Origin: a virus
Lineage: Duplodnaviria > Caudoviricetes
IMG/VR virus record: IMGVR_UViG_3300037067_018554
Coordinates: 4,060 to 68,059 of that record
DNA length: 64,000 nucleotides
Reading direction: 5' to 3' (one strand)
In this document: positions 1 through 64,000 of the stretch, one piece after another
Layout: every line of letters starts with the position of its first letter
Position numbering within the stretch: the stretch's first letter is position 1
Notes under the pieces: generated by a model
The model's database searches: none
What the model was told of the DNA's origin: nothing
What the model saw: only the letters and a program-made list of their open reading frames with translations
Made by a program: the position numbers and the translations under genes

Positions 1-264
1 CACAAGCTTTTGGTAGACCTAATACAAGAAGCCAGTAGTGATGAGTTTTACCTGCACACCAATGATATTGATGCTCATGAAGTATTAATACGTAAAACAA
101 AACACTGGGATGAAATCCGAGACCAAAGACGAGAGCGTCTTTTACGGCAGCGTTCCTTCATGAAAAGCTGGAGAAATATGAACCGAGCAACAGCCGAGGT
201 AGAGTCCAAGATTAGTAAACCTTTTATGGAGGCCAATCCAATTGGAACAAAAGACACACTTTGA
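1..264 (+). CDS. Hypothetical protein, probably 5'-truncated by the window edge
   Basis: Frame is open from base 1 through the track's TTG at 10 to TGA at 262-264; no recognisable motif. Confidence 0.55.
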   Translation, partial: HKLLVDLIQEASSDEFYLHTNDIDAHEVLIRKTKHWDEIRDQRRERLLRQRSFMKSWRNMNRATAEVESKISKPFMEANPIGTKDTL

Positions 265-799
265 ACGTATTCTAGAGTCTTCGCAAACCATTAAATGGAT
301 ATACCTGCCATACATGGAATTAGATGGTGAGATTGTGGTATGTGTCGAGTTACAGGAATGGCCAGGGTTTAATAAGGATGTTGAAATCGCAGAGCGAAGG
401 AATGCGCGGAATCCATCTCCCATTACTCGTGTGCCTAATAACTCTGCAGAAAAATGGGAAAGTGAACTTCAGAACATAGGAACTTGCTTTGATAGCAACA
501 GCTGGCAATGGCTTGGCCCAATGCAGTCTAGTGCTCTATGCATGATAGTGGCTCTTGAATCCCAAACAATAGATACAGCCAAGCTTAACTCGATCTACGG
601 ATGCAAAGCAACATTCGTATGGCTACCACTTCGAGAGCTCGTTACTACTGACTATGCTGAACTAGCCGCCGCTGCTGGGCGGCTTAGGTCATGGCTGGAT
701 GGAAATTTCCACTCTCGTTTTATTGAATCAGGGGAAACGGTTGAAATTACCGCTGAAGATAAGCATGGTACTCGACCACCACTTATTCTTTTATCTTGA
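242..799 (+). CDS. Hypothetical protein (185 aa)
   Basis: ORF overlapping the previous gene and ending inside the downstream -35 box; no family recognised. Confidence 0.65.
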   Translation: MEQKTHFERILESSQTIKWIYLPYMELDGEIVVCVELQEWPGFNKDVEIAERRNARNPSPITRVPNNSAEKWESELQNIGTCFDSNSWQWLGPMQSSALCMIVALESQTIDTAKLNSIYGCKATFVWLPLRELVTTDYAELAAAAGRLRSWLDGNFHSRFIESGETVEITAEDKHGTRPPLILLS

Positions 800-823
800 C
801 AAATGGTAAAGTAAGAGTATAAT
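796..823 (+). promoter_or_regulatory. Consensus sigma70/sigmaA promoter
   Basis: TTGACA (796-801), 16-nt spacer, TATAAT (818-823); a GAGGT SD and ATG 851 follow. Confidence 0.85.
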
Positions 824-850
824 ACGTTGTAGTACATAGAGGTATTGATC

Positions 851-1021
851 ATGATTGAACGAGAAGCCCAAGACGCAACCATTACCATCCGGGTCTCTAA
901 CATTAAAAAAGTAGAGATAGAGCGTAAACTCAAAGATTGTGGTGTTACTAACTTATCGGCATGGGTTAGACAGTTAATAGAAAAAGAACTAATAGCTATT
1001 ACTACTATTAGACAAGATTAA
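851..1021 (+). CDS. Small ribbon-helix-helix (CopG/Arc/MetJ-like) DNA-binding protein, 56 aa (not in ORF track)
   Basis: Hand translation MIEREAQDATITIRVSNIKKVEIERKLKDCGVTNLSAWVRQLIEKELIAITTIRQD*: alternating strand ITIRV, helix A, G-turn, helix B NLSAWVRQLI; SD GAGGT upstream. Confidence 0.75.
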   Translation: MIEREAQDATITIRVSNIKKVEIERKLKDCGVTNLSAWVRQLIEKELIAITTIRQD

Positions 1022-1043
1022 AGACTATTCAGGAGGAAAAGCA

Positions 1044-1313
1044 ATGGCTGGAAATATTCATGAGGATCCCCGGTATCTGCCATCTAAATCATATGTGGCT
1101 ATGCCTAGAGAGATGTTCGATCGCATCTTTAGTTTCGTAGAAGTAGCAGCTAAGACTGGTTCAGTTCCCAGCATTACAGATGCTATTGAATTGGCCATGA
1201 CCCTGAGACAGAAGTTTTATGGTCATGGTGGCAAAGACCCTGTATTTGAGGGTAAATTAGAGGCTAAATCAGAACAAGCCTATCAGCAGCACGTGCAACC
1301 TACTCTTAAGTAG
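1044..1313 (+). CDS. Hypothetical protein, possibly a second RHH-like protein (89 aa)
   Basis: Strong SD AGGAGG; segment KSYVAMPREMFDRI...SITDAIELAM follows a strand-helix-helix RHH-like pattern. Confidence 0.65.
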   Translation: MAGNIHEDPRYLPSKSYVAMPREMFDRIFSFVEVAAKTGSVPSITDAIELAMTLRQKFYGHGGKDPVFEGKLEAKSEQAYQQHVQPTLK

Positions 1314-1436
1314 GAGTCTGCCATCATATACTGTTATCTTCTTGGAACAAGTCAACTCAAGGGACCAGGAGGGTCTTGGTTATCACTGAGGAGATGTCCG
1401 GTTCCAGGATGTGACCATCCAGGGTGTCCCCATCAC

Positions 1437-2897
1437 GTGAAAATATCTGGTATAATTAGGACACAACCTAGTAGAAAGATAGCACAAGAAGCTGCTGAAA
1501 AGATGGTGCTAGAAGAATTACAAGCTAGGGACAAAGAACAATTGAGTACTACCGCCATGAATATACCGGCAGATGAACATAACAGAGATGCAGTTGTTGC
1601 AGAACAGAAAGTAGAACCAGCCACTGTAACAATAGAGCAGATAGCAGATAGTGGTGGGGCTTTCGACTTTCTTAAGAAAGAAGTACCATACAAGGAGCGT
1701 ACAGCAATGAAAGAAATTGTTTCAGCACAAAGTGGCAGGACACTCGATATCGGTATTATTGGCGTGGGTGGTTGCGGATGCAAAATGGCGGATGCATTTG
1801 CAGCGGCGGGGTATGATGTAGCAGTTATCAATCTAACAGATCGTGATTTTTCACATCTCACTAATATCCCGAATGATGATCTGTCTAGAATTGAATTAGT
1901 AACTACTGCTGGTGGTGCTGGTCGAGATCCCGAGAAGGGAGCTCAAGCCGTTAAAGAGTATGCCAACACTTTAGTTAAAAAGCTTCAGCGAAAGTTTAAC
2001 AACAAAGAATTCTTGTTTGTTTGTAGCGGTTTAGGTGGTGGAACGGGCACTCTTGGTGGTTCTCTGGTAGGAGAAATTCTTGCCAGCTTTAAGATCCCAG
2101 TAGGGGCTATTGTTACTCTTCCTCGCAAGAATGAAGGCACTGACGAGAAGGTCAATTGCCTTAAGGGTCTTCAGGCTATTGCAAATAACAAACTTCTGAA
2201 GTCCATCATTGTTGTAGACAATCAGAAGATCGCAGAAAGATTAAAGGGCGTGCAGGACTCTAACTTCTGGAGAATGGCCAATGAAGAAATTGTTGCCCTA
2301 TTTGATACCTTTAATCGTTTGTCTAGTCTTCCCTCCGATACGGCCTTTGACGCTGAGGATTATAGGAAATGTCTGGCTACCCCAGGCTTCCTTGTTCTTG
2401 GCTCATCGCTTTTGCCTACCTCAACGGTTACGGCAGATGCAACGGAAGCTCAGCTGGCGGAAGCTATCAAATCAATTGATAAAGGACTACTCGCCACTGG
2501 TTTCGACCATAAGTCAGCGATTGGAGCAGCGGGGCTTATTGTAAGACCCAAGACCTTTGAGTACAGTCATGGGATTGAAGAGGCTCTATTCTCCCATCTT
2601 AAGAGTGAGATAGGAGCCGGCCGTCTAAATCGCGGTATTTATACGAGCGAGATTCTCAATACCGATGTGGCTGTGTTTACCATGCTAGCTGGCATGAAAT
2701 TACCTGAGTTGCGAGTCAAAGAATTGATCGATGAAGCTCAGAATGAAGCTAGCGAAATGTCAGGCAAGGTTAAAGAAAGGCTTGGACAGGTGGTTAGCAT
2801 TGATATGCCAAAAGATATGGATCTGATTACTAAAGCCGATCTAAACCGAGATTCGAGTCAGTCGCTTAACTCTAACCTACTCAACAGGCGACGGTAG
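1437..2897 (+). CDS. FtsZ/tubulin-superfamily GTPase (TubZ/PhuZ-type phage tubulin); true start may lie upstream
   Basis: IGIIGVGGCGCKMAD (T1 loop), GGAGRDPEKG (T3), GLGGGTGT signature (T4), FDAEDY (T7-like acidic loop), helical C-terminal tail. Confidence 0.9.
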   Translation: MKISGIIRTQPSRKIAQEAAEKMVLEELQARDKEQLSTTAMNIPADEHNRDAVVAEQKVEPATVTIEQIADSGGAFDFLKKEVPYKERTAMKEIVSAQSGRTLDIGIIGVGGCGCKMADAFAAAGYDVAVINLTDRDFSHLTNIPNDDLSRIELVTTAGGAGRDPEKGAQAVKEYANTLVKKLQRKFNNKEFLFVCSGLGGGTGTLGGSLVGEILASFKIPVGAIVTLPRKNEGTDEKVNCLKGLQAIANNKLLKSIIVVDNQKIAERLKGVQDSNFWRMANEEIVALFDTFNRLSSLPSDTAFDAEDYRKCLATPGFLVLGSSLLPTSTVTADATEAQLAEAIKSIDKGLLATGFDHKSAIGAAGLIVRPKTFEYSHGIEEALFSHLKSEIGAGRLNRGIYTSEILNTDVAVFTMLAGMKLPELRVKELIDEAQNEASEMSGKVKERLGQVVSIDMPKDMDLITKADLNRDSSQSLNSNLLNRRR

Positions 2898-2912
2898 GCC
2901 TGGGACGGGGAT

Positions 2913-2954
2913 AGGGGAGGGCGCCTCGCTCCTGGGTAGCCCTCCCCTTGTTTT
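2913..2954 (+). terminator. Intrinsic terminator after the tubulin gene
   Basis: Perfect 10-bp stem AGGGGAGGGC / GCCCTCCCCT with a 16-nt loop, followed by TGTTTT. Confidence 0.7.
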
Positions 2955-3236
2955 ATGAATCCGATTGATTATATGAACCCAAATACTGACCCGCTTAGTC
3001 CTAACTACGATGCCAAGGCCCGACTTTATGTTAGGCTAGCTATTTTATACGAAAAGCCCAAGTCTATGGATAGCGGCGATCATCCATGGCGCCAAATATG
3101 TTACTTCCGTAGAAGTCAAGGTAATAATTGTGCACTAGTCGGGGAAATATCAAAACAACTAGCCCTGAACTCTCTCGAACCTGAGATTACGAATGTGGTT
3201 TTAGAGTGGGAAAAGCTAGGGAAACCTAATGGCTGA
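2955..3236 (+). CDS. Hypothetical protein (93 aa)
   Basis: ORF with an 8-nt overlap into the next gene, consistent with translational coupling. Confidence 0.6.
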   Translation: MNPIDYMNPNTDPLSPNYDAKARLYVRLAILYEKPKSMDSGDHPWRQICYFRRSQGNNCALVGEISKQLALNSLEPEITNVVLEWEKLGKPNG

Positions 3237-3924
3237 CGAATTAGCTAAACAAAAAATCAATCCCATATTAATGCGTATTGCCGCTGAAGGCACTAAAGAA
3301 TTAACCGAAGCAGACCGAACCCAAATTCAAAACCAACTTCGTAATTTAGAGTATGGCCATTATGCTATGGTCCCCATACATTGCCGTGGAAATGTATGTA
3401 AGTATGCTGATATCTGCCCTTTATTAAAAGCTGGCGTTAGCAGTATGGTAGGACAGCCATGCCCTCTCGAAGAACATCTGCTATATACATGGATCTCGCA
3501 TTATCGAGAATCACTTAATGTAGACCCCAAAAATGCTATAGAAATGAATTTAGTCTGCGAGCTTGCTAAAATAGAGATATATAGTGCTCGCGCCACCCAC
3601 CGAGTAGCGTCTGAAGATTTAATCATCCAGCAAGTCATTGGCGTGTCGGATAAAGGCGAGCCAATTTATAGGGAAGAGTTACACCCAATTCTTGGTTTAG
3701 CAGAAAGTCAAGACCGGCGCAAATTACGTCTCCTAGAGGCCTTCCTAGCTACTAGACAAGCACTTGCAGAGGTTGGTGGAAGTGGTCAAGGTGACCAATC
3801 TACTCATGCCGCTGAACTGGCTAATATTGTTCGTAAAGCACAAAAGAATTTGGCGGATAGAGCCAAAGATATTAAAGCCAATGCCGCTAAAGATGTAACT
3901 CCTCCTAGTCCCACCACTACATAA
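3229..3924 (+). CDS. Putative terminase small subunit-like protein with Cys cluster
   Basis: C-x4-C-x5-CP...CP cluster then a helical body (VIGVSDKGEPIYREELHP); located upstream of TerL. Function is inferred from position only. Confidence 0.45.
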   Translation: MADELAKQKINPILMRIAAEGTKELTEADRTQIQNQLRNLEYGHYAMVPIHCRGNVCKYADICPLLKAGVSSMVGQPCPLEEHLLYTWISHYRESLNVDPKNAIEMNLVCELAKIEIYSARATHRVASEDLIIQQVIGVSDKGEPIYREELHPILGLAESQDRRKLRLLEAFLATRQALAEVGGSGQGDQSTHAAELANIVRKAQKNLADRAKDIKANAAKDVTPPSPTTT

Positions 3925-3940
3925 CTCCAAGTAGTTTCAT

Positions 3941-6900
3941 ATGCTAGGTTCCAGCCGAGACATCGGGCAGGGTCCGCAAGGCCCGGGCCTAAGACCTCAA
4001 CGATCCTTCGAAAATCTTCGTTCATACCCCACTGCCGCTGCCTGGCAGCAGCCCACTTCGTCATACTTAAATCCAAACTATAAGCAACGCCGAGGCTGGG
4101 GTTATGGTCAGCCTAGTAGTTTCTCTCCTGGTATCCAGCCTTATATAATCCCAGATGCCAAAGACTATCTCCAGAATATATACAGTTATGGAGTACCTGG
4201 CTTTGTCCAAAGCAAGATAGAGGGATTACATCCAGGTGGAAGCGGTATAGGCAGAAATACTGTCCGTTCCATGACTACATTTGGTTCAGGTGTTGATATA
4301 CCTCAACTCATCAACCCATTTGAAACATACGCTTCTGATTGGAATATAGCACAACGCAAATCACTGGCAAGTAAACTACATGCCCTGTCCCGAGCAAATC
4401 TCATTTTTGTTGATACAGAAACTACAGGAGTAAAAGCACTTTATGAAAGGCCTGGTAAAGGTAAACAGTCTCTTAAAGCGGGCTCATCGGTTCTTGGTGA
4501 ACTTAACGAAATGGTAGTTAATAGCCGACATGCATTTATGTATGGCTTTTCAGATACTGCCTCTATAGATGTTCTAAAACAACGAGCTCGCCAATCTAGA
4601 GGAGCAAGGGCTTTATATAGATCAGCTGCAGAGCGACTGAGTAAATATAAAGGTGAGCGATATACTGCTACCCAGCTAGTGGACTTTATCACTAAACTGG
4701 CTGTTCCAGGTAAAAAGAATTATCTCCTCGGGCACAATTTTGCTACTTTCGATTTTGGTATGATTGCCACTAAATATGCGAGAGAAAGTGGCGACATCAC
4801 TCAGGCTGATGTTAATACAATCACATCTTTTTATGATAATCCTGCACGACAAACGTCTACCAAAATAGAAAATGCATTTGGTAGGATACGAAAAGCAACA
4901 AGTAAGGCTGCCAAAGCCATAGAAAAAAAATGGCAGGGCGCAGGCATTAGTGTTGCGGATACCCTGGGAGCTTTTGTTGATAAGGGAGCCAAGATTGTTC
5001 CTAAAGTAGCACCCGAAGTTAGTGATATAGCCTATCACTTCGCTAGTACGTATTTCCCAAATATCCAAGCCATGTATTCCAATATTAAGTCTGGGGCATA
5101 CCACTTTGCTCGAGGTAGTTCTCTAGAGGGATTGTCCTACTATGCTACTGGGAAAGTTCCCCCTAGTCTTCATGATCCACGTAAAGACTTAATAGTTAAT
5201 AAAAATATGCTAAGCCTTGTTGCCCAGAAGTCTAAACAACTTGATAAGATGATTGACGCTGGTGACGAATATGGTCTAGCTAGAGAAACAGCTAACTATC
5301 TAAAAGCCCAGCGTTATATTGCTAGCAATGTCATGAAAGCCTATGCTAAGAATACGCCCAAGTATGCTTCTGCAAAAACTGCTACCGAGATCATAGACCA
5401 AGTTTTACCAACTGTATTCAGTAGTACTAAATCGGGCTTTTTTGAAAGTCTTATAGGAAGTTTCAAAAATCTACCTACTAAATCCAAATGGATGGTAGGC
5501 GGGGCTTTGGGTATGGCCACTTGGCAAATCGGTGGGTATTTTCTTGATGGCAATACTATCGAGGGGCTACACCCAGGCAGTACTGGATATTCAGCTAGTA
5601 TTATCCCAGCCTTTACACCATTCGGGTCGGGGTTTCAGCCAAATAAAGCTTTTATGCATAGTCCCCTTATGGCATCAGCAGGAGCTCTTGGTGTAGGGCT
5701 AATAAGTTATTTTGGAACTGGAGATTTAACTGACGCTGCGCTTACAGCATCCGCCGCCTATACTGGAGCTGCTATAGGAGCTACAAGAAATAAACTATTC
5801 CAAGGATTAATGTGGGGCATGGGTATAGGGGCGGCGACAGACTATATGGTTCAAGATCACCCACTAGTCAGTGGGACTCTTGCTACTATATCTACATCTG
5901 TGGCTGCTGGTCTAGGGCTAGCTTCTTTCGCAAAAGGTGGCATGTATTACAAATCGACACTAGAAATGATAACTAACAAAGTTCCCGGAACCACTCCTGA
6001 AGCATGGGCCAAGATATTGGGAGCAGAGGGCAGAGGGGCAGGACTAGCCCATGACCCAACTAAAATGCTTCAATATCTAGCTTTTCCCCATAGCGCCAAG
6101 TTTGGTCAAATCAAGAGTGTCCTCAAAGACGTAGGTTGGAGTACTGATGCAAAGCTAGAACAGCATTTTGCGCAAATGGCTCAGCAAGGACTTCTAGAAA
6201 AAGCTAGATACCAAGCTTGGCGGGGGACTCGTGCATTAAGTGCGACTATGAAGAACCACCCTCATTTGGAGCGTATGATCAATGCCTATGTGGGTTCTCC
6301 ATCCCTTCTTGCCTTAGCTCAAAAAAATAGACACGCTGGTCTTAGTAATGCTCCTCTTCATAAAATATATGGTGCTCTTTGGCAAGACGTAGTAGAGGCT
6401 GCTCCTCTTAGTGCTGGTATCGGTGCACTTAATATGTTTTGGGAGGGATTGCATCCTGGAGGTTCAGGTCCAGGAGCAGACTCAATTCGCCAATATAGTG
6501 ACTTCGGTTCTGGACGTATTCTTGGTAAAATGGTATCCCGAGCCGAAAAACTTATGCAACAGCAGAAATGGGACAAGGAGTGGGTTAAAGCTAAATTCTT
6601 CCAAAGAAAGAAATGGTTAGAGGCCAGAGAGGAAACCTTCGGTACTCGATATGGTGTTGCTGGTACCAACAATCCTAGAACCGCCTTTGTAGAAATTGAT
6701 ATTCCATCCATACAAAGTGGATATAATAAGACTGAAGGATTGCATCCCGGCGGATCCGGTCTAGGTAAATATCAGATCATAGACTTGACAGATTTTGGTT
6801 CTGGATGGCAACTAGAATGGGTACTTGCTAAATTTGCGCAAGCCCGTAAGCGTGCACTCCTAAGACAGGTTATTGCTAAGCCATCAACAGTCAAATATGA

Positions 6901-7120
6901 TGAGGCAATAGGGTTTCTGAAAAATAAAACCCAATCCCGGCAACCAATATTTCAAAATCTGACTATGCCAGATATTGAACAAGCTGGAGCATTTGTTGAT
7001 ATGCCAATTGTTGCCCAATCTAGTGCTAGAGAAAAACTAATCCCAACTGCAGGACTAGTCAATAATGTTCTTTATGATAGAGCTATCTCACACACTAAAT
7101 ACCCCGGAAAATCCTTATAA
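3941..7120 (+). CDS. Modular putative internal/ejection polyprotein containing a DEDDh 3'-5' exonuclease domain and hydrophobic segments
   Basis: ExoI FVDTETTG (D158,E160), ExoII GHNFATFD (D271), ExoIII LHDPRKD (H411,D416); four EGLHPG-x14-FGSG motifs; Gly/Ala-rich hydrophobic helices around aa 515-660. Confidence 0.75.
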   Translation: MLGSSRDIGQGPQGPGLRPQRSFENLRSYPTAAAWQQPTSSYLNPNYKQRRGWGYGQPSSFSPGIQPYIIPDAKDYLQNIYSYGVPGFVQSKIEGLHPGGSGIGRNTVRSMTTFGSGVDIPQLINPFETYASDWNIAQRKSLASKLHALSRANLIFVDTETTGVKALYERPGKGKQSLKAGSSVLGELNEMVVNSRHAFMYGFSDTASIDVLKQRARQSRGARALYRSAAERLSKYKGERYTATQLVDFITKLAVPGKKNYLLGHNFATFDFGMIATKYARESGDITQADVNTITSFYDNPARQTSTKIENAFGRIRKATSKAAKAIEKKWQGAGISVADTLGAFVDKGAKIVPKVAPEVSDIAYHFASTYFPNIQAMYSNIKSGAYHFARGSSLEGLSYYATGKVPPSLHDPRKDLIVNKNMLSLVAQKSKQLDKMIDAGDEYGLARETANYLKAQRYIASNVMKAYAKNTPKYASAKTATEIIDQVLPTVFSSTKSGFFESLIGSFKNLPTKSKWMVGGALGMATWQIGGYFLDGNTIEGLHPGSTGYSASIIPAFTPFGSGFQPNKAFMHSPLMASAGALGVGLISYFGTGDLTDAALTASAAYTGAAIGATRNKLFQGLMWGMGIGAATDYMVQDHPLVSGTLATISTSVAAGLGLASFAKGGMYYKSTLEMITNKVPGTTPEAWAKILGAEGRGAGLAHDPTKMLQYLAFPHSAKFGQIKSVLKDVGWSTDAKLEQHFAQMAQQGLLEKARYQAWRGTRALSATMKNHPHLERMINAYVGSPSLLALAQKNRHAGLSNAPLHKIYGALWQDVVEAAPLSAGIGALNMFWEGLHPGGSGPGADSIRQYSDFGSGRILGKMVSRAEKLMQQQKWDKEWVKAKFFQRKKWLEAREETFGTRYGVAGTNNPRTAFVEIDIPSIQSGYNKTEGLHPGGSGLGKYQIIDLTDFGSGWQLEWVLAKFAQARKRALLRQVIAKPSTVKYDEAIGFLKNKTQSRQPIFQNLTMPDIEQAGAFVDMPIVAQSSAREKLIPTAGLVNNVLYDRAISHTKYPGKSL
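4220..6805 (+). repeat. Four dispersed 24-aa motifs EGLHPG-x14-FGSG
   Basis: Copies at 4220-4291, 5561-5632, 6443-6514 and 6734-6805; identical length; protein conserved while codons differ. Confidence 0.95.
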
Positions 7121-7127
7121 AACGTAC

Positions 7128-7139
7128 TAAAATATATAG
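7128..7139 (+). promoter_or_regulatory. Candidate phage late-promoter motif (TAAAATATATAG)
   Basis: One mismatch to the TATAATATATAG found intergenically at 21092 and 60357. Confidence 0.35.
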
Positions 7140-7144
7140 TATCT

Positions 7145-7723
7145 ATGAGTACGTTAGATAGTAGCCACTTTCATCAAGGTCCAAGAGTAGATATAGGCCC
7201 CCAGGAATTTAGATCCGGGTGGGAAGCGAACATAGCGCGATTATTAACATTCCTAGGAATTAAATGGGAATATGAACCTAAAAGGTTCTTCTTTCCCGGT
7301 GGGATACATTATCTACCAGACTTCCACCTTAAATCCTCTAATCCATGGGATTGTGAATGGCTTGAAGTTAAAGGTTTGTGGCGTCGGGGCGATAAAGCTA
7401 AATGTAAATGCTTTATGATCTTTTATGCAGATCAACCACTGCATGTTATTGTTAAACAAGAATACACTCAGCTGGAAAAGAAATATGGCCACTTAATACC
7501 CAATTGGGAATGGTCACATAAAAGGAGAAAGAAATGCTCTCGACGTCAGACATGCAAATCGCTGCGAATGCCGGCACCCCGAATGCAGCTATCAAAAAGA
7601 TGGCAAAGAAGAAGGGTTATCATCTTGTCGTCCCCGGTGAAAAAAAGCAGTTCCCCTCAAAACTCACTACGGGTACCACAACCTCTCAAGCAAAATATAT
7701 TCAGAAATTCGTCAACGACTTAG
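7145..7723 (+). CDS. PD-(D/E)XK endonuclease, T7 endonuclease I / resolvase-like
   Basis: FRSGWEANIAR...GIKWEYEP...YLPDF...WLEVKG pattern; the last ~70 aa overlap the next ORF and look non-homologous. Confidence 0.75.
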   Translation: MSTLDSSHFHQGPRVDIGPQEFRSGWEANIARLLTFLGIKWEYEPKRFFFPGGIHYLPDFHLKSSNPWDCEWLEVKGLWRRGDKAKCKCFMIFYADQPLHVIVKQEYTQLEKKYGHLIPNWEWSHKRRKKCSRRQTCKSLRMPAPRMQLSKRWQRRRVIILSSPVKKSSSPQNSLRVPQPLKQNIFRNSSTT

Positions 7724-7740
7724 GCAAGCACGGAGGATAA
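7534..7740 (+). CDS. Small basic hypothetical protein (68 aa)
   Basis: SD AAGGAG upstream of the ATG; stop lies 3 nt before the next gene's ATG. Confidence 0.6.
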   Translation: MLSTSDMQIAANAGTPNAAIKKMAKKKGYHLVVPGEKKQFPSKLTTGTTTSQAKYIQKFVNDLGKHGG

Positions 7741-7743
7741 ATC

Positions 7744-8157
7744 ATGGCTCGTGGAGTTAATGGGTGGATAGGAGCTGGACGCCTATCTGGCAGTTTCTTA
7801 AACATGGCCAAAGGTGGTCTAGATTTTTTGACTTCCAGTAAGATGATGGCTCTTGGTTCTGCCGGTGTAGGATTAGGACTTTATTATATGGATTCGAGAG
7901 ACGGATATACTGGACTCCCGGGCATGATGGGACTTGGAGCTGCGGGACTAGTAGGTGGCCGAGCCCTATATAATTACGGAAGTGGTTTGTCTAAAAAAGC
8001 TTTGCGGTCAAAAGGTTATAGCGGTTCCATGAATCGCGGGGCTCGGAATGCTTACCGTTGGATGAAAGATGCTGGCCAAACAGCTAGAAGTGGAGTAAAC
8101 ACACGAGGTGGGTTTGCCAGAGGTTTTAGACAGGGTTATGGAAAAAGAGGGCGCTAG
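7744..8157 (+). CDS. Gly-rich basic protein with hydrophobic helices; putative internal virion/ejection protein
   Basis: SD GGAGG; MMALGSAGVGLGLYYM and MMGLGAAGLVGG segments; basic C-terminus ending KRGR. Confidence 0.65.
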   Translation: MARGVNGWIGAGRLSGSFLNMAKGGLDFLTSSKMMALGSAGVGLGLYYMDSRDGYTGLPGMMGLGAAGLVGGRALYNYGSGLSKKALRSKGYSGSMNRGARNAYRWMKDAGQTARSGVNTRGGFARGFRQGYGKRGR

Positions 8158-8163
8158 TACAAT

Positions 8164-8733
8164 ATGCAATATATAGCCGGGCCAGAAGATATCCATCAAC
8201 GCACTCAAATGAACCTAATCCAAGCTGGAGCTGGAGTATTAGGTCTTGGGTTAATGAGTCCACTTGCACGATATACCGCATGGCCAATCTTAAAAGGAGT
8301 AGCCAAAGCTGGTATTGGAACTGCAAAAGGAGCCTGGTGGTTAAGTAAGACTCTTGGTGGTGGGGTTGGCGGCCAAATAGCTGCTGAAGAAATGGGCGAG
8401 GGTATTTTAGGTTTAGCAGGACGGGTAGGTTATAATGTATTAGCAGGCGGAGTTCGTGCAGGAACAGCTATAGCGCAAATGGGTGTTGGGGCGGCCGGAA
8501 TTGGAGTTGGCCTTGGCAAAACCTTCTTGGCTCATCCAGCTATATCATCAATTGGTGTCTTGGGAGCTGCTGCCACACTGGGTACTGCAGCGGGATTTGT
8601 TGATAGAGGAGAACCCTACTATGGAGCGGGTGCGTCTAACATGACCGATATTATGGGCGGGACAACTCGATCTATTATGAACAATATGAATGCCACAGGT
8701 GATATTGTATTGGGCGCACATAGAGGACGTTAA
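8164..8733 (+). CDS. Gly/Ala-rich hydrophobic protein; putative ejection protein
   Basis: Several GxxxG-type hydrophobic helices; C-terminus MNATGDIVLGAHRGR. Confidence 0.65.
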   Translation: MQYIAGPEDIHQRTQMNLIQAGAGVLGLGLMSPLARYTAWPILKGVAKAGIGTAKGAWWLSKTLGGGVGGQIAAEEMGEGILGLAGRVGYNVLAGGVRAGTAIAQMGVGAAGIGVGLGKTFLAHPAISSIGVLGAAATLGTAAGFVDRGEPYYGAGASNMTDIMGGTTRSIMNNMNATGDIVLGAHRGR

Positions 8734-9455
8734 TGTATAATAGTAACAACTATCAATATGCAGCCGAGGAAACAAGTTCCTCGATCATGGGCTCTCTGGT
8801 TCCATTAGCTGGATATATTGGACTAGGCTATGTGCATGGAAAACTACAGAATGATGCAATTTGGAACGCCAATCGCGGTTTTAAAAAAGGCGCTTGGAGA
8901 GCTTTTAAGGGGCCGTCTAAGGATAGAAATGAACGTATTGAAGAATACGTTAAAGGGTATTGGAAAAAAAGCAAAGGAAAATACAATACCGTCAGTGCCC
9001 GTGCCCGCGAAACTTTTCAAGATGATATGTGGAAGTGGACCCGCGATCATGGTGGTGGAAGTTGGAACCCTGCCAGACCTAGACAGGCCGCGTATGTACA
9101 AGCTGCACGGCAGAAGTTTGCTCAAGGTGGAGCTACTGCCGGTTCAATGACACAGAAAGCTTTTAAATCTAAAACACGCACTGCTATGGCGAAACTCCGA
9201 CTAAGTAGACTAACGGCAGCTGGCCTAGGAGTAGCCAATTTCTTATTTATAGCACCATTATTATATGACACGGCTAAGGCAGGATATGCTGGTTTGAGAG
9301 ATGCAGGGTCCATGCTAAGATCTGCGAATATGGGCAGTATAAATTTACCACAAATGGCAGCTACTGAACGTCAGCGTGCGTTATCTGCACTACATAACAG
9401 CGAGCTTAGTGCCCGCAGCGCCCTAGGTAATGAGGCTAGTTACTACCACCGTTAG
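8733..9455 (+). CDS. Basic protein with hydrophobic helices; putative ejection protein
   Basis: TAATG coupling with the previous gene; hydrophobic LTAAGLGVANFLFIAPLLY; helical C-terminus; directly upstream of TerL. Confidence 0.65.
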   Translation: MYNSNNYQYAAEETSSSIMGSLVPLAGYIGLGYVHGKLQNDAIWNANRGFKKGAWRAFKGPSKDRNERIEEYVKGYWKKSKGKYNTVSARARETFQDDMWKWTRDHGGGSWNPARPRQAAYVQAARQKFAQGGATAGSMTQKAFKSKTRTAMAKLRLSRLTAAGLGVANFLFIAPLLYDTAKAGYAGLRDAGSMLRSANMGSINLPQMAATERQRALSALHNSELSARSALGNEASYYHR

Positions 9456-9466
9456 GACTAAATCCT

Positions 9467-11272
9467 TTGCATCCAATCTGTCAAAAATGTCTTGAAGCTA
9501 GAGAGAAGCGCTTTCGTCCTACATTGGGCGAAGGATGGGATTGTGTTAAGTGTAGTTATATTCAAGAGGATTATCTCTATGGTCTAGATAAAAACCAATA
9601 TACTGAAGAACAACTTCATATCATGGAAATCTACATGGACCCCGTGAAGTTTGCCAAGTATATGTTTGAGATTACGCTTCGCTTTTATCAAGAAGAGATG
9701 ATTCGTTGTACGGCTATTCGTAAAGTCAGTAGATGTGGACGTCGTATCGGGAAATCCTGGGTTTTAACAATCTATGCATGTTGGTTCTGTTTTACTCATA
9801 AAAATAAATACGTAATGGTTATGACTCCCCGTAAAGACCAGGGAGAAAAACTATATAATTGGATAGTGCAATGGTATAACCAATTCCCGCGCTTTAGGGA
9901 ATGTATCCGCCGTAAGGCTAAAAACCCTGGCACCGTAGAGTTTAAAAATGGCTCTACGCTATTCTTTGTTACAGCGGGATCGTCTAATAATGCCAAAGCA
10001 GGAGCTGCTCGTGGTCAAGAAGCCGATGTTATCATTTTAGACGAATCTGACTACTTAAACCCTGCTGATATTGATACTGTTTTCCCAATGCTACAGCGCA
10101 CGGATGAAACAAGTGATGAAGATAAAATTCTATGGGCTTCCTCTACGCCAAGAGGCACGAGAGAGAAATTTTATACATGGGCTCACTCGGAGCGTTTCAA
10201 AGAATTCCACTATCCTTCTTGGATGAATCCTGCCTGGGATAAGACGATGGAGGCAGAGCTTCGGGAAGAACTCAAAACCAATACCGCATGGGAACACGAG
10301 GCCGCCGCTGAGTGGGGCGAAGAGATGGAAGGAGTATTTCAACATCTCTTTGTTGATAGATCTATGAGTCACGCATATCGCTTTTTTGGAGAACAAGGAT
10401 TCTGGCCCTATGAGGAAGCTAAACGTATCCCGGGTTGTCTGTATACTATTGGTGTAGACTGGAACAGTTCACGCAATGGCGTACAGATAGTCATTGTCGA
10501 ATATAATCCAGCTCTAAAAGATGAACAGGACGAATCATCAATTAAGGGGCGTTTTCGTGTAGCCACTCGAGTTAGTATCGACGCTACCGAATTCACGCAG
10601 TTAAAGGCATGCCAAGAAATTATACGTCTAAATAAAATTTGGAAACCAATGTATATCTATGTAGACCAAGGTCATGGGTCTACACAAATAGAAGAACTAA
10701 GGCGCTATGGCTTAGATCATCCAGAGGATAACATCCTTGATAAACTCAAGCCTATCGATTTTGGCTCTACTATCGAGGTTCATGATCCCGTTAATAGAAC
10801 CGTTAATAAACGACCCATAAAGCCATTCCTGGTAGGTAATGCTGTGGAGAAATTCGAGCGAGATTTAATGATATTGAATCCAGCAGATTCTCTACTAGAA
10901 GACCAGATTCGTGCCTATACAGTAGAAAAACAAACCAGAACAGGGCAGCCGATCTATTCATCTGGCTATGATCATGCATTAGACGCTCTTATGCTAGCCC
11001 TATTAGCCTTCACTATGGAATTCACTGATCTAGGAAAACCCAAGTTCACCATAGGTCTTGAATTTGCAGAAGCATGGCGCACTATCGGAGTTGCTCCTGA
11101 ACCTTCTCCTGAAGAACGATTAGCCCGAGAACAAGGAATGATCCCTGTACCTACGCGAGATATTGATAAAATATCAAAAGGGGAGTTTTTTGCACCTGCT
11201 CCTATTTGGGGAACAGGCAAAGGTAGTACCCAGAAATACTGGAACCGTCAAGTGGAAAGCCGGAGAATATAA
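9467..11272 (+). CDS. terL: Terminase large subunit
   Basis: Walker A RCGRRIGKS, Walker B VIILDESD, coupling motif ASSTP, RNase H-like nuclease IGVDWN / YVDQGHG / DHALDA; N-terminal CxxC...CxxC. Confidence 0.95.
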   Translation: MHPICQKCLEAREKRFRPTLGEGWDCVKCSYIQEDYLYGLDKNQYTEEQLHIMEIYMDPVKFAKYMFEITLRFYQEEMIRCTAIRKVSRCGRRIGKSWVLTIYACWFCFTHKNKYVMVMTPRKDQGEKLYNWIVQWYNQFPRFRECIRRKAKNPGTVEFKNGSTLFFVTAGSSNNAKAGAARGQEADVIILDESDYLNPADIDTVFPMLQRTDETSDEDKILWASSTPRGTREKFYTWAHSERFKEFHYPSWMNPAWDKTMEAELREELKTNTAWEHEAAAEWGEEMEGVFQHLFVDRSMSHAYRFFGEQGFWPYEEAKRIPGCLYTIGVDWNSSRNGVQIVIVEYNPALKDEQDESSIKGRFRVATRVSIDATEFTQLKACQEIIRLNKIWKPMYIYVDQGHGSTQIEELRRYGLDHPEDNILDKLKPIDFGSTIEVHDPVNRTVNKRPIKPFLVGNAVEKFERDLMILNPADSLLEDQIRAYTVEKQTRTGQPIYSSGYDHALDALMLALLAFTMEFTDLGKPKFTIGLEFAEAWRTIGVAPEPSPEERLAREQGMIPVPTRDIDKISKGEFFAPAPIWGTGKGSTQKYWNRQVESRRI

Positions 11273-13053
11273 TGAGCAATGACTTCTTCAAAAATAGAGT
11301 GCCAGAATTCCAACCCAGGAAAATAACCCAAGGGGCAGATCTATTAGCTCCATCAATTCCTAATCCTGAACCTATTCCTCCAGCAGCATCATCCACGCAA
11401 GATGAGGTTGTTACATTACTTGAAGAATGGAATAAAACAACACAACGCCTCGATCATCTAGGTACTATCCTGGACGCTCAAGGTAACTTAATGAATATCT
11501 GCCGCAATTTACCTCCAGTGATTGCCGAAAGATATCTTAAACATAAACTACCAGAAGAGTCTTGTTGGGCATTCTATAAGCGTATGGTGGCATTAGCACA
11601 ACAACATCCTGAGATAGACTGGAACTCTACGTTTGCGGAAGATGTAGCCAATCAAACACATCCTAGTGATGCATCAGTCACTGGCGACTTCGATATGATA
11701 CCCGAGGTAGATGAAAATGGAGCTACAACTCCCGATTTTAACCAGAACCCCGGTAAAATCAAACTCCTATTGATGCTGTTTCTTGCAATCCTCAAGTGGA
11801 TAGTAAGTGGAATTATTGCAGTTGCGTTCGCACCATTCCAGTGGTTAGAAAATAAATGGAATTCTGTAGAGATTCTAGGAGCTCGTTTACCACAAATCCA
11901 CTTTGTTGCTGAATTTAAAACTAAAGCTATTAAATGGGCAGAAGATCTTATATCGAGATGGACAAAACAGTATAATTTAAATCTTACACAAGATGTTGAA
12001 CGGATGGATGCCACTATCTTTGTAGCACACATTGAAGAATCTGTGGCTAAGTCAGATGCTCAGTACTGGCCCGAGTCTGCTTTGCTCTACTCCAAATATT
12101 ACGCATTAAGACGCAACCATGAACAAGGTGAATCTGTTATACGCAAATTTGCTGCAGATGTTCAAAATACCGGAGTCAATACTCTAGAAGCAGTAGCCCA
12201 AACAGCCACTACTGCCTACCAGATGCCAAAAGATTTATATGATTTGTTCACTCTCCAGAAAGACTATACTGAAACTTCAATCTATGATATGGAAACCCTT
12301 CTGACTAGGCAGTTTGGAGACAATCTCTTTTGCTGTATATTTAGACTACTGGGTTCTTACCAAGTTAAAATGCTGAAAGCAGCTAAACTATTACTTAAGC
12401 TATCTCTTAATAGACATGCCATTTATATCACCACTTTAGGAACTATGCTGAATAATGTCCTGGTTACCGTGATACGAGGTGTGCTCCTCGAAATATTCAA
12501 GACAGTATATGCAGCTATTAATATCGTTAATAATGAGATTAAGCAATACCTTTTTGGACGAGTCCAGTCTAGCTTAGATGACCGTATTTCTGGAGCGAGT
12601 AAGTGCATTTCGTACGAATTGTTTATCCAAACATTGTTACAATTTATTAATGAACTAGAGAATTCTATCTTGGACCTAGTCCTGGATTTTCGGAACAGTC
12701 TGAACCAGCAAAACGAATATACCCGCCTTTATATAGGCGCTCTTACACAAAGTAAGTATATTAAACGAATGCTGCGACTGATCGATATTATCCTAGAGGC
12801 TAAATCCAGGGGCGAACTCTGTAAAACATCGGCCGTTCCTACAGATCAAGAAATACTAGATCTGTGGCCTGTCATTCAGGATGACCCGGACTTTGGTGGG
12901 CTAAGTCCAACCGGACTTCCCGGTACTACCCCTCCAGGGGGAGACACAGAGTCCAGCCACCGGGTAATCTTTGATGACTGCTTACAGAAAGTTCCCCGCG
13001 AAGATCTCGAAATGGTGATGAACTGGATCACTAGATTACAGGACAATAAATAA
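11272..13053 (+). CDS. Hypothetical protein with a predicted transmembrane helix, between TerL and portal
   Basis: 593-aa ORF coupled at both ends by TAATG overlaps; hydrophobic LLLMLFLAILKWIVSGIIAVAFAPF. Confidence 0.8.
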   Translation: MSNDFFKNRVPEFQPRKITQGADLLAPSIPNPEPIPPAASSTQDEVVTLLEEWNKTTQRLDHLGTILDAQGNLMNICRNLPPVIAERYLKHKLPEESCWAFYKRMVALAQQHPEIDWNSTFAEDVANQTHPSDASVTGDFDMIPEVDENGATTPDFNQNPGKIKLLLMLFLAILKWIVSGIIAVAFAPFQWLENKWNSVEILGARLPQIHFVAEFKTKAIKWAEDLISRWTKQYNLNLTQDVERMDATIFVAHIEESVAKSDAQYWPESALLYSKYYALRRNHEQGESVIRKFAADVQNTGVNTLEAVAQTATTAYQMPKDLYDLFTLQKDYTETSIYDMETLLTRQFGDNLFCCIFRLLGSYQVKMLKAAKLLLKLSLNRHAIYITTLGTMLNNVLVTVIRGVLLEIFKTVYAAINIVNNEIKQYLFGRVQSSLDDRISGASKCISYELFIQTLLQFINELENSILDLVLDFRNSLNQQNEYTRLYIGALTQSKYIKRMLRLIDIILEAKSRGELCKTSAVPTDQEILDLWPVIQDDPDFGGLSPTGLPGTTPPGGDTESSHRVIFDDCLQKVPREDLEMVMNWITRLQDNK

Positions 13054-15161
13054 TGAGCTTCCTCTCAAACCTATTCTCTGCTTTTGGTAGTAAAAAGGTG
13101 GTGGACGCTCCGTCCCCTGCCGGCTCTAAAAGTAGCCAGCTACCAACGGTTGTATTTATTCCTGTAGCTAATGCTCCCCCCAGTCGAGCCATTGCTAGCC
13201 AGGAGCTTGACTACAACTTAGCAGTTTTGGACCCAGTAGTAGATACTGAAAGTATTGTATTCCAAACAATTAGTAAAATCGTCGAACGCATGTTTAATAG
13301 TGGATGCAACTTTGTCTCCAGTGATCCAAAAGCTTTAGAGTATATCCGCCGCAGATTTTATGAGTTCTCCATTGTTACCAATATCCCCACTAATGTTCTT
13401 CTTGAACAAGCTGCATGGGATACCATTTTATATTCCAATGGCTATCTAGTAAAAGTTAGAGATCAAGATTCTTCTAGCGGGAAACCCTGGAACGACAATG
13501 ACGACGAGGACCGAGAACCAATTGCGGCCCTTATCCGTACAGACCCATCCGCAGTGGTGCCTCACAAAAACAAACGTGGTCTTATTGATTATTATGAGCT
13601 TAAAGAAACTATTACTATTGCCGGTGGTGGCGGGAATCAAAAAGCACAGCGCATTAAACCTAAAGATATTCTACATATTTATGCTTATAAGCGGGGGCGC
13701 TATGCACAAGGTACGCCATCTTTATGGCCCGTACTCCAGGATATAAGAACCTTAAGACATATCGAAGAAAACGTAGACTTATTGGTTCACAAACATATCT
13801 TCCCATTATACCAATATATCGTAGGGTTAGATGATGCGCCAGCTCGTCCAGAAGAGATCGAGTATATTAAACAAAAAATTCAAGAGATGCCGCCACAAGG
13901 CGCCTTCGTAACTCCAGAACGTCATAAGGTGGTCGTTATTGGAGCCGAAGGTGAAGCTCTTGATGTATCAAAATATCTTGAACACTTTATGCGCCGCGTT
14001 CTTATGGGAACAGGTCTTGGTGAAGTCTCGTTTGGCGTAGGCAATGGAGCCAACAGAGCTACTGCAGAAGTTATTGATCGAGCACTAATTGAGCGCGCTA
14101 AATATTTCCAGAAGCTTTTATGTATCTTCTTCAATGAACAACTCATACCCGAGTTGCTAGCTGAAGGTGGCTATGATATCTATAACTTTGGCAAAACCCC
14201 TGACGTAGAACTCAAGTTTGCTGAAGTAGACTTTGATGCTAAGATTAAGAAAGAAAATCACTATATTAACCTCTTTAACAATAATGGGATTACAGAAAAT
14301 GAGATGCGTGAAGGTCTTGGCCGGGACGTTATTCCTCCTACGGGGCCAGAACGGGAATTACTTAAGTGGGCTCTCTACAATGTACCGGCCATGGAGATGG
14401 AACAAAAGCTTAAAGAAGCTGCTGCTAACACAACCAAAAATGCTGATCAGCCTAAAAATCAGCATGGCGAACAAGGCAGTCCTAAGCGCAATAGTTCCTT
14501 AGAGGTTAATGATAGTTATCAGCCCTCACAACTAGATGAGCAAACTATCGCTGCCTTTAAAGCTGCGCAAACCGATACTATAAACATTATTAAGCAGGCG
14601 TTGGCTCAAGCCAGATCATTAAATCCCCAAGATTTATTAGGTATACAAACAGTTATCGGCGTAGCAGAAAGCCAAATTAAAACAGATAGCACACCTTATA
14701 TCGAACAGGCCTTCTACCAAGGATTGCGCCAAGGCGGTGTGCGGGACCATGTGCAACATATTGAGGATATTGTTAAAACTGAAATCATACCCGTGCATGA
14801 CAGGCTCGTACAGAAAACTATGACAAATATAAGAAAAGATGTTATTAATCTACTAGAGAGACATTCTACCCTGACCCAAGACACTCCAGTGTCAGCGACA
14901 GCTCTTTTTGATGTTAAAAAGCACTATATCACTGAAACAAACAGTGTGGGTCTCTCTAAAGCTAGGCATTATGGTGCGATCCTAGCAGCTAGATTGTCTG
15001 GAAAAGATAAAGTAGCAGTAGTGGCTAATAAAGACTGCAAGATTTGCAAAGACCATCACGGTCAAATTCTAGATACGCGGTTAATAGATAGTGACACTTT
15101 ACCTGGGTACCACGGAAATTGCTCTTGTACACTAGGACCAGCACCGGAGAATATTAAGTGA
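13053..15161 (+). CDS. Portal protein with C-terminal head-morphogenesis (Mu gpF / SPP1 gp7-like) extension
   Basis: Position between TerL and protease; portal-like ILHI...GTPSL..V and GNGANRATA segments; C-terminal CKICKDHHG...LPGYHGNCSC. Confidence 0.85.
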   Translation: MSFLSNLFSAFGSKKVVDAPSPAGSKSSQLPTVVFIPVANAPPSRAIASQELDYNLAVLDPVVDTESIVFQTISKIVERMFNSGCNFVSSDPKALEYIRRRFYEFSIVTNIPTNVLLEQAAWDTILYSNGYLVKVRDQDSSSGKPWNDNDDEDREPIAALIRTDPSAVVPHKNKRGLIDYYELKETITIAGGGGNQKAQRIKPKDILHIYAYKRGRYAQGTPSLWPVLQDIRTLRHIEENVDLLVHKHIFPLYQYIVGLDDAPARPEEIEYIKQKIQEMPPQGAFVTPERHKVVVIGAEGEALDVSKYLEHFMRRVLMGTGLGEVSFGVGNGANRATAEVIDRALIERAKYFQKLLCIFFNEQLIPELLAEGGYDIYNFGKTPDVELKFAEVDFDAKIKKENHYINLFNNNGITENEMREGLGRDVIPPTGPERELLKWALYNVPAMEMEQKLKEAAANTTKNADQPKNQHGEQGSPKRNSSLEVNDSYQPSQLDEQTIAAFKAAQTDTINIIKQALAQARSLNPQDLLGIQTVIGVAESQIKTDSTPYIEQAFYQGLRQGGVRDHVQHIEDIVKTEIIPVHDRLVQKTMTNIRKDVINLLERHSTLTQDTPVSATALFDVKKHYITETNSVGLSKARHYGAILAARLSGKDKVAVVANKDCKICKDHHGQILDTRLIDSDTLPGYHGNCSCTLGPAPENIK

Positions 15162-16741
15162 AGAAACACGCACGTATTTTTGATTCCTTCATTATTCCTG
15201 AAACACAGATTGAAGGACATGACAAAGTCCGCGAACGGCTAACCAATATGATAGCCGATTCGTCCAAAAGTGCCGAGCGCGTTTCCCTGCTTTCTGAAGC
15301 AATTGTTACACATGCCGGGATGGTAAATCGCAACTGGGGATATTATCCCCCAGAGAAAATTCGGAACTCAGCTAAGCATTGGATTGAACCTTATAGACGT
15401 CCTGTGCTTTACAACCACGATGAATATGACAAGCCTCGTGGTAGAGTAATGGGCTCAGTCTATAAAGATATTACCCCGGCTTTAGCGCCTAAAGACGTTA
15501 AGAGATCAGTCTTCCGGGATGGGTTTCAGTATAGAGGATTAGGATATCTACAGAACTTGCTAGATGTATCCGATCCAGAAACAGTAGCCGGCATTCTCGA
15601 TGGTAGATTGTCTACCGTATCCGTCTCAGGTGAGACTGATGAATTAAAGTGTTCCGTCTGTGGCCAAGATTGGTTAACAGATGGTAGATGTGAACACCGA
15701 TTTGGTAATGAGTATCAAATCGAAGACTCAGAAGAGATGGCACTAGCATACTTTATAGCTGGTAATTTCATCTGGGATGAATTATCTTTTGTGAATACCC
15801 CGGCGGATCCGTTTGCAATGGTTGTCAACCCCGAGGTAACTGCCACAGCAAAAGATAAGGTACTTGAGATTTATCAAGTAAAAGATTGTACAGTAGATAA
15901 AGAAGCAATAGTAGATAAAGACCTAAGTCGGTTATTCAAGATGTATGCAGTAAATCTAGAAAGCCGACAAGTGGTAAATCTAAGCGACTCACATGTGCTT
16001 GATAAACTCGAGTCAATCTATGGCAAAAGGATTTTCGCTATGAGCAAACCAGCAGAAGAGAAGCCGGTGGCACCTGCTCCAGTAAAGGATGAGGCTGTTG
16101 TTGAAGCTCCCGCTTCTACACCAGCTCCAGAAGCACCTGCCGCACCAGCTCCAGAAGCTCCTGCCGCACCAGCTCCAGAAGCTCCTGCAGCGGAGGCACC
16201 CGCGTCTCCCGTAACTCCAGAAACTCCCGCAGTAGCGGAAGAGAAACCCGCAGAGGCTGCTCCAGCCGATGCAGCACATAAGGAAACTGATGAATTAAAA
16301 GCAGCCCTAGAAACACTTAAGGCTGAGCTAGATAAGGCAAAGAAAGATCTAACCGATGCTACTACCAAGTCTACAGAATTAACTGATCAATTAGTGGCAG
16401 TACAGGTTGGAGTTAAACGTGAAAAGATTAATCGTGCTTTTGATATGATTAATGCTTCTCAGTTAGATAAAGTAACATCTGAAGATCGCGAGAAGTTTAT
16501 CACCGACAATCTTACCAAAGCGGATGCTGATATCGAAGCTCTGGTTAAGGATGCCGCAGCTAAGCAGGCAGAAGCCTCCAGCAAACTTCCTTCTATCAAA
16601 GACCAGGAAAATGCAGGAGTTGAGGAAGCACCCGAAATCAACGAAGAGGAAATTATTGATCGCTTTGTTGATAGCATGTCAGAAGAGGACATGATCGGTT
16701 ATGTATTGCGCGGGCGAATTGTTCCCGAAGCATACGAATAA
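15158..16741 (+). CDS. Prohead protease fused to scaffolding domain
   Basis: THAG...PVLYNHD...GRV, TVSVSG, ELSFVNTPAD protease-type motifs; CSVCG..CEH Zn loop; Pro/Ala/Glu-rich linker and acidic coiled-coil C-terminus. Confidence 0.85.
   Translation: MKKHARIFDSFIIPETQIEGHDKVRERLTNMIADSSKSAERVSLLSEAIVTHAGMVNRNWGYYPPEKIRNSAKHWIEPYRRPVLYNHDEYDKPRGRVMGSVYKDITPALAPKDVKRSVFRDGFQYRGLGYLQNLLDVSDPETVAGILDGRLSTVSVSGETDELKCSVCGQDWLTDGRCEHRFGNEYQIEDSEEMALAYFIAGNFIWDELSFVNTPADPFAMVVNPEVTATAKDKVLEIYQVKDCTVDKEAIVDKDLSRLFKMYAVNLESRQVVNLSDSHVLDKLESIYGKRIFAMSKPAEEKPVAPAPVKDEAVVEAPASTPAPEAPAAPAPEAPAAPAPEAPAAEAPASPVTPETPAVAEEKPAEAAPADAAHKETDELKAALETLKAELDKAKKDLTDATTKSTELTDQLVAVQVGVKREKINRAFDMINASQLDKVTSEDREKFITDNLTKADADIEALVKDAAAKQAEASSKLPSIKDQENAGVEEAPEINEEEIIDRFVDSMSEEDMIGYVLRGRIVPEAYE
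16121..16192 (+). repeat. 24-bp tandem repeat x3 encoding PAPEAPAA
   Basis: CCAGCTCCAGAAGC(A/T)CCTGC(C/A)GC(A/G) at 16121, 16145 and 16169. Confidence 0.95.
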
Positions 16742-16798
16742 GTATTTAGTATTTAGCAGTCTGATTTCGAGTAAGTTATTTCTTAGGAGGATTTACTA

Positions 16799-17632
16799 AT
16801 GGCTGAAACAGTCGGCACTTCTCAGCAAATCCCAGTACGTACGTACCCCCATGTTTCCCGTACTCGGCCGAACCTAGAGGTTAGCACCTCTGTTCGTCCT
16901 GCGGGTGCATGGCAGGTCGCAGCGTATCTGCCTGTAACCTTTATGGATCAGGGCTCTGACGATTTCATCGTCATTGCGAAAGGCACTATCGTCGCTTGTG
17001 ACTCTACCGGGTACCTTATTCCCGCTACAGGCATCAGCAACGTAACCGATACCTATACCACCATGGATGTCAATGCTGGTGTGAAGAATTCGAGTGGCAC
17101 GCTTGTTACCGCAGGCGAGACCTACACTCGTACTGCACGCAAGCCTATTGGCGTTGCCATGTATGACATCTACCAGAATATTGCCAATAAGTATTTGAAC
17201 TACCGGCAGCAGGTCGAGATTAGTGGTGTGCTCTGCGAGGGTACGATTGACGTACCTTATTTTACGTTCGAAGATCTGGGTTCGCCCACTTCTGAGGCCG
17301 CAGCCGCAGCACTCGTCAAAGCCAAAGTCGGTGGATTGGCATATGGCCCTACCGCTGCAAAGAATTTGACTATTGGCGATCTGGTTATGCCAGACGGCAA
17401 TGGCAAGTTCGTGCAGTTTGATACTACCAACGCTTCGTACCCATCTCCTGATGAGGTGGCCTACGTAGTTGGTAAGGTCATCATGGTAGATACGGATTTC
17501 CCGAAGGAGTACTTGCAATACGTGCAGACGTATCCTATGAGCGCGGTTGCAGGTACAGAGACCGGTGGTATGCCCAATGCTCTTGCCAATGTTGGTGCAA
17601 CCCGCATGGTTCGTATCCGTCTAACGTTCTAA
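16799..17632 (+). CDS. Head decoration / capsid-stabilising protein
   Basis: Strong SD AGGAGG; lies between protease-scaffold and MCP, the usual position of gpD-like genes; beta-rich. Confidence 0.65.
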   Translation: MAETVGTSQQIPVRTYPHVSRTRPNLEVSTSVRPAGAWQVAAYLPVTFMDQGSDDFIVIAKGTIVACDSTGYLIPATGISNVTDTYTTMDVNAGVKNSSGTLVTAGETYTRTARKPIGVAMYDIYQNIANKYLNYRQQVEISGVLCEGTIDVPYFTFEDLGSPTSEAAAAALVKAKVGGLAYGPTAAKNLTIGDLVMPDGNGKFVQFDTTNASYPSPDEVAYVVGKVIMVDTDFPKEYLQYVQTYPMSAVAGTETGGMPNALANVGATRMVRIRLTF

Positions 17633-17668
17633 ATATAACCGCACGATATATCTTAGGAGGATATAAAA

Positions 17669-18898
17669 ATGTCCAATGAATTGAAGAGTCGGGTCGCGGA
17701 TATCCTGAAGGCATTCGCGCGGAATGGTCAGGTCGAAAAGGATAAGAAGGTGAAGCTGAAAGACCTTCTTACTACTGCCGACGCTACCATCGCAATGTCC
17801 AAGACGATCTCCACGATCATCAAGGAAGCCATCGAGCCCAAGCTTGTAATCACCCCAATGTTCCAGAAGATTCGTCTGGACTCGGGTACAAGCATTGAGT
17901 TCCCTTCGGCCGGCGCTATGGAAGCCGCTGATATTCCAGAAGGTGGCGAGTACCCCGAGAAAAGCATTGATCTCGACGGTGGAACTGTACTCAACGTAAA
18001 GACCACGAAAGTCGGTCTTCGCGTTGCCATCACCGAAGAAATGATCACTGAGTCGCGGTGGGACCTCGTTGCTATGAATCTTCGCGCAGCTGGTCGTGCA
18101 CTTGCACGGCACAAAGAAGTCAAATGCGCTAATCTGTTCGCCACTATGGGCAACAAGATCTTCGACAACCTCGAAGTATCTGCTGCTGTAGTCGGCGCAA
18201 CCACAGGCCGTGGTATTGCTGGAGCAATCAACGGCGGCATGCACATGGATGACATTTTTGAGCTCCTGGCCTATCTCATGAACTCAGGGTTCAATGGTGA
18301 CACTCTTTTGATGCACCCTCTTTCCTGGATCACTTTTGCAAAGGATCCTATTCTTCGTGAGTTAGCTTGGATGCAGTCCCGCTCCCTCGTGGGTGGCTCG
18401 GTATCCGGCGCTCCTGGCCAGACTGGCTGGGACAAGTCTCCTAACCTAGGTTATCAGACTATGGCCCCCATGCTGACCAACACTGCCACGAACATCCCTG
18501 CCGGGTTGTTCCCATGGCCCCTTAAGGTTCTCATTAGCCCCTACGTTCGCTATACCCCTAAGGGTTCTGCTGTACGTACCATGGCTGGTGCAGTTCCTGG
18601 TGCAGTAACTAACGTAACTGATGGTGATTCGTTAGCTCTCGCACCTCTAACAGACATCTACGCAATTGACTCTGCAGAAGTAGGTGCTCTGGTAGAAAAG
18701 GAATCCATTAGCACGGAGGACTTTAACGACCCTTACCGTGATATTCGCAATACGAAGATCCGCGAGCGTTATGGCTTGGCCCTCTTAAACCAGGGTAAGG
18801 CTGTAGTAGTCGCCCGCAACGTGGTTCTCAGGAACACATACGTGTTCGATAATACGAACACTGTGTCGAGCCTAAGTGAGCCCACGCGCAATATCTAA
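17669..18898 (+). CDS. Major capsid protein (HK97 fold)
   Basis: Strong SD AGGAGG; DIPEGGEYPE, KVGLRVAITEEMI, ALARHKE and RERYGLALL segments typical of HK97-fold MCPs; followed by a strong terminator. Confidence 0.92.
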   Translation: MSNELKSRVADILKAFARNGQVEKDKKVKLKDLLTTADATIAMSKTISTIIKEAIEPKLVITPMFQKIRLDSGTSIEFPSAGAMEAADIPEGGEYPEKSIDLDGGTVLNVKTTKVGLRVAITEEMITESRWDLVAMNLRAAGRALARHKEVKCANLFATMGNKIFDNLEVSAAVVGATTGRGIAGAINGGMHMDDIFELLAYLMNSGFNGDTLLMHPLSWITFAKDPILRELAWMQSRSLVGGSVSGAPGQTGWDKSPNLGYQTMAPMLTNTATNIPAGLFPWPLKVLISPYVRYTPKGSAVRTMAGAVPGAVTNVTDGDSLALAPLTDIYAIDSAEVGALVEKESISTEDFNDPYRDIRNTKIRERYGLALLNQGKAVVVARNVVLRNTYVFDNTNTVSSLSEPTRNI

Positions 18899-18920
18899 GC
18901 CACGGTAGGCTTATAACCAT

Positions 18921-18976
18921 GGCAGGGCAGCCGGCCGGTGGCCTCAAAACCACCAGCCGGCCCCTGTCTTTTTTTT
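18921..18976 (+). terminator. Intrinsic terminator after MCP
   Basis: GC-rich interrupted hairpin (GCAGGG..GCCGGC.GGTGG / CCACC.GCCGGC.CCCTGT) followed by T8. Confidence 0.85.
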
Positions 18977-18987
18977 AGGGGGACAGC

Positions 18988-20382
18988 ATGGCTGAAGTAG
19001 TCTCTACCTCTCCTTATGCAGGTGAGACAGAAGTCTACATAGGCGATACAGTTTCTGTAACGTTCGACGAAAGCATGCGTTCCTCTAGCATTAATGCTAG
19101 AACCTTCGTGGTATATGGACAAGATCTATTACCTCTTGAAGGAACTTATACTTATACAGATGCTACTCTTACTGCCGTCTTCACTCCTAGTTCTCCATTT
19201 CTTACTCGGTCACAATATAATGTAGTTTTAATAGGTAATAGCACGACAGATGGAATACTATGTACTCGGGAGGATGTTTATGGCCCGGTACCTCTACGCG
19301 CTAATTACTCGTTCTACTTTATTACTAACGATGGCCGTTTCGCAGTTGTGCCTAGTGGTATTGTTAATCCTGCTTCTGTGGGCGTCACTTATCCAAGCGG
19401 GGTGACTTATGACACTCCCTTCGCTCTCTTAAGTGTTAGACCCGATCATCGAGAAACAAATATTGACCCATCGGGTGTCTACCTAGATGGGGCCGGGAAT
19501 CCCACTATCCGCATTTGTTTTAATAAGCCTGTTGATATCCTAACAATCGACCCAGACATTTCTGGTATTTGTTTAAATGATGGAATCACAGTTACCATGC
19601 GAGATGTTGACTGGGATCCCTATGTGCCAACCATAGATCTGGTATCCTCAGGCTATTGGGATGTTCTGCTATGGCAAGCAACCCTACGCATGGACCATGC
19701 GAGTGGTCTAGGATTCAACAGAGAGGTCGAGATTTACATTCCATCTACTGTAGCCGGTCTAGATGGGACCACTCTGGGCACTAATTATACCTACTACTTT
19801 ACAACTCAATTCGACCCACTATATATTGGGGCCAACCGTGTACGGTTAGCTTTGGGAGAAATGCTAAATGACGTATCGGATGATACGCTCAATAGATTAA
19901 TACATGTTAACTCATTGCTGGCCAACTGGTATTCTAATGACTATAAGGTTATGATCCAGCCATTTGAAAGTGACGATATTAAAGTTTCAGAACTTAGTGT
20001 AATTCGGCCATCATTTACTGTAGACCCCGTAACCGGAGCACCCCTATACGTTAAAGAGTATGTTCTTGCCAAGACTATGCTGGATATCCTTAAAGCAAAA
20101 TTCTTAGGTGAGATAGACGGCATACTCGTTGGGGGTGGTCCTGGAGCTTCAAAATCATTAGCAGATCTAAAGATCACTCAAGGCGGAATTGATGCCTGGA
20201 GATCTACTTTTGGTCCTCTTATCGATATGCTAGAGGACGACAAGAAACGTCAAGGATCAGTAGCATATTGGAAGTCTTATATCACTGGCGAAGCTAGAAT
20301 GGTATTTGGTCTAATGGCTGTTTGGGGCCAAAGTGATGCTACTGCTCCAGCTTCTGATGCACGCACTAAAGGATTGCCCTAA
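18988..20382 (+). CDS. Head-tail adaptor (neck 1) with N-terminal Ig-like domains
   Basis: VVSTSP...VSVTFDESM (Big_5/SbsA-like Ig pattern, repeated at LLSVRP...IRICFNKPVD); helical C-terminal connector-like region; follows MCP. Confidence 0.7.
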   Translation: MAEVVSTSPYAGETEVYIGDTVSVTFDESMRSSSINARTFVVYGQDLLPLEGTYTYTDATLTAVFTPSSPFLTRSQYNVVLIGNSTTDGILCTREDVYGPVPLRANYSFYFITNDGRFAVVPSGIVNPASVGVTYPSGVTYDTPFALLSVRPDHRETNIDPSGVYLDGAGNPTIRICFNKPVDILTIDPDISGICLNDGITVTMRDVDWDPYVPTIDLVSSGYWDVLLWQATLRMDHASGLGFNREVEIYIPSTVAGLDGTTLGTNYTYYFTTQFDPLYIGANRVRLALGEMLNDVSDDTLNRLIHVNSLLANWYSNDYKVMIQPFESDDIKVSELSVIRPSFTVDPVTGAPLYVKEYVLAKTMLDILKAKFLGEIDGILVGGGPGASKSLADLKITQGGIDAWRSTFGPLIDMLEDDKKRQGSVAYWKSYITGEARMVFGLMAVWGQSDATAPASDARTKGLP

Positions 20383-20969
20383 TGGCTGATATGTGGCCCG
20401 GCTCATCTACTACTAGAACTCAACGAGCGTTCTTTAGTAATGGAACGCCCGCCACTATATCTGGGCCCACCCATATTGATTTAAGAGAAGGGCTGCAAAG
20501 AATATTATTCGGGGATTCAGGAAATCCCCCAGAAGGTCACTACGTCGTAATTCGTAAGATGGTCGATGTGTGCCCCTGTGTAATAGAGGAAATAGGACAG
20601 TCGTACCGCAAGCCAGATCCCAAATGTTCCGTCTGCAGAGGGGAAGGCTATACGTACACTGACTCTCTAGCCACAGCGTGGCGCGCCCCCATTGTTGCTT
20701 ATAGTCAAAACCTTGGAAGCATGAACTATGGAGACCCTGGTATTGCTAAGAATATAGGGTTTGCCTTCTACTTCCAACACGATATCTCTATCAGTGAAAA
20801 AGATAAGATATTCGAGACTAATCTAAGCACAGAGGGTGTGTTGCCCGCTCAACCTCTAACACAAGCTAATTTCGTCGAAAAATACCGAATTGTACAGATT
20901 ATTAATTATCGAGCAGATAATGGCCGTCTAGAATTCAAACAAGTAATAGTAGACCGCGAAGAATTTTAA
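20382..20969 (+). CDS. Head-closure (neck 2) protein
   Basis: Position after the adaptor; CPC...CSVCRGEGY Zn-binding loop; beta-rich body. Confidence 0.6.
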   Translation: MADMWPGSSTTRTQRAFFSNGTPATISGPTHIDLREGLQRILFGDSGNPPEGHYVVIRKMVDVCPCVIEEIGQSYRKPDPKCSVCRGEGYTYTDSLATAWRAPIVAYSQNLGSMNYGDPGIAKNIGFAFYFQHDISISEKDKIFETNLSTEGVLPAQPLTQANFVEKYRIVQIINYRADNGRLEFKQVIVDREEF

Positions 20970-20971
20970 CA

Positions 20972-21061
20972 AAAGGATTTAATGGACTTAATGTGCCATG
21001 GAATCTTCAGGTTTTACCAGCTCAGATTAATATCAGCAAAAGCAATAAATTATTAGTATAA
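20972..21061 (+). pseudogene. Relic C-terminus of an HNH endonuclease
   Basis: The intergenic frame reads KGFNGLNVPWNLQVLPAQINISKSNKLLV*, matching the GLHVPWNLQ.L...N..K.NK tail of phage HNH nucleases; no start codon and no first His. Confidence 0.7.
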
Positions 21062-21089
21062 ATTACTTGAGAAAAACAAGAGTGAAGCA

Positions 21090-21103
21090 ATTATAATATA
21101 TAG
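21090..21103 (+). promoter_or_regulatory. Candidate late promoter ATTATAATATATAG
   Basis: Exact 14-mer also present intergenically at 60355-60368; SD GGAG and GTG start follow. Confidence 0.55.
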
Positions 21104-21115
21104 GGAGTCTCTAGG

Positions 21116-21994
21116 GTGAGCCTCTTTTTAGGAACTGAAAATCTAAACAACGGTATCACCCCGACAGAAATCGACAGTGAAACCTATCCCATAACGCCAA
21201 GGCTAAAAGCGGATAGGCATGGAACACTGAGAGACTTCACACTGGTGATGCTACGGGCTTTTGCATACTACCAGGAAAAAATTAAGAAGAAGGCCCGTGA
21301 TACGTGGATCCCTATTTTACATGGACATCCACACCAAAAAATTAAAGACGCTGGGTATGTCAAGCAACTCCGTAACCCTGACGATTGTTACCATGTCCAG
21401 CCTTTCTGTGAACTGATAACGTACGACCTTCAGTTGCAAGCTCCACAGGGCATGCACAAAGCTTTTGGTGCCGAGAAGCTACGCAACTGGCAGTTCAGAG
21501 AAAGAATTAGAGACCAACGATATCCAGATGTGTCTTATGACGTAATGGCCAGGACACACGACAACCTAATAAGGTTTAACTGCTGGGCCTCTAATGGAAG
21601 ATCCGCAGATTGGTTAGCAGACTTTTTCAAAGAATTTACAGTCTGGATGACCGGATCCATCATGCGGCAAGGTTTTGGAAAGTTTATGTTTGTCGAAAGA
21701 GGCATAGACGAAAATATTCCAAAATGGCGAGATGATATAGCAGTTAGAACTCTACAATACTATTTAAGAACTGAAGAGCATTGGTTAATACCAAACGTAG
21801 ACATTACGGCTCTTAGCAAAGAAATAAGTATAGACTATACAGCAATAAATGACTTTGATAGCTATACACGTTCTATAGTATACAGTGTGGCCTCGGGGGT
21901 ATTCCCCTCGGGGATAGATGGTTCAACAGTACCAGATTATTCCGGGGTAACAAACTTAGGATACACGACTTACCTGGAAGGGTACCAACGCTAG
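21116..21994 (+). CDS. Tail completion / terminator protein
   Basis: Position between neck and sheath; alpha/beta pattern (IRFNCWASNGRSADWLADFF). Inferred from synteny. Confidence 0.6.
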   Translation: MSLFLGTENLNNGITPTEIDSETYPITPRLKADRHGTLRDFTLVMLRAFAYYQEKIKKKARDTWIPILHGHPHQKIKDAGYVKQLRNPDDCYHVQPFCELITYDLQLQAPQGMHKAFGAEKLRNWQFRERIRDQRYPDVSYDVMARTHDNLIRFNCWASNGRSADWLADFFKEFTVWMTGSIMRQGFGKFMFVERGIDENIPKWRDDIAVRTLQYYLRTEEHWLIPNVDITALSKEISIDYTAINDFDSYTRSIVYSVASGVFPSGIDGSTVPDYSGVTNLGYTTYLEGYQR

Positions 21995-22006
21995 GAGGCT
22001 ATTTCG

Positions 22007-23446
22007 ATGAGCTTAACTCAATTCCTGCCAGCATTCGAAACTGAACTGGTAGACGGCGGCTTAATGGTAGAAGACAACACTATTATCAGTGATGTCGTTC
22101 TACTTATTGGGTTCTCCGCAATTGGTAACACAGCAGATGCCAATTATATCAATACCCCTATCAAAATCAACCGCCCTGATGCTGCAGATTCGATTTATGG
22201 AACAGCGCAGAATGGTTCATCCCTTACTCGTGGTGTTTATGAAGCACGCAATGGACAAGCCAACCAGATTGTAGCGGTTAGTTTAGGTCCTTGGGGCTCA
22301 GCTACCTATACTAACCCAACCACGGGTGTAGTATCCCAAATTTTCACACTCAATCCAGGTGGATCTGCTACCAAACCATCAGATTATACCATCAATACGA
22401 CCAACTACTATGCAGCTCTTGAGAATCTATATGACTTGCTAGAAAATAGCACAGCGGCCGACATTATAGTCCCTATCGACGCCGACGCTTTCGATACTGT
22501 TACCGTTAATACTCGTACAACTAACTTTGCCTATCAGCTAGCTTTCCATTTGGCTGATATGTCTACAGAAGATAACGAGTGTATGGGGATGATCAAAGTA
22601 CATCCCTGCGGTTCTGGTACGCTTACCGTAGTCCGCGACTATATCGGCACTGAACCAAGCAAGAATGCCCTAGGCCAGATCGATATCAATGGTGACGGTC
22701 TATTAGGTGAAGAGTGGGCCATGGGAGCATCGGGTACTACATTCGCTGCGGTCGCTCCTGGTTATTTCCGTAGCAACTTCGCTACTACTTCTAACTATTA
22801 TGGTCTTCCTCCTGTTGCTAGCAATGAAATCGAGGTAGACAGGCGCAACAACCCAGTAGATATCGGGAAATACATCTCTGTTGTAGCTGCAGAGCCTATT
22901 TTCCCTGCAGGAGCATATGCTTCTGGTTACTCGGGCACGGGAGAGTGCATCTACGCTGGTGTCGTGTCAAGACTACCAGTCAAGTCTGCACCAACAGGCA
23001 AGATCGTACCTTCTATTACTGGACTACTCTATGATCTTTCCAAGAGTCAGTTAGAGTCTATGACTGAGGCTCGTTATGTAACCTTCCGCAGAAATCGGCG
23101 CGGCATTGTAGTAACCGATGGTTGCACTGCTTCTAGAGCAACTTCGGACTACAATCGTCTTTCGACTATGCGGATCGTGATGGCGCTCTCGAAGGTCCTA
23201 CGCAACGTAGGCGAGCTCTATATTGGTGAGGGGAACTCTCCTGAAATGCTCAACTCCCTCAAGTCGGCCATCAAAGCTAAGTTCGAGGCCTTTGTCAAGG
23301 ATGGAGCAATTAAGAACTACGTGTTCGATGTAGTTCAAAGCTCCATCGACGCAGCTGCCGGTATCGTGAGCATTCCTATCGAAATCGTTCCTGCCCTTGA
23401 GGTACGGCGAATCAAACTCGTCGTTAACCTCAGGTCAGCTCTATAA
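22007..23446 (+). CDS. Contractile tail sheath protein
   Basis: Strong SD; C-terminal sheath domain DYNRLSTMRIV...IEIVPALEVRRIKLVV; precedes the tube gene. Confidence 0.92.
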   Translation: MSLTQFLPAFETELVDGGLMVEDNTIISDVVLLIGFSAIGNTADANYINTPIKINRPDAADSIYGTAQNGSSLTRGVYEARNGQANQIVAVSLGPWGSATYTNPTTGVVSQIFTLNPGGSATKPSDYTINTTNYYAALENLYDLLENSTAADIIVPIDADAFDTVTVNTRTTNFAYQLAFHLADMSTEDNECMGMIKVHPCGSGTLTVVRDYIGTEPSKNALGQIDINGDGLLGEEWAMGASGTTFAAVAPGYFRSNFATTSNYYGLPPVASNEIEVDRRNNPVDIGKYISVVAAEPIFPAGAYASGYSGTGECIYAGVVSRLPVKSAPTGKIVPSITGLLYDLSKSQLESMTEARYVTFRRNRRGIVVTDGCTASRATSDYNRLSTMRIVMALSKVLRNVGELYIGEGNSPEMLNSLKSAIKAKFEAFVKDGAIKNYVFDVVQSSIDAAAGIVSIPIEIVPALEVRRIKLVVNLRSAL

Positions 23447-23465
23447 GTAAAGGAGTTGTGCCAAC

Positions 23466-24113
23466 ATGGCTGATTTAACCACTAGCCCTTTCACTAGGAC
23501 ATATACCTCATTCTCGGGATGCGATATTGTAGCAACTTTTGACAATATCCGCATCGGTGAGATTCAGGGTATTTCCTACTCTATCACTAGAGAGAAGGCA
23601 CCCGTCTATACGATGGGATCTGCTGACCCACGATCTTTTAGCCGTGGGAAACGCGGAATTGCAGGGTCCATGGTGTTCACCATGTTTGACCGGCATGCTC
23701 TACATCAGATCATGGAACAGAGCTCTTATGTTGCCAAATCTGATGAGAATATTTTGCGTGTGCGTTCAGGTCTTACCGCACAGTCTGTAGACCGGGTTGA
23801 CCAGTCGGTAATTGCACGCCTAAGTCGTCCGGTTTATGCAGATCAGATCCCACCTTTTGATATCACATTGACTGGTGCTAACGAATATGGTCAGATCACT
23901 TCCATGACCATCTTCGGAGCAGAAATCCTCAATGAAGGATCGGGAATCTCCGTAGATGATATTGTCAACGAGCTTGCAGTAACTTTCGTGGCTCGTTACG
24001 TGCAGTCGTGGGCTCCCTACTCAGCTAGCAACCAGGATATTGATATCCTGGCATTGGGTGGGTCTGTTGATCTACGTCTAATTCCTGAGCTAGTAGAAAC
24101 CAATCGTCCTTAA
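23466..24113 (+). CDS. Major tail tube protein
   Basis: Follows sheath; TSFSGCDI...GISYSITREKAPVY...RGKRGIAGSMVF pattern; SD AAGGAG. Confidence 0.85.
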   Translation: MADLTTSPFTRTYTSFSGCDIVATFDNIRIGEIQGISYSITREKAPVYTMGSADPRSFSRGKRGIAGSMVFTMFDRHALHQIMEQSSYVAKSDENILRVRSGLTAQSVDRVDQSVIARLSRPVYADQIPPFDITLTGANEYGQITSMTIFGAEILNEGSGISVDDIVNELAVTFVARYVQSWAPYSASNQDIDILALGGSVDLRLIPELVETNRP

Positions 24114-24129
24114 TCTTCTCTAGCTCCTC

Positions 24130-24172
24130 AGTCGGATAAGCGGCTCTGCCCGCCCCAGGGCCGCTCCCGACT
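24130..24172 (+). promoter_or_regulatory. GC-rich hairpin without U-tract after the tube gene
   Basis: AGTCGGA..GCGGC.CTG / CAG.GCCGC.TCCCGACT stem, just upstream of the SD of the next gene. Confidence 0.5.
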
Positions 24173-24190
24173 TCCCACCTCGGAGTAGCA

Positions 24191-24889
24191 ATGGATTTAT
24201 TCTCGTCTTTACTAGAACCTAACCAATATTACGCTAACGATGGGTCTCAAGTAGGTTATGGGAACATTATACGTCGAGATCATACCTCGGAATATCTTCG
24301 GACTAATACCTCATTTTCCGGATGCGATATTACCGCAATAGTCAATCGTCCCGAAGCCAATCCCGTACGTCTTGGTAATCTTTCTACTATTACATACTCT
24401 ATCCATAGAGAGAAATACCCAGTCAGAGCTGTGGGACTAACTAACCCGAAGGGCTTTACTAGAGGCCCGAGGACCATTGCTGGCACGTGTATCTTCACGG
24501 TACTCAATAAGCATGCCCTATACGAATTAAGAGAAGACAAGGCTGGCACCGACAATGATAGCCAAAAAGGATTTGAGCCCTATAATCTATCTGATCAAAT
24601 AGTCCCAATAGATATTGTGATCGTTTTCACCAATGAAATGGGCGTACTATCCAAAATGACTATCTATGGTGTAGAATTTGTGGACGAGGGCATGGTAATG
24701 TCCATTAATGATATCTATACTGAAAGCACTCACAGTTATGTTGCGGCAGGGATTGATCTAATGCACCCGGGCGGGGAAACTATGACAAACGCCGTAGCTA
24801 ACCGCTGGACTGATGGAAGTTTTACCTTCAATACCTTCTACAATAGACTAGAGCCTAACTGGCGTCCAGCACCTAGGGTATTCTTCTAG
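24191..24889 (+). CDS. Tube-fold paralogue (tube initiator, T4 gp48/gp54-like role)
   Basis: TSFSGCDI and RGPRTIAGTCIF closely parallel the major tube protein. Confidence 0.75.
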   Translation: MDLFSSLLEPNQYYANDGSQVGYGNIIRRDHTSEYLRTNTSFSGCDITAIVNRPEANPVRLGNLSTITYSIHREKYPVRAVGLTNPKGFTRGPRTIAGTCIFTVLNKHALYELREDKAGTDNDSQKGFEPYNLSDQIVPIDIVIVFTNEMGVLSKMTIYGVEFVDEGMVMSINDIYTESTHSYVAAGIDLMHPGGETMTNAVANRWTDGSFTFNTFYNRLEPNWRPAPRVFF

Positions 24890-25517
24890 TGTGTTTTTTA
24901 CGATATGCTAAAATCTCAATTGATACCAACTGAGTATAATCAAAGCGGCTCTTGAATGTGAATGAGCTATCAAAAGGCGTCTTGTTGGTATCTGTGGGAC
25001 GCCAAGCAAAATAATATCCCCTATCATATAATCTAGGTGTTTGAGCTCTCCACCATGACGTTAGGTCAGCTATCTCTGATTGGTTATATCCTTTAATGAT
25101 AGTTCTAGGCCCATACCCCATAAGTAAATATCTAGCTCCAAAAACATGGCACATCATTAGAGAGATATATGACATCCTGGCCTGGATCTCCTGTTGCCGA
25201 CGTAGGGGTTCAGAACAATACTGAGGAGTTAAATAAAACCACTCTGTAAGTTCATTAGTACAACGCTTGGTTGGGTATCCATTTATCTCATATTTATCAT
25301 CGTGGGAAATAATGGTGCTAAATACTGCTCCTTGGTACTCGGACAATTTATTGGGCAAGGGATTCTCGGGTAGGGATATTTGATCAAGGTTTACGTAAAT
25401 ACCGTCCATTTTATACTGTGGTTTTTGGACTACATCACGCAAATCCACATGTAGATAAACCTGGGCCTGTACTGTAGTGGTAAGAAATGTTATAATAATA
25501 AGCAGGATATGTTTCAT
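24873..25517 (-). CDS. Secreted/envelope protein (moron) with Sec signal peptide; start revised to 25517
   Basis: MKHILLIIITFLTTTVQA|QVY; SD GAGG 5 nt upstream on the - strand; only credible - strand gene in the window. Confidence 0.75.
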   Translation of the reverse strand: MKHILLIIITFLTTTVQAQVYLHVDLRDVVQKPQYKMDGIYVNLDQISLPENPLPNKLSEYQGAVFSTIISHDDKYEINGYPTKRCTNELTEWFYLTPQYCSEPLRRQQEIQARMSYISLMMCHVFGARYLLMGYGPRTIIKGYNQSEIADLTSWWRAQTPRLYDRGYYFAWRPTDTNKTPFDSSFTFKSRFDYTQLVSIEILAYRKKHTRRIP

Positions 25518-25547
25518 AAGTGCCTCACAAGTTCCTTTACTAAATTC

Positions 25548-25576
25548 AATATATACCCTAGCCTGGAATAAGTCAA
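25548..25576 (-). promoter_or_regulatory. Sigma70-type promoter for the antisense moron
   Basis: On the - strand: TTGACT (25576-25571), 17-nt spacer, TATATT (25553-25548). Confidence 0.7.
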
Positions 25577-26395
25577 GTGTCCATTCCCTATAATCTAACA
25601 ACCAATAAAGGCACTAAATATAATGTGCCTCCTGTAACTGACAAGTCCTTAATGGACTCCAGGCTGGCAGCTACAGAAGCTTTTAGCCAATACTATTCTG
25701 GGAACCAAGTAGCCCTTTATATAGGTGATACGTGGCTCGACGACATATCTTTTGTCCAGTATCAACTGACACAAAATAAGCGTCCATTTTGGGGCTATAA
25801 ATCCCAGCAGTTTGATACGGTAGCTAAAGGTACCCAGCTAGTCTCAGGAATGTTCTCGGTTAACTTTAAACATACCAACTATCTTAATATTGTCGTAACA
25901 GCTTATCTTGACAAAACGAGAGCTGTATCGCCAACTAATATTGACGAAGGTAAGCTTCAGGAGTATATTAATATAATGCATGATGATCCGACCGCTCTGG
26001 CAGAACTTAGTATCCAGAACCCCGCGCTTCTGACAGATCGGCAGATAGCTGATATTGATAAGACTACAGACTCTACAAAGATGGAGTTACTAAAACAATA
26101 CTTCTGGGGAGAACATAAGGCACCAGAGATTATTGCCACAGATAATCTGCCACTTTTTGATATTGTTGTATATTTTGGAGCTTTTGATACCAGAAATAGG
26201 TATATGGCTCAAGAGACAGAGCGATCGCTACACACGATGCGCACCATCACAGGGGTTAGCATCACGGGGCACTCTATGCAATACGCACCCACTGGAGAAC
26301 CCGTACAGGAAGTATTTACATTTATTGCTCGAGCAGTAAATACTCCAGTTACAAGACGGGTGCTATCACAAGAACCTTTAACGCTTAAGCGTTAG
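25577..26395 (+). CDS. Third tube-fold paralogue (baseplate-proximal tube protein)
   Basis: YYSGNQV...VQYQLTQNKRPFWGY...VAKGTQLVSGMFSVNF parallels the tube motifs; ends with VQEVFTFIAR. Confidence 0.7.
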   Translation: MSIPYNLTTNKGTKYNVPPVTDKSLMDSRLAATEAFSQYYSGNQVALYIGDTWLDDISFVQYQLTQNKRPFWGYKSQQFDTVAKGTQLVSGMFSVNFKHTNYLNIVVTAYLDKTRAVSPTNIDEGKLQEYINIMHDDPTALAELSIQNPALLTDRQIADIDKTTDSTKMELLKQYFWGEHKAPEIIATDNLPLFDIVVYFGAFDTRNRYMAQETERSLHTMRTITGVSITGHSMQYAPTGEPVQEVFTFIARAVNTPVTRRVLSQEPLTLKR

Positions 26396-26420
26396 GGAAA
26401 TTATTTAAGGAGAAATAGAA

Positions 26421-26786
26421 ATGGCAGACGAGAAAGTCAAGGGCGGGCCAACATCTGAGGAGTTGGCAGAGCTACAGAAGAAATATGGCAAGTGTTTCAA
26501 AATCTCATTCTCCGAGACCGATGTGTTCATCGTGCGCCGGCTGAAGAGATTTGAGCACCGCAATATCCTGCGTGAAGTCCAGGAAATCATGAAGGCTAAC
26601 CAGCAAGACCCCCAGTTAGCTTCCGTAGCCCAGGAAGAGAAGATCGTAACTGCAGGTCTAGTCTGGCCGGCAATTGCGGACCCTGCATATTGGGCAAGTT
26701 CACCAGCGGGGTTCATGCCTAGCCTAGCTCAGACGATTATGGAAATATCCGGATTCACGGATCAATTCAAAATCGATGAGCTTTAA
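26421..26786 (+). CDS. Tail assembly chaperone
   Basis: Small protein with strong SD between tube genes and tape measure; ELQKKYGK...FIVRRLKRFE pattern. Confidence 0.7.
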   Translation: MADEKVKGGPTSEELAELQKKYGKCFKISFSETDVFIVRRLKRFEHRNILREVQEIMKANQQDPQLASVAQEEKIVTAGLVWPAIADPAYWASSPAGFMPSLAQTIMEISGFTDQFKIDEL

Positions 26787-26801
26787 ACCTAGTTAATCTA
26801 T

Positions 26802-26832
26802 AGGGGGCTGGGTATATCCTGGCCCCCTTTTT
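26802..26832 (+). terminator. Intrinsic terminator between the two chaperone genes
   Basis: AGGGGGCTGGG / CCTGGCCCCCT stem (two G-U pairs) followed by a T tract. Confidence 0.8.
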
Positions 26833-26850
26833 ATTTGGAGAAAACCATTC

Positions 26851-27366
26851 ATGGACCTAGCAGAACTCACACGAGAATATGGTGAAGTTATCCAGTCACA
26901 AACAGCGCCTGTATATTTGCGCCGGCTCTCCATGAATGAATATGATAAGTTCGTAAAGCTTAATAATAATTCTCCGGATATTTCTAAAGTCACCTATGAC
27001 GCTGAAGAATTTATTCTTCGCTCTGCGATTATCCCTGCTCCTACAGAAGCAGAACTTGATGCTTTATTTGAGTATTCGAATTCATCACAACCCCTCATAG
27101 CAGAAATTACTGCCCTCGCTGGATTTGAAAATATTGAACTGTTTGTGCGGGAACTTAAAACACAACGAGAATCTGTCCGAGGTTTAGTTAAAGAGCAAGT
27201 AGTAGCTTTCATCAGCAAAGCTATGCCAGTATATACTATTAAAGAAATTCAGGACATGAACTATCGGCAACTAGCCTACATGCTTGCATTATCAGAAGAA
27301 ATTCTAGGCATGACATTCCCAGGATTTGGGGATGATACGCCAAAAAAAAATAGTATCCTAGAGTAA
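26851..27366 (+). CDS. Second tail assembly chaperone-like protein
   Basis: ELTREYGE...YLRRLSMNEY resembles the first chaperone; immediately upstream of the tape measure gene. Confidence 0.65.
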   Translation: MDLAELTREYGEVIQSQTAPVYLRRLSMNEYDKFVKLNNNSPDISKVTYDAEEFILRSAIIPAPTEAELDALFEYSNSSQPLIAEITALAGFENIELFVRELKTQRESVRGLVKEQVVAFISKAMPVYTIKEIQDMNYRQLAYMLALSEEILGMTFPGFGDDTPKKNSILE

Positions 27367-27368
27367 AA

Positions 27369-30300
27369 ATGCTTTCCTCAAAAGCCAGTTGGGCCATAGC
27401 TTCCCTAGCCGCAGGTGCTTTTCTAGGGTCTCGAACATCGCGTCGGCCTATTTCAAATGCCGATGTTGATGCTGGTGGTCATGCCACTAGTAAAGGGATA
27501 ATGGCTGGAGTAACAACTGCCGGTGTGATGTCAGCTCTATATAGTGCTACGCATATAGGCCCGCAGAATGCCTATGCTGCTCCACTTATGGGGGTAGCAG
27601 GACTATTGGGTGGCTATATTGTCTCTAGAAATCTATCTAATTATCGGGATGCCAGTACTCTTACCGGGAACACCAAACTTGCAGACATCCCCACATACCT
27701 AAAAGTAGCAGGAGGACTTGGGGCGCTATATTTTGGTGGTCGTGGAGCTATGCCATATACAGCTCGCATTATGGAGCGTTTTGGAAGGATGAGCCAACCC
27801 TTTGGCAAAGCTTTAGACAAAGCAGCCGAAGAGGCAGAGTGGGGTTCACCACTGGCATTAGCTAGTACGCTCACAGGTGGGCTCCGCGACGTAGAAAGCA
27901 AATTTGCTCTAAGCGCTAACAATCTTACTAGGTTCCCAATTAGTAATTCAATTGAAGCTCTTAGCCAGCTCAATTATCATGTAAATATTCCGGGAGATGC
28001 TAGGAAGCGAGTTGCTAACGATATCATAGGCTCTATACAAGCGCAGTATAGTAAGCCCAACATGGAAATAATTAATGGTCTGAGATCGGCTACTCTGCTA
28101 GATTTATCGCGCACTACTAGTCCTATCAGTGACAAACTATATGGGCTAGTCCAGGAAGGTGTCAAGTTAGGAAATATTGGTTTAGGAAAAGGAGTATTCT
28201 ATGACACTCGCTCTAAGAGAATACTTAACCTAAGTCAATATAGTCTAAGCAATATATTCTGGAAATCAGTGCTGAAATTTGAAAAATCCATTAAGCTGCC
28301 ATTCGTAGGTTTTAATCCTATTACCTTCTTTAGACCAACCGAATTCAGCGATATCCGGAAGCAATACAACAAGCTGCATTTCTTCAAACCTAATACACCA
28401 TATGGACCAGCTCCGGCAGATAAACTAGGCATTAAAGGTGGCATCTATTTCGGTGGCAAACTTTATGATGGAGCAACTGGAGACACATTAACTAAAGGCG
28501 GAATGGTAATAAAAACAGGGTCTTGGTTAACAGAAAAAGGACAGCAACCATTCTTTAAAGAAACCACATGGGGTTCTATCCTACGGATGAGATATTCTGC
28601 AGGCATGAACCGCGAAGCCCCCAAAGGCTATGTAAGTGTAGGTAATGCTTTTATTAAACAACCCAAGGGTAAGCTAGAAAAATTCAAGGATTGGTTCGAA
28701 TTAGGCTCTCGATATAACGAACATCCCTCGGTCTGGTCTTCTATATGGACCGCTATAAAAGAAAAAAGAGGACAGAAGGGTTTATGGAAGTCAGTCAAAG
28801 AGGCCTGGGAATCAGCTTTTGACGCTACTAATATACAACAAACCACTAAAAATAAATACCGTCTCAACCAATCCATGAGTGCCTTTGGGTCTAAAAACTT
28901 TAATCCCAAGAAGGGGCGTTCTAGTTTTGCGTTTATGCCGTTTTCTGACACTCCAGGCACTGGGGCATTTTGGATGGCTAACCGGTTCGTGGCTCTTAAT
29001 GAAGCCATCGGACTAGGGGGACTCAACCCACGCACTACTAAATCAGCCTCTGATGTTATATGGAAAATGATATTTAAAAGATACTTGCCAGCCTTCTTGG
29101 CTTTCGAACTATTGAAAGGGACTAATGATGTATCCAATATGCTTATCGGTACAGGACCAAAGGAAATCGCAGCTACTGCTATCGCGGGCGGACTTACTGG
29201 TGCCTCATGGATGCGAGACGCCTTAGGTATTACTGGTATGGCCCAATATTTCGAAGAACTCATGCCTGGCTCAATGACCTCTCCAGCCTCTACATTAGGC
29301 CGATCAATAGGAATGCCATTAGTAGCAGGCGTGAAACTAGGTCCACAGGGTCTGATGGCTGGAGCTGCCGTCTCCGCCTTCTTGGGTGGACCTACTGATA
29401 TTACTAAAACTTTTGAAGAAACTAAAGGAGAATATTTTGGGGACAAGAACGTCCCAATTAGATCTGGTAGATGGTGGGGATTTGGTGGATCTAGTTTCTG
29501 GGGTGGAAGAATTCAAACATTTGTACCCAATTGGTATCAAAGACTTATGTCTAGGTACCAATATGGAGACGTTATGTATGGATCAGAACTAGAATATTGG
29601 ACTAACTATGGAGATCCATACCACTGGGCACAGAAGCACTATCGAGATAGACCATATCCCATAGTAACTTCTCCAGTAGAAGAAGTCCCATTTATTGGTC
29701 CTTCGCTAGCAGGATGGTTCTCAAGACCTCTTGTTATGCATCCTGGAGAATGGGGTGGAGGATCTGGAGCCATGCTAGGCAACGGCCCGAGCAATGGTAT
29801 GGGCCAGGGCATTGGTGGTGGCCCAGGAGGATTAGGAAGTGCTGGTGGAAGCGGAGGAAGTTATGGAGGCGGATTGCCCCTAGGCGGCGGCGGGAATAGT
29901 ATCGAGGAAACTATTTATCCAGGACTAGGAGGCCAATATCCAGAACTAGGAACTCCAGGCAGTCTGCAAAATAGGATTGGTGAACAGTTCTATAGAGGAA
30001 CAGAATATGCTGGTATTTATGGTTTTGCTACCAATACTATATTAAAACAAGTCATTGGGGAAGAAACTCCATTTGTAGGTCCTCGGCTTGAATCTGCTCT
30101 GCGTATCTCTAGTGCAGAAAGAAGTTATTGGGATATTGCCCTGGGTGGTCTAGGAGGCCAAACAGAACTCTTCCGACGGTTCTTACCTCACCGACGTAGA
30201 GAAAATGAACTTATCAATGAGATACCTAATACCATGCCTCCCTGGTTGCCAGGAGCTAATTACTTTAAAAACTTTAGGCAGGGGGATCCATATAGTTCTA

Positions 30301-32234
30301 TCCCATTTGGAGAAATAAGATTACCAGGTAGCGGCTATGAACAATTTCACGGTAGTGAATATGGACCATTAGACAAGTATCGTATCCTGGCAGACGTAGC
30401 ACCCTACAGCTCAGAATTTAAATTTCAGGCCGAGCAGATTATGGCTATGTCAAAAGCCGGCATGCTAACTCCCGAAGAAGAGGAGATGCGCCAAGAAATA
30501 CGCAAACAGGTATCAGCCAAGAAGAAACGCTACGAGTTTGAGGAAAGAAACTTCGGCGCTGACAATACCACTACCGAAACAGTAACAGTTAATAAATACC
30601 TAGGCGAAGGTAGATTTACAGTAGCCAATGAGCCAGGATACTTTAAACTTGCTGGCCTTTCTGCAATAGATGATAAACAAGCAGGCCTAGAATCTATTTT
30701 ATACCAAGGTGCTAGGGTAGAAATCACTAGACTAGAAAATGATGAGACTAAATGGAATTCTGTAGTGCCTACGACGCCTGTTATTATCGAGGGTCTTAAT
30801 AGACAACTCCTGGAGAGTGGTGTAGCTAAGTATAAAAGAACTGGTCCCGGGGCAACCTTTGATGTACTTAATATGCAAGTTAAGTATAATCCTATTGAAC
30901 AAGCAGCTGGAAGTGCGTGGGAAACCTTTTCCCATATGGATACTCCATTTCATACCAAGTTTTTAAATGAAAGAACACCTCTGGAATCTTGGGAGCGCAC
31001 TCAAGTCTATGGTCGAGAATCTGTAAGTTGGAGTAATTTACCACGAGATCTAATTGATCCCTGGGTACAAAAAATGAAGTCTCGGGATATCTTTACAGCC
31101 ACAGCCACCGGGGCTATTGGTGCCGGCATGTTTGGTGGAACTTCCGGCATGCGGATGATGTTAGGTGCAGCAGGCGCTCTAGGCGGAGCGAACCTTTCTG
31201 TCATGGGTGCTGTTCAATCAGACAAAGGCGCCTATGTTCCCAAATACCGAAAGAAGGAATGGGACATAGAACAATATTTTGATGCCCTCGAATATTTAAA
31301 ATATCGAGGGATGTATGAATATGCCAGAGAGCGGGCCATCGAAGAGGAAGGAATAGACCCCGAAAAATTAGTGGGTGGGGTAGAATTTTCTCAAAAGACC
31401 AGAAGAGATATTGCTAGGAAACTTAAAAAAAGATATTCCAAGCTAACTCTACAGTCTTTGGGCAATCCCGATGACCTTAGCATCAAAGATTTAAGAACTG
31501 AAGTTAGAGATCAAATTCAGGCCCTGCAAGGACAAAAATACACTGAAGATGAAGTCATGCGGTTAGCCCAGGGAGGATTTACTGGAGCGGCTATGGCTCT
31601 GAGGCGCAAATGGCAATCCACCATGTATGGTGCGGATCCCAATGGAGACATGGGCAATATCATGCGCGCTCTCCCATCTAAGCAGAGAGACTATTTTACG
31701 GGACTAATGAATGCGCCAGCTAAAGATAGAGAGAAAATCTTATCAATAACGCCGCTTGGAATGCGCCGATTCTTGGAGGCCAAGTGGGGCATGGATGTAG
31801 AGGAAAACCCAGATCTTGAGGATTATTTCTCTGACAAGGCTCTGCCAAGACAAAACTGGGTAGGCTGGCACCCAGCTGTTAATCTTGATGATGTTAAACT
31901 AAAAACAGTCAAGCAAGAAGCGCTTGATATGCATGATTTTAATCTATGGGAATCCGATGAACGTAAGCTTAAATATAAGCCCTATGTTCCATATATTAAC
32001 CCATTTGATACAAGTGCAAACCGAGGTAGCCCGGCTACTGTTATCCGCAACCTGTTAGCTGGACAGGGATATTCAAGATATTCTGTAGAAGCAATGGATG
32101 CCGCCGTGTTATCCTATAAAGGAGATCCTGGATTAAGCATCTCCTTCGAAGTTAAACATGAAACAGAACCCGAGGCTACTGAATATGTTCGAGCCCATCT
32201 TCCAGAAATGATACGTAATGGCTACATCAGATAA
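27369..32234 (+). CDS. Tape measure protein (1621 aa) with hydrophobic helices, Gly-rich linker and degenerate SNase-like domain
   Basis: Long Ala/Gly-rich ORF after the chaperones; several TM-like segments; SNase-like pattern at aa 1070-1155. Confidence 0.75.
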   Translation: MLSSKASWAIASLAAGAFLGSRTSRRPISNADVDAGGHATSKGIMAGVTTAGVMSALYSATHIGPQNAYAAPLMGVAGLLGGYIVSRNLSNYRDASTLTGNTKLADIPTYLKVAGGLGALYFGGRGAMPYTARIMERFGRMSQPFGKALDKAAEEAEWGSPLALASTLTGGLRDVESKFALSANNLTRFPISNSIEALSQLNYHVNIPGDARKRVANDIIGSIQAQYSKPNMEIINGLRSATLLDLSRTTSPISDKLYGLVQEGVKLGNIGLGKGVFYDTRSKRILNLSQYSLSNIFWKSVLKFEKSIKLPFVGFNPITFFRPTEFSDIRKQYNKLHFFKPNTPYGPAPADKLGIKGGIYFGGKLYDGATGDTLTKGGMVIKTGSWLTEKGQQPFFKETTWGSILRMRYSAGMNREAPKGYVSVGNAFIKQPKGKLEKFKDWFELGSRYNEHPSVWSSIWTAIKEKRGQKGLWKSVKEAWESAFDATNIQQTTKNKYRLNQSMSAFGSKNFNPKKGRSSFAFMPFSDTPGTGAFWMANRFVALNEAIGLGGLNPRTTKSASDVIWKMIFKRYLPAFLAFELLKGTNDVSNMLIGTGPKEIAATAIAGGLTGASWMRDALGITGMAQYFEELMPGSMTSPASTLGRSIGMPLVAGVKLGPQGLMAGAAVSAFLGGPTDITKTFEETKGEYFGDKNVPIRSGRWWGFGGSSFWGGRIQTFVPNWYQRLMSRYQYGDVMYGSELEYWTNYGDPYHWAQKHYRDRPYPIVTSPVEEVPFIGPSLAGWFSRPLVMHPGEWGGGSGAMLGNGPSNGMGQGIGGGPGGLGSAGGSGGSYGGGLPLGGGGNSIEETIYPGLGGQYPELGTPGSLQNRIGEQFYRGTEYAGIYGFATNTILKQVIGEETPFVGPRLESALRISSAERSYWDIALGGLGGQTELFRRFLPHRRRENELINEIPNTMPPWLPGANYFKNFRQGDPYSSIPFGEIRLPGSGYEQFHGSEYGPLDKYRILADVAPYSSEFKFQAEQIMAMSKAGMLTPEEEEMRQEIRKQVSAKKKRYEFEERNFGADNTTTETVTVNKYLGEGRFTVANEPGYFKLAGLSAIDDKQAGLESILYQGARVEITRLENDETKWNSVVPTTPVIIEGLNRQLLESGVAKYKRTGPGATFDVLNMQVKYNPIEQAAGSAWETFSHMDTPFHTKFLNERTPLESWERTQVYGRESVSWSNLPRDLIDPWVQKMKSRDIFTATATGAIGAGMFGGTSGMRMMLGAAGALGGANLSVMGAVQSDKGAYVPKYRKKEWDIEQYFDALEYLKYRGMYEYARERAIEEEGIDPEKLVGGVEFSQKTRRDIARKLKKRYSKLTLQSLGNPDDLSIKDLRTEVRDQIQALQGQKYTEDEVMRLAQGGFTGAAMALRRKWQSTMYGADPNGDMGNIMRALPSKQRDYFTGLMNAPAKDREKILSITPLGMRRFLEAKWGMDVEENPDLEDYFSDKALPRQNWVGWHPAVNLDDVKLKTVKQEALDMHDFNLWESDERKLKYKPYVPYINPFDTSANRGSPATVIRNLLAGQGYSRYSVEAMDAAVLSYKGDPGLSISFEVKHETEPEATEYVRAHLPEMIRNGYIR

Positions 32235-35200
32235 CTTTATTCCCAAGGGACTATCCAGTAAGGCTACTAGCCTCCTAAAACTTGGAGGCTATCAGTATTC
32301 TGTTGCTTCCGGGGCTTGGATCCGTCCTGCTGATAACTTCCGAGGATATGAAGGCGAAAAGTTATTCCTGCCTAGCCACCAGCCTAATAGTATCTTCGAG
32401 ATGGGCCGCATCTCTAGATCTGGGCATGGACTATTATACAAAAACCGGGAGATGAATCTCACCCAATACGCATCTGCCAAAATGAGCGAAATTGCCAAGC
32501 TTAGTAGTCTATCTAAAACAGAAAAACTACAAAGGCTTGATACTTTTGCTAAGGAGTTTACTGCCGAGTTGCGCTCTATGCCACCTGCTAGTGTAACTGG
32601 ATTTGGTGGTAGTGAAGCTAATGCTAGTTCCTTTAAAGACCCAGTCTTGGCCAGATTATTGCGTGATCCCTCGGCCCCTGAAACCAAAGTATCTGCCCGC
32701 CTACATGAGCTAGCTAACAAAGGCTATTATTTCCTTCCCGGCAAGGTAGAAAAAGGTATTATTAGCCGGATGTCTCCATCTGCATTGATGCCGGGCATGG
32801 GAGGCATACATGCTCTCAACAAATACACTACTCTCACCAATGTGCTACCTGTATATGGCACTACCAGATCTGTAACTCCCTTTGCAGTTACTAGGGAAAC
32901 CATAACGGCAGCCAATCGTGCTTATCACCCAGCCTATAGAACACTTCATACGGGTCTTTCTCTCCGTGCATTATTTGTAGACCCGGCCTCTGCTCACACT
33001 GTTGGAACTGGAGCCATCTTCAGGGCTAGTGCTTTACGAGGTCACGGGGCTATTAGGCCCATGGAAATTACCTTTAGTAAAAAATTACTTGGAGATATTC
33101 TAGGAAAAGAAGAGGCTACAGATCTTCTTGGTAAACTGAAGCGTGCCCCTGCTGGCCTACAAGGAGTCACCGTAAGCCGAGGCATTCTTCGTACTCTACA
33201 AAAAGCTCGTTCAGATCAAGATGAACTTAGATCGCTGCTGGGTACAGTAGAACCCAATCAGGTAGATCGCTTAATGAGCGCTCATGGCATTAAATTGGGT
33301 CGCGGAGAACATAAACTCTTTGGTCTAAAAAAGATGAAAGGTGGCCAATATACATTCTTTGGTGGAGAGGTTCAACCCATTGCTCTAAGCACCAAGATGG
33401 TCATCGCAGGCCAAAAAACCTCTGTGGTGGGAGCCTGGCACGATACTCCATTTGATGAACTAGCAGCCAAGGCATACCCACATCTTAGTCCAGAACAAAT
33501 TGCTGGTGTTGATGTTATTATGTCACATGCTGGAACCTCAAAACTAGATCAAAGAGAAACAGCCAATCTTTTCTTTAGTAAAGCACAAGACTATATTGAG
33601 GGCGCACAACATCCACTGGAAAGAACTCGTCGCACTAGTGAAGTTCTTAATATCATTAACGCTGATATTAAAAGGGGTCCATTAGCTACAGTAGGAGCTA
33701 GTGGTGTTCTCGAACTTCCTGGCTCATGGAAAGCTATTCCCAGTAACATTAAGGCTATTGAAGCTAAACTCCAATCAGCTGGGATATTTGAAGATGCTCT
33801 TGAAGCTTTACGAGCACCTAATATTAGCAAGCTGCCTGATGCCATCCGTCGCGTACATGCCCAACCACTACTTTCTGGGCTAACATCGACATTCCGGTCT
33901 ACAGGTCGTACTCTAAAGGTGGGAATTGATGATGTGGCTGCTGCAATGGCAGCCAAACGTCCTCGCCTAGCCAGCGAATTTGCTAAATCTATAGCACAAC
34001 AACCTGCCGCTCAACAACTCATGGAGGGGACAAGAGTTCTATATGGGTCCTTGCCTAAGACCCTAAAAGTTCTCGATACTACCACTATTAAGGCCATGGC
34101 TAATATTACTAGAGTAAGGGGAGGCGGGCTGGGGAATATTACAACTGCCCTACCTCTTAATCCGGAAACAAGCGCTGGTTATGTTCTTAATCTGCCTAGG
34201 CCAGTTTCTGTTACTACGGGTCAAGGAAGAATAGTCAATATGACTAATGCAGTATTTGAGATGGGCGAAGCTACAGGTTTGGCATGGCAAGAACCCGGAA
34301 TGTCTATTAGAGCAACGCCCTATCACAAAAGCTGGATAAAATTAGCTAAAGCCATAGTAGGCAATGACTCCAGAGTCTCGCTCGAACAAGCAGCTCAAGA
34401 ATACTGGACTGCTAGAGAAAATCTGCTCGGAAAAGATAGGCTTTTTACTCGCAAAGCCTTTAAAGCGCAGATGACAGGTATACGTGGTGCGGCATCTTTT
34501 CTATCTCCAGAAGAAGAACAAATTCTCAATAGAGTATATAACAAGGGTAAACCCTCTGCAACAGGATGGTTGGCACTTACGCGGAACAAGGCAGAGTATC
34601 TTCTTGCCAATGATTTACAGGGACTTACAGACCCAACAGAACGTCTTGCTAAGCTTCGCTCTCTTATGAGTGAGGGCGTATATACCTATGCAGGTAGACC
34701 TCCTCAATATCCTAGTGGATATGCGCCCGTACGATTGGCACTCTTAGAAGAGTTAGGCCAATTCAATGATTATGCCACCAAAAATAACCGTAAAGCCTCC
34801 GAAAATATCATGCGTATGTCTGGGATAGTAGAGGGGTATAGTCCTATACCGGGCAAAAAAATAGCTGCAGATGCCGATATAGATATTGTAGTAGCCCATC
34901 GCTTAAGCGAGGCAACACGAGCTGAGGCTAAGCGCGAGCATTATCGTCTATACCGCACATCTCAATTTGGAGACATTGTTGGTACCTCTCTAACTGCCTC
35001 CGAAAGAGCAATGCAACTAGAAGCCGCTGGGTCTGCACTAAATGCCGAACTTATTGGTGAGGCCTCCATTGCTAAAGGTAAAGTAACGGGTCCTCTACAT
35101 AACTTAGCTTTACAAATGCAGGACTATGGTCGCAGATATGTAGAACAACGCAAACAGTGGAAAACAATGGGAATACTAAATCCCAAATCTACTAAACACT

Positions 35201-36135
35201 GGACCCCAGAGTATGTTGAAAGCCTGGCATATATGGCAGGCCGAGGCGCAGAAACTGGCTTTGACTACAAAAAGATTAAACAGGAAGAAGCACTAAAAAA
35301 AGCTGTTCGTATTAGACCAGCTACTTTGCTTAGAAAATCAAATCTTACCCCTCAAGAAACTACACAGCTCATAGACTTCTTTGGCCTTACTGGTACCAAG
35401 CATGCTTATCGAACAATACGCGATATGCGTATGTTAGCACATGATGTTGTTAACTCAGGTAGGGCTGGGCAAAACTATGTAGAAATGATGCAAAAGGCAA
35501 ACTCAGCCTTTGAAAAACCAGCTATGGAAACTGCTCAGAAGCTAGCGTTTATGCGGGGTGTACGAAGCAAAGGTGCTCCAGTAACGCCCATGCAACTCCT
35601 AGCTAAGCATGGTCTATTCCCTGAGGCTGGAGATGTCTTGGGACAAATGAATGCCGCCACTGCTAGTGGTGAAGGTGGTATAAAAGGCATCAAAGAAGTT
35701 AAGGGAATGATTGGGGAAGGCCTCAATAAATTTATTGGTGAATTAAAAGCTGGGCGGGGTTGGGGCACAGTAGCTCTTGGAGCCATTGGAGTGGCCGGCT
35801 TAGTGGCCTCTTTTAGAAAGCCCGGGGTAATGATTGCCCGGCCAGATCAAAACCCTGTAGACCAGCGAGCCTACTATAACGAAGGTGATAGAGCTGAAAT
35901 TATTCCACAACGTTATTCAACCAATGTACGCACAATGACAAACCAGCAACATAACGTTAGAATAAGAGTAAGGGATTCTCAAAAACGCGATCGTGGGCAC
36001 TATATCAATATGGCAGAAAGTTTTGCTTCTAATACTGGACTTCCTACCTCTAGCCGTGTTACCTTTTCCGATAATTCAGCAACAACAGACTATGGTCGTA
36101 TATTCCAAAATGAAGCCAGCATGCAACTTGCATAA
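32218..36135 (+). CDS. Single-chain two-barrel (beta/beta'-like) DNA-dependent RNA polymerase, probably virion-associated, with C-terminal hydrophobic helix
   Basis: In order: KMVIAGQK-DTPFDE-VDVIMS (beta DPBB-like), GKDRLF, AGRPP, ADADIDIVVAH, KGKVTGPL (bridge helix-like), AETGFDYKK (trigger-like). Confidence 0.8.
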   Translation: MATSDNFIPKGLSSKATSLLKLGGYQYSVASGAWIRPADNFRGYEGEKLFLPSHQPNSIFEMGRISRSGHGLLYKNREMNLTQYASAKMSEIAKLSSLSKTEKLQRLDTFAKEFTAELRSMPPASVTGFGGSEANASSFKDPVLARLLRDPSAPETKVSARLHELANKGYYFLPGKVEKGIISRMSPSALMPGMGGIHALNKYTTLTNVLPVYGTTRSVTPFAVTRETITAANRAYHPAYRTLHTGLSLRALFVDPASAHTVGTGAIFRASALRGHGAIRPMEITFSKKLLGDILGKEEATDLLGKLKRAPAGLQGVTVSRGILRTLQKARSDQDELRSLLGTVEPNQVDRLMSAHGIKLGRGEHKLFGLKKMKGGQYTFFGGEVQPIALSTKMVIAGQKTSVVGAWHDTPFDELAAKAYPHLSPEQIAGVDVIMSHAGTSKLDQRETANLFFSKAQDYIEGAQHPLERTRRTSEVLNIINADIKRGPLATVGASGVLELPGSWKAIPSNIKAIEAKLQSAGIFEDALEALRAPNISKLPDAIRRVHAQPLLSGLTSTFRSTGRTLKVGIDDVAAAMAAKRPRLASEFAKSIAQQPAAQQLMEGTRVLYGSLPKTLKVLDTTTIKAMANITRVRGGGLGNITTALPLNPETSAGYVLNLPRPVSVTTGQGRIVNMTNAVFEMGEATGLAWQEPGMSIRATPYHKSWIKLAKAIVGNDSRVSLEQAAQEYWTARENLLGKDRLFTRKAFKAQMTGIRGAASFLSPEEEQILNRVYNKGKPSATGWLALTRNKAEYLLANDLQGLTDPTERLAKLRSLMSEGVYTYAGRPPQYPSGYAPVRLALLEELGQFNDYATKNNRKASENIMRMSGIVEGYSPIPGKKIAADADIDIVVAHRLSEATRAEAKREHYRLYRTSQFGDIVGTSLTASERAMQLEAAGSALNAELIGEASIAKGKVTGPLHNLALQMQDYGRRYVEQRKQWKTMGILNPKSTKHWTPEYVESLAYMAGRGAETGFDYKKIKQEEALKKAVRIRPATLLRKSNLTPQETTQLIDFFGLTGTKHAYRTIRDMRMLAHDVVNSGRAGQNYVEMMQKANSAFEKPAMETAQKLAFMRGVRSKGAPVTPMQLLAKHGLFPEAGDVLGQMNAATASGEGGIKGIKEVKGMIGEGLNKFIGELKAGRGWGTVALGAIGVAGLVASFRKPGVMIARPDQNPVDQRAYYNEGDRAEIIPQRYSTNVRTMTNQQHNVRIRVRDSQKRDRGHYINMAESFASNTGLPTSSRVTFSDNSATTDYGRIFQNEASMQLA

Positions 36136-36147
36136 GGCAAAATAATC

Positions 36148-39100
36148 ATGTTCTCAACACAGAAACTCTATGACATCTCCGAATTCGATACTTATAAATC
36201 CATGGATGGAGCATTTCGTTTTGGAACTATCTGGCTTATGGTGCCTCCACTCAGCATCCATTTCAGCAATATTAAAGGCAATGAAGTATCATGGACAATG
36301 CGACAGCAAGGTCCTAGCTTCAATAAAACTGGTCGTGGAATGATATCTTTTGATGTCGATCTAGTATTCTCTGGGCGTCATGCTATTGAAAAACAACTTG
36401 CCCCAATACTAGCTATGATACGCCGGAACCCCATACAGATGGTGGCTAATAAAACCTTAGCAAAATTATTGAGTTATGATGACAATAAAAAATTGCCATG
36501 TATCCCCATAGCTGTTACACACTACGCTCTCAATACTATGCAAGATCTGCCAGACACACTCATCCTAAACTTGAGTTGCATGGTATTTAATATCAAACCA
36601 TATACTCGACGACCCATGTTTCTAAGAGCTGAATTTGTCAAGGAAGATCCAGAGTATCCTGGATATCCAATTCTCAACTTTATACCAACTTCCAATCCAG
36701 AAAACAGTAATCTTTATATAGACTTTTATAACAGCCTTATTAAACCCTGGAATAAAGTTAATGGTTTTATGTTTGCTGGCGAGGGACTGGACAGCCAAGA
36801 AACCCCTGGTTGGTTTAGCGGGAGGTTTGGGAATAGAGAAAAACAAATAGTTAAAAATGGAACCTGTATTCGGTTGCCTGACACACGTGGAGATTTTGTT
36901 GGAAGCAATATGACTATAGGATATCATACCTGGGGTATAGATATTGCCCTAGATACCAACCTTGGGGCCTATCTAAGTAATAGAAGTGGGAAATGGGTAG
37001 AGACTGAAGGGGAGGCTAAGCAAGATATTATCGAATGGCTAGGGATTAAAGATGATACAGAAAAACACAGGTCCTTAAAAAATTTAATAAAGGGATACTC
37101 GGATTTACTTACGGCTCTGCCCGCAAGCAATGTTGGTGGCAAATATGTGAAAAAATTTCACATTAATACTGATAGTATCAAACAAATAGTCAGTCAAAGT
37201 ATACAGCGTAGTCTACCTATTAGTGTGCTCCCTACACTTTCCTCTCATATACCTACTATACAATATCTAGGAGGGGCCGAGTCAAGTTTACAAGTAAGCA
37301 TCGTAACACAAAACGAAGAGTGGCTTCAGATACTAAAAGCAGTAGATGCTACAATTGAAGCTTCGGCACGAGATCTACATCGTAAATATGGGTGGGAAAG
37401 CACCTATATAGAGTCTGATATTCCTAACATCAATGGAACGTTCAATGTTGTATGGGGTGACATAGATGTACAAAGTGTTGAAGACAACCCTGGGACCTAT
37501 ATAGTCAATATAAAGTTTCAAGAACAAGGAGAGATAGTTAATGTTTTAAATACTCCTCCCACGCAAGACAAAAAACTGAAGCGTAAGCTATTGGACGCCA
37601 TTATTAATGAGTATGCGCAGACTGGAAAATTGTGGACTTATGATGCTTCCGTAGACAAGAGAACTAAAAAATATACATACGGACATGATTGGAATTCCAC
37701 TTCCTATATTCGGGCTATTATCATACCCGACATTATCCGCGTTATTCGTGATGAATATATTAAATATTTAAAAAACACATATTATGGTAAAGGTAGTTGC
37801 TTTCAAATATGGCCAGCAACCATAGGATTTTTCCAGAGCAATACAGACAGTGAATATATAACCAGAAATCTCATGATGCAAAATGCTGCTACTGCCACGC
37901 AAGTAGCTCTATTGGATCCTACAACTTTTGCGGCGCATCTTATTGAAAAAGGATTAAATAGTGCAGGTTTTATAGACTCAACAAAAGGTATTACAGAATA
38001 TGAGAGAGTAGAAAATGCTTATAATGCCATATGGCGTGCTATCGTTGGTGCCCCACCATTAGAGCAGGGTGCAATATTTGGAGGAGTATCTCCTGAAGTG
38101 TATAACTCTCTTGGCCTAAAAGCACAGATGATGATGCTAATATGTGAAAACGACGCTAATGAATTAGCGGCATGGCAAGGAGCTGTAGGCTATAGCGAAA
38201 AGGGATACTTTGCTGCTTTTCGTAGATGGCTAAGGGATAATCCTCCTGTCGATCTTCTTATGCGACACTTTGTTGGAAGACTAGATTATCTAATTCGCAG
38301 TCCTCACTTGCTACTATGGGAACTCGATCGCATGAAGCATATAGACGCTAGCGAGCGCGCAGACCTGAAGACGCAGTTGTGCCCTCAAAAAAATCCTACA
38401 AAACAAACATTTAGATTAGAGTATTATCTCTCAAACTATCCCGATATGGGCATGCCTTATCAATATTATCCTCGAGATATTCATGGGAACAAGTTATCCA
38501 AACTCCCTTATATTTTTATGTCGCCAACATTCTATATGCAAAAAAACTCTGTCCTAGCAGAACAGGGCCCTGCTGATGATGAACAACTAAAAAATACCTC
38601 TGAGATAAAAACTCAGATCAATTCTATATCTAAAAAAGTATTAGATGACCGCGTCTCACGCAAAAAAGCTCTTGGACACTATTTATATGGCGGGTTTAAT
38701 CCCAATAGTACATCTTCCAACGATGGCCTGCGGACCCTTACTCGGGTGCCATCCGAACTAATTGTTCAAGATGCCAAAGAAAAACAAAAGATGGACGAAT
38801 ACCAACAACGACTTAAGGATATCGAAGCGACTAGAACTAACTATAATGTAAAATACCAGTCTAGTACTATCCAAACCCTAGGTTCATCAGATATGGTGAA
38901 CTATAATGCATCTTTAAATGATAGCTCCTCTTATTCCAATGAAACGTCTCGACAGGCAATTACAGAACATATTCGCGAAGGGCGTCTCTGGCGAGCAACT
39001 TTTAAGGACCATAACCCCAATATAGAGCAAGACCTTCAAAATATAATTAAAAAAGGTTATGATGCTATATATAATGATGCTGAATACTATTCCCTAGATA

Positions 39101-42100
39101 AGGCATTCCCGACCTATAAGCTATATTTTAGGATAGAAAATAAACCTGAGTGGTTTTTGTTTGATCAGTTCTTTGATTTCAAGGGGGCAGATAGTATTAA
39201 GTATTATAAAGACAAAGCTGCACCAGGTTCAGTCTTATATATCACACTAAATAATCACAATAACTGCTTATCGGATATTGCTGCATTATCTGCGCATCGT
39301 TCTTTTGCTGCTGGAGATCTTAATACTTCCGATCAAATTAAAGTTTGGGCTACCGCTGCAGCTGATAATTCTCAGACCCGGGGTGGCAATACCCGCCCGG
39401 GAGACTTATTTGAAAAAAGTATATGGGGTAAGCCCGCCTCATCAAAACAAACCGATATAGAATATCTCAAGCAAACTGTGCCTACCTCTATACGCAAGTT
39501 ATTTGTGCGTGCAGGTACTCAACTGCAATTAAAACTTGGATATAAACCAGGCTCAGAAGATTTGTCAACAATTTTCAATGGGTATATCTCCGATGTTAGT
39601 TACGCTGATGATCAGATTATGATCGTAGCCCATAGTTATGGAGCCGAGCTTTTAACAGATGCCAACGTAGGATGGCTAGTAGGACGCGCCCTGCCTCCTA
39701 AGGCTCTAATCTGGAAATTGCTAGCCAACTCCAATATCAAGCACTTAGGTAGATTTCTTGGTGCTTCAATAACTCCCGATGGTAGTTTTCTGGGCAACTT
39801 CGAGGTCTCATCTTTTGATGACAACATCTATATCGATGAACTAACACAAGAGGGTTTTGCAGCTATACTTCAAGCCTATAATGCTGATAATATGACAGTC
39901 TGGGATGTGTTGCAGGATATTGCCGCAGCACATCCCGGGTACATATGTGCAACTGTACCATATGATAACCGAGAAACTATCTTCTTCGGGCGTCCAGATT
40001 CCCTATATCAATTCACACATGACCTTGGAGTGTCTCGCAAACTCACCAAAGAAGAACAAGGATATGGTTCTATTGGCGGAGCTCCCAAACTACAACTTCC
40101 AGAAGGAGAGATTAATCAGCTTCAATGGTTACGTATTAAACAACAATCCGAGGAAATGATTACTACGCAAATGATTAAGCGCTGTCAAGAATTGGTTAAT
40201 GCTAACACGAGCCGCCTCGAAACAGAGTTCTATATGTATGCTATGAAGTATTGCCAGTATGTAGAAATACTAATGAACCTAGCGTGTGATCCCTCTAGTG
40301 GGAACATGGAATATGCCCTAGGGGAAGTTGTGGGCGGGGAACCCAGTCCATCCAGTGAACAAAGTGTTGGTACAACTAACGTCGGGCACGTGCATAACCG
40401 CTTAGATGGGGGAATGCGCAAATTTGCTCCACTTGGCGAAGGCATTAAAGCCTATAATGACCTTTATGATATATACTTTAGGGTTACTGCTTTTATGTCT
40501 ACGAGTATGGATTATGGTGTAGCAGAACAAATGAAATATTACTGGAACCAATCAGAGAAAGCCAAAAAACGTATGGATGAAGCATTATCAAGAGTAGCTA
40601 CTGGAGGAGATGCAGATAAAAATATCCCAGATAAAGATACTGATGGCCCAGTTGGCGCATTGCTAAAAAGTGTAGATAACACTCTATATGCGCCTATATT
40701 GAAATTAGGAGAAGAAGCCTACGCAAGGTGGGGCATTGATTCGGTTTTTGTGGCTGTAGCATGGTCACAAGTTGCTATGGCACTCCAGAATATGAATGTT
40801 CTCCTAGGTAAAATTGTACCATCACAACCTAAAGACGAAAATGACAATGCATTAAACCCTATCTTGCTTGGAAAATATTATGAAAATGTTACCATACCTG
40901 GGCGAGGGGTGCTTACCAACTCTATATTTAAATTTACACAAGAAGACTGGAGTGCCATTAATAGCAATACTATAGACCTAGGAACATGGCTAAGAAAAAC
41001 ATGCTTGCAGGCACATGCCTATCTGCGTAGCATGTTGCTCAATAAACTAGGCTTTAATGGTTCTGAATATCAATTTCTATCTCTAGCGGGGCATGCGCCT
41101 AATAAAAAATACTTCCGCCAATATCACTTACTCAATGGATTTGAAAACATAATCAGCAACAACATTAAAACCTCCTTCCAAACTATGTGGAATAGGGTGC
41201 GCGTTAAGTATGAAAGGCATAACGCAACTCTTATGAATATCTACTTGCCTGCGTTTGTTAAACTAGATCTCCCATTTGTTCTACCATTTACGGCAGCTAA
41301 CTCAGACTTTACCATCAAGGCTGGCAATACACTAGGTAATGAAATATCAAGAGAGTTAACCACTAGTGTTGAAAATGCCAAGACAGTGGTTCAAGCCAGA
41401 CACTATGCTACTAGTTATCTAGGAGAAGGAATACGCAATATGTATGCTGGTAGTTTAACTATCTTGGGAAACCCAGATATTAAACCATATGACATCGCAT
41501 ATATTTACGACGACTACAACGGCATGGCTGGACCTGTTGAAGTCAAGAGTGTGACCCATCTTATGTCCGCAGAAACTGGGTTTATTACAGTTATAGAACC
41601 TCATGCCAAAGTAGACGTACTTGGCATAGGAGATAGTCCCACTGCTATTATTGGCACTCTATTTGATGTAGCCAGTCTCGTGCCTCTCTTCTCACTACTT
41701 AGGCCCGTTAAAGCAGTTAAGGGTCTGGGATGGCTTGTAAAAGGTGTATCTAAAATAAAAGCTAATCCATCACAATTCATGAAGAAAGACTTGCCAGATG
41801 CTTGGTCGAAATTAACTAAGACAACATCTGACTATTATGATAACTTTAAAGCCTGGGGCACCAAACAAGGCGAAGCTGTTAATGCAGCTATTGCCAAAGG
41901 CATACGCACAGATATCTTCGGTGATACTGAAAAAGCGAACAAGTTTGCTAAAAGCCTAGGTATAGACAATGCTGATCTATTAAAACGTCGCCTTGTATAC
42001 ATCAGTAATCGTAAACTTCGTAAGTCGGGGAATAGAATTGCACAAACCACTATTGATAAGAAGTTTGCAGAGATGAGTCCCACAGCCCTTCAAAATAATA

Positions 42101-42561
42101 TTGAGAAGCTAGCCAATAAGGTTAAGTATGATAAGTTAACACCTGAGCAACAAAAAGCTTTTGATGAAGCTCTAGCAAGTATAGATAATATAAAACTCTC
42201 AGAGGCGGGTGATATATTATCCAATATTGTTGATACGCATACCAAAAAGATTAAAGACAAGCTTAGTTGGGTCGGATTGGCAGGCAACTACAAGCTTCTA
42301 AAGTTGCTTATGATTGGATCAACACTAGGAACCTATGAATTCATGATAGGGCGCGATGATCCCAATTATGCTTGTCCTGTACTCATTACTCCACTATCTA
42401 AATATGGAGAGCCGTTCACCGCAGGGCTAGATGGTATTAATCGGGATGGTGACCTTTTCCATATTATCGAAAATGAGGTATTGCGCATGAAGTGCTCACT
42501 AGACACCATAGGGCAATTTGCCAATTTCATTGGCTCAGTAACTAGGGATGCAGTATCATGA
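36148..42561 (+). CDS. Very large baseplate hub / tail initiator protein (2137 aa)
   Basis: Hub-like (gp27/late-control-D) segments IFNGYISDV...IVAHSYGAEL and GSLTILGNPDIKPYD...VKSVTH; follows the tape-measure locus. Confidence 0.7.
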   Translation: MFSTQKLYDISEFDTYKSMDGAFRFGTIWLMVPPLSIHFSNIKGNEVSWTMRQQGPSFNKTGRGMISFDVDLVFSGRHAIEKQLAPILAMIRRNPIQMVANKTLAKLLSYDDNKKLPCIPIAVTHYALNTMQDLPDTLILNLSCMVFNIKPYTRRPMFLRAEFVKEDPEYPGYPILNFIPTSNPENSNLYIDFYNSLIKPWNKVNGFMFAGEGLDSQETPGWFSGRFGNREKQIVKNGTCIRLPDTRGDFVGSNMTIGYHTWGIDIALDTNLGAYLSNRSGKWVETEGEAKQDIIEWLGIKDDTEKHRSLKNLIKGYSDLLTALPASNVGGKYVKKFHINTDSIKQIVSQSIQRSLPISVLPTLSSHIPTIQYLGGAESSLQVSIVTQNEEWLQILKAVDATIEASARDLHRKYGWESTYIESDIPNINGTFNVVWGDIDVQSVEDNPGTYIVNIKFQEQGEIVNVLNTPPTQDKKLKRKLLDAIINEYAQTGKLWTYDASVDKRTKKYTYGHDWNSTSYIRAIIIPDIIRVIRDEYIKYLKNTYYGKGSCFQIWPATIGFFQSNTDSEYITRNLMMQNAATATQVALLDPTTFAAHLIEKGLNSAGFIDSTKGITEYERVENAYNAIWRAIVGAPPLEQGAIFGGVSPEVYNSLGLKAQMMMLICENDANELAAWQGAVGYSEKGYFAAFRRWLRDNPPVDLLMRHFVGRLDYLIRSPHLLLWELDRMKHIDASERADLKTQLCPQKNPTKQTFRLEYYLSNYPDMGMPYQYYPRDIHGNKLSKLPYIFMSPTFYMQKNSVLAEQGPADDEQLKNTSEIKTQINSISKKVLDDRVSRKKALGHYLYGGFNPNSTSSNDGLRTLTRVPSELIVQDAKEKQKMDEYQQRLKDIEATRTNYNVKYQSSTIQTLGSSDMVNYNASLNDSSSYSNETSRQAITEHIREGRLWRATFKDHNPNIEQDLQNIIKKGYDAIYNDAEYYSLDKAFPTYKLYFRIENKPEWFLFDQFFDFKGADSIKYYKDKAAPGSVLYITLNNHNNCLSDIAALSAHRSFAAGDLNTSDQIKVWATAAADNSQTRGGNTRPGDLFEKSIWGKPASSKQTDIEYLKQTVPTSIRKLFVRAGTQLQLKLGYKPGSEDLSTIFNGYISDVSYADDQIMIVAHSYGAELLTDANVGWLVGRALPPKALIWKLLANSNIKHLGRFLGASITPDGSFLGNFEVSSFDDNIYIDELTQEGFAAILQAYNADNMTVWDVLQDIAAAHPGYICATVPYDNRETIFFGRPDSLYQFTHDLGVSRKLTKEEQGYGSIGGAPKLQLPEGEINQLQWLRIKQQSEEMITTQMIKRCQELVNANTSRLETEFYMYAMKYCQYVEILMNLACDPSSGNMEYALGEVVGGEPSPSSEQSVGTTNVGHVHNRLDGGMRKFAPLGEGIKAYNDLYDIYFRVTAFMSTSMDYGVAEQMKYYWNQSEKAKKRMDEALSRVATGGDADKNIPDKDTDGPVGALLKSVDNTLYAPILKLGEEAYARWGIDSVFVAVAWSQVAMALQNMNVLLGKIVPSQPKDENDNALNPILLGKYYENVTIPGRGVLTNSIFKFTQEDWSAINSNTIDLGTWLRKTCLQAHAYLRSMLLNKLGFNGSEYQFLSLAGHAPNKKYFRQYHLLNGFENIISNNIKTSFQTMWNRVRVKYERHNATLMNIYLPAFVKLDLPFVLPFTAANSDFTIKAGNTLGNEISRELTTSVENAKTVVQARHYATSYLGEGIRNMYAGSLTILGNPDIKPYDIAYIYDDYNGMAGPVEVKSVTHLMSAETGFITVIEPHAKVDVLGIGDSPTAIIGTLFDVASLVPLFSLLRPVKAVKGLGWLVKGVSKIKANPSQFMKKDLPDAWSKLTKTTSDYYDNFKAWGTKQGEAVNAAIAKGIRTDIFGDTEKANKFAKSLGIDNADLLKRRLVYISNRKLRKSGNRIAQTTIDKKFAEMSPTALQNNIEKLANKVKYDKLTPEQQKAFDEALASIDNIKLSEAGDILSNIVDTHTKKIKDKLSWVGLAGNYKLLKLLMIGSTLGTYEFMIGRDDPNYACPVLITPLSKYGEPFTAGLDGINRDGDLFHIIENEVLRMKCSLDTIGQFANFIGSVTRDAVS

Positions 42562-43364
42562 ACATCAAAAGCCTAGTTAAAAGCGCCGCCAACCTAGAGT
42601 CGATGCGCTCGCAAAATCTAGAGATTAATATTGTAAGCATTATATCTATATCTCAAGACAATATCTACGCAACAGTAATGGATGTTAACCCAGACCATGG
42701 AGCTGAAAAATGTGTGGCCCGGATTATTAATCCTCTAGGAGTAACTGCACCTCTTAATGTAACTAGATACCAAGGTATTCTATTTGGATCGCCTAAAAAT
42801 CCTATTGCTGTTATGCTCGTGGATGTATCAGATAACATCCATCCCGACATTAGCTATAATGGGTCTGATTCCCTACAGAGTGGAGGTGGCAAAAATACTC
42901 AAATACCAGTAATCGGGAAAATAGAAAATGATAATAAAGATGATAATCTCGACGAAAAAGCTTATCGTAGAGACCATCCCCATGACAACATGGTTGTAGT
43001 TAAACCGTTATTGCCTTCTACAACACCCAATAACTCTATTAATGATATTCCTAAAAACCCCAATCTGGCTCGAGATATACCTACGGGTTATCTTATGGTC
43101 GCTGAAGACAAAGCAAGAATTGCAGCAAGCAGCAATTGTGGCATTGAGATAGATAAATATAATGGGATTACTGCAACAGGCAAGTTTAATATTACTGCGC
43201 CTGTAGGGGAAGTTCGAATCGGCGGGATGTGGAGATTAAATCCCATGTTGATGTATATGATACCATCTACAGCTATAACGCCAATCCCTGCCCTTATCTT
43301 TTCCATACCAGGCAAAGCACTATTATCAGGTGTAGAAGACATGATAAAAGATGTTTTTTCGTAA
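42558..43364 (+). CDS. Baseplate central spike (gpV/gp5-like)
   Basis: Follows the hub with a 4-nt overlap; N-terminal OB-like strands, C-terminal short beta repeats. Confidence 0.55.
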   Translation: MNIKSLVKSAANLESMRSQNLEINIVSIISISQDNIYATVMDVNPDHGAEKCVARIINPLGVTAPLNVTRYQGILFGSPKNPIAVMLVDVSDNIHPDISYNGSDSLQSGGGKNTQIPVIGKIENDNKDDNLDEKAYRRDHPHDNMVVVKPLLPSTTPNNSINDIPKNPNLARDIPTGYLMVAEDKARIAASSNCGIEIDKYNGITATGKFNITAPVGEVRIGGMWRLNPMLMYMIPSTAITPIPALIFSIPGKALLSGVEDMIKDVFS

Positions 43365-43401
43365 GTAAAACACGTTAAAATAATATATTGAGGGCCAATA
43401 A

Positions 43402-43824
43402 ATGCCAGGCACTTATTCACAACGTGACATCCAAATCACGGACGACGGCGATCTTGTTAATGACTCCAACGGCGACTTCCTAGTTGCAGACATTAATAGA
43501 TCCATAGTCCAAAGTGTAATGCTATGCCTACTCACAGAGTATAGTGATTTTAATGCCTATAATGAAATAGGATCGACTCTAGAGCAATATATAGGTGAAA
43601 ATAATACACAAGATACTGCCGATAATATAGCCCAAGAGATAGAAAGAGCCCTTACTGCTCGAGGAACATTCCAGGGAGACGATATAGAGGTAGATGTAAT
43701 ACCCATCTCGGCTACTGAACTGCTAATTAAATTAGCTATCTATAATTCCATTACAGGTGAAACCGACATTACTCTTAAGTTTGATTTAGATAATTTAGGC
43801 GCCACACTAGTAACATCGGAGTAG
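43402..43824 (+). CDS. Baseplate wedge gp25/gpW-like protein
   Basis: DIQITDDGDLV...LEQYIGENN...IERAL...IEVDVIPIS pattern; precedes the J-like gene. Confidence 0.75.
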   Translation: MPGTYSQRDIQITDDGDLVNDSNGDFLVADINRSIVQSVMLCLLTEYSDFNAYNEIGSTLEQYIGENNTQDTADNIAQEIERALTARGTFQGDDIEVDVIPISATELLIKLAIYNSITGETDITLKFDLDNLGATLVTSE

Positions 43825-43829
43825 TTGCC

Positions 43830-45077
43830 ATGCCTCTTGTTTTTAAAACAGTTGCCACTCTTAACAGAGAAAGTCTTCTTGCCCTGCAATCATATACTAG
43901 TACCACTATGCTGCAAGACGGCACTATTGCCAAAGCACTATTGCGCGCCATTAACATATTGTTGGGCGAGGTACATGATAATCTAGAAGTATCTTCACTT
44001 GGGCGGTATCTATCTACGGCTACAGGAGGAGAGTTAGACTATATAGGTGAAATGCTTAACTGCCCTCGTGGTGGAGCCGCTATTGCTTCTGGAGCAAATA
44101 TACAAAAATTCTATGTTAATACTGGCACTCTAGGTGATCTACCTGGAATAGGGACACTATCTAACATTATCCCCGCTGGCACCATCGTATCATCCACAGA
44201 CGGTGTCATTCAATATCAAGTCATGAGTTCCGTTGGGTTTGCTAATTCAGATACTCAGGTAATAACATCCATAGAAGCTTTTGAGTCTGGATTTGGGTAT
44301 AATATAGGACCTAACGTTCTACGCTCACATAACCTTGGAGTGACAGGATTATTAACTACCAATATCGATAACACTACTGGTGGAACTAATATTCAAGACG
44401 ATGATGAATATCGATATATGCTTAGCAAGGCAGTCACCAAAGCAGAGGCAGCCAATGAGACTGCTGTAAGATTAGCAGCACTTAGTGCTGCCGGTGTCAG
44501 CACTATATATCTTATACCCTACCAGTTTGGGGTAGGGTCCTACAATGTTATAGTGATCGGGAATACACCAGTAACTTCCGATGCAGTTCTATTAGATGTT
44601 CTTACACGTATTAGAAAGGTCACTGCACTAGGTGAATTCTGTTATGTATCTGCCCCTAGATATATGGGCATTGAGCTTACTGCTCATCTAGAGTTTAAGT
44701 CCAACCTTACTACAGTAGAGAAAGACACTCTATCCGGTATAGTAGAGCAAGCTATTTATGATTATATTAATAACATTCCTCTAGGACAGTCGTTCATTAA
44801 AAACGAATTAATTCAAAGAATTATGGATGTTTCAGACAACATACTAGATGTCATAACAGATCCATCCAATGAGAATAATCTACGCACATATATTTGGTAC
44901 CCAACTACTACATTGTTTGATCCCAATACTGGGATTACTAGCTCCACGAGAGTTCGTGAAGAGTTTACAGGAAATTATAATATCAATTATTTTGATGACA
45001 AAATGGTTATTGAACAAGACATGCAAGGTTTTACTCACCCGGCTACATTTCAAGCCGTAACAATCACATGGGAATAA
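43830..45077 (+). CDS. Baseplate J-like wedge protein
   Basis: STATGGELDYIG..LNCPR, IPAGT.V, GGTNIQDDDEYR and ALSAAGVS motifs of Baseplate_J proteins. Confidence 0.88.
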   Translation: MPLVFKTVATLNRESLLALQSYTSTTMLQDGTIAKALLRAINILLGEVHDNLEVSSLGRYLSTATGGELDYIGEMLNCPRGGAAIASGANIQKFYVNTGTLGDLPGIGTLSNIIPAGTIVSSTDGVIQYQVMSSVGFANSDTQVITSIEAFESGFGYNIGPNVLRSHNLGVTGLLTTNIDNTTGGTNIQDDDEYRYMLSKAVTKAEAANETAVRLAALSAAGVSTIYLIPYQFGVGSYNVIVIGNTPVTSDAVLLDVLTRIRKVTALGEFCYVSAPRYMGIELTAHLEFKSNLTTVEKDTLSGIVEQAIYDYINNIPLGQSFIKNELIQRIMDVSDNILDVITDPSNENNLRTYIWYPTTTLFDPNTGITSSTRVREEFTGNYNINYFDDKMVIEQDMQGFTHPATFQAVTITWE

Positions 45078-45085
45078 TCTAGTTC

Positions 45086-48000
45086 ATGAGCTCAAGCCTC
45101 AATTCATACTGTCTTCAGCCTAGTGGAGTCGCATATTACACATATGCAACCCAGGAAATAGCTAATCAGTTTCCGCGCTGGATGAAGATTCGCACAGATA
45201 AAACCTCTGTTGGGCAGGGGTTTATTAATGCTTTTGGTATGCAAGTCGAATATATAGAAAGAAAAGCCAACGAAATTGCAGATAATGATTTTCTAGTTAC
45301 TGCTAGACTTAACCCCATAGATTATCTATATAAGATCGCATTAGCAAAACGGCTAAATTTAGATTATTCTACAGTTTATACCATTACCGGAAACAGGGAT
45401 GGTGTTGCAATACCACTTCGCCAGATTAATACATTTACTAACTTTGGAGATAATTATCAACTTTTTGCTTATGGGATGACCCCCTCAGTATTTAGCTCGG
45501 GACTATTACAGGTCGCTGCTCCAGAAGATATCACGCTACACGAAAGTATTTTGCCCTTTGATGTAGACTATATCAATTATTATGGTGATCAAAAAGAAAC
45601 ATATTTCTGGCTTAACCCAGATACTCAAAAGCTCGAATACTTTTACTACACTAACGAGCAAATGGAAATTCCTCTTGAAGTTGCCCCACTTAAAGAAGTC
45701 ATAGCTTCTTATACGCTACAAGCGCATGACACGCATGAGATTATATACCCATCTGGTAACTATATAGGTGCATCAATCTATGAAGACCAACTCTTGATCG
45801 CCAACCAAGATAAACTTTTCTTGTTCAATGTCAGAGCACCCCTTCTCAAAAATACCGATACGGGATGGGCGCACAATACAGAAGAGACAACCGTAGAGTC
45901 TACGGCTACCTATGATATGCCAATAATGACAGCTCCTAGCGGATTGGCATGGGATGACTCCAGTCGTAGTTTCTGGATCCAAAATGATGGCAGCTATACA
46001 AGCTTTGATTTTGAGTATGATTATTTTATGGTGGATCCCGACAATCGTAATATCCTGCTACGCAACACATATACTGAAGTTTTAGTAGATGGGGCAGCAG
46101 CTACCCCGGTAATCCAAAATGTATGGAACCATTTCGATGAATTCGGCCTGCTTTTAGATACACCTAGAAAAGATGGCGAAAATAATTACAACTATAAACA
46201 AAGACTATTGGATGTATTTAAATTTCGCAGTAACTCTACCTATCAAGGCATTATTAATTCTGTTAGTAGAGATCTATCTTTAACATACTATGGTGGCTTA
46301 CTCCAGGATACATACCCAGAAAACCTTTTTGCTTCTGGGATATTTTATGCAGGGTATAATATTTACCCTTCTGGAGTCCCAGATAACATCCTAGATGTTG
46401 CCAAAATTGACACCATTAATACCGATTACCACTATGACTCCCATGTAGATGAAAACAACATACCTGATGCTACATTAGCGGATTACACCGATGAGATCCT
46501 ACGTACCTACCCCATATTATGGGGTAGTGGCACTACAGACCCCTATGGCTTCATCTGGGATCTTGCCCATTTTGATGGTAGTTTTAATGCTGCTAAAATT
46601 GTGCCAGACTTTATGGGCAACCTATATTCAGGAGTACCCACAGACTATTTCCAGTCTGGTGTTGAAGATCCAGATTCTGATGCCTTGACTATTAGACTAT
46701 CAAGAGATGAAAATGATAACTGGTACCCAGAGGTAAAAACAGGCGTTGCGTTTATTCACAATCAGTCATATTACATTTTTGCAGACCCACGTACGGCTCT
46801 CATACCTAGCGGTGCAATGACATTCACTCTACCAGCGGAGTATTTAGAAGATTTCCCGGTCACCGTCTATGATCCCTCTGGGTATGTAACAGGAACTTCT
46901 GGGTATCAATTCCTAGGCACCTCTATTTTTGGGGATGCCACCTATGAATTCATACCTAGTGGTCACCTACTTTTATTCGAAACACCCATTACAGACGCCC
47001 TGGAAGTATGTTATGAAACATCCTCCAGTAGATGGTGTAGGCTTCCATGGGATCTTAACCCTATTCATGGTAATTCATATGATGGATTTGTTTGGATAAG
47101 CAACCAGATCCAACAACTAGACCCAAATAATGCCATGCAATTAACTGTTAATCCTGATGAACTATACTTTGGTATGGGTGGTGCTGCCTGTATAGCCAAG
47201 GTGCTAGACACAAATGGGGAACCTGTAGTAGGTGCCCGTATCGACTTTAGCCTATCCCCAGCTACTCTAGGAATGCTTACCAATACCACTGCATGGACGC
47301 AGTTTGATGGAGCTGGGATTTCATTTTATCAACCCCCTACCACCGTATACACAGAGTCGGCGTCCGGGATCATGATTGAAGACACTCCTGCCTGGAATAA
47401 TCTGGCTATGTCACCTGGTCAACCAATACAACTAGGTGGCCAAGCATGTGTGTGGTTTAATAACCAAGTATGGACATTTGGTGGATATGAATCAGTGCCA
47501 GGGGTAGATATACCTCTTCCTACAAGCAAAATTTATAGCATGACCCCCAACGCCCACCACTGGCTCAATTATGGCTCCAATACAGCTTGGCAAAACGGCC
47601 TTGTAAACGCTAGTGCTACAGTTGATGATGACAGAATATGGATGTATGGTGGAACATATTCTTCCGATCCTAGTGGCACTATCCTAACATCAAGTAATGA
47701 GATCTGGTATTCTGACAATGGCTTTACGTGGTTCCAAACAACCCCCGAAACAGGAATGCCTGGACAACGAGTGGATTACAGTTTCACAGCTTTTGCTGGG
47801 ACTTTATATCTTATAGGTGGCAGAGATCCCGACACTTCGCTTCTGACAAATGATGCTTGGACTACAAGAGATGGGGTGCATTGGAACCAGATTATTGGTT
47901 GCCCTTGTGCAAATCGCTATGATCATATAGCATACTGCAAAAATGGCCTGCTTTATATTGCTGGCGGATTCGATTCAAGTAATCTTCCATTGCATTCTAC

Positions 48001-49000
48001 CTACTCCACTACAAATGGTATAGATTGGGTGGATGAGGGTGGAGCCAATATTCATGTATCTTCTAGAGGTTGGCATGCCAAATTAGGGAACAAAATATAT
48101 TTTCTCAACCCTAGCGATGGCTATGTTTATGAAAGCACAGATCTTGTAGTCTGGACTCGTGTATTAGGGAACCCCGCTTTCTATGGTAGTAACCTACAAG
48201 CATTAGGTATCGACGAAATAGGTACTATTTATATCTTAGGCCACAATACAGACCCAGCGCTTGGGTATATCTCCAGCCTTAGATCTATGCAATATACAAG
48301 AAAAGTATTATTCAATAAAGACATGACAGGAATTGAACCAGAAGAAGTTATTACGGTTTCCCAAGTAATAGAACCCTCTAATGGAGATATACGCCCCATC
48401 GTATGGCTTCAAAACCAAGGTGTTAAACAAATTACGATCCAACCGCCTCCGGCTGAAGGTTGGGTAGCAAGTGGCTATCTAGATGACCAATATGCCGTAA
48501 GATATGCATTGGGATTAAATAGTCAGGATGAAGAGTGGTATAATATAGATACTAGAAGTATTTTTATAAATCACTCTGATATAGCAGTAAATAGTGCGGA
48601 AGCTAATTTCGATCATACGGCTGCATGGTGTTATGCAGTGGACTCATATAGCTCCCCAGAAGAATATGGGAAAGTGCTTCTTTATTCTAAAGAATCACCA
48701 ACCACGCCAACTACAGTGGAGTTTAATGTATACCAGCCTGCCATACCGACTAGCATTGAAATTACATCCTCGGGTAGTCTTCTTACATATCCTGTAGGTG
48801 AATGTCGCACAGATGAAAATCTACAGATGCGATGCATAGCGCCGAGCTCTGTAACGATCACAGCCTCGGGCCTCTATGAAGATCTATCCCTGGGCATTAA
48901 ACAAGCCACTATACGCCTAGTGCTGGCAGAAGCCCAACAAAATGTACTAAGATTAGATAGTCGCTTTATAGACTACTTCTCATATTTGCGGAAGGCATAA
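45086..49000 (+). CDS. Large baseplate wedge protein (gp7/gpI-like) with Ig-like domain and Kelch-type beta-propeller
   Basis: NHFDEFGLLLDTPRKDGENNYNYKQRL wedge motif; Big_1-like AKVLDTNGEPVVGARIDF; GG-containing Kelch blades (VWTFGG, IWMYGG, LYLIGG, LYIAGG). Confidence 0.75.
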   Translation: MSSSLNSYCLQPSGVAYYTYATQEIANQFPRWMKIRTDKTSVGQGFINAFGMQVEYIERKANEIADNDFLVTARLNPIDYLYKIALAKRLNLDYSTVYTITGNRDGVAIPLRQINTFTNFGDNYQLFAYGMTPSVFSSGLLQVAAPEDITLHESILPFDVDYINYYGDQKETYFWLNPDTQKLEYFYYTNEQMEIPLEVAPLKEVIASYTLQAHDTHEIIYPSGNYIGASIYEDQLLIANQDKLFLFNVRAPLLKNTDTGWAHNTEETTVESTATYDMPIMTAPSGLAWDDSSRSFWIQNDGSYTSFDFEYDYFMVDPDNRNILLRNTYTEVLVDGAAATPVIQNVWNHFDEFGLLLDTPRKDGENNYNYKQRLLDVFKFRSNSTYQGIINSVSRDLSLTYYGGLLQDTYPENLFASGIFYAGYNIYPSGVPDNILDVAKIDTINTDYHYDSHVDENNIPDATLADYTDEILRTYPILWGSGTTDPYGFIWDLAHFDGSFNAAKIVPDFMGNLYSGVPTDYFQSGVEDPDSDALTIRLSRDENDNWYPEVKTGVAFIHNQSYYIFADPRTALIPSGAMTFTLPAEYLEDFPVTVYDPSGYVTGTSGYQFLGTSIFGDATYEFIPSGHLLLFETPITDALEVCYETSSSRWCRLPWDLNPIHGNSYDGFVWISNQIQQLDPNNAMQLTVNPDELYFGMGGAACIAKVLDTNGEPVVGARIDFSLSPATLGMLTNTTAWTQFDGAGISFYQPPTTVYTESASGIMIEDTPAWNNLAMSPGQPIQLGGQACVWFNNQVWTFGGYESVPGVDIPLPTSKIYSMTPNAHHWLNYGSNTAWQNGLVNASATVDDDRIWMYGGTYSSDPSGTILTSSNEIWYSDNGFTWFQTTPETGMPGQRVDYSFTAFAGTLYLIGGRDPDTSLLTNDAWTTRDGVHWNQIIGCPCANRYDHIAYCKNGLLYIAGGFDSSNLPLHSTYSTTNGIDWVDEGGANIHVSSRGWHAKLGNKIYFLNPSDGYVYESTDLVVWTRVLGNPAFYGSNLQALGIDEIGTIYILGHNTDPALGYISSLRSMQYTRKVLFNKDMTGIEPEEVITVSQVIEPSNGDIRPIVWLQNQGVKQITIQPPPAEGWVASGYLDDQYAVRYALGLNSQDEEWYNIDTRSIFINHSDIAVNSAEANFDHTAAWCYAVDSYSSPEEYGKVLLYSKESPTTPTTVEFNVYQPAIPTSIEITSSGSLLTYPVGECRTDENLQMRCIAPSSVTITASGLYEDLSLGIKQATIRLVLAEAQQNVLRLDSRFIDYFSYLRKA

Positions 49001-49010
49001 AGAGGGTCTT

Positions 49011-50300
49011 ATGGATATCAATATTAATAGTGGGAACTTCAATAACACCTTTATCGCTCCTGACTGGGATGAAGGCGAAGTGCCTACCAGTACGAAGCTT
49101 AATACTCTAACTAGTCTTGTATCTGTTTGTCTACAACGACTCAACAAAGCCATGGGCAATATCTATAGCAAAGGAATACCTAACGTTGCCTCAGCTATAG
49201 GAGATATGAACCAATTAACATCCTTGTACTCAAGCGCCACTATGGGAGGGACTACTCCGGCAATGTTTAATGTTAACCCCTCCGTATTGAGAAACCTAGT
49301 ATATGTAGATGAAGTAGAACCCAAAACAAACGGCAAGTATCGCGTTCGCCTTAATGGTCATATAGGTACACAAAATATTAGATCTGATTATATCATTAAT
49401 ACTGTATTGGTATTACTAGATTCTACAGGCAGTGTTACCAATATCTACAATGGGACACTTACGACCACCACCGCCAACCCCACTACAGCAATTTCTGATT
49501 TCTACATAGAGATGACAACTACCGATGAAGCTACATTTGATTATGAAAGTGATAAGTTAGCAATAGTAGTAACTAATCAATCACTTTCGGATATTCTAGT
49601 TGAGATAATTAGAAATATAGGCAATGTACAATTTGCATCATTCGGCGGTTATACAGATGCCTCTGGAGACATCCAGATTGGCGCAAGTGGAACCTCGCTC
49701 ACTACCGAAATCAATAGAATTGAATCCAAGCCAATAGCTGTACGATGGCGCGTGGACCTCTCACCAACTGGTGGAGGAATTTTTGGCGACAATAGGCGCT
49801 GGACAATGTCCGACTGGTTAGGAAGTTCGATCCCTAATGCTACAATAGCTGGGAATATCATTACAGCGTATACATCCTATACTGGAGCCTCTCTAGCAAG
49901 TATTCTTGACAATTCTATTCCTGGAGAAGTCTGGTGTAATAAAGTCCCACTAGCCGGCACAGGGGATACTGTTGCTAGTGGTATTTTTGCAGACTCTAGT
50001 AATAGTCTACAAATTGAGATTCCAACAGCATATCTTTCCAATGTTGGAGCTAACAACCTCTCAGTATTCGTTCCTATTAAGCTGCCATTCAACTATACTG
50101 GGCCCTACGATTATGGATGCAATAATCTCAACATAACTGCAGCTGATGCTATAGCTAAAATCATAGGTAGGCAATATGGATATGGTAGCCCTCTATATCC
50201 AGGCAGTCCAATTGCTGACCGTCTAGACCAACTTGAAGCTGGATTTGCTACTGTGAGTGGATGGATGGAACAAGTTCTAGAAAACTATCTAGGCGTTTAG
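49011..50300 (+). CDS. Tail fibre/baseplate-associated protein, paralogue of the next gene
   Basis: Shares I(I/V)GRQYGYGS..YP...IA.RLD.L with 50311..52518. Confidence 0.6.
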   Translation: MDININSGNFNNTFIAPDWDEGEVPTSTKLNTLTSLVSVCLQRLNKAMGNIYSKGIPNVASAIGDMNQLTSLYSSATMGGTTPAMFNVNPSVLRNLVYVDEVEPKTNGKYRVRLNGHIGTQNIRSDYIINTVLVLLDSTGSVTNIYNGTLTTTTANPTTAISDFYIEMTTTDEATFDYESDKLAIVVTNQSLSDILVEIIRNIGNVQFASFGGYTDASGDIQIGASGTSLTTEINRIESKPIAVRWRVDLSPTGGGIFGDNRRWTMSDWLGSSIPNATIAGNIITAYTSYTGASLASILDNSIPGEVWCNKVPLAGTGDTVASGIFADSSNSLQIEIPTAYLSNVGANNLSVFVPIKLPFNYTGPYDYGCNNLNITAADAIAKIIGRQYGYGSPLYPGSPIADRLDQLEAGFATVSGWMEQVLENYLGV

Positions 50301-50310
50301 GTTTTTAATC

Positions 50311-52518
50311 ATGCGTGTTAACCAGAATTCAGATTCTTTGGGTGACCCCAATAATGCTGCGCCTGTATTCCAGGCGCGCACTATACTTACGTCCCAAACT
50401 GCAGGTCCTCTTAAACGTCTATGTACTTACATATCGGAAAGTTTAGATGACCTTAATGATGCACTTGGAGAAATTAAACAATACTATATCGGTTCAGTGG
50501 CAGGCGCTCTTGGGTTTCCAAGCGGGTTAACATCTATAACTGCAGTGGGGGATAACGCTCCCGCGCTCAAATGGATCGATGTCAATACTAATTCTAGTTT
50601 TGTACCTATTGGACTAACCAATGACGGCAATGAAGTTATAGTGTTGCCCTCAGGTGTTATTAATTACCAAAACCATTGGCGAACCGGTCAGGTATATAAT
50701 ACCGCTATCGTTACTTACGCATCTGGACTTATCGATAGCCAATTAGAATGCGATCTATTTACCCAGCCAGACTATGCAAGTGGCAATATCGATGCTATGA
50801 TTGCAGAGCCTCTCTACAGCCCATCAGTAGATGTCAATGAAAACTATAGTCTTATCGCCTCTAATGCAACGCTTCTTGATATTACTAGAGACACACAAGA
50901 AGCTCTTGGTAATAACGAATTTATATCACGTAATGGACGACTTGAAGGGGAACAAACATTTCAAGAAGGAAGACTAAGCCATACAGACAATATTAATAGA
51001 ATACAAAATAAATATTTTTATGTTAATTGGTGCATAGATCTCGACATGATTGATGCTAGTAATAATGGTGGTTATCTTACCTGGGGCTGGGATGATATCA
51101 TCTGGCGCACAGATTCAATGACCAAGTATGATATGACGCTTCTATTGAGCTGTGGAGCCAGAATAGACACACGAGCAGGTGGTGTAGTTTTTACACACCA
51201 AAATACTCTATTATCAAGAAGTGGAGCAGCCAGCACAATACCAACAACTGCAGATATAGCCGTATCTGATAATACTATCTCAATCAATATGCCGGTATTC
51301 CCAGACGGAAGTAGCTATCTACAAACCGGAAATCCTAGAATAACTGCTTATATTCCAGTCGCCATTCCTTTGCGCTTATTAACATCTTATACCAATCATC
51401 GCTGGGGGCATCTAGTTGAAGAAACAATTCTTAGGATTGTAGGCCGCCAATATGGCTATGGAAGCTCAGAGTACCCACTTAGCATTGCAAGCCGGCTAGA
51501 TTCCTTAGACGCTACATTAACCTGGCTATTAAATACAATCGAGCCCTTTAAGGCCTATAGAGATAGAGCATGGGCTACTGTGCCGGGAACATACGATTAT
51601 ACTGTTAAAAACAACGTAAGGAGAATTTTAGTAATAGTTAAAGGAGCGGGAAGTTGCGGTGGTACTGGACATGCACTACAGCGTTCAGTTCAAGTTGCCC
51701 CTATAACTGGAATTACTACAGAGGTTATTATAGCTCCAGGACATGGAGGCGGTGAAGGTGGCTGTCTAGCCCAGCTAATAGATGTCGCGCCGGGACAAAA
51801 ATATGCTTATGTCGTAGGTGCCGGCGGAGGAAGGGTTGCTGGTGTCCCGCCCGCTAATGAACTCGTGCCCATAGGGGCTTCGCAAGGCTTAGCACCCAAT
51901 GGAGCTGGAGGCTTCAGTGCATTCTATCTCTCTGAAACTGTCAATCCAGCCGCTCCACATATTCTTTGCTATGGAGGAAGCCCTTGCGCCTCAGTAATCG
52001 ACTTCAATGGTGATCCATGGGCTTACTACTCCGATGGAGCTGGTGGCGAAGCTGGGACAGGTGGAGCTGGATCTTCCTCGATTCCAAAAAGCTCTATCTT
52101 TCCACTAGGGTCACTAGGGTATATTCATAAAAATGGATTAAGTGGAAATGTATACTTTGTCCCCCCGGGCCCAAACGCAGCCACTGATTGCCAAATTAAA
52201 TCAGCTGGAGTAGGAATGGCTACCTACCCAAGTAAAACAGCTTTTGGTGGTGCACCTGCGGCAGCTAGCAATTTCTGTGGCTTGCCAGCTGGTCACGGGG
52301 GTGGCTCCTCTGTAATATATATGGGGTTTATTAAAGATACTTCTCACTTCCCCCCAACACTCAATAGATGGTACAGACAACAAATCATAAGCCCATCTGT
52401 TGGTGGTAATGGTGCCGTAGTTATAATTTCTGGCGCTAAAGTAGAAGCTCTAACTGAAGCGACATTTAATGAAGCCACTGTTGCCTCTATGCTAGGTGAT
52501 GCACTTAATAGCTATTAA
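50311..52518 (+). CDS. Tail fibre-like protein with C-terminal glycine-rich domain
   Basis: TVPGTYDYTV...ILVIVKGAGSCGG...GGGEGG...VAPGQKYAYVVGAGGG Gly-rich fibre module. Confidence 0.7.
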   Translation: MRVNQNSDSLGDPNNAAPVFQARTILTSQTAGPLKRLCTYISESLDDLNDALGEIKQYYIGSVAGALGFPSGLTSITAVGDNAPALKWIDVNTNSSFVPIGLTNDGNEVIVLPSGVINYQNHWRTGQVYNTAIVTYASGLIDSQLECDLFTQPDYASGNIDAMIAEPLYSPSVDVNENYSLIASNATLLDITRDTQEALGNNEFISRNGRLEGEQTFQEGRLSHTDNINRIQNKYFYVNWCIDLDMIDASNNGGYLTWGWDDIIWRTDSMTKYDMTLLLSCGARIDTRAGGVVFTHQNTLLSRSGAASTIPTTADIAVSDNTISINMPVFPDGSSYLQTGNPRITAYIPVAIPLRLLTSYTNHRWGHLVEETILRIVGRQYGYGSSEYPLSIASRLDSLDATLTWLLNTIEPFKAYRDRAWATVPGTYDYTVKNNVRRILVIVKGAGSCGGTGHALQRSVQVAPITGITTEVIIAPGHGGGEGGCLAQLIDVAPGQKYAYVVGAGGGRVAGVPPANELVPIGASQGLAPNGAGGFSAFYLSETVNPAAPHILCYGGSPCASVIDFNGDPWAYYSDGAGGEAGTGGAGSSSIPKSSIFPLGSLGYIHKNGLSGNVYFVPPGPNAATDCQIKSAGVGMATYPSKTAFGGAPAAASNFCGLPAGHGGGSSVIYMGFIKDTSHFPPTLNRWYRQQIISPSVGGNGAVVIISGAKVEALTEATFNEATVASMLGDALNSY

Positions 52519-52526
52519 GGTTATCT

Positions 52527-54416
52527 ATGGGCAAACCATATTATTTTAGATTCTCCGATGAAGTCCCTAAAGCCGATGTTCCCTCTAAAACTCTCGAGGG
52601 AGCAGTATTGGCCTATATCAACATACCTGAAATTGACCCGAGTGATGAAAATGGAAACATTCGAATCATGCCTTCGGATTTTCAATTCCCAGAAAATAAT
52701 ATTGCAAACTCTGACAATATTGTTACCTTTACTGGTAACTTCTATCCCTATAGTGATACCAATAATGTACTAATTACCAATATCTATAGCAACACTGGGG
52801 ATACTTCTACTCTTGTGCCCCTTAATAGAACAATGGAAGTGCGTCCTCTATGGTACAAGTATACCTTTCTATCTGCTGCCCCTATTTCACCCAAACCTAA
52901 TGGAGCCTATGAAATTAGAATTTTTGACAACAAGTGGAATTTAATACCCGAGGATAGATACTCAATAGAGAATAATAAAGAATTCTATACAGATCTGATT
53001 AACTCAGGAGACACCTACTACTGGGTGGTGTATTTATCTAATGGGGTGGAAGTTAAAAAGCTGTTGTCTGTCGAACCAATATTCAAAGAAGTGGTTAGTT
53101 TGGGAACCTCTAGCCAGGAATACCAAGCAGCCTATAATGAATATGATCAACAATGGACCATCACAACTAACAGCACTTCCTCTACTGATATCTTCAGCAT
53201 GAAAACTATTGGCAATACTAGAATTACCTTACTACATCCTATTGAAGCTACTAAAACAGAACCATGGTATTTACAGGTGACTAATGGATATTTTAGGCGC
53301 TCGTATAATGGCCAAGAGTATGAGTACTATGTTCCAGAATATACAACCCAATTATGGTCACCTAAGTATCCATATAAATATCAACAACTTGAAACAGTCA
53401 ACTTCATTGATAATAATCTAATTAAACTTAAGCAAACACCTGTTATTCCCCCAACAGACAACGTAGCTAACAAGATCAAAATATATATACGTAAAAGTAC
53501 AAGTCGCTCAGACACTATCAATGAGCTTATTAATGTTGGTGGTGTGGAAATAAATACCGAGACCGACGGACCCTTCATAGATAACTCTGATTCGACATAC
53601 TGGTGGCAGGCTATTATAGAAGACTATGATAGAAACACAGGGTATGTAAAAATTAGTGGGATCCAGCCACCCCCGGGCACATCTTATACTATTCCTGATG
53701 CAGACAACATGCTGTTCAGTAATGATGAGCTTTATGCTTTTTATTACTACCATGAAGAGGAATACACTTATACTGAGATTAATCTAAATCCTATCCTTGA
53801 CCGCAGCCTCACTGAGTGTGGTATTTCTGTGTATCTTAAACCCGCACGAGGTTTAGGGAATTCTGGACGTTTTATAACTGATAAAACAGTCAACTACTTA
53901 CGCTTCGACGAAAACAATTACTGTGAAGAATATGGAGTAACTGTCGATGAATTCTACCAGCTCTCAGACAGTACGGGTGATAGCACTGACCGAGCTACGT
54001 ATCTAGAGCTTGGCCGTGTCTATGTACGCAATACTGCAGTTATTAGAGATATTACCGATGGCAATATCGTTGATGCTCGCATAAAAGGCGGCATTCTTAA
54101 AGATCCCCTAGATGACACAATCCGTGGACTTCTAGATGTCAATAGCAATGGGTTAGCTCAGTTGCGCTATTGGGATAGTTCTGTATGGCCCACTAGCTCC
54201 GTTGTAGTTATAAAGCTACCAGACTTTCTCCTTAACGATACCTGGGTATCAACTGGAACCCTACTGACTGGGGATGACCTAACTAATAGATTAAATGATA
54301 TCCGCAATATCTGCAAGAAACATTTAGCAATAGGAGTCCTGCCGCTTGTGCGTTTCTATAATTCTATAACCGGGGAAATAACTGGTATTAAACCTCCCAT
54401 AGATAGGAGATTTTAA
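52527..54416 (+). CDS. Baseplate/tail structural protein
   Basis: Long beta-rich ORF within the baseplate block; C-terminal DARIKGG...VVVIKLP...ICKKHLAIG. Confidence 0.65.
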   Translation: MGKPYYFRFSDEVPKADVPSKTLEGAVLAYINIPEIDPSDENGNIRIMPSDFQFPENNIANSDNIVTFTGNFYPYSDTNNVLITNIYSNTGDTSTLVPLNRTMEVRPLWYKYTFLSAAPISPKPNGAYEIRIFDNKWNLIPEDRYSIENNKEFYTDLINSGDTYYWVVYLSNGVEVKKLLSVEPIFKEVVSLGTSSQEYQAAYNEYDQQWTITTNSTSSTDIFSMKTIGNTRITLLHPIEATKTEPWYLQVTNGYFRRSYNGQEYEYYVPEYTTQLWSPKYPYKYQQLETVNFIDNNLIKLKQTPVIPPTDNVANKIKIYIRKSTSRSDTINELINVGGVEINTETDGPFIDNSDSTYWWQAIIEDYDRNTGYVKISGIQPPPGTSYTIPDADNMLFSNDELYAFYYYHEEEYTYTEINLNPILDRSLTECGISVYLKPARGLGNSGRFITDKTVNYLRFDENNYCEEYGVTVDEFYQLSDSTGDSTDRATYLELGRVYVRNTAVIRDITDGNIVDARIKGGILKDPLDDTIRGLLDVNSNGLAQLRYWDSSVWPTSSVVVIKLPDFLLNDTWVSTGTLLTGDDLTNRLNDIRNICKKHLAIGVLPLVRFYNSITGEITGIKPPIDRRF

Positions 54417-56236
54417 TGCCGCTAAATTATCTCTATACCTATTTATCATCTATCCCAACAGCTCAACGTGATAGGTTATTTAATATTTTACGCTCCGAAG
54501 TTGAGCAAGGCTATGTACCCAGCATTACCAATTACGAGGAACGCCTAGTACAAATTCTTTCCCAACTAAACACGCTGTCACCACAGCCTTCCTTTGTTTA
54601 CAGAGAACAAGCCTATAGAAGTAAAACCTCTTCCTATAACATACAAGATATGGAAACGAAAGCTATCTCTGATCTTGAGATTCTATACCAAGAAGCAGTT
54701 ATGCTTGAACAGGCAATCACTGCCCATGATAGCATCGTTTCATTTAAGCTTGATTCCATCAATAGTGCTATTGATAGACTAGAAAAAGAAATCAATGCTA
54801 TGGAAATTCTTGCTGCCTCTACCGATGGCACAGTTTCTGTAGTATTCGATTCCTTTGCAGACGGAGATACACACCGTCTTACACGAAGTCTAGCTGGCTC
54901 AGATCTATGGCCGTTCATTATAGATGGCTATGACTTATTAGATAGCAAATACGACGCCAAAGTCGATACTGGTGAGCTTACGCTCCCGATAAAGACTGCC
55001 CGCGTAGCACGGCTGGCGGCAGCAAGCATTAGCAACCAAGTTCCCCCTGGCGACCAATCCCACGCCACAGTCGATACACCCACACAAGAGGCAAGCTTTA
55101 GTTTAGCTCAACTTCTGGATAATAACCCCAATACATATTGGGCTGAAACTGTCTCCATAGAAACTAAAAGCACAGACAAGGCCACTGCGGAACTAACCCT
55201 TACTTTAGCTGGTCCAATACAAGCCAATAAAATAACACTGCGGCCGTTCTCCAGATATCCATTTAAAATTACTCGCATGCAATATAAGAGTTCTTCGGGA
55301 GCATCTGCCTGGACAGAACTAGAAGATGTTACCTATCCGGTTCTATTAGATCAGGATGAAATCGTTCGCTTTCCCTATGTGCTCATGCACCAATTAAAAC
55401 TATATATTGAACAAACCAATATCTCTGGTTATCGCTATATAGTAGACAATACCGATACTAATATTAAACAAATCTTTGATTATGCTACTGGACAAATGAC
55501 AGATATAGCCGGAGATGTTATATCTAATCGCAATATTTACTATGCCATGTCTAGCAACATGCAGCGCTTGTTAAATGTAGAACAAGATAGGCTGCTAGAT
55601 GTAGACACAGTTAATGTCTACCAATTCATGTATGGATTTAAAGAGATAGTTGTTGAGAGTGACATATATGAAAGCGCCGGCCTCTTTGTGTCTGAAATAA
55701 CACAAGTAGATAATGCAGGAGCTCTTGGGTTAACTACTGAAGAAGTTTTACCAGAGAATTGTTTTGTAGAATATGATGCTCTAATAGACTATTATCAAGA
55801 AGATGGTTTTAGCGGGCGGCAAGCCTATAACCTATTACCTGTTGATACAACTATGGTAAACGAGATCCTCGACGGTATTGAAAATACGACACAAACCTCC
55901 TGGAGTTGTACGACAAGATTTCCGGTTGAAAATACGTTAACATTATATATGAATGGCACACTTCTAGAATCAAGTGAATATTCTACGACCACCAATCTTG
56001 ATGGAACCGCTACTGTCACCATCACCAATGCAACAATAAAGAATAACCTTAGACGCTCTAGCGTCTTTTCGTGTTCCTATACTCCAACCAAATCCACCTA
56101 TAATGTAACTCTTGATCATAACAAATACGTTAAAGCTAGACTTCGAGTTGTACTAAGAACCAATCGTTCCAATTTCATGATTACACCAGAAATAGCCGCC
56201 TATTACTTGCGGTTTAAGAAATATACAGGTATATAA
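54416..56236 (+). CDS. Baseplate arm/fibre protein (paralogue 1 of 3) with discoidin/CBM-like domain
   Basis: N-terminal coiled coil with DLEILY, VFDSFAD; jelly-roll-like LLDNNPNTYWAE. Confidence 0.65.
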   Translation: MPLNYLYTYLSSIPTAQRDRLFNILRSEVEQGYVPSITNYEERLVQILSQLNTLSPQPSFVYREQAYRSKTSSYNIQDMETKAISDLEILYQEAVMLEQAITAHDSIVSFKLDSINSAIDRLEKEINAMEILAASTDGTVSVVFDSFADGDTHRLTRSLAGSDLWPFIIDGYDLLDSKYDAKVDTGELTLPIKTARVARLAAASISNQVPPGDQSHATVDTPTQEASFSLAQLLDNNPNTYWAETVSIETKSTDKATAELTLTLAGPIQANKITLRPFSRYPFKITRMQYKSSSGASAWTELEDVTYPVLLDQDEIVRFPYVLMHQLKLYIEQTNISGYRYIVDNTDTNIKQIFDYATGQMTDIAGDVISNRNIYYAMSSNMQRLLNVEQDRLLDVDTVNVYQFMYGFKEIVVESDIYESAGLFVSEITQVDNAGALGLTTEEVLPENCFVEYDALIDYYQEDGFSGRQAYNLLPVDTTMVNEILDGIENTTQTSWSCTTRFPVENTLTLYMNGTLLESSEYSTTTNLDGTATVTITNATIKNNLRRSSVFSCSYTPTKSTYNVTLDHNKYVKARLRVVLRTNRSNFMITPEIAAYYLRFKKYTGI

Positions 56237-56240
56237 TATT

Positions 56241-57740
56241 ATGCCAGAATTATTCTATCCAGACCCAGTTATAGTTTATGATCTTATCAAAGCTAAAATA
56301 GCTGAGATTGAAGATCTCTATAAGCGCAGGCTTATAGGCAATAAAGTTAATGAAAACTTTAAACACTTACCATCAGAAGTTATTGGGGCCATTAGTGAAG
56401 CTATTGAAGCACTAAAAACATCGGCCACCTCTGTTGGTGTTCAATTAATCCAGTCAGGCGAGGTCCCAAATTCTACAGCCTATAATAAGTTTTGGAAATC
56501 TGTCCAGATAGATCTTAAGATCTTATTTAAAGCAATGACGGACTTAGGAAATATATTAAAAGACCAACATAACTATATTATGAGCGATGTTGATAATTTA
56601 ATATTATCCCTAAAAATGGCGAGCAGCAAATTATCAAACTACGCTTTATATGCTGCAGCCGAAAGCCCCAACGAACGTACATTTATTGAAACATTTAATG
56701 ATATCACCCAGTTAGATGCTTTGGCTCCTGCTCCTGATGGCAAAGCAGAGGTATCAACAGTTGAGGGTATTGTAACGCTAGGCGTCTCTCAACGACATAT
56801 CTTGACTAAAACCGAAGTGGCTGCCATTACAATCAACTCCACCCTAAGCAATGGAACTATTTACGGCAGTAGAACTCTCATGGATATTATAAATAGCGGG
56901 GACTTTTTATTATTCGAATATGAAAGAACAGCTTCTACGTCAGACAATATAAAGCTTACTCTCGACTTTACTATAGCCCTAAATGAACTAACCATTCTTA
57001 ATCACATTCGTATTGTGCCTAATAATTTTGGTACACGTACTTGGCCGAAGATTACCAGACTAGATGTGTCTGAAGACGGAAGCACTTACGACAGTCTACG
57101 AGATGAACTTCTAGGTGATAGCACTGATGACACTCCATTTACGCTTGCACCCTACTCCAGCAAATATGCAGGAGAGGGAAGATTTTCATTTATCCCTCGC
57201 CGGATACGTTATATCCGCCTCACTATTGAACAAGTTACACCCTATCTCGACCCAGTGCGTAATGTTTGGAGATGGCCAATTGGGATCAAGAATATTGAAT
57301 TGACTCAATTAACATACAAAGATACGTCTGAGGTTACTTCCAAAGACTATGCAGTGGGCCACACTATTGGCAAAATTTCACTTGACGGTATTGATTACCC
57401 CCAAAGAGCATACGCCGAAAGTGTTCAGGCTTCCACGGCAGATATTCGCTATGCTATCTCCGTGGATGGGGGCAGCACCTGGAAACCTATTAGCCCACGA
57501 TATTTCCAAAATACCGACGCGGCTATGGCTGAAATTATTAACGTAAACAATATTGATTCCCAGAATAGTCCCAATGCTGTCGGAAGTATTAATACATCCT
57601 TTGAGGCTACATCGCTCCGTTATAAAATTAAGCTCTATAAAAATAGTAGTGGCGTAGAGATCGCGGATGATTTACTACCCTATTATACGCCCGTAGTACG
57701 CAGTGTAACACTTAGTGTGACCACCAAAGAGGTAATATAA
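56241..57740 (+). CDS. Baseplate arm/fibre protein (paralogue 2 of 3)
   Basis: AYNK...DLKILF, FIETFND, EVSTVEGIVTLG match the same motif series. Confidence 0.65.
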   Translation: MPELFYPDPVIVYDLIKAKIAEIEDLYKRRLIGNKVNENFKHLPSEVIGAISEAIEALKTSATSVGVQLIQSGEVPNSTAYNKFWKSVQIDLKILFKAMTDLGNILKDQHNYIMSDVDNLILSLKMASSKLSNYALYAAAESPNERTFIETFNDITQLDALAPAPDGKAEVSTVEGIVTLGVSQRHILTKTEVAAITINSTLSNGTIYGSRTLMDIINSGDFLLFEYERTASTSDNIKLTLDFTIALNELTILNHIRIVPNNFGTRTWPKITRLDVSEDGSTYDSLRDELLGDSTDDTPFTLAPYSSKYAGEGRFSFIPRRIRYIRLTIEQVTPYLDPVRNVWRWPIGIKNIELTQLTYKDTSEVTSKDYAVGHTIGKISLDGIDYPQRAYAESVQASTADIRYAISVDGGSTWKPISPRYFQNTDAAMAEIINVNNIDSQNSPNAVGSINTSFEATSLRYKIKLYKNSSGVEIADDLLPYYTPVVRSVTLSVTTKEVI

Positions 57741-60349
57741 TGTCTGTGTCCGAACGACGGCTTGCTGCCTATACAGATGCCCTACTTAAGGAATACATCC
57801 AAGATGGCACATTGCCAGATGAAACGCTTATGGAAAAAGCGCTTAATACAAAATTTGCCAATTACTATAATCCAGCCACTGGCAATTTTGATATTAATAG
57901 ACCTCTATGGGAACAACACTCTATAGGATATAGAACAATCAGCGATTATACCACCTGGAATACGATTCAAACCCAGGCAAGCGAAGACTTCGATATCCTT
58001 TATAGTGAATCTCTTGCTGATGCCAAAACCCTGACAGACAAGCTATATGAATATAGCACCAAAGCAGCAATGACCCGAAGACGGCTTGCGCGTTTAGTTA
58101 ATAGAATAGAGAATCTATTACTATTAGGTAATGACACAGCGGGGTTCCTAGACTCCTTTTATGACACCTTCATCGATGACCAATATGTATCAAGATATAC
58201 CCCGGTTTCAACTACTGCTTTTGTTAATGTTGATAAGCAGCTAGTTGAATTACCCGAGGATACATCAAGTGAAATAGATGGTGCTGTAGAAACAAGCTCT
58301 ATTTTAAACCTCACAGCTATCAAAAACTCCGATATCAAAATGGCCGTCCAAAATAGCGTAGCCTCTGTTATAAGTATTTCCAACGCTTCATTAACTGATA
58401 TTTTTAACAATCAGGCAGTAGCTTGGCAAAAAGAGTTTATCCTTAATAATACAGAACCACTACGATTAGAGATTACCGTAAGGGTATCTCCTCTCGAGCC
58501 AGTTTCAATTAATAGAATTGAGCTCGCCACTAAGATGCCAGATGCTACTAATCAGGTATTAATCCAGGCCCAGTATTCCCCGGATGGCATTAGCTTTTAT
58601 GATGTACCATCAGTAACAAACCCACAATACTCTCGAGGCGAAACGCAGTTTATATTTAGAACTATATGGGCTACACACTTTAAGTTCTATTTTACTAAGA
58701 CAGTGCCTGATAATGGTAATAGCTACTATATGGGAATACAATACATTAACTTCATGGAAATGAAATATGCTGATTCCGCAATCCTCTATTCAACTCCAAT
58801 TACTAGACCCAACAATTTAGTAATCAATCGAGTAGCCTGCGAGGTATGCGAAAACTGTCCACAGGGGACCGAGATCGAATATTTTGTCGGCTATCCAACT
58901 GGCTCTGGATCTGAGTATGTATTCACTCCAATAAGCCACACCGCTGACGATAGTCCAGAACACGCCAAAATAGTCGATGTCAGTCACCTAAGTGAAATAG
59001 ATACCATTAATCCGAGTGATGCGTGGTTAATTAACTCATCGGGTAGGCTCGAGATTAATTTATCAGAAATAGCCTCTGAGGGGTTTATCGCTTCAGATCC
59101 CAATGTACTAGAAACCCTGCTTGTTTATAGAGGACTTGGGCCCGACATAGCAGAAGCTACACAGCCCTACAACGCGACAGGTTACGATTCAGATACAACT
59201 CTTTTTGGGTCTGGGGCCTTCGTTACACATGTGGAGATCAATAACCCAGAAGGAATTACCTGGGACTTAGGAACTACAGTATTGGCCGTAGATGATAAAT
59301 TATGTACTGGGCACACAACGCTCACTATGGGCCTTCATAAAATAGCTACTCCTCGACTTGATATACATCAGGAAACTATAGCTTCAGGGTGTGATGCATA
59401 CTTTGGTTATAAAGCACAGCTAGCATCCTATTATGATTTTGATAATAACATTGACATAGAGGATGTTCGCTACTATACATATGAATCTGCCAGTGGCATT
59501 ATTACTATTAATCCCATACCGACCCAATCGGGGATTATTGAAGTCGATAACAAGTTGTCATTCGAGTATGATAACAATACCTATTCTTCTGCTATCATAC
59601 CCATCACTATAGGAAATACCGCCGCGATTACACTAAACGCTACTTTAAACAATGGGTTAATTGTCAGCTTCACTGATGGTGGGCACTGGATAAACGAAAT
59701 TCATCTGGACCTATCTACTAATTTTACAAATAATGTCCTTAGAATTGAACGAACCTATGACGGTATCACCTGGGACGTCATTGATGATAAGCAAGCTGTC
59801 CTACAAACTGGAACAAGCATTGCTGGCTACATTAAGTTCGACGCCCCATTCTATGCTACAAAAGTTCGGGTCTCTATCAAGCAAGGTTCCAATCTAACAA
59901 TAGCAGCCAATGGAATCTCCCTTTATGAGCCAGTATTTATAACTAATAATACAGTTATGAGCAAACCTCTCATGTTAGAGTACGGTAACACATGGGATAA
60001 AATTCTTGATCCGTGGGATGGTTCTCAAACAATTAACATTATTAACTATTATAATAGTGTAGTTCTTGGCAACACCACGCCGTCCCCCACCGGCAGTAGT
60101 ATTGCTGGCATTACAATCCCACATATAAGACTAAAGATATTCAATGCTAATATATCTCCCTATATGCATCCATTATCTATTACTGGGATACCACTAAATA
60201 GCGAATCGATATACATATACTGCAAGTATGTTAAACAGCAGGATGCAGATACCCTCAATCATGTCATCTTAAAAGCTATTCTTTATGGAAATGAAGAAGA
60301 TAACTCTATAACACCAGAGCTGCTTAGTTACCGCGTAAAAATGTCTTAA
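57740..60349 (+). CDS. Baseplate arm/fibre protein (paralogue 3 of 3)
   Basis: TWNT...DFDILY, FYDTFID, FVNVDKQLVELP; TAATG coupling. Confidence 0.65.
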   Translation: MSVSERRLAAYTDALLKEYIQDGTLPDETLMEKALNTKFANYYNPATGNFDINRPLWEQHSIGYRTISDYTTWNTIQTQASEDFDILYSESLADAKTLTDKLYEYSTKAAMTRRRLARLVNRIENLLLLGNDTAGFLDSFYDTFIDDQYVSRYTPVSTTAFVNVDKQLVELPEDTSSEIDGAVETSSILNLTAIKNSDIKMAVQNSVASVISISNASLTDIFNNQAVAWQKEFILNNTEPLRLEITVRVSPLEPVSINRIELATKMPDATNQVLIQAQYSPDGISFYDVPSVTNPQYSRGETQFIFRTIWATHFKFYFTKTVPDNGNSYYMGIQYINFMEMKYADSAILYSTPITRPNNLVINRVACEVCENCPQGTEIEYFVGYPTGSGSEYVFTPISHTADDSPEHAKIVDVSHLSEIDTINPSDAWLINSSGRLEINLSEIASEGFIASDPNVLETLLVYRGLGPDIAEATQPYNATGYDSDTTLFGSGAFVTHVEINNPEGITWDLGTTVLAVDDKLCTGHTTLTMGLHKIATPRLDIHQETIASGCDAYFGYKAQLASYYDFDNNIDIEDVRYYTYESASGIITINPIPTQSGIIEVDNKLSFEYDNNTYSSAIIPITIGNTAAITLNATLNNGLIVSFTDGGHWINEIHLDLSTNFTNNVLRIERTYDGITWDVIDDKQAVLQTGTSIAGYIKFDAPFYATKVRVSIKQGSNLTIAANGISLYEPVFITNNTVMSKPLMLEYGNTWDKILDPWDGSQTINIINYYNSVVLGNTTPSPTGSSIAGITIPHIRLKIFNANISPYMHPLSITGIPLNSESIYIYCKYVKQQDADTLNHVILKAILYGNEEDNSITPELLSYRVKMS

Positions 60350-60354
60350 AACAC

Positions 60355-60368
60355 ATTATAATATATAG
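60355..60368 (+). promoter_or_regulatory. Candidate late promoter ATTATAATATATAG
   Basis: Exact copy of the motif at 21090-21103; SD GGAGG and ATG 60389 follow. Confidence 0.55.
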
Positions 60369-60388
60369 TGAATTCTGGAGGCAAGCTG

Positions 60389-61648
60389 ATGGAACTTAAT
60401 TTCCAATTTCAGGCCCTAACTGGCGCTTATCGCGGCAGCTATAGCAACCAATTAAGCGATTTAGCTAAGCTTAATGCTATGTTATATTCGCTTGCCCTTG
60501 ACATGAATAATGTCGAAGCAGCTATCACAGCTCTCCAGAGTACATCGGAAGGCAATGTAGACGTTACTAAATTTGTGGTTAATACCCTAGATGGTAATGT
60601 CATTAAAGATAATTCTATTAGTGCAAGTAAAATCACTGATAGTAGCATTACCGGTAGTAAAATAATCACTAACTCAATTAGTGGTATTAAAAATGAGAAT
60701 ATCGCCTCAGATGCCGCTATCGCATCCTCTAAATTAGATCTATCTGGTCTTTCTCATACAGCACTAGAAAATATTGGATCCTATACACATGCGCAAATTG
60801 ATTCCTTGCTTAATGTGCTGTTTACCAATACAGGAGTTACTCAAGCTCCAGCATGGCCAAGTCTAACAAGTCGCATTTCGGGCATAGATAGTACTCTTAC
60901 TACATTAGGTGCCTTTGTCTCTATCGGATCACTTAAAACGACCTCACAAAACGTGCGTGGTTCACTTAATGAACTTCATGATGAAATAGCAACCATATCA
61001 GTAAGTGGGTATTTTAGCGGCGAAGCCTCTACGGGAACTACTGCTGCTGACTTTACTATTTATGAGGGCTATCTGGGGGCTCCTTCATACCCCTCGTATC
61101 TTGAATTCGAGCGTGGGACCAGCACAAATGGTCGCATTGGATATCCATATGATAGTGAAACATTACGGATATACAATGCAGATAGTAGCCCTATAGCTTG
61201 TGAAATTATAGGCGATCTAGATGTAAACCGCAACCTCGAAGTTGTACATAATACTATTCTAGGAACAGCCAGCGGAGATACTATTGCTTTTGATGGCAGC
61301 ATCAACAGCAATATAGTGCCATTCCACAGTGGAATCTATAACATAGGCTCTGCTCCCAGACCCTTCAACACCATATATGCTCATAGCATTGTTATGCAAC
61401 CAAGCGGGATTAGCGGCAGTCTAGACAGAGCAGGCACAGCCACAATACTCACAGGAAATGCCAATGTGTGTGTAAATGCAGATGTATCTCCAACTACATT
61501 AGCTTTTATTACCGCAACTGGTAATAATGCAGATGATATTAATCTACGTACTTTTAACTTATTAGCTGGTTCAGGTTTTGTAATTGGTACAAAAACAGGG
61601 GCTAATGTTACCAGTAATCTTACAGTCAACTGGATGGTTATTAACTAA
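60389..61648 (+). CDS. Tail fibre-like protein; start revised from GTG 60368 to ATG 60389
   Basis: SD GGAGG 7 nt before ATG 60389; repeats of the NSISASKI / SSITGSKI / AAIASSKL type typical of fibre shafts. Confidence 0.65.
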   Translation: MELNFQFQALTGAYRGSYSNQLSDLAKLNAMLYSLALDMNNVEAAITALQSTSEGNVDVTKFVVNTLDGNVIKDNSISASKITDSSITGSKIITNSISGIKNENIASDAAIASSKLDLSGLSHTALENIGSYTHAQIDSLLNVLFTNTGVTQAPAWPSLTSRISGIDSTLTTLGAFVSIGSLKTTSQNVRGSLNELHDEIATISVSGYFSGEASTGTTAADFTIYEGYLGAPSYPSYLEFERGTSTNGRIGYPYDSETLRIYNADSSPIACEIIGDLDVNRNLEVVHNTILGTASGDTIAFDGSINSNIVPFHSGIYNIGSAPRPFNTIYAHSIVMQPSGISGSLDRAGTATILTGNANVCVNADVSPTTLAFITATGNNADDINLRTFNLLAGSGFVIGTKTGANVTSNLTVNWMVIN

Positions 61649-61668
61649 CCTCCGTTACTTAAGGGAGA

Positions 61669-61863
61669 GTGGTAAGAATGAACGGGAATGTTATACCTGT
61701 AAATGACCACCACATAGCAATTATGCAAGCCCTGGATAGTAAGGTAAAAAAGACTATACAGAAGCTCAAGGTAATGAAACACTATTTAGAGCGCACAAAC
61801 AATTCAAATACCGCCGGAGTGGATCATGACGGAGCAAAACCAACAACAAGAAGCTCTTCGTAG
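61669..61863 (+). CDS. Small hypothetical protein (64 aa)
   Basis: SD GGGAG before GTG; short helical ORF. Confidence 0.4.
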   Translation: MVRMNGNVIPVNDHHIAIMQALDSKVKKTIQKLKVMKHYLERTNNSNTAGVDHDGAKPTTRSSS

Positions 61864-62314
61864 AGTAGACCAGCTCTCTTTCCTACTAGACCAATTTACC
61901 GGATCCGTTTCTCATCTAACCGATGCTTTAACCCAGGTAAATGAAAAACTAGATCAGGTAAGTGAATCTAATATTTTAACATCTTCAGATGTCGAACATT
62001 TGAAGGAAATAATCAATCAACTGAATAGAGTAGTCTTAGCGGGTAATGGGCAAGAATCCCTTCTATCCCGAGTTTCTAAACTAGAGCAATACTGTAAACA
62101 ACACCAAGACGAATATAGCAATTTAAAAGATAGAACCGATACACACCTAACCCAGCTTGCAGATAATGCTCCCAATAAAGAGTCCAAGCTAGTATCATCT
62201 CCAACTTTTTGGGCCGCCATTCTGGCTGTTGCTGGAAGTATTATTGCCCTGTTTTCTAATATTGGTGGAAAATTACTGGAAGTTATTAATAAGCTTATTG
62301 AAGCCCTAGGATAG
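61826..62314 (+). CDS. Coiled-coil protein with C-terminal TM helix (holin/XhlA-like topology)
   Basis: Heptad-rich N-terminal part then FWAAILAVAGSIIALF; SD GGAG upstream. Lysis role is an inference. Confidence 0.55.
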   Translation: MTEQNQQQEALRRVDQLSFLLDQFTGSVSHLTDALTQVNEKLDQVSESNILTSSDVEHLKEIINQLNRVVLAGNGQESLLSRVSKLEQYCKQHQDEYSNLKDRTDTHLTQLADNAPNKESKLVSSPTFWAAILAVAGSIIALFSNIGGKLLEVINKLIEALG

Positions 62315-62318
62315 CGAC

Positions 62319-62606
62319 ATGACAGATCTAGCCAATTATGTAAGTAATAATAGATTCACGGCAGCCATGAATGCTATCGATAATGAAATCGCCGCCCTAC
62401 AAGTATCGATCGCAGCTATTGACACAACTACGACCTCACAAGAGCTGATTAATACATCTCTAGAAAATTATGTTAGCAATACAAGATTTACTGCAGCTAT
62501 GGTAGCAGTTAATGATGCTATTGCCGCGCTCTCTACTTCTCTCAACAGTTTAACTACTCGAGTTGAAACTCTCGAAGCCAAGGTCAATGTTCTAGAAAAT
62601 GCCTAG
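62319..62606 (+). CDS. Small coiled-coil protein with internal duplication
   Basis: LANYVSNNRFTAAMNAIDNEIAAL and LENYVSNTRFTAAMVAVNDAIAAL. Confidence 0.65.
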   Translation: MTDLANYVSNNRFTAAMNAIDNEIAALQVSIAAIDTTTTSQELINTSLENYVSNTRFTAAMVAVNDAIAALSTSLNSLTTRVETLEAKVNVLENA

Positions 62607-62620
62607 GTGATATAAGCATA

Positions 62621-64000
62621 ATGGCAACCTCAGAATTCCTACCTCGTATTCTCATTAAAGATAACATAATTGAGCCTGGAACATCTGGTCAAATATTCCA
62701 GACTTATGATAGTGGTGTGCCCATTGCTGCTTGGGTTACTGTTTGGGGAGATGGGACTATTCTCCCTGGAGGGGAACTTGTTGTTTACGGCGTTGACCCC
62801 TCAGGTCACACACATGAGCACAATGATCTTAATGGTTTACAAGGTGGACAACCACCAGATCAATTTTATCATATCACCGAAGATCAATTTGGTGGCATTA
62901 CAACAGCCTTCAACCCTGCCTCTAATAACCGATTTTTAACAGCTGATGATCCTACTGTAACGCACTCCTTTATATCTGACTTCGATGATGCTGTAACAGA
63001 AATTGTAACAGCCTCTGGAGACCCAGCGCGGCTAAACCACGCTCTTCTGTTCAACCTGAACTCAACCAACTATACACACCTAACAGCAGCAAACCACACG
63101 GATTTAACTGACGGTGGCGACACAAATCTTCATATACACGATAATCGTTATTTCACAGAAACTGAAATCCAGGATCTACTGGCGGCTACTTCAGGATGGA
63201 TCTTTAGCGGATATATTCCATACACTGGCGCAACTCAAGACGCGAATTTGGGAACACATCTGCTAGAAGCTGGATCAGGAATCTTTCATGACCATGTGGG
63301 ATTTGGTGCCGTACACCCAGATTTCGCTATTGATGTTCTTGGATCTGGCCACTTTAGCAATAATATTCTACTCGATAATTATGCGGCTCTAATCACAGAT
63401 TGCATCCAAGACCGTTCAACGGGCGTTAATTATATTTTTAGACCCATAGGTACTGCTAGCTATACTAAAATAAGTGGCAGCGATGGGAATACTTACATAC
63501 AAGTAGGCCCATCATATATCACAAGTGCTGTTCTAGATGGCACTAGTCTACAACTACGCGATGATGGAAATTCCAAATTTTCCAGTCCCAAAAACTTTAT
63601 CTTCGATGCAGACACCGGTACTAATTTTATGATATATACTCCTAATTCTGGGGGTATAGCCTGGGATGCTGGAGCAACAAATGACATCCGAACATATAGT
63701 ACTCTCTATGCTCGCATGCGAGCTAAAGCTGGTACTGAACTATACGAAGATTATATTGGACTTCGATTATATAATGGATCGGGTAACCCAACTATTTTAT
63801 TGGACGCTCCAAGCGGTATTATCACTGGCCGTCAACTTGTTTCTGATATGCCTACTGGATTACCACCACTAGTGGTTAGTTCTACTACTCTTAGCTCTAA
63901 TCTCAATGCTGACTTATTAGATGGGCAACATGCCACATACTTTCTTGACACTTCCGCCACAGCCCAAACTAAAACTGGTAACCTCGTCTTAGGTGGAACA
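62621..64000 (+). CDS. Tail fibre protein, 3'-truncated by the window (not in ORF track)
   Basis: Hand-translated open frame from ATG 62621 to the end (460 codons); fibre motifs GHTHEH, HIHDNRYFTETE, NLNADLLDGQHA. Confidence 0.85.
   Translation, partial: MATSEFLPRILIKDNIIEPGTSGQIFQTYDSGVPIAAWVTVWGDGTILPGGELVVYGVDPSGHTHEHNDLNGLQGGQPPDQFYHITEDQFGGITTAFNPASNNRFLTADDPTVTHSFISDFDDAVTEIVTASGDPARLNHALLFNLNSTNYTHLTAANHTDLTDGGDTNLHIHDNRYFTETEIQDLLAATSGWIFSGYIPYTGATQDANLGTHLLEAGSGIFHDHVGFGAVHPDFAIDVLGSGHFSNNILLDNYAALITDCIQDRSTGVNYIFRPIGTASYTKISGSDGNTYIQVGPSYITSAVLDGTSLQLRDDGNSKFSSPKNFIFDADTGTNFMIYTPNSGGIAWDAGATNDIRTYSTLYARMRAKAGTELYEDYIGLRLYNGSGNPTILLDAPSGIITGRQLVSDMPTGLPPLVVSSTTLSSNLNADLLDGQHATYFLDTSATAQTKTGNLVLGGT

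Follow-up and report, generated by a model that had tools for sequence, protein, structure and literature searches.

A single gene of an uncultured giant phage with a contractile tail, distantly related to Bacillus phage 0305phi8-36, codes for a protein of several unrelated modules, which are separated by four copies of one conserved peptide, here called the joint. In related phages, the joint marks every boundary at which modules are added, dropped or swapped. The motif protein and its relatives can be classed as a variant of the polyvalent phage proteins, distinguished by their conserved joints. With slightly less than even confidence, we favour the reading of such a protein as an enzyme train, which would be loaded into the phage head, delivered to the host and cut at or beside the sequence FGS|G of its joints. 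The window analysed here is a stretch of 64 kb from a 68-kb contig.

Architecture of the motif protein

Using a regular expression, EGLHPG-x14-FGSG was found exactly four times in the open reading frame 3941..7120, at aa 94, 541, 835 and 932, and the spacer is 14 residues long in all four copies, as the preliminary description had stated. From the protein's own composition one would expect approximately 1e-9 exact matches. Each copy matches the motif profile with an E value of 1e-19 to 1e-20. No further copies occur in the other frames of the 64-kb window or elsewhere on the 68-kb contig. The divergence of codons among the copies, also noted earlier, is real: across their 72 nt the copies are 49–64% identical, no exact run exceeds 11 nt, and different codons are used at 9–11 of the 12–16 residues which copies have in common. 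The parts of the protein are the following.

3941..7120, + strand: multi-module ("polyvalent") motif protein, 1059 aa (ORF; orthologue P0002; shared synteny)
3941..4207, + strand: N-terminal leader rich in Pro, Gly and Gln, aa 1-89, predicted to be disordered (pLDDT 29-35)
4208..4294, + strand: joint 1, aa 90-118, EGLHPG...FGSG core at 4220..4291 (E 1.2e-19)
4328..5500, + strand: DEDDh 3'-5' exonuclease cargo domain, aa ~130-520 (motifs, fold, PHROG 192)
5546..5638, + strand: joint 2, aa 536-566, core at 5561..5632 (regular expression and motif profile)
5639..6436, + strand: hydrophobic block rich in Gly and Ala, aa 567-700, and then a helical region, aa 701-832 (AlphaFold, comparison with P0002)
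6437..6517, + strand: joint 3, aa 833-859, core at 6443..6514 (regular expression and motif profile)
6518..6721, + strand: basic helical module, aa 860-927 (helices 861-874 and 879-905; 57% identity to P0002)
6722..6808, + strand: joint 4, aa 928-956, core at 6734..6805 (E 1.5e-20)
6965..7114, + strand: family-wide C-terminal tail, aa 1009-1058, ...PTAGLVNNVL...HTKYPGKSL (tail profile)

In public data the ORF is called as P0001, a protein of 949 aa that begins at Met111 and omits copy 1. The longer ORF is the translated one, as shown by the 66% identity of its leader (aa 1-89) to that of the orthologue P0002, which aligns to the whole protein with 44% identity over 91% of its length. Similar leaders are present in P0014, P0047 and P0095. 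The N-termini of P0001 and P0003 are gene-calling artefacts.

The segments between the copies are indeed unrelated to each other: a DEDDh exonuclease is followed by a hydrophobic block rich in Gly and Ala, then by a basic helix and finally by a C-terminal module. Altogether the chain contains one recognisable enzyme, the exonuclease, and four non-enzymatic modules. According to its catalytic residues and its predicted RNase H-like fold, the region aa ~130-520 is an intact exonuclease domain. The motifs DTETTG, GHNxxxFD and HDPRxD, with the residues D158/E160 (Exo I), N266...D271 (Exo II) and H411...D416 (Exo III), are invariant in three homologues. The AlphaFold model of this domain, with pLDDT mostly >85, shows a long helical insert and C-terminal helices, and Foldseek relates it to TREX1 and to the RB69/T4 polymerase exonuclease domain with a probability of 0.9–1.0, at an E value of only ~0.01 for a search in which the whole chain was the query. 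No Pfam or NCBIfam model matches the window exonuclease; PHROG 192 does (E 4e-4), and the relatives P0011 and P0013 match the PF00929 / DnaQ models. A hydrophobic helix (aa 513-535) directly precedes joint 2. Beyond that joint, pLDDT is 25-35 in the hydrophobic block and 50-70 in the helical region aa 701-832.

The conserved element is longer than first described. It comprises 29 profile columns and often extends to 40–45 aa with an upstream FSG[KR]DDxYNTIEG extension, giving the general form (FSG[KR]DDx)YNxIEGL[HP/RH]G...[IV]Rxx[ST][DE]FGSG[WY] of 29–45 residues. Type A joints have H-P where type B joints have R-H. In relatives the spacer mostly has 14 or 12 residues (range ~12–16). Over 240 copies, F and G are conserved in 100%, S and the [TS] position in 99%, and the Glu of EGLHPG in 77%; the core [ST]-[DE]-F-G-S-G is invariant. 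Joint 4 is the copy nearest to the family consensus. All four joints have a pLDDT <60 in the full-length model, and for an isolated joint with an alignment of 25 sequences only a helix of 9 residues was predicted (pLDDT 59). As modelled, the joint is a linear peptide and not a folded domain. No record covering the motif was found in Pfam, NCBIfam, PHROG, PDB or the literature.

Between phages whose large terminases (TerL) are 30–34% identical, the joints are 50–66% identical. Between the window protein and P0002 identity is 69–81% for the joints, 43% for the exonuclease, 18% for the C-terminus and 28% for the hydrophobic block, which belongs to a fast-evolving module (5639..6436) replaced by HExxH modules in P0003. 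Because in the same pair the TerL, portal and gp112-like genes are 81–88% identical, the motif protein must evolve fast, as host-facing proteins do. A peptide which stays 50–80% identical while the terminase drops to 30% is unusual for phage proteins and argues for a strong constraint on the joint.

Exchange of modules and conservation of the locus

An exhaustive search with the motif profile yielded 96 protein clusters at E<=1e-3 among 1.84 billion representatives, with 1–6 copies each, all of them from uncultured phages; in the cultured phages of the phage collection the motif was not found. A word-index search gave 21 motif proteins with varied precomputed Pfam cargo. Among the 96 clusters the cargo between the motifs does vary and includes DEDD, SNase and Cas4-like nucleases, kinases and HExxH modules. 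Up to four enzymes are found in one chain. P0010, for instance, has an exonuclease, an SNase, an APH-like kinase and a protein kinase in successive joint-bounded modules, and P0013 a DnaQ-like exonuclease and a Cas4-like nuclease on either side of a joint. The HExxH motif, which has no Pfam match, occurs in 22 of 98 members and is absent from the window. In total, 116 module clusters were obtained, and several of these (M2, M3, M4, M6, M7) were found at several positions. The earlier suggestion that the motif punctuates interchangeable cargo is substantiated by this set of ~100 relatives, in which different enzyme modules lie between copies of the same peptide (81 architectures among 98 proteins).

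The first module never bears a joint. After the last one, the C-terminal tail stands in the place of a joint. The tail profile matches the extreme C-terminus of ~90 of 101 family members and, within all fetched loci, only motif proteins and one joint-less protein of the locus L024. The main tail type ends with H-x-x-[FY]-x-S-T, which may be compared with H-S-D-F-G-S-G of the joint, a likeness that comes out weak when the two profiles are compared (8 columns, E 0.024).

The motif gene is also found at a conserved position. Its neighbours in the window are the following.

3229..3924, + strand: 231-aa protein with four invariant Cys, homologue of 0305phi8-36 gp112 (phmmer E 5.6e-19)
7145..7723, + strand: endonuclease I / Holliday-junction resolvase-like gene (PHROG 9019 E 5.5e-19; PF05367 E 5e-5, below the curated cutoff)
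7744..8157, 8164..8733 and 8733..9455, + strand: three small glycine-zipper / hydrophobic ORFs (homologues in related loci)
9467..11272, + strand: large terminase, TerL (PHROG 2 E 5e-32)
13053..15161, + strand: portal (PHROG 9232 E 5e-38)
15158..16741, + strand: prohead protease / scaffold fusion (phmmer E 4.8e-26 to 0305phi8-36 gp123; PHROG 18299 E 7e-5)
17669..18898, + strand: major capsid protein (PHROG 3922 E 1.7e-20)

Eleven independent loci, all found through the motif, show the order gp112-like gene, motif gene, small glycine-rich or hydrophobic ORFs and then, where the contig reaches, TerL; in some of them portal and protease lie further along. Wherever the contig covers that side, the gp112-like gene either adjoins the motif gene upstream or is no more than a few hundred bases away from it, with two small ORFs in between in L005. 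Its product, for which no Pfam or PDB match was found, is possibly a small terminase. The endonuclease I-like gene is an optional neighbour, present among the related loci in L002 and L015 only. The three small ORFs have conserved C-terminal tails, and their homologues lie between motif gene and TerL in related loci. The tail of 8733..9455 is homologous to that of 0305phi8-36 gp115 (hhalign 94%, E 1e-7), and ORF 8164 is weakly similar to gp114 (E 0.007). TerL is 37% identical to that of Moorella phage MTATph1 and 27% to that of 0305phi8-36.

At the position of the motif gene 0305phi8-36 has gp113, gp114 and gp116, annotated as virion proteins by mass spectrometry; gp115 is not flagged as such in the record. 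Judged by gene position, the motif protein would be packaged in the virion and transferred with the DNA. Against this stands the weak similarity of the small ORFs to proven virion proteins, their clear match being to gp115. Joints are absent from both 0305phi8-36 and L024, although the neighbouring genes have been kept there. A search of the window's capsid, portal, protease and scaffold ORFs for the motif, even at a relaxed threshold, found none.

Possible roles of the joint

The position of module starts points to the downstream end of the joint. The joint-less protein of L024 (308 aa), encoded at the same locus, starts with MAGWRR and aligns to ...FGS|GWRG of P0091, with 87% identity. Compared with 17 internal homologues, the N-terminus of P0031 maps at +2 from the Ser of FGS. 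Overall, the N-termini of first-position modules lie within -12..+10 residues of this Ser in 10 out of 16 cases, where some may be gene-calling artefacts and where the mapping locates module starts, not a broken bond. Since first-position modules usually begin a few residues from FGS, a processing site at FGS|G is favoured.

The chain consists of the leader predicted to be disordered, a joint, the exonuclease with its hydrophobic helix, a joint, the hydrophobic block, a joint, the basic helix, a joint and the C-terminal module with the tail. As an enzyme train, it would most likely enter the head together with the proteins encoded by the rest of the gene block and reach the host, and each joint would most likely be cleaved at its invariant F-G-S|G or next to it. 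The freed modules would have an N-terminus like that of their free-standing relatives and a C-terminal remnant of the joint, placed as the family tail is. Candidates for the cutting agent are autocatalysis at Gly-Ser, a prohead protease of the HK97/P2 type, for which the product of 15158..16741 is a candidate, and the optional HExxH module. A prohead-protease site shared with other head proteins fits poorly, because capsid, portal and protease of the window lack the motif, unlike the situation in T4 and phiKZ.

Two observations tell against this reading. The HExxH module is found in only 22 of 98 members and nowhere in the window. And 29–45 conserved residues are far beyond the needs of a protease; due to this excess a binding function, added to cutting or replacing it, can be argued.

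Clearly less probable is a docking function, for which the joint would stay uncut. Its copies would each attach to a conserved partner in the prohead (scaffold, inner face of the capsid, portal) or to the adjoining glycine-zipper proteins. With several such loading tags, the entire chain would be held in place during packaging or ejection. A peptide of 29–45 aa, unfolded alone and with a short amphipathic helix, resembles those which fold on binding, and its conservation exceeds what a cut site needs. By analogy, the C-terminal tail sits where encapsulin loading peptides sit and has a VGIGLR-like stretch, and loci extending past the motif gene also contain the small hydrophobic ORFs. However, if the partner were a phage protein, only ~30% identical between lineages, one would expect the peptide to drift with it, which is not observed. 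Furthermore, a rule of one tag per cargo fails at the first module, and in 0305phi8-36 and L024 the neighbouring genes are retained without a joint.

We consider it rather improbable that the joint is an autonomous processing element without a dedicated protease, either a self-cleaving peptide or a site at which the ribosome separates the chain. Self-cleavage might proceed through an N-to-O acyl shift at the invariant Gly-Ser, aided by nearby His and Asp. In that case chemistry or a universal partner, and not a phage protein, would account for the extreme conservation, and the joint would provide a portable "cut here" tag for bacteria and the basis of a phage system for loading any enzyme into a capsid.

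Somewhat more doubtful still is a membrane-proximal or translocation element, in which the joint, together with the hydrophobic helix often found before it, would arrange the chain at the host membrane after ejection or allow it to pass the tail unfolded, with neither cutting nor capsid docking. A TM-like 17-mer lies within 45 residues upstream of 25% of the joints, compared with 4% of random windows; the acidic FSG[KR]DD stretch comes after the helix, and the neighbours are glycine-zipper proteins. Yet three quarters of the joints have no hydrophobic helix, alternating helices would put nucleases and kinases on both sides of the membrane, and the joint sequence bears no sign of lipid or pore contact.

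The preliminary description had drawn on the prohead proteases T4 gp21 and phiKZ gp175, which cut after Glu; the corresponding cut here would follow the Glu of EGLHPG. Cleavage after Glu is the rule in T4 (L/I-x-E), phiKZ (S/A/G-x-E) and SPN3US (A-x-E) (PMC5694885), and this Glu is present in 8 of 8 copies of the window phage and its closest relative. Over the 240 copies, however, it is replaced by Asp, Pro, Gln or Ser in the remainder beyond 77%, compared with 100/100/99% for F-G-S. The P3 residue is Lys, Thr, Phe or Pro, not Leu/Ile or Ser/Ala/Gly as those proteases require. The window protease groups with 0305phi8-36 gp123, annotated "protease/scaffold" and HK97 gp4 / P2 gpO-like; the other head proteins lack the motif, and free-standing modules begin after FGS, ~20 residues downstream of the Glu. 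The analogy is not supported, and we regard a cut at this Glu as very unlikely.

Still less credit can be given to an action during translation, by which the ribosome would release one module and continue, yielding separate proteins without a protease. The 2A peptides of eukaryotic viruses and arrest peptides are loosely similar in their length of ~25–30 residues and a Pro-Gly element, and a conservation far above that of phage proteins would suit a universal partner such as the ribosome. But the NPG|P end of the 2A signature D-x-E-x-N-P-G|P is absent, with G or S instead of Pro after H-P-G, the H-P of type A joints becomes R-H in type B, and no ribosome-skipping mechanism of the 2A kind is known in bacteria.

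That the four similar stretches in a single protein are structural repeat units, or remnants of recent duplication without their own function, is hardly tenable. Distances of 70–450 residues separate the copies, and the intervening folds are unrelated. In the model, which has low confidence on this point, the copies are not packed against one another. Their codons have diverged, each keeps its own flavour in the orthologue P0002 without concerted evolution, and the peptide is retained in 96 protein clusters with different flanks. The refuting condition named in the preliminary description, motifs that form one repeat domain between invariant modules, is contradicted as well: the flanks vary across 81 architectures, and AlphaFold predicts no common fold.

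Should the joints serve as signals for processing or loading, the family would illustrate how a large phage can assemble and refit its set of injected enzymes within one gene, and new nucleases or kinases would be gained by inserting a joint-flanked cassette. This would give a direct handle on the host functions which these uncultured phages attack first. The junction of 30–45 residues and the C-terminal tail could be used to annotate cargo modules in metagenomic phages and to delimit domains of unknown function, of which the 116 module clusters are an example. If its action is confirmed, the joint could also be a tool for packaging or separating proteins.

Comparison with known systems

The closest relatives in concept are the polyvalent proteins of phages and conjugative elements (Iyer, Burroughs, Anand, de Souza and Aravind 2017, PMC5512222). 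In both cases unrelated domains of the conflict type (nucleases, protein kinases and, putatively, zincin-like HExxH modules) are combined in one polypeptide, which is phage-encoded beside portal-terminase genes and whose domains recombine as cassettes. Two or more unrelated effector-type domains per polypeptide are found in the motif family, and the relatives have kinase, SNase, Cas4-like and DEDD matches, which may belong to the polyvalent repertoire. For polyvalent proteins, packaging, delivery along with the DNA and possibly processing have been predicted, and an analogy to the cassettes of polymorphic toxins was drawn (PMC5512222). Unlike the motif family, with its fixed joint, fixed C-terminal tail and fixed locus between the gp112-like gene and TerL, no conserved inter-domain peptide was described there, and the word "linker" is absent. 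Processing is credited there to MPTase domains, which 76 of the 98 motif-family members lack. The window protein also differs in having a single recognisable enzyme. The polyvalent-protein concept would gain a concrete, testable grammar.

[quoted passage not shown] There, each cargo is a separate gene and the tag is N-terminal, occurs once per protein and is little conserved beyond a three-residue site ending in Glu. In the motif family the peptide is internal, repeated and 29–45 residues long with an invariant F-G-S, and the cargo forms one chain. Also, the protease of the window phage belongs to a different lineage, and the T4 and phiKZ site is common to capsid and cargo proteins, whereas the window head proteins lack the motif. 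Two T4-type elements were rejected as models for the joint: the capsid targeting sequence (10–20 residues, N-terminal, one per cargo), the joints being internal and repeated and the first module having none, and the Glu-ending cleavage motif, with Glu at 77%, a variable P3 and the invariant F-G-S 20 residues downstream.

MARTX toxins and viral polyproteins likewise string interchangeable effectors in one chain with recognisable junctions, so that one gene gives many deliverables. However, in these chains the protease is built in (the MARTX cysteine protease domain; viral 3C/NS3), and the sites are short and little conserved; the motif family has no universal protease module, and its cutting is a proposal drawn from module boundaries.

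In polymorphic toxins, pre-toxin motifs (VENN of CdiA, PxxxxDPxGL of Rhs) mark the point at which variable cargo is exchanged, and the Rhs junction motif is also an autoproteolytic site. In those secreted bacterial proteins the motif is found a single time, ahead of one C-terminal toxin, in contrast to up to six joints per chain in a phage head-gene block, and there is no sequence similarity. Finally, encapsulin cargo-loading peptides are short, C-terminal and target enzymes to the inside of a shell with the HK97 fold. The family tail resembles them, by analogy, in its C-terminal position and its richness in Gly and hydrophobic residues, whereas the joints are internal.

The motif gene and its joint peptide

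The protein under study is encoded at the following position.

3941..7120, + strand, motif gene (1059 aa), between the 231-aa gene 3229..3924 and the terminase gene

Its ORF holds exactly four copies of the EGLHPG-x14-FGSG motif, here called the joint, at aa 94, 541, 835 and 932. No further copies occur in other places of the window's six frames or on the rest of the contig, and approximately 1e-9 instances of the exact pattern would be expected by chance. At the nucleotide level the four copies are 49–64% identical, the longest exact run is ≤11 nt, and the shared residues are mostly written in different codons. Therefore, it is the peptide and not the DNA which is conserved, and the preliminary description of four copies with a 14-aa spacer and diverged codons proved right. 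Upkeep of the motif by DNA recombination between the copies was rejected in view of these short exact runs. Homogenisation within the gene was rejected as well, as the variable residues specific to each copy are retained in the orthologue P0002. The public gene call for this protein (P0001) begins at Met111, within joint 1, so that the first copy was missed. The long ORF is the genuine one, as its residues 1–89 share 66% identity with the orthologue; the ATG at 3941 has no Shine-Dalgarno-like sequence in front of it. The call for another family protein, P0003, likewise starts at M-S-M-I-R-S-M-T-A-F-G-S.

A profile of eight joint copies (alignment A2), scored against 1.84 billion representative proteins, matched 96 of them at E≤1e-3 and 32 at E≤1e-10, mostly 600–1800 residues long and with 1–6 matched stretches. 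A word-index search with a second alignment (A3) returned 21 proteins, whose precomputed Pfam matches are SNase, ABC1, protein kinase, APH and RNase_T. With a locally iterated profile the family comprises 98 proteins with 254 copies. In 240 copies with good scores, the core F-G-S is practically invariant (F 100%, G 100%, S 99%), as is the [TS] two residues ahead of the Phe (99%); other positions follow with 94% (first Gly), 82% (Ile), 80% (Leu) and 77% (Asn and Glu). Two types, frequently found together in one protein, can be distinguished: type A, EGLHPGSxGxGxxx[IV]Rxx[ST]DFGSG, with a spacer of 14, and type B, EGL[RK]HGGxAxxxRxxLTDFGSG, with a spacer of 12. Many copies carry the upstream extension FSG[KR]DDxYNTIEG, and a quarter of all copies have a TM-like hydrophobic stretch within the 45 residues before the joint, compared to 4% of random windows. 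Joints are 50–66% identical between phages whose terminases are 30–34% identical.

No model in Pfam, NCBIfam or PHROGs covers the joint, a profile search of the PDB with it gave nothing, and an ESM Atlas search with aa 820–965 of the window's protein gave no usable match. Tblastn of this protein and of two motif-rich relatives (P0040 and P0012) against 50,697 cultured-phage records found no match. The cultured phages closest by terminase, Moorella phage MTATph1 (37% identity) and Bacillus phage 0305phi8-36 (27%), both lack the joint. A degenerate DNA pattern of the motif matched once in a bacterial MAG (L011); this match was dismissed as chance, as the locus has no motif protein.

In a full-length AlphaFold model (44-sequence alignment) all four joints have a pLDDT <60, and an isolated 63-residue joint (25-sequence alignment) reaches only 59; both models show a 9-residue helix flanked by coil. 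According to the preliminary description, folding of the motifs into one structural repeat domain would have spoken against its reading. In the model, at low confidence, the four copies are not packed together, and their spacing and flanks are unrelated to each other, which is consistent with the absence of a fold. These predictions weakly suggest that the joint is not a fold, and the reading as a repeat domain was set aside.

Modules between the joints and the family tail

Residues ~130–520 form an intact DEDDh exonuclease. In three homologues its catalytic residues D158/E160, D271 and H411/D416 are fully conserved; this part is modelled by AlphaFold with confidence, and a Foldseek search places it with TREX1 and the RB69/T4 polymerase exonuclease (probability 0.9–1.0). 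The remaining modules, a Gly/Ala-rich hydrophobic block, a helical region, a basic helix and a C-terminal module, have no matches in Pfam, NCBIfam or PHROGs. Compared with P0003, homology spans the exonuclease up to the FGSG of joint 2, vanishes, and returns at joint 3. Compared with P0002, it stops directly after joint 4; at the place of the C-terminal module and tail P0002 has a different, HELVH module.

Comparing joint positions with domain matches gave the following orders of cargo.

P0010: exonuclease, joint, SNase, joint, APH-like kinase, joint, protein kinase
P0013: DnaQ-like exonuclease, joint, Cas4-like nuclease, joint, and further
Protein of locus L008: exonuclease, joint, SNase, joint, and further
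Protein of locus L004: kinase after the third joint

When all proteins were cut at the joints and the trimmed segments clustered under a 60% coverage rule, the segments fell into 116 module clusters, and the 98 proteins showed 81 different architectures. One exonuclease type always comes first and the kinase type mostly last; several positions are used by Cas4-like, SNase and two unknown modules and by the exonuclease type of the window. The earlier claim of interchangeable cargo joined by a fixed peptide is well supported. An HExxH module (in the form xIRHERxH) is present in 22 of the 98 members, and neither in the window's motif protein nor in any other ORF of the window; a universal HExxH protease for the family was therefore rejected. 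The recurrent cargo with xIRHERQH[FIT]Y (P0003, P0024, P0039, P0047, P0094, P0095 and others) is a putative zincin peptidase, recognised by no Pfam model.

About 90 of 101 family members, including the one studied here, end in a conserved tail of ~40 residues with the consensus ...KRNKKF..S..[AT]VG[IL]GLR.AHN.G[KR]GH..F.S....

6965-7114 of the window, tail of the motif protein (aa 1009–1058), subtype ...PTAGLVNxVL...H..Y.GKS
L024:9998-10924 (IMGVR_UViG_3300033388_005265), joint-less nuclease, a minimal version of the locus

The latter is a 308-residue PD-(D/E)xK-like protein at the same locus, which carries the family tail. In all fetched loci the tail profile matches only motif proteins and this one, always C-terminally (besides the window in L004, L005, L007, L008, L015, L016, L019, L021, L024 and L025). 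The tail comes after the last module, all other modules being followed by a joint. In its main type, with 34 of 98 proteins, it closes with H-x-x-[FY]-x-S-T plus 2–8 residues, against a background frequency of 2.8%, and this ending recalls the H-S-D-F-G-S-G of the joint. If the chain was cut at FGS/G, each of the products would carry a similar peptide at its end. Homology of joint and tail was also sought by profile-profile comparison, where 8 columns with E 0.024 were unconvincing. The tail might be the actual head-loading signal.

Genomic context

The IMG/VR viral contig to which the window belongs is 68 kb long and 28% complete according to CheckV. The window encodes the gp112-like protein and, further downstream, a contractile-tail virion module from terminase to sheath.

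3229..3924, gp112-like protein (231 aa), homologous to 0305phi8-36 gp112 (E 5.6e-19)
9467..11272, large terminase
13053..15161, portal
15158..16741, protease/scaffold, homologous to 0305phi8-36 gp123 (E 4.8e-26)
17669..18898, capsid
22007..23446, sheath

Just upstream of the packaging block, at 1437-2897, lies a gene for a tubulin/PhuZ-like GTPase (PHROG 4733, E 6.5e-7), 96% identical to its counterpart in L002, the locus of the closest relative. The large terminase has ~600 residues here; in several related phages it has 1040–1111 residues or is split into two ORFs, which suggests an intein or another insertion.

L007:7333-10668, long or split large terminase
L021:1-3120, long or split large terminase
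L025:15128-18298, long or split large terminase
L008:11940-15915, long or split large terminase

Eleven independent loci found by the motif share, as far as the contigs reach, a common gene order: the homologue of 3229..3924, the motif gene, sometimes an endonuclease I-like resolvase, small glycine-rich hydrophobic ORFs and the terminase, in some loci with portal and protease beyond. Searches for loci related to P0030, P0090 and P0067, family proteins that are short or have an N-terminal joint, found none. P0067, P0074, P0091, P0007 and P0042 begin at a joint and P0008 ends at one; these may be true gene ends or truncated calls. Wherever the contig covers that side, the gp112-like gene is found upstream of the motif gene, adjacent or within a few hundred bases. 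Its product has four invariant cysteines (C52, C57, C63 and C78), has no relative in Pfam or the PDB and is possibly the small terminase.

In 0305phi8-36 the position of the motif gene is taken by gp113, gp114 and gp116, annotated as virion proteins by mass spectrometry; the published comparative analysis of this phage says nothing on gp112–gp116. We considered the small downstream ORFs as homologues of these virion proteins; this was rejected, a match being obtained for gp114 only, and weakly (E 0.007). Two small glycine-zipper ORFs before the terminase, 8164..8733 and 8733..9455, have conserved C-terminal tails. That of 8733..9455 clearly matches the tail of 0305phi8-36 gp115 (hhalign 94%, E 1e-7), whose annotation does not mark it as a virion protein; that of 8164..8733 weakly resembles the tail of the virion protein gp114 (...GD[IL]V[LF].[AM]H..R). 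Since direct homology to virion proteins is weak, it is from its position and by analogy that we infer a packaging of the motif protein in the virion. Compared with L002, the window has 81–88% identity in the terminase, portal and gp112-like genes, 52–56% in the small ORFs and 44% in the motif protein. Judged by these identities, the faster divergence of the latter two is the pattern that would be expected of host-facing proteins.

Module boundaries and comparison with known systems

The joint-less protein of L024 is 87% identical to residues 277–580 of the family protein P0091, and its N-terminus MAGWRR aligns with the ...FGS, then GWRG, of the second joint of P0091. P0091 looks as if the L024 gene had taken up a joint-kinase-joint cassette between two GW[KR]R-like stretches. 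We mapped the boundary in 16 proteins in which homologues of the first module occur internally elsewhere. For ten of them residue 1 falls within −12 to +10 of the Ser of FGS; some of the starts may have arisen from faulty gene calling, as for P0001 and P0003. Examples are P0031 (+2, against 17 homologues), P0013 (+1), P0011 (+3) and the L024 protein (−1). The invariance of F-G-S as opposed to the Glu, the L024 N-terminus and the ten mapped starts point to a module boundary, where a cut is probable, at F-G-S/G and not after the Glu. Processing after Glu, as originally suggested, is probably wrong, with Glu at 77% compared to 99–100% for F-G-S and the starts mapping near FGS. This mapping shows where modules begin, and the bond at this place is a candidate for breakage.

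From such sequence comparisons, a processing site appears as the best-supported function of the joint. Its length points to binding in addition to cutting or in its place, and the joint may also be a loading tag. Its conservation is higher than expected if its partner were a co-evolving phage protein and suits an intrinsic chemistry or a very conserved partner. The capsid, portal and protease genes of the window, none of which contains the motif, speak against a prohead-protease site common to head proteins.

The T4 capsid-targeting sequences and the propeptides of phiKZ and SPN3US occur singly at the N-terminus, show little conservation and are cleaved after Glu (PMC5694885). The joints do not share these defining features, and those propeptides are cut by a protease lineage differing from that of the phage studied here. 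The likeness to MARTX toxins, to viral polyproteins and to polymorphic-toxin junction motifs is no more than a functional analogy. The family agrees with the concept of polyvalent proteins, in which many conflict-type domains are combined in one phage protein encoded beside packaging genes, and for which packaging, delivery and perhaps processing have been predicted (PMC5512222). A conserved peptide between the domains is not described in that study, which links processing to a zincin domain, and this domain is missing from most members of the motif family. Literature searches on phage polyprotein cargo found no relevant work; the joint peptide was absent from the literature searched, and papers matching its short sequence strings were irrelevant. 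As far as we found, this junction grammar is undescribed. What the motif family adds to the polyvalent phage proteins is a defined grammar of their junctions.

Follow-up and report, generated by a model that had tools for sequence, protein, structure and literature searches.

A probable single-chain two-barrel RNA polymerase encoded in the tail module of a contractile-tailed phage

The locus and its counterparts in other phages

The window analysed here is a 64,000-nucleotide stretch of a Caudoviricetes genome (IMG/VR record IMGVR_UViG_3300037067_018554). Its tail module carries, at positions 32218..36135 on the + strand, an ATG-initiated gene for a 1305-residue protein resembling a two-barrel single-chain RNA polymerase (RNAP), and the open reading frame proposed there in an earlier note on this DNA is real. 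There is a 17-nt overlap between its ATG and the stop codon of the upstream gene. The upstream gene (27369..32234, + strand) encodes a 1621-residue homologue of 0305phi8-36 gp145 and ME3_35 (blastp 2.6e-83 and 4e-26, respectively). The database record of gp145 gives mass spectrometry as evidence that it is a virion protein, and by position only the 1621-residue protein is a candidate tape measure. Downstream lies the gene of a 2137-residue baseplate hub (36148..42561, + strand), which contains a lysin-like domain and is homologous to 0305phi8-36 gp147 and ME3_37. Matches to a sheath, a sheath initiator and Baseplate_J bear out the contractile tail claimed for this virus.

All related contigs, which are fragments with a completeness of 15–49%, display the same gene order: sheath, two tube paralogues, a ~1650-residue gene product, the RNAP-like protein, a ~2000–2300-residue hub and the baseplate. 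In 0305phi8-36, the slot of the RNAP-like gene is annotated as tape measure. In at least two relatives, 0305phi8-36 (gp146) and Moorella MTATph1 (CDS0027), the giant protein that occupies this slot does not contain a DxDxD motif. No counterparts of the alpha, omega or sigma subunits are seen in the available DNA.

In three cultured phages, the slot flanked by the gp145-like protein and the hub is likewise filled by a giant protein: Acinetobacter phage vB_AbaM_ME3 (gp36, or ME3_36), Bacillus phage KLEB27-3 (gp034) and vB_BceM_WH1 (gp095). These proteins are 1603, 2434 and 2515 residues long, compared to 1305 residues here, and show no BLAST-level similarity to the protein described here. ME3_36 contains REPAQG...GGDHDQD and G-x-K...K-G, and also has a C-terminal hydrophobic helix. 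KLEB27-3 gp034 (NRYPT...ADYDGD) and WH1 gp095 (NRYPT...ADHDGD) carry their RNAP signature near residue 1900–2000 of a far larger chain, and both have been labelled structural or virion proteins. The expectation that such a protein would be annotated as hypothetical or structural is thus borne out by the ME3, KLEB27-3 and WH1 counterparts, and the papers searched describe none of the three as an RNAP.

Sequence family and conserved residues

The 1305-residue protein has 14 full-length relatives, every one of them metagenomic, and conservation was derived from an alignment of these 15 sequences, which show about 20% identity to the query. The protein has no match in Pfam, PHROGs, NCBIfam or PDB sequence searches, no tape-measure family matches it, and hhalign comparison of the family profile with phi14:2 gp66, RpoB and RpoC gave no significant match. 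The best hhalign stretch on RpoC (beta' 238–266), itself not significant, is colinear with the structural alignment described below. On E. coli RpoB, the family HMM has a single best domain (residues 1048–1101), in which GxK..KG..DvIl is placed on GDK1065..NK1073G..VDIVLNPL.

Seven RNAP motifs had been claimed for this protein, and each is found at the residue given for it. Those of the putative barrel B are K393-MVIAGQ-K400, D409TPFDE and V431DVIMS; those of the beta'-like part are G738KDRLF, W784LALTRNKAEYL, AG-R827-PP and D885-A-D887-I-D889; further downstream are K953GKVTGPL and AETGFDYKK (residues 1011–1019). The E. coli residues quoted as parallels are also correct, as checked on MG1655 rpoB (beta K1065, K1073 and R1106) and rpoC (beta' K334, R425, P427, D460/462/464 and K789).

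In the 15-sequence alignment, the invariant positions number 29 out of 1305, among them K393, K400, R446, R827, P829, G834, D885/D887/D889, G958 and K1018. Of the seven residues numbered in the earlier note, six belong to this set (hypergeometric P = 4.8e-10), and the seventh, K953, is kept in 14 of the 15 sequences. The motif match of the 15-member family far exceeds chance. The weakest of the seven motifs is the third, WLALTRNKAEYL, where only the adjoining G783 is conserved. Each of the 15 proteins contains exactly one DxDxD, always at the aligned site, with R-x-P 46–70 residues upstream of it, and all family members pass a published RNAP filter, taken here as its pattern [RK]xP-x(20-100)-DxDxD. 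Two-barrel RNAPs have eight universal invariants (listed in PMC2919709), seven of which are conserved in the family; the eighth, the barrel-B acidic residue (Rpb2 D837, QDE-1 D709), was not identified in the family. Because seven of the eight catalytic invariants are absolute at about 20% identity, it can be argued that nucleotidyl-transfer chemistry has been retained.

Predicted fold and domain layout

The model of the whole 1305-residue chain is poor (pLDDT 53), and that of residues 600–1080, built from an alignment of only 16 rows, has a pLDDT of 70.7. A Foldseek search of the PDB with residues 600–1080 gave 65 matches with E<=1e-3; the best has an E-value of 2.5e-4 and a probability of 1.00, and the top 50 are all RNAP largest subunits. 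In two independent structure searches, the top hits are the largest subunits of RNAPs from every domain of life, colinear over 300–400 residues. Compared to the much larger beta' chains, the 600–1080 model has a low TM-score (about 0.2) and an rmsd of 6–10 Å; residues 754–897 superpose on isolated double-psi beta-barrels with an rmsd of 2.3 Å. The BFVD matches include viral RNAP subunits (Ralstonia phage RP31 beta', LEF-9 and giant-virus subunits) and giant uncharacterised phage proteins. The uncharacterised ME3 protein A0A172Q021 (part 2, 802 residues; E 1.3e-5 over 563 columns) ranks among the model's best matches and is probably ME3_36, as judged from the length of the BFVD piece and not from an accession match. 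In the model, residues 600–1080 show a beta'/Rpb1-like fold. The beta-like barrel has weak, sub-threshold Foldseek matches to beta/Rpb2-type chains (E 0.09–0.4), which together with the motifs suggest a barrel-B fold for this half of the protein.

The N-terminal beta-like part would comprise barrel B (residues ~260–450, 32995..33567), which is beta-rich in the first model, contains the invariant residues G263, K393, K400 and R446, and would supply the last three to the active site. The basic pair K393...K400 (33394..33417) is invariant in 15 of 15 sequences and aligns with GDK..NKG of RpoB, supporting its assignment as the putative active-site basic residues of barrel B, equivalent to E. coli beta K1065/K1073. 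The two lysines are 7 residues apart compared to 8 in E. coli beta. The invariant R446 (33553..33555) probably corresponds to R1106 of beta, located after the VDIVLNPL strand.

A clamp-core-like connector (residues 600–753, 34015..34476) would follow, ending in a switch-2-like G738-K739, and lead into the beta'-like catalytic double-psi barrel A (residues 754–897, 34477..34908). Barrel A carries R827-P-P829-x-x-P-x-G834 (34696..34719), in which R827, P829 and G834 are invariant in 15 of 15 sequences, and the predicted Mg-binding triad D885-x-D887-x-D889 (34870..34884), invariant in 16 of 16. The counterpart of R827-P-P829, beta' N-R425-A-P427 or Rpb1 R446/P448, belongs to the universal invariants (PMC2919709). 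The beta' structural alignments extend further, through a bridge-helix-like element to beta' ~1312. This element (residues 943–983, 35044..35166) is a long helix in both models and carries K953-x-x-x-T957-G958, in which G958 is invariant and K953 and T957 are present in 14 of 15 sequences. The motif resembles K789-TAN-S-G of the E. coli beta' bridge helix; the Rpb1 signature is K-TAE-T-G. Residues 997–1030 (35206..35307), with E1012-x-G1014...K1018, may form a trigger-loop-like helix-loop-helix.

The C-terminal hydrophobic helix that had been claimed is located at residues 1182–1199 (35761..35814). It is conserved and Gly/Ala-rich, flanked by R1180 and R1200-K1201, and the helix and its flanks contain the invariant residues G1181, W1182, G1188, G1194, R1200 and P1202. 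The C-terminal tail (residues 1200–1305, 35815..36132; invariant R1232, D1285 and Y1292) shows the highest conservation within the family, and a search for similarity between it and either neighbouring gene product found none.

Proposed role and comparison with known systems

The invariant residues and the 600–1080 fold support the single-chain two-barrel RNAP with an intact catalytic set that had been claimed, and, very probably, the 1305-residue protein is related to cellular RNA polymerase and contains the complete enzyme in one chain. Because a gene of the tail module encodes this probable complete RNAP, this giant contractile-tailed phage may bring along a transcription enzyme of its own when it infects a cell. 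The RNAP-like gene would be expressed in the late tail/baseplate operon, and its product, judging from the gene context, would most likely reside in the particle, either in the tail lumen or baseplate or as an ejected protein. The protein might be threaded through the tail, and its C-terminal helix might serve as an anchor in the tail or membrane. The packaged enzyme would enter the cell alongside the DNA and, presumably by DNA-dependent RNA synthesis, transcribe the first phage genes without the host RNA polymerase, by analogy with N4, phiKZ, crAss-like phages and P23-45. This reading in full, a competent virion-packaged single-chain RNAP that transcribes the first phage genes, is considered likely.

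Alternatively, although this is unlikely, the gene might encode a primarily structural tail-lumen, tape-measure or ejection protein with a retained RNAP-derived fold, the conserved acidic and basic residues of which serve another nucleic-acid transaction. Gripping or piloting of the DNA end, priming and RNA-templated synthesis, as distinct from promoter-dependent transcription, are transactions of this kind. Many tape measures have a C-terminal hydrophobic segment, as does this protein, and the slot is the one annotated as tape measure in 0305phi8-36. In P23-45, RNAP and tape measure form one protein, gp96 (PMC10770324), the two-barrel superfamily includes RNA-dependent and DNA-polymerising enzymes, and the missing acidic residue of barrel B also fits a non-transcribing protein. 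However, near-complete invariance of the catalytic set at this level of divergence argues against such a role, as does the lack of any tape-measure family match, and the clamp, the switch-2-like GK and the bridge-helix KxxxTG resemble those of DNA-dependent enzymes.

An active two-barrel RNAP might also remain unpackaged, being made in the infected cell for middle or late genes, with its place in the tail operon incidental. YonO and P23-45 gp64 are non-virion RNAPs of this type. The fold and catalytic residues would fit equally well, and in 0305phi8-36 and c-st the genes of the YonO-type enzymes lie elsewhere than in the tail module (PMC7824862). Nevertheless, an unpackaged enzyme appears quite improbable: the slot between the gp145-like protein and the hub, with its translational overlap, is strictly conserved in every contig; the KLEB27-3 and WH1 counterparts carry structural or virion annotations; it is hard to see what a soluble enzyme would need the conserved C-terminal hydrophobic helix and tail for; and co-expression with late structural genes would probably be too late for the same cycle. 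That AlphaFold and the structure searches have been misled by a giant structural protein that is unrelated to RNAPs and has its DxDxD by chance is highly improbable, since the lack of a significant sequence match to any RNAP, the shallow alignment and the low TM-scores are outweighed by the chance of about 5e-10 for six of seven pre-named residues being invariant, by two structure searches that return colinear RNAP largest subunits and double-psi barrels at 2.3 Å, and by the canonical NRYPT...ADYDGD in the corresponding slot of independent phages.

The closest known systems include multisubunit-type beta' (RpoC, archaeal/eukaryotic Rpb1 and the beta'-like nvRNAP subunits of phages AR9 and phiKZ) and beta-beta' fusions such as the Rpb2::Rpb1-like Orf6 of yeast killer plasmids. 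The 1305-residue protein shares with multisubunit beta' the order of R-x-P, DxDxD and KxxxTG, and with fused RNAPs the placement of the beta-like part before the beta'-like part (PMC2919709). Unlike multisubunit RNAPs, to which it has no detectable sequence similarity, it is one chain with about 1170 catalytic residues (about 2750 in E. coli RNAP), is missing nearly all lineage-specific domains, and adds a C-terminal hydrophobic helix and tail.

The parallel drawn with crAss-like phage phi14:2 gp66 and QDE-1/RDR-type enzymes holds for the single-chain order (barrel B, connector, barrel A) but not for the closest type, as the model looks nearer to multisubunit-type beta'. The spacing from R to DxDxD is 46 in most family members and 45 in QDE-1. 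The phi14:2 virion RNAP is likewise encoded among giant virion genes, in the three-gene block gp67-gp66-gp65, but gp66 is a 2180-residue protein of a podovirus-like crAss phage without profile similarity to this family. SPbeta YonO is likewise a single-chain two-barrel RNAP of a tailed phage, but a non-virion one. YonO-like single-chain enzymes are found in 0305phi8-36 and c-st, which are tubulin-encoding or related jumbo phages (PMC7824862). The 0305phi8-36 enzyme, ABS83659, likened to the 1305-residue protein by description only, lies outside the tail module, at about ORF101 and some 44 genes upstream of gp145 as extrapolated from accession numbering.

Thermus phage P23-45 gp96, a virion RNAP, is similarly of the two-barrel type and is encoded in the tail module, at the position of the tape measure, with a proposed action at the DNA entry pore. 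Gp96 is a 5002-residue tape-measure fusion in a siphovirus, whereas here the tail is contractile and the 1305-residue protein has its own gene. Gp96 has neither a clamp connector nor a C-terminal region, both of which the 1305-residue protein appears to possess.

The 1305-residue protein and its tail operon

The ORF at 32218–36135 (+) is genuine: it starts with ATG and encodes 1305 aa, and each of the seven motifs that an earlier note had read as a single-chain two-barrel virion RNA polymerase (RNAP) is found at the residue quoted. The E. coli segments cited there as parallels are also correct when compared with MG1655 rpoB and rpoC. The ORF is one of three giant ORFs (1621, 1305 and 2137 aa) in the morphogenesis module. 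Its ATG overlaps the stop of the 1621-aa ORF (27369–32234, +) by 17 nt, overlaps are also found at the equivalent junction in relatives, and the 2137-aa ORF (36148–42561, +) starts 13 nt past its stop.

The upstream 1621-aa protein is a homologue of Bacillus phage 0305phi8-36 gp145 (blastp 2.6e-83, over ~650 residues), which the 0305phi8-36 record gives as a virion protein identified by mass spectrometry, and of Acinetobacter phage ME3 protein ME3_35 (4e-26). The downstream 2137-aa protein is the baseplate hub, with homologues in 0305phi8-36 (gp147) and ME3 (ME3_37). Neither the RNAP-like protein nor its 1621-aa neighbour has a tape-measure match in Pfam, PHROGs or NCBIfam; the gp145-like protein may be the better tape-measure candidate of the two because it is encoded directly after chaperone-like small ORFs. 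A C-terminal module common to both giant neighbours was considered and rejected.

The module further comprises genes for the terminase, portal, protease, major capsid protein, tail sheath (PHROG E 1e-66, Phage_sheath_1C) with two tube paralogues, sheath initiator, Baseplate_J and more virion proteins. The sheath, sheath initiator and Baseplate_J genes confirm the contractile tail that the motif reading had assumed. The adjacent tube paralogues (23466–24113 and 24191–24889, +) match phrog_9206, 'major head protein' (E 7e-51 and 6e-40), a label that appears misleading: they look like tail-tube proteins because they follow the sheath and because a matching 'major structural protein' pair follows the ME3 sheath, a comparison made by position only. 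They are followed by the only sizeable minus-strand ORF of the tail operon (24873–25601, −, 242 aa), which overlaps the 3′ end of the second paralogue and matches no family; L002, another of the sequences compared, has a similar ORF on its minus strand at the equivalent place (2663–3325). Downstream of Baseplate_J, a 1304-aa virion protein with a Kelch-repeat β-propeller and Big_1-like domains (45086–49000, +) probably serves as part of a tail fibre or in receptor binding, and a Kelch protein is found at the equivalent place in two further sequences (L003 and L004).

The source contig (IMG/VR, 68 kb) has an estimated completeness of 28%, which implies a phage of roughly 200–240 kb. A tubulin/FtsZ-family GTPase with a TubZ-like C-terminal domain (1437–2897, +; Pfam Tubulin E 1e-18, TubZ-like_C E 2e-7; weak PHROG match to PhuZ) marks it as a tubulin-encoding jumbo phage. 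Neither chimallin nor phiKZ-type RNAP subunits are seen within the available 68 kb, and the 1305-aa protein itself departs from the jumbo-phage multisubunit plan of phiKZ and AR9, in which β and β′ are split into four or five polypeptides. For the 1059-aa product of 3941–7120 (+), Pfam gives nothing and PHROGs only a faint match to a DNA-polymerase exonuclease (E 4e-4).

Conserved residues and predicted fold

The RNAP-like protein has no match in Pfam, PHROGs or NCBIfam, among PDB sequences (searched with the single sequence and with a profile), in ESM Atlas features or, by tblastn even at E 10, in 50,697 phage records. Profile comparisons with crAss-like phage phi14:2 gp66, E. coli RpoC and RpoB are not significant, and only the location of their best stretches is informative. 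HMMER, run exhaustively over 1.84 billion cluster representatives, recovered 9 other full-length proteins and C-terminal fragments, and further searches added 5 full-length relatives. A profile search of a 5.8-billion-protein index returned the query alone, and IMG/VR and JGI metagenome scans found the family on only six contigs. The family is rare. All relatives are encoded on metagenomic phage contigs with the gene order of the window, and their identity to the query is about 20%, except for one at 37%.

Of the 1305 query positions, the 15-sequence alignment shows only 29 to be invariant. Those not in the C-terminal module are T205, T225, G263, K393, K400, R446, G563, G738, G820, R827, P829, G834, D885, D887, D889, G958, K1018 and N1145. 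Six of the seven residues numbered in the earlier note are invariant, and the seventh, K953, is kept in 14 of 15 sequences (P = 4.8e-10 in this alignment). The Asp triad is conserved as had been predicted, with one DxDxD per member, always at the aligned site. The pattern [RK]xP-x(20–100)-DxDxD, which served Sokolova and co-workers as a filter for validating two-barrel RNAP hits, occurs once in each of the 15 members.

Two-barrel RNAPs share the Asp triad and R-x-P of barrel A (the β′-like double-psi β-barrel, DPBB) and two basic residues and one Asp of barrel B (the β-like DPBB) (PMC2919709). Seven of these universal invariants are absolutely kept in the family, in the right order. R827-x-P829, upstream of the triad, is the counterpart of Rpb1 R446/P448, and K393 and K400, invariant together with R446 in all 15 sequences, correspond to Rpb2 K979/K987 and E. 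coli β K1065/K1073. For the barrel-B acidic residue (Rpb2 D837, QDE-1 D709), no invariant Asp or Glu is found upstream of K393, in a part of the alignment that is gappy and where an equivalent may be shifted. G738 (invariant) and K739 (14 of 15) form a switch-2-type GK (Rpb1 K332; E. coli β′ GK334QGRF); switch 2 and funnel elements mark the DNA-dependent subset of two-barrel RNAPs (PMC2919709).

A model of residues 600–1080, built from a 16-row alignment, has a pLDDT of 70.7. Foldseek finds 65 PDB matches to it at E<=1e-3; the best 50 of these are without exception largest subunits of RNAPs (those of bacteria and plastids, Pol I and AR9 nvRNAP), with a probability of 1.00 for most. VIA-align, which is independent of Foldseek, was run with the same model against 48,161 representative chains and scores M. 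tuberculosis β′ at 11.6 (344 aa aligned), tobacco plastid β′ at 11.2 and AR9 nvRNAP at 11.0, followed by human Pol I (9.7), Sulfolobus RNAP (9.6), Pol II (9.5), phiKZ nvRNAP and vaccinia RNAP (9.3 each), ASFV RNAP (8.7), Pol IV (8.5), Pol V (8.3) and Pol III (8.1). Model residues 648–745 align with β′ 94–340, residues 11–140 of the crop align with an archaeal clamp, and the β′ alignments continue to approximately residue 1312 of E. coli β′. A long helix (943–983) bears K953-xxx-T957-G958 (compare β′ K789-TAN-S-G), and the segment after this bridge-like helix is a presumptive trigger loop.

Because of the Foldseek and VIA-align matches, barrel A, the clamp-like connector, the bridge-like helix and the helices that follow are taken, in the predicted structure, to be arranged as in β′. 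TM-scores are low and rmsd values are 6–10 Å because of the size difference and the model quality, and the weight rests on the specificity and colinearity of the structural matches.

The β-like half is modelled less well. A model of residues 1–1175, built from a 10-row alignment, is poor (pLDDT 53). Foldseek gives no match to it at E<=1e-3 and sub-threshold matches to β/Rpb2-type chains (E 0.09–0.4), and VIA-align is swamped by the helical hairpin 942–1024. Of the two DPBBs that the earlier note had expected, barrel A is present as a DPBB bearing the invariant DxDxD, and barrel B has yielded only these sub-threshold fold matches. The model is β-rich at 264–435, with a strand pattern compatible with a DPBB. 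Against E. coli RpoB, only one domain of the family HMM is returned; it places GxK..KG..DvIl onto GDK1065..NK1073G..VDIVLNPL, at exactly the predicted position but with a score that is not significant. A second barrel is likely. By visual similarity, R201-K202-Y-T-T205-L206 followed by GPGxG may be the counterpart of β K-R-R-I-S-A-L-G-P-G-G (fork loop 2). We are highly confident that the protein folds as a two-barrel RNAP and keeps its catalytic set intact.

Occupants of the slot in cultured phages

Related phages carry different giant proteins between the gp145-like and hub genes, so the content of this slot is variable. In ME3, it is ME3_36 ('hypothetical protein', 1603 aa; L021:9471–14282), with REPAQG...GGDHDQD at 1217, G-N-K...N-K-G and a C-terminal hydrophobic helix. 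In two Bacillus phages, it is KLEB27-3 gp034 ('structural protein', 2434 aa; L023:4020–11324), with NRYPT...ADYDGD, and WH1 gp095 ('virion structural protein', 2515 aa; L024:3806–11353), with NRYPT...ADHDGD. The R-P-P...DxDxD block of the family HMM falls on residues 1871–1973 of KLEB27-3 gp034. Among the best BFVD matches to the 600–1080 model is an uncharacterised ME3 protein, A0A172Q021 (second piece, 802 residues; E 1.3e-5), which is taken to be ME3_36 from the length of this piece and not from an accession match. ME3_36, KLEB27-3 gp034 and WH1 gp095 all come from cultured jumbo myoviruses and bear the signature of RNAP barrel A. They are candidates for virion RNA polymerases that have gone unrecognised. 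None of the three is picked up by standard annotation pipelines, nor is the window protein.

Two occupants of the slot carry no RNAP signature and were rejected as family members. 0305phi8-36 gp146 ('hypothetical tape measure protein', 2537 aa; L019:2623–10236) has no DxDxD, its HMM match is insignificant and lies away from the catalytic site, and it has no BLAST similarity to KLEB27-3 gp034 or WH1 gp095; a YonO-like gene lies at another place in the genome of this phage (PMC7824862). Moorella phage MTATph1 CDS0027 (1309 aa; L022:4890–8819) likewise has no DxDxD and only insignificant HMM matches, and a transposase is inserted between it and the hub gene.

Likely role and relation to known RNA polymerases

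The gene lies in a late tail and baseplate operon among genes for virion proteins, and in KLEB27-3 and WH1 its counterparts carry structural annotations. As it is co-transcribed with late tail genes and coupled to them in translation, it would yield a product too late for its own cycle. Packaging and injection are the known solutions for late-made RNAPs, as in N4, phiKZ and AR9, crAss gp66 and P23-45 gp96, and late synthesis combined with these precedents favours a virion-delivered enzyme for early transcription. We consider that statement, taken as a whole, to have a good chance of being correct. Conservation in the family is highest in the Gly/Ala-rich helix 1182–1199 and the C-terminal tail. 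These could serve as an anchor, holding the enzyme in the tail or baseplate or, once it has been ejected, in the membrane.

Far more speculative, and on balance doubtful, is the idea of an unrecognised, widespread class of tail-borne two-barrel RNAPs in contractile jumbo phages of the 0305phi8-36/ME3 supergroup. Such enzymes would derive from a fused, extremely reduced β–β′ enzyme, would occupy the tape-measure slot and would reside within or beside the tail lumen and baseplate. Upon tail contraction, the enzyme would exit through the tail tube, and its conserved C-terminal helix would anchor it at the inner membrane, where the genome would be transcribed during entry. If this were true, the P23-45-type 'transcription at the entry pore' would be a general strategy and not a siphovirus oddity.

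A literature search found no description of the family, ME3_36, KLEB27-3 gp034 or WH1 gp095 as RNA polymerases. A 2026 jumbo-phage review mentions only multisubunit enzymes, and the jumbo-phage RNAPs in a 2021 comparative survey are only phiKZ-type and two YonO-type (PMC7824862). Drobysheva and Sokolova and co-workers have catalogued 23 RNAP families; the DxDxD variants of the family are absent from the one supplementary table compared, and the family may have been catalogued earlier.

It is the RNAP borne by a phage that determines whether host transcription, and host defences based on transcription, can be ignored. The protein described here is a compact, single-chain addition to such enzymes, encoded in the tail module of giant phages that have contractile tails. 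In structure it looks nearer to cellular β′ than to the gp66/QDE-1 type, so it bears on how minimal a cellular-type RNAP can be, and the finding bears also on how often fused forms arose. It re-labels giant 'hypothetical' and 'structural' proteins of ME3 (Acinetobacter), WH1 and KLEB27-3 (Bacillus) as candidate RNA polymerases, and these counterparts in cultured phages make the idea directly testable at the bench.

The known virion RNAPs are of several kinds: N4 has a T7-like vRNAP, phiKZ and AR9 have multisubunit enzymes that are split, crAss-like phage has gp66, and a siphovirus has gp96, which is fused to the tape measure. The structure of the window protein looks nearer to β′ of the multisubunit type, the AR9 and phiKZ enzymes included, than to gp66, QDE-1 or RDR; as a single chain, it resembles fused Rpb2::Rpb1-type enzymes. 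Like crAss gp66, which belongs to a block of three giant virion genes, it is encoded within a block of three giant genes, whereas P23-45 gp96 is a siphovirus protein in which the RNAP is fused to the tape measure. The window protein is probably a single-chain two-barrel RNAP, likely virion-borne, from the tail module of a contractile-tailed jumbo phage and with counterparts in cultured phages.
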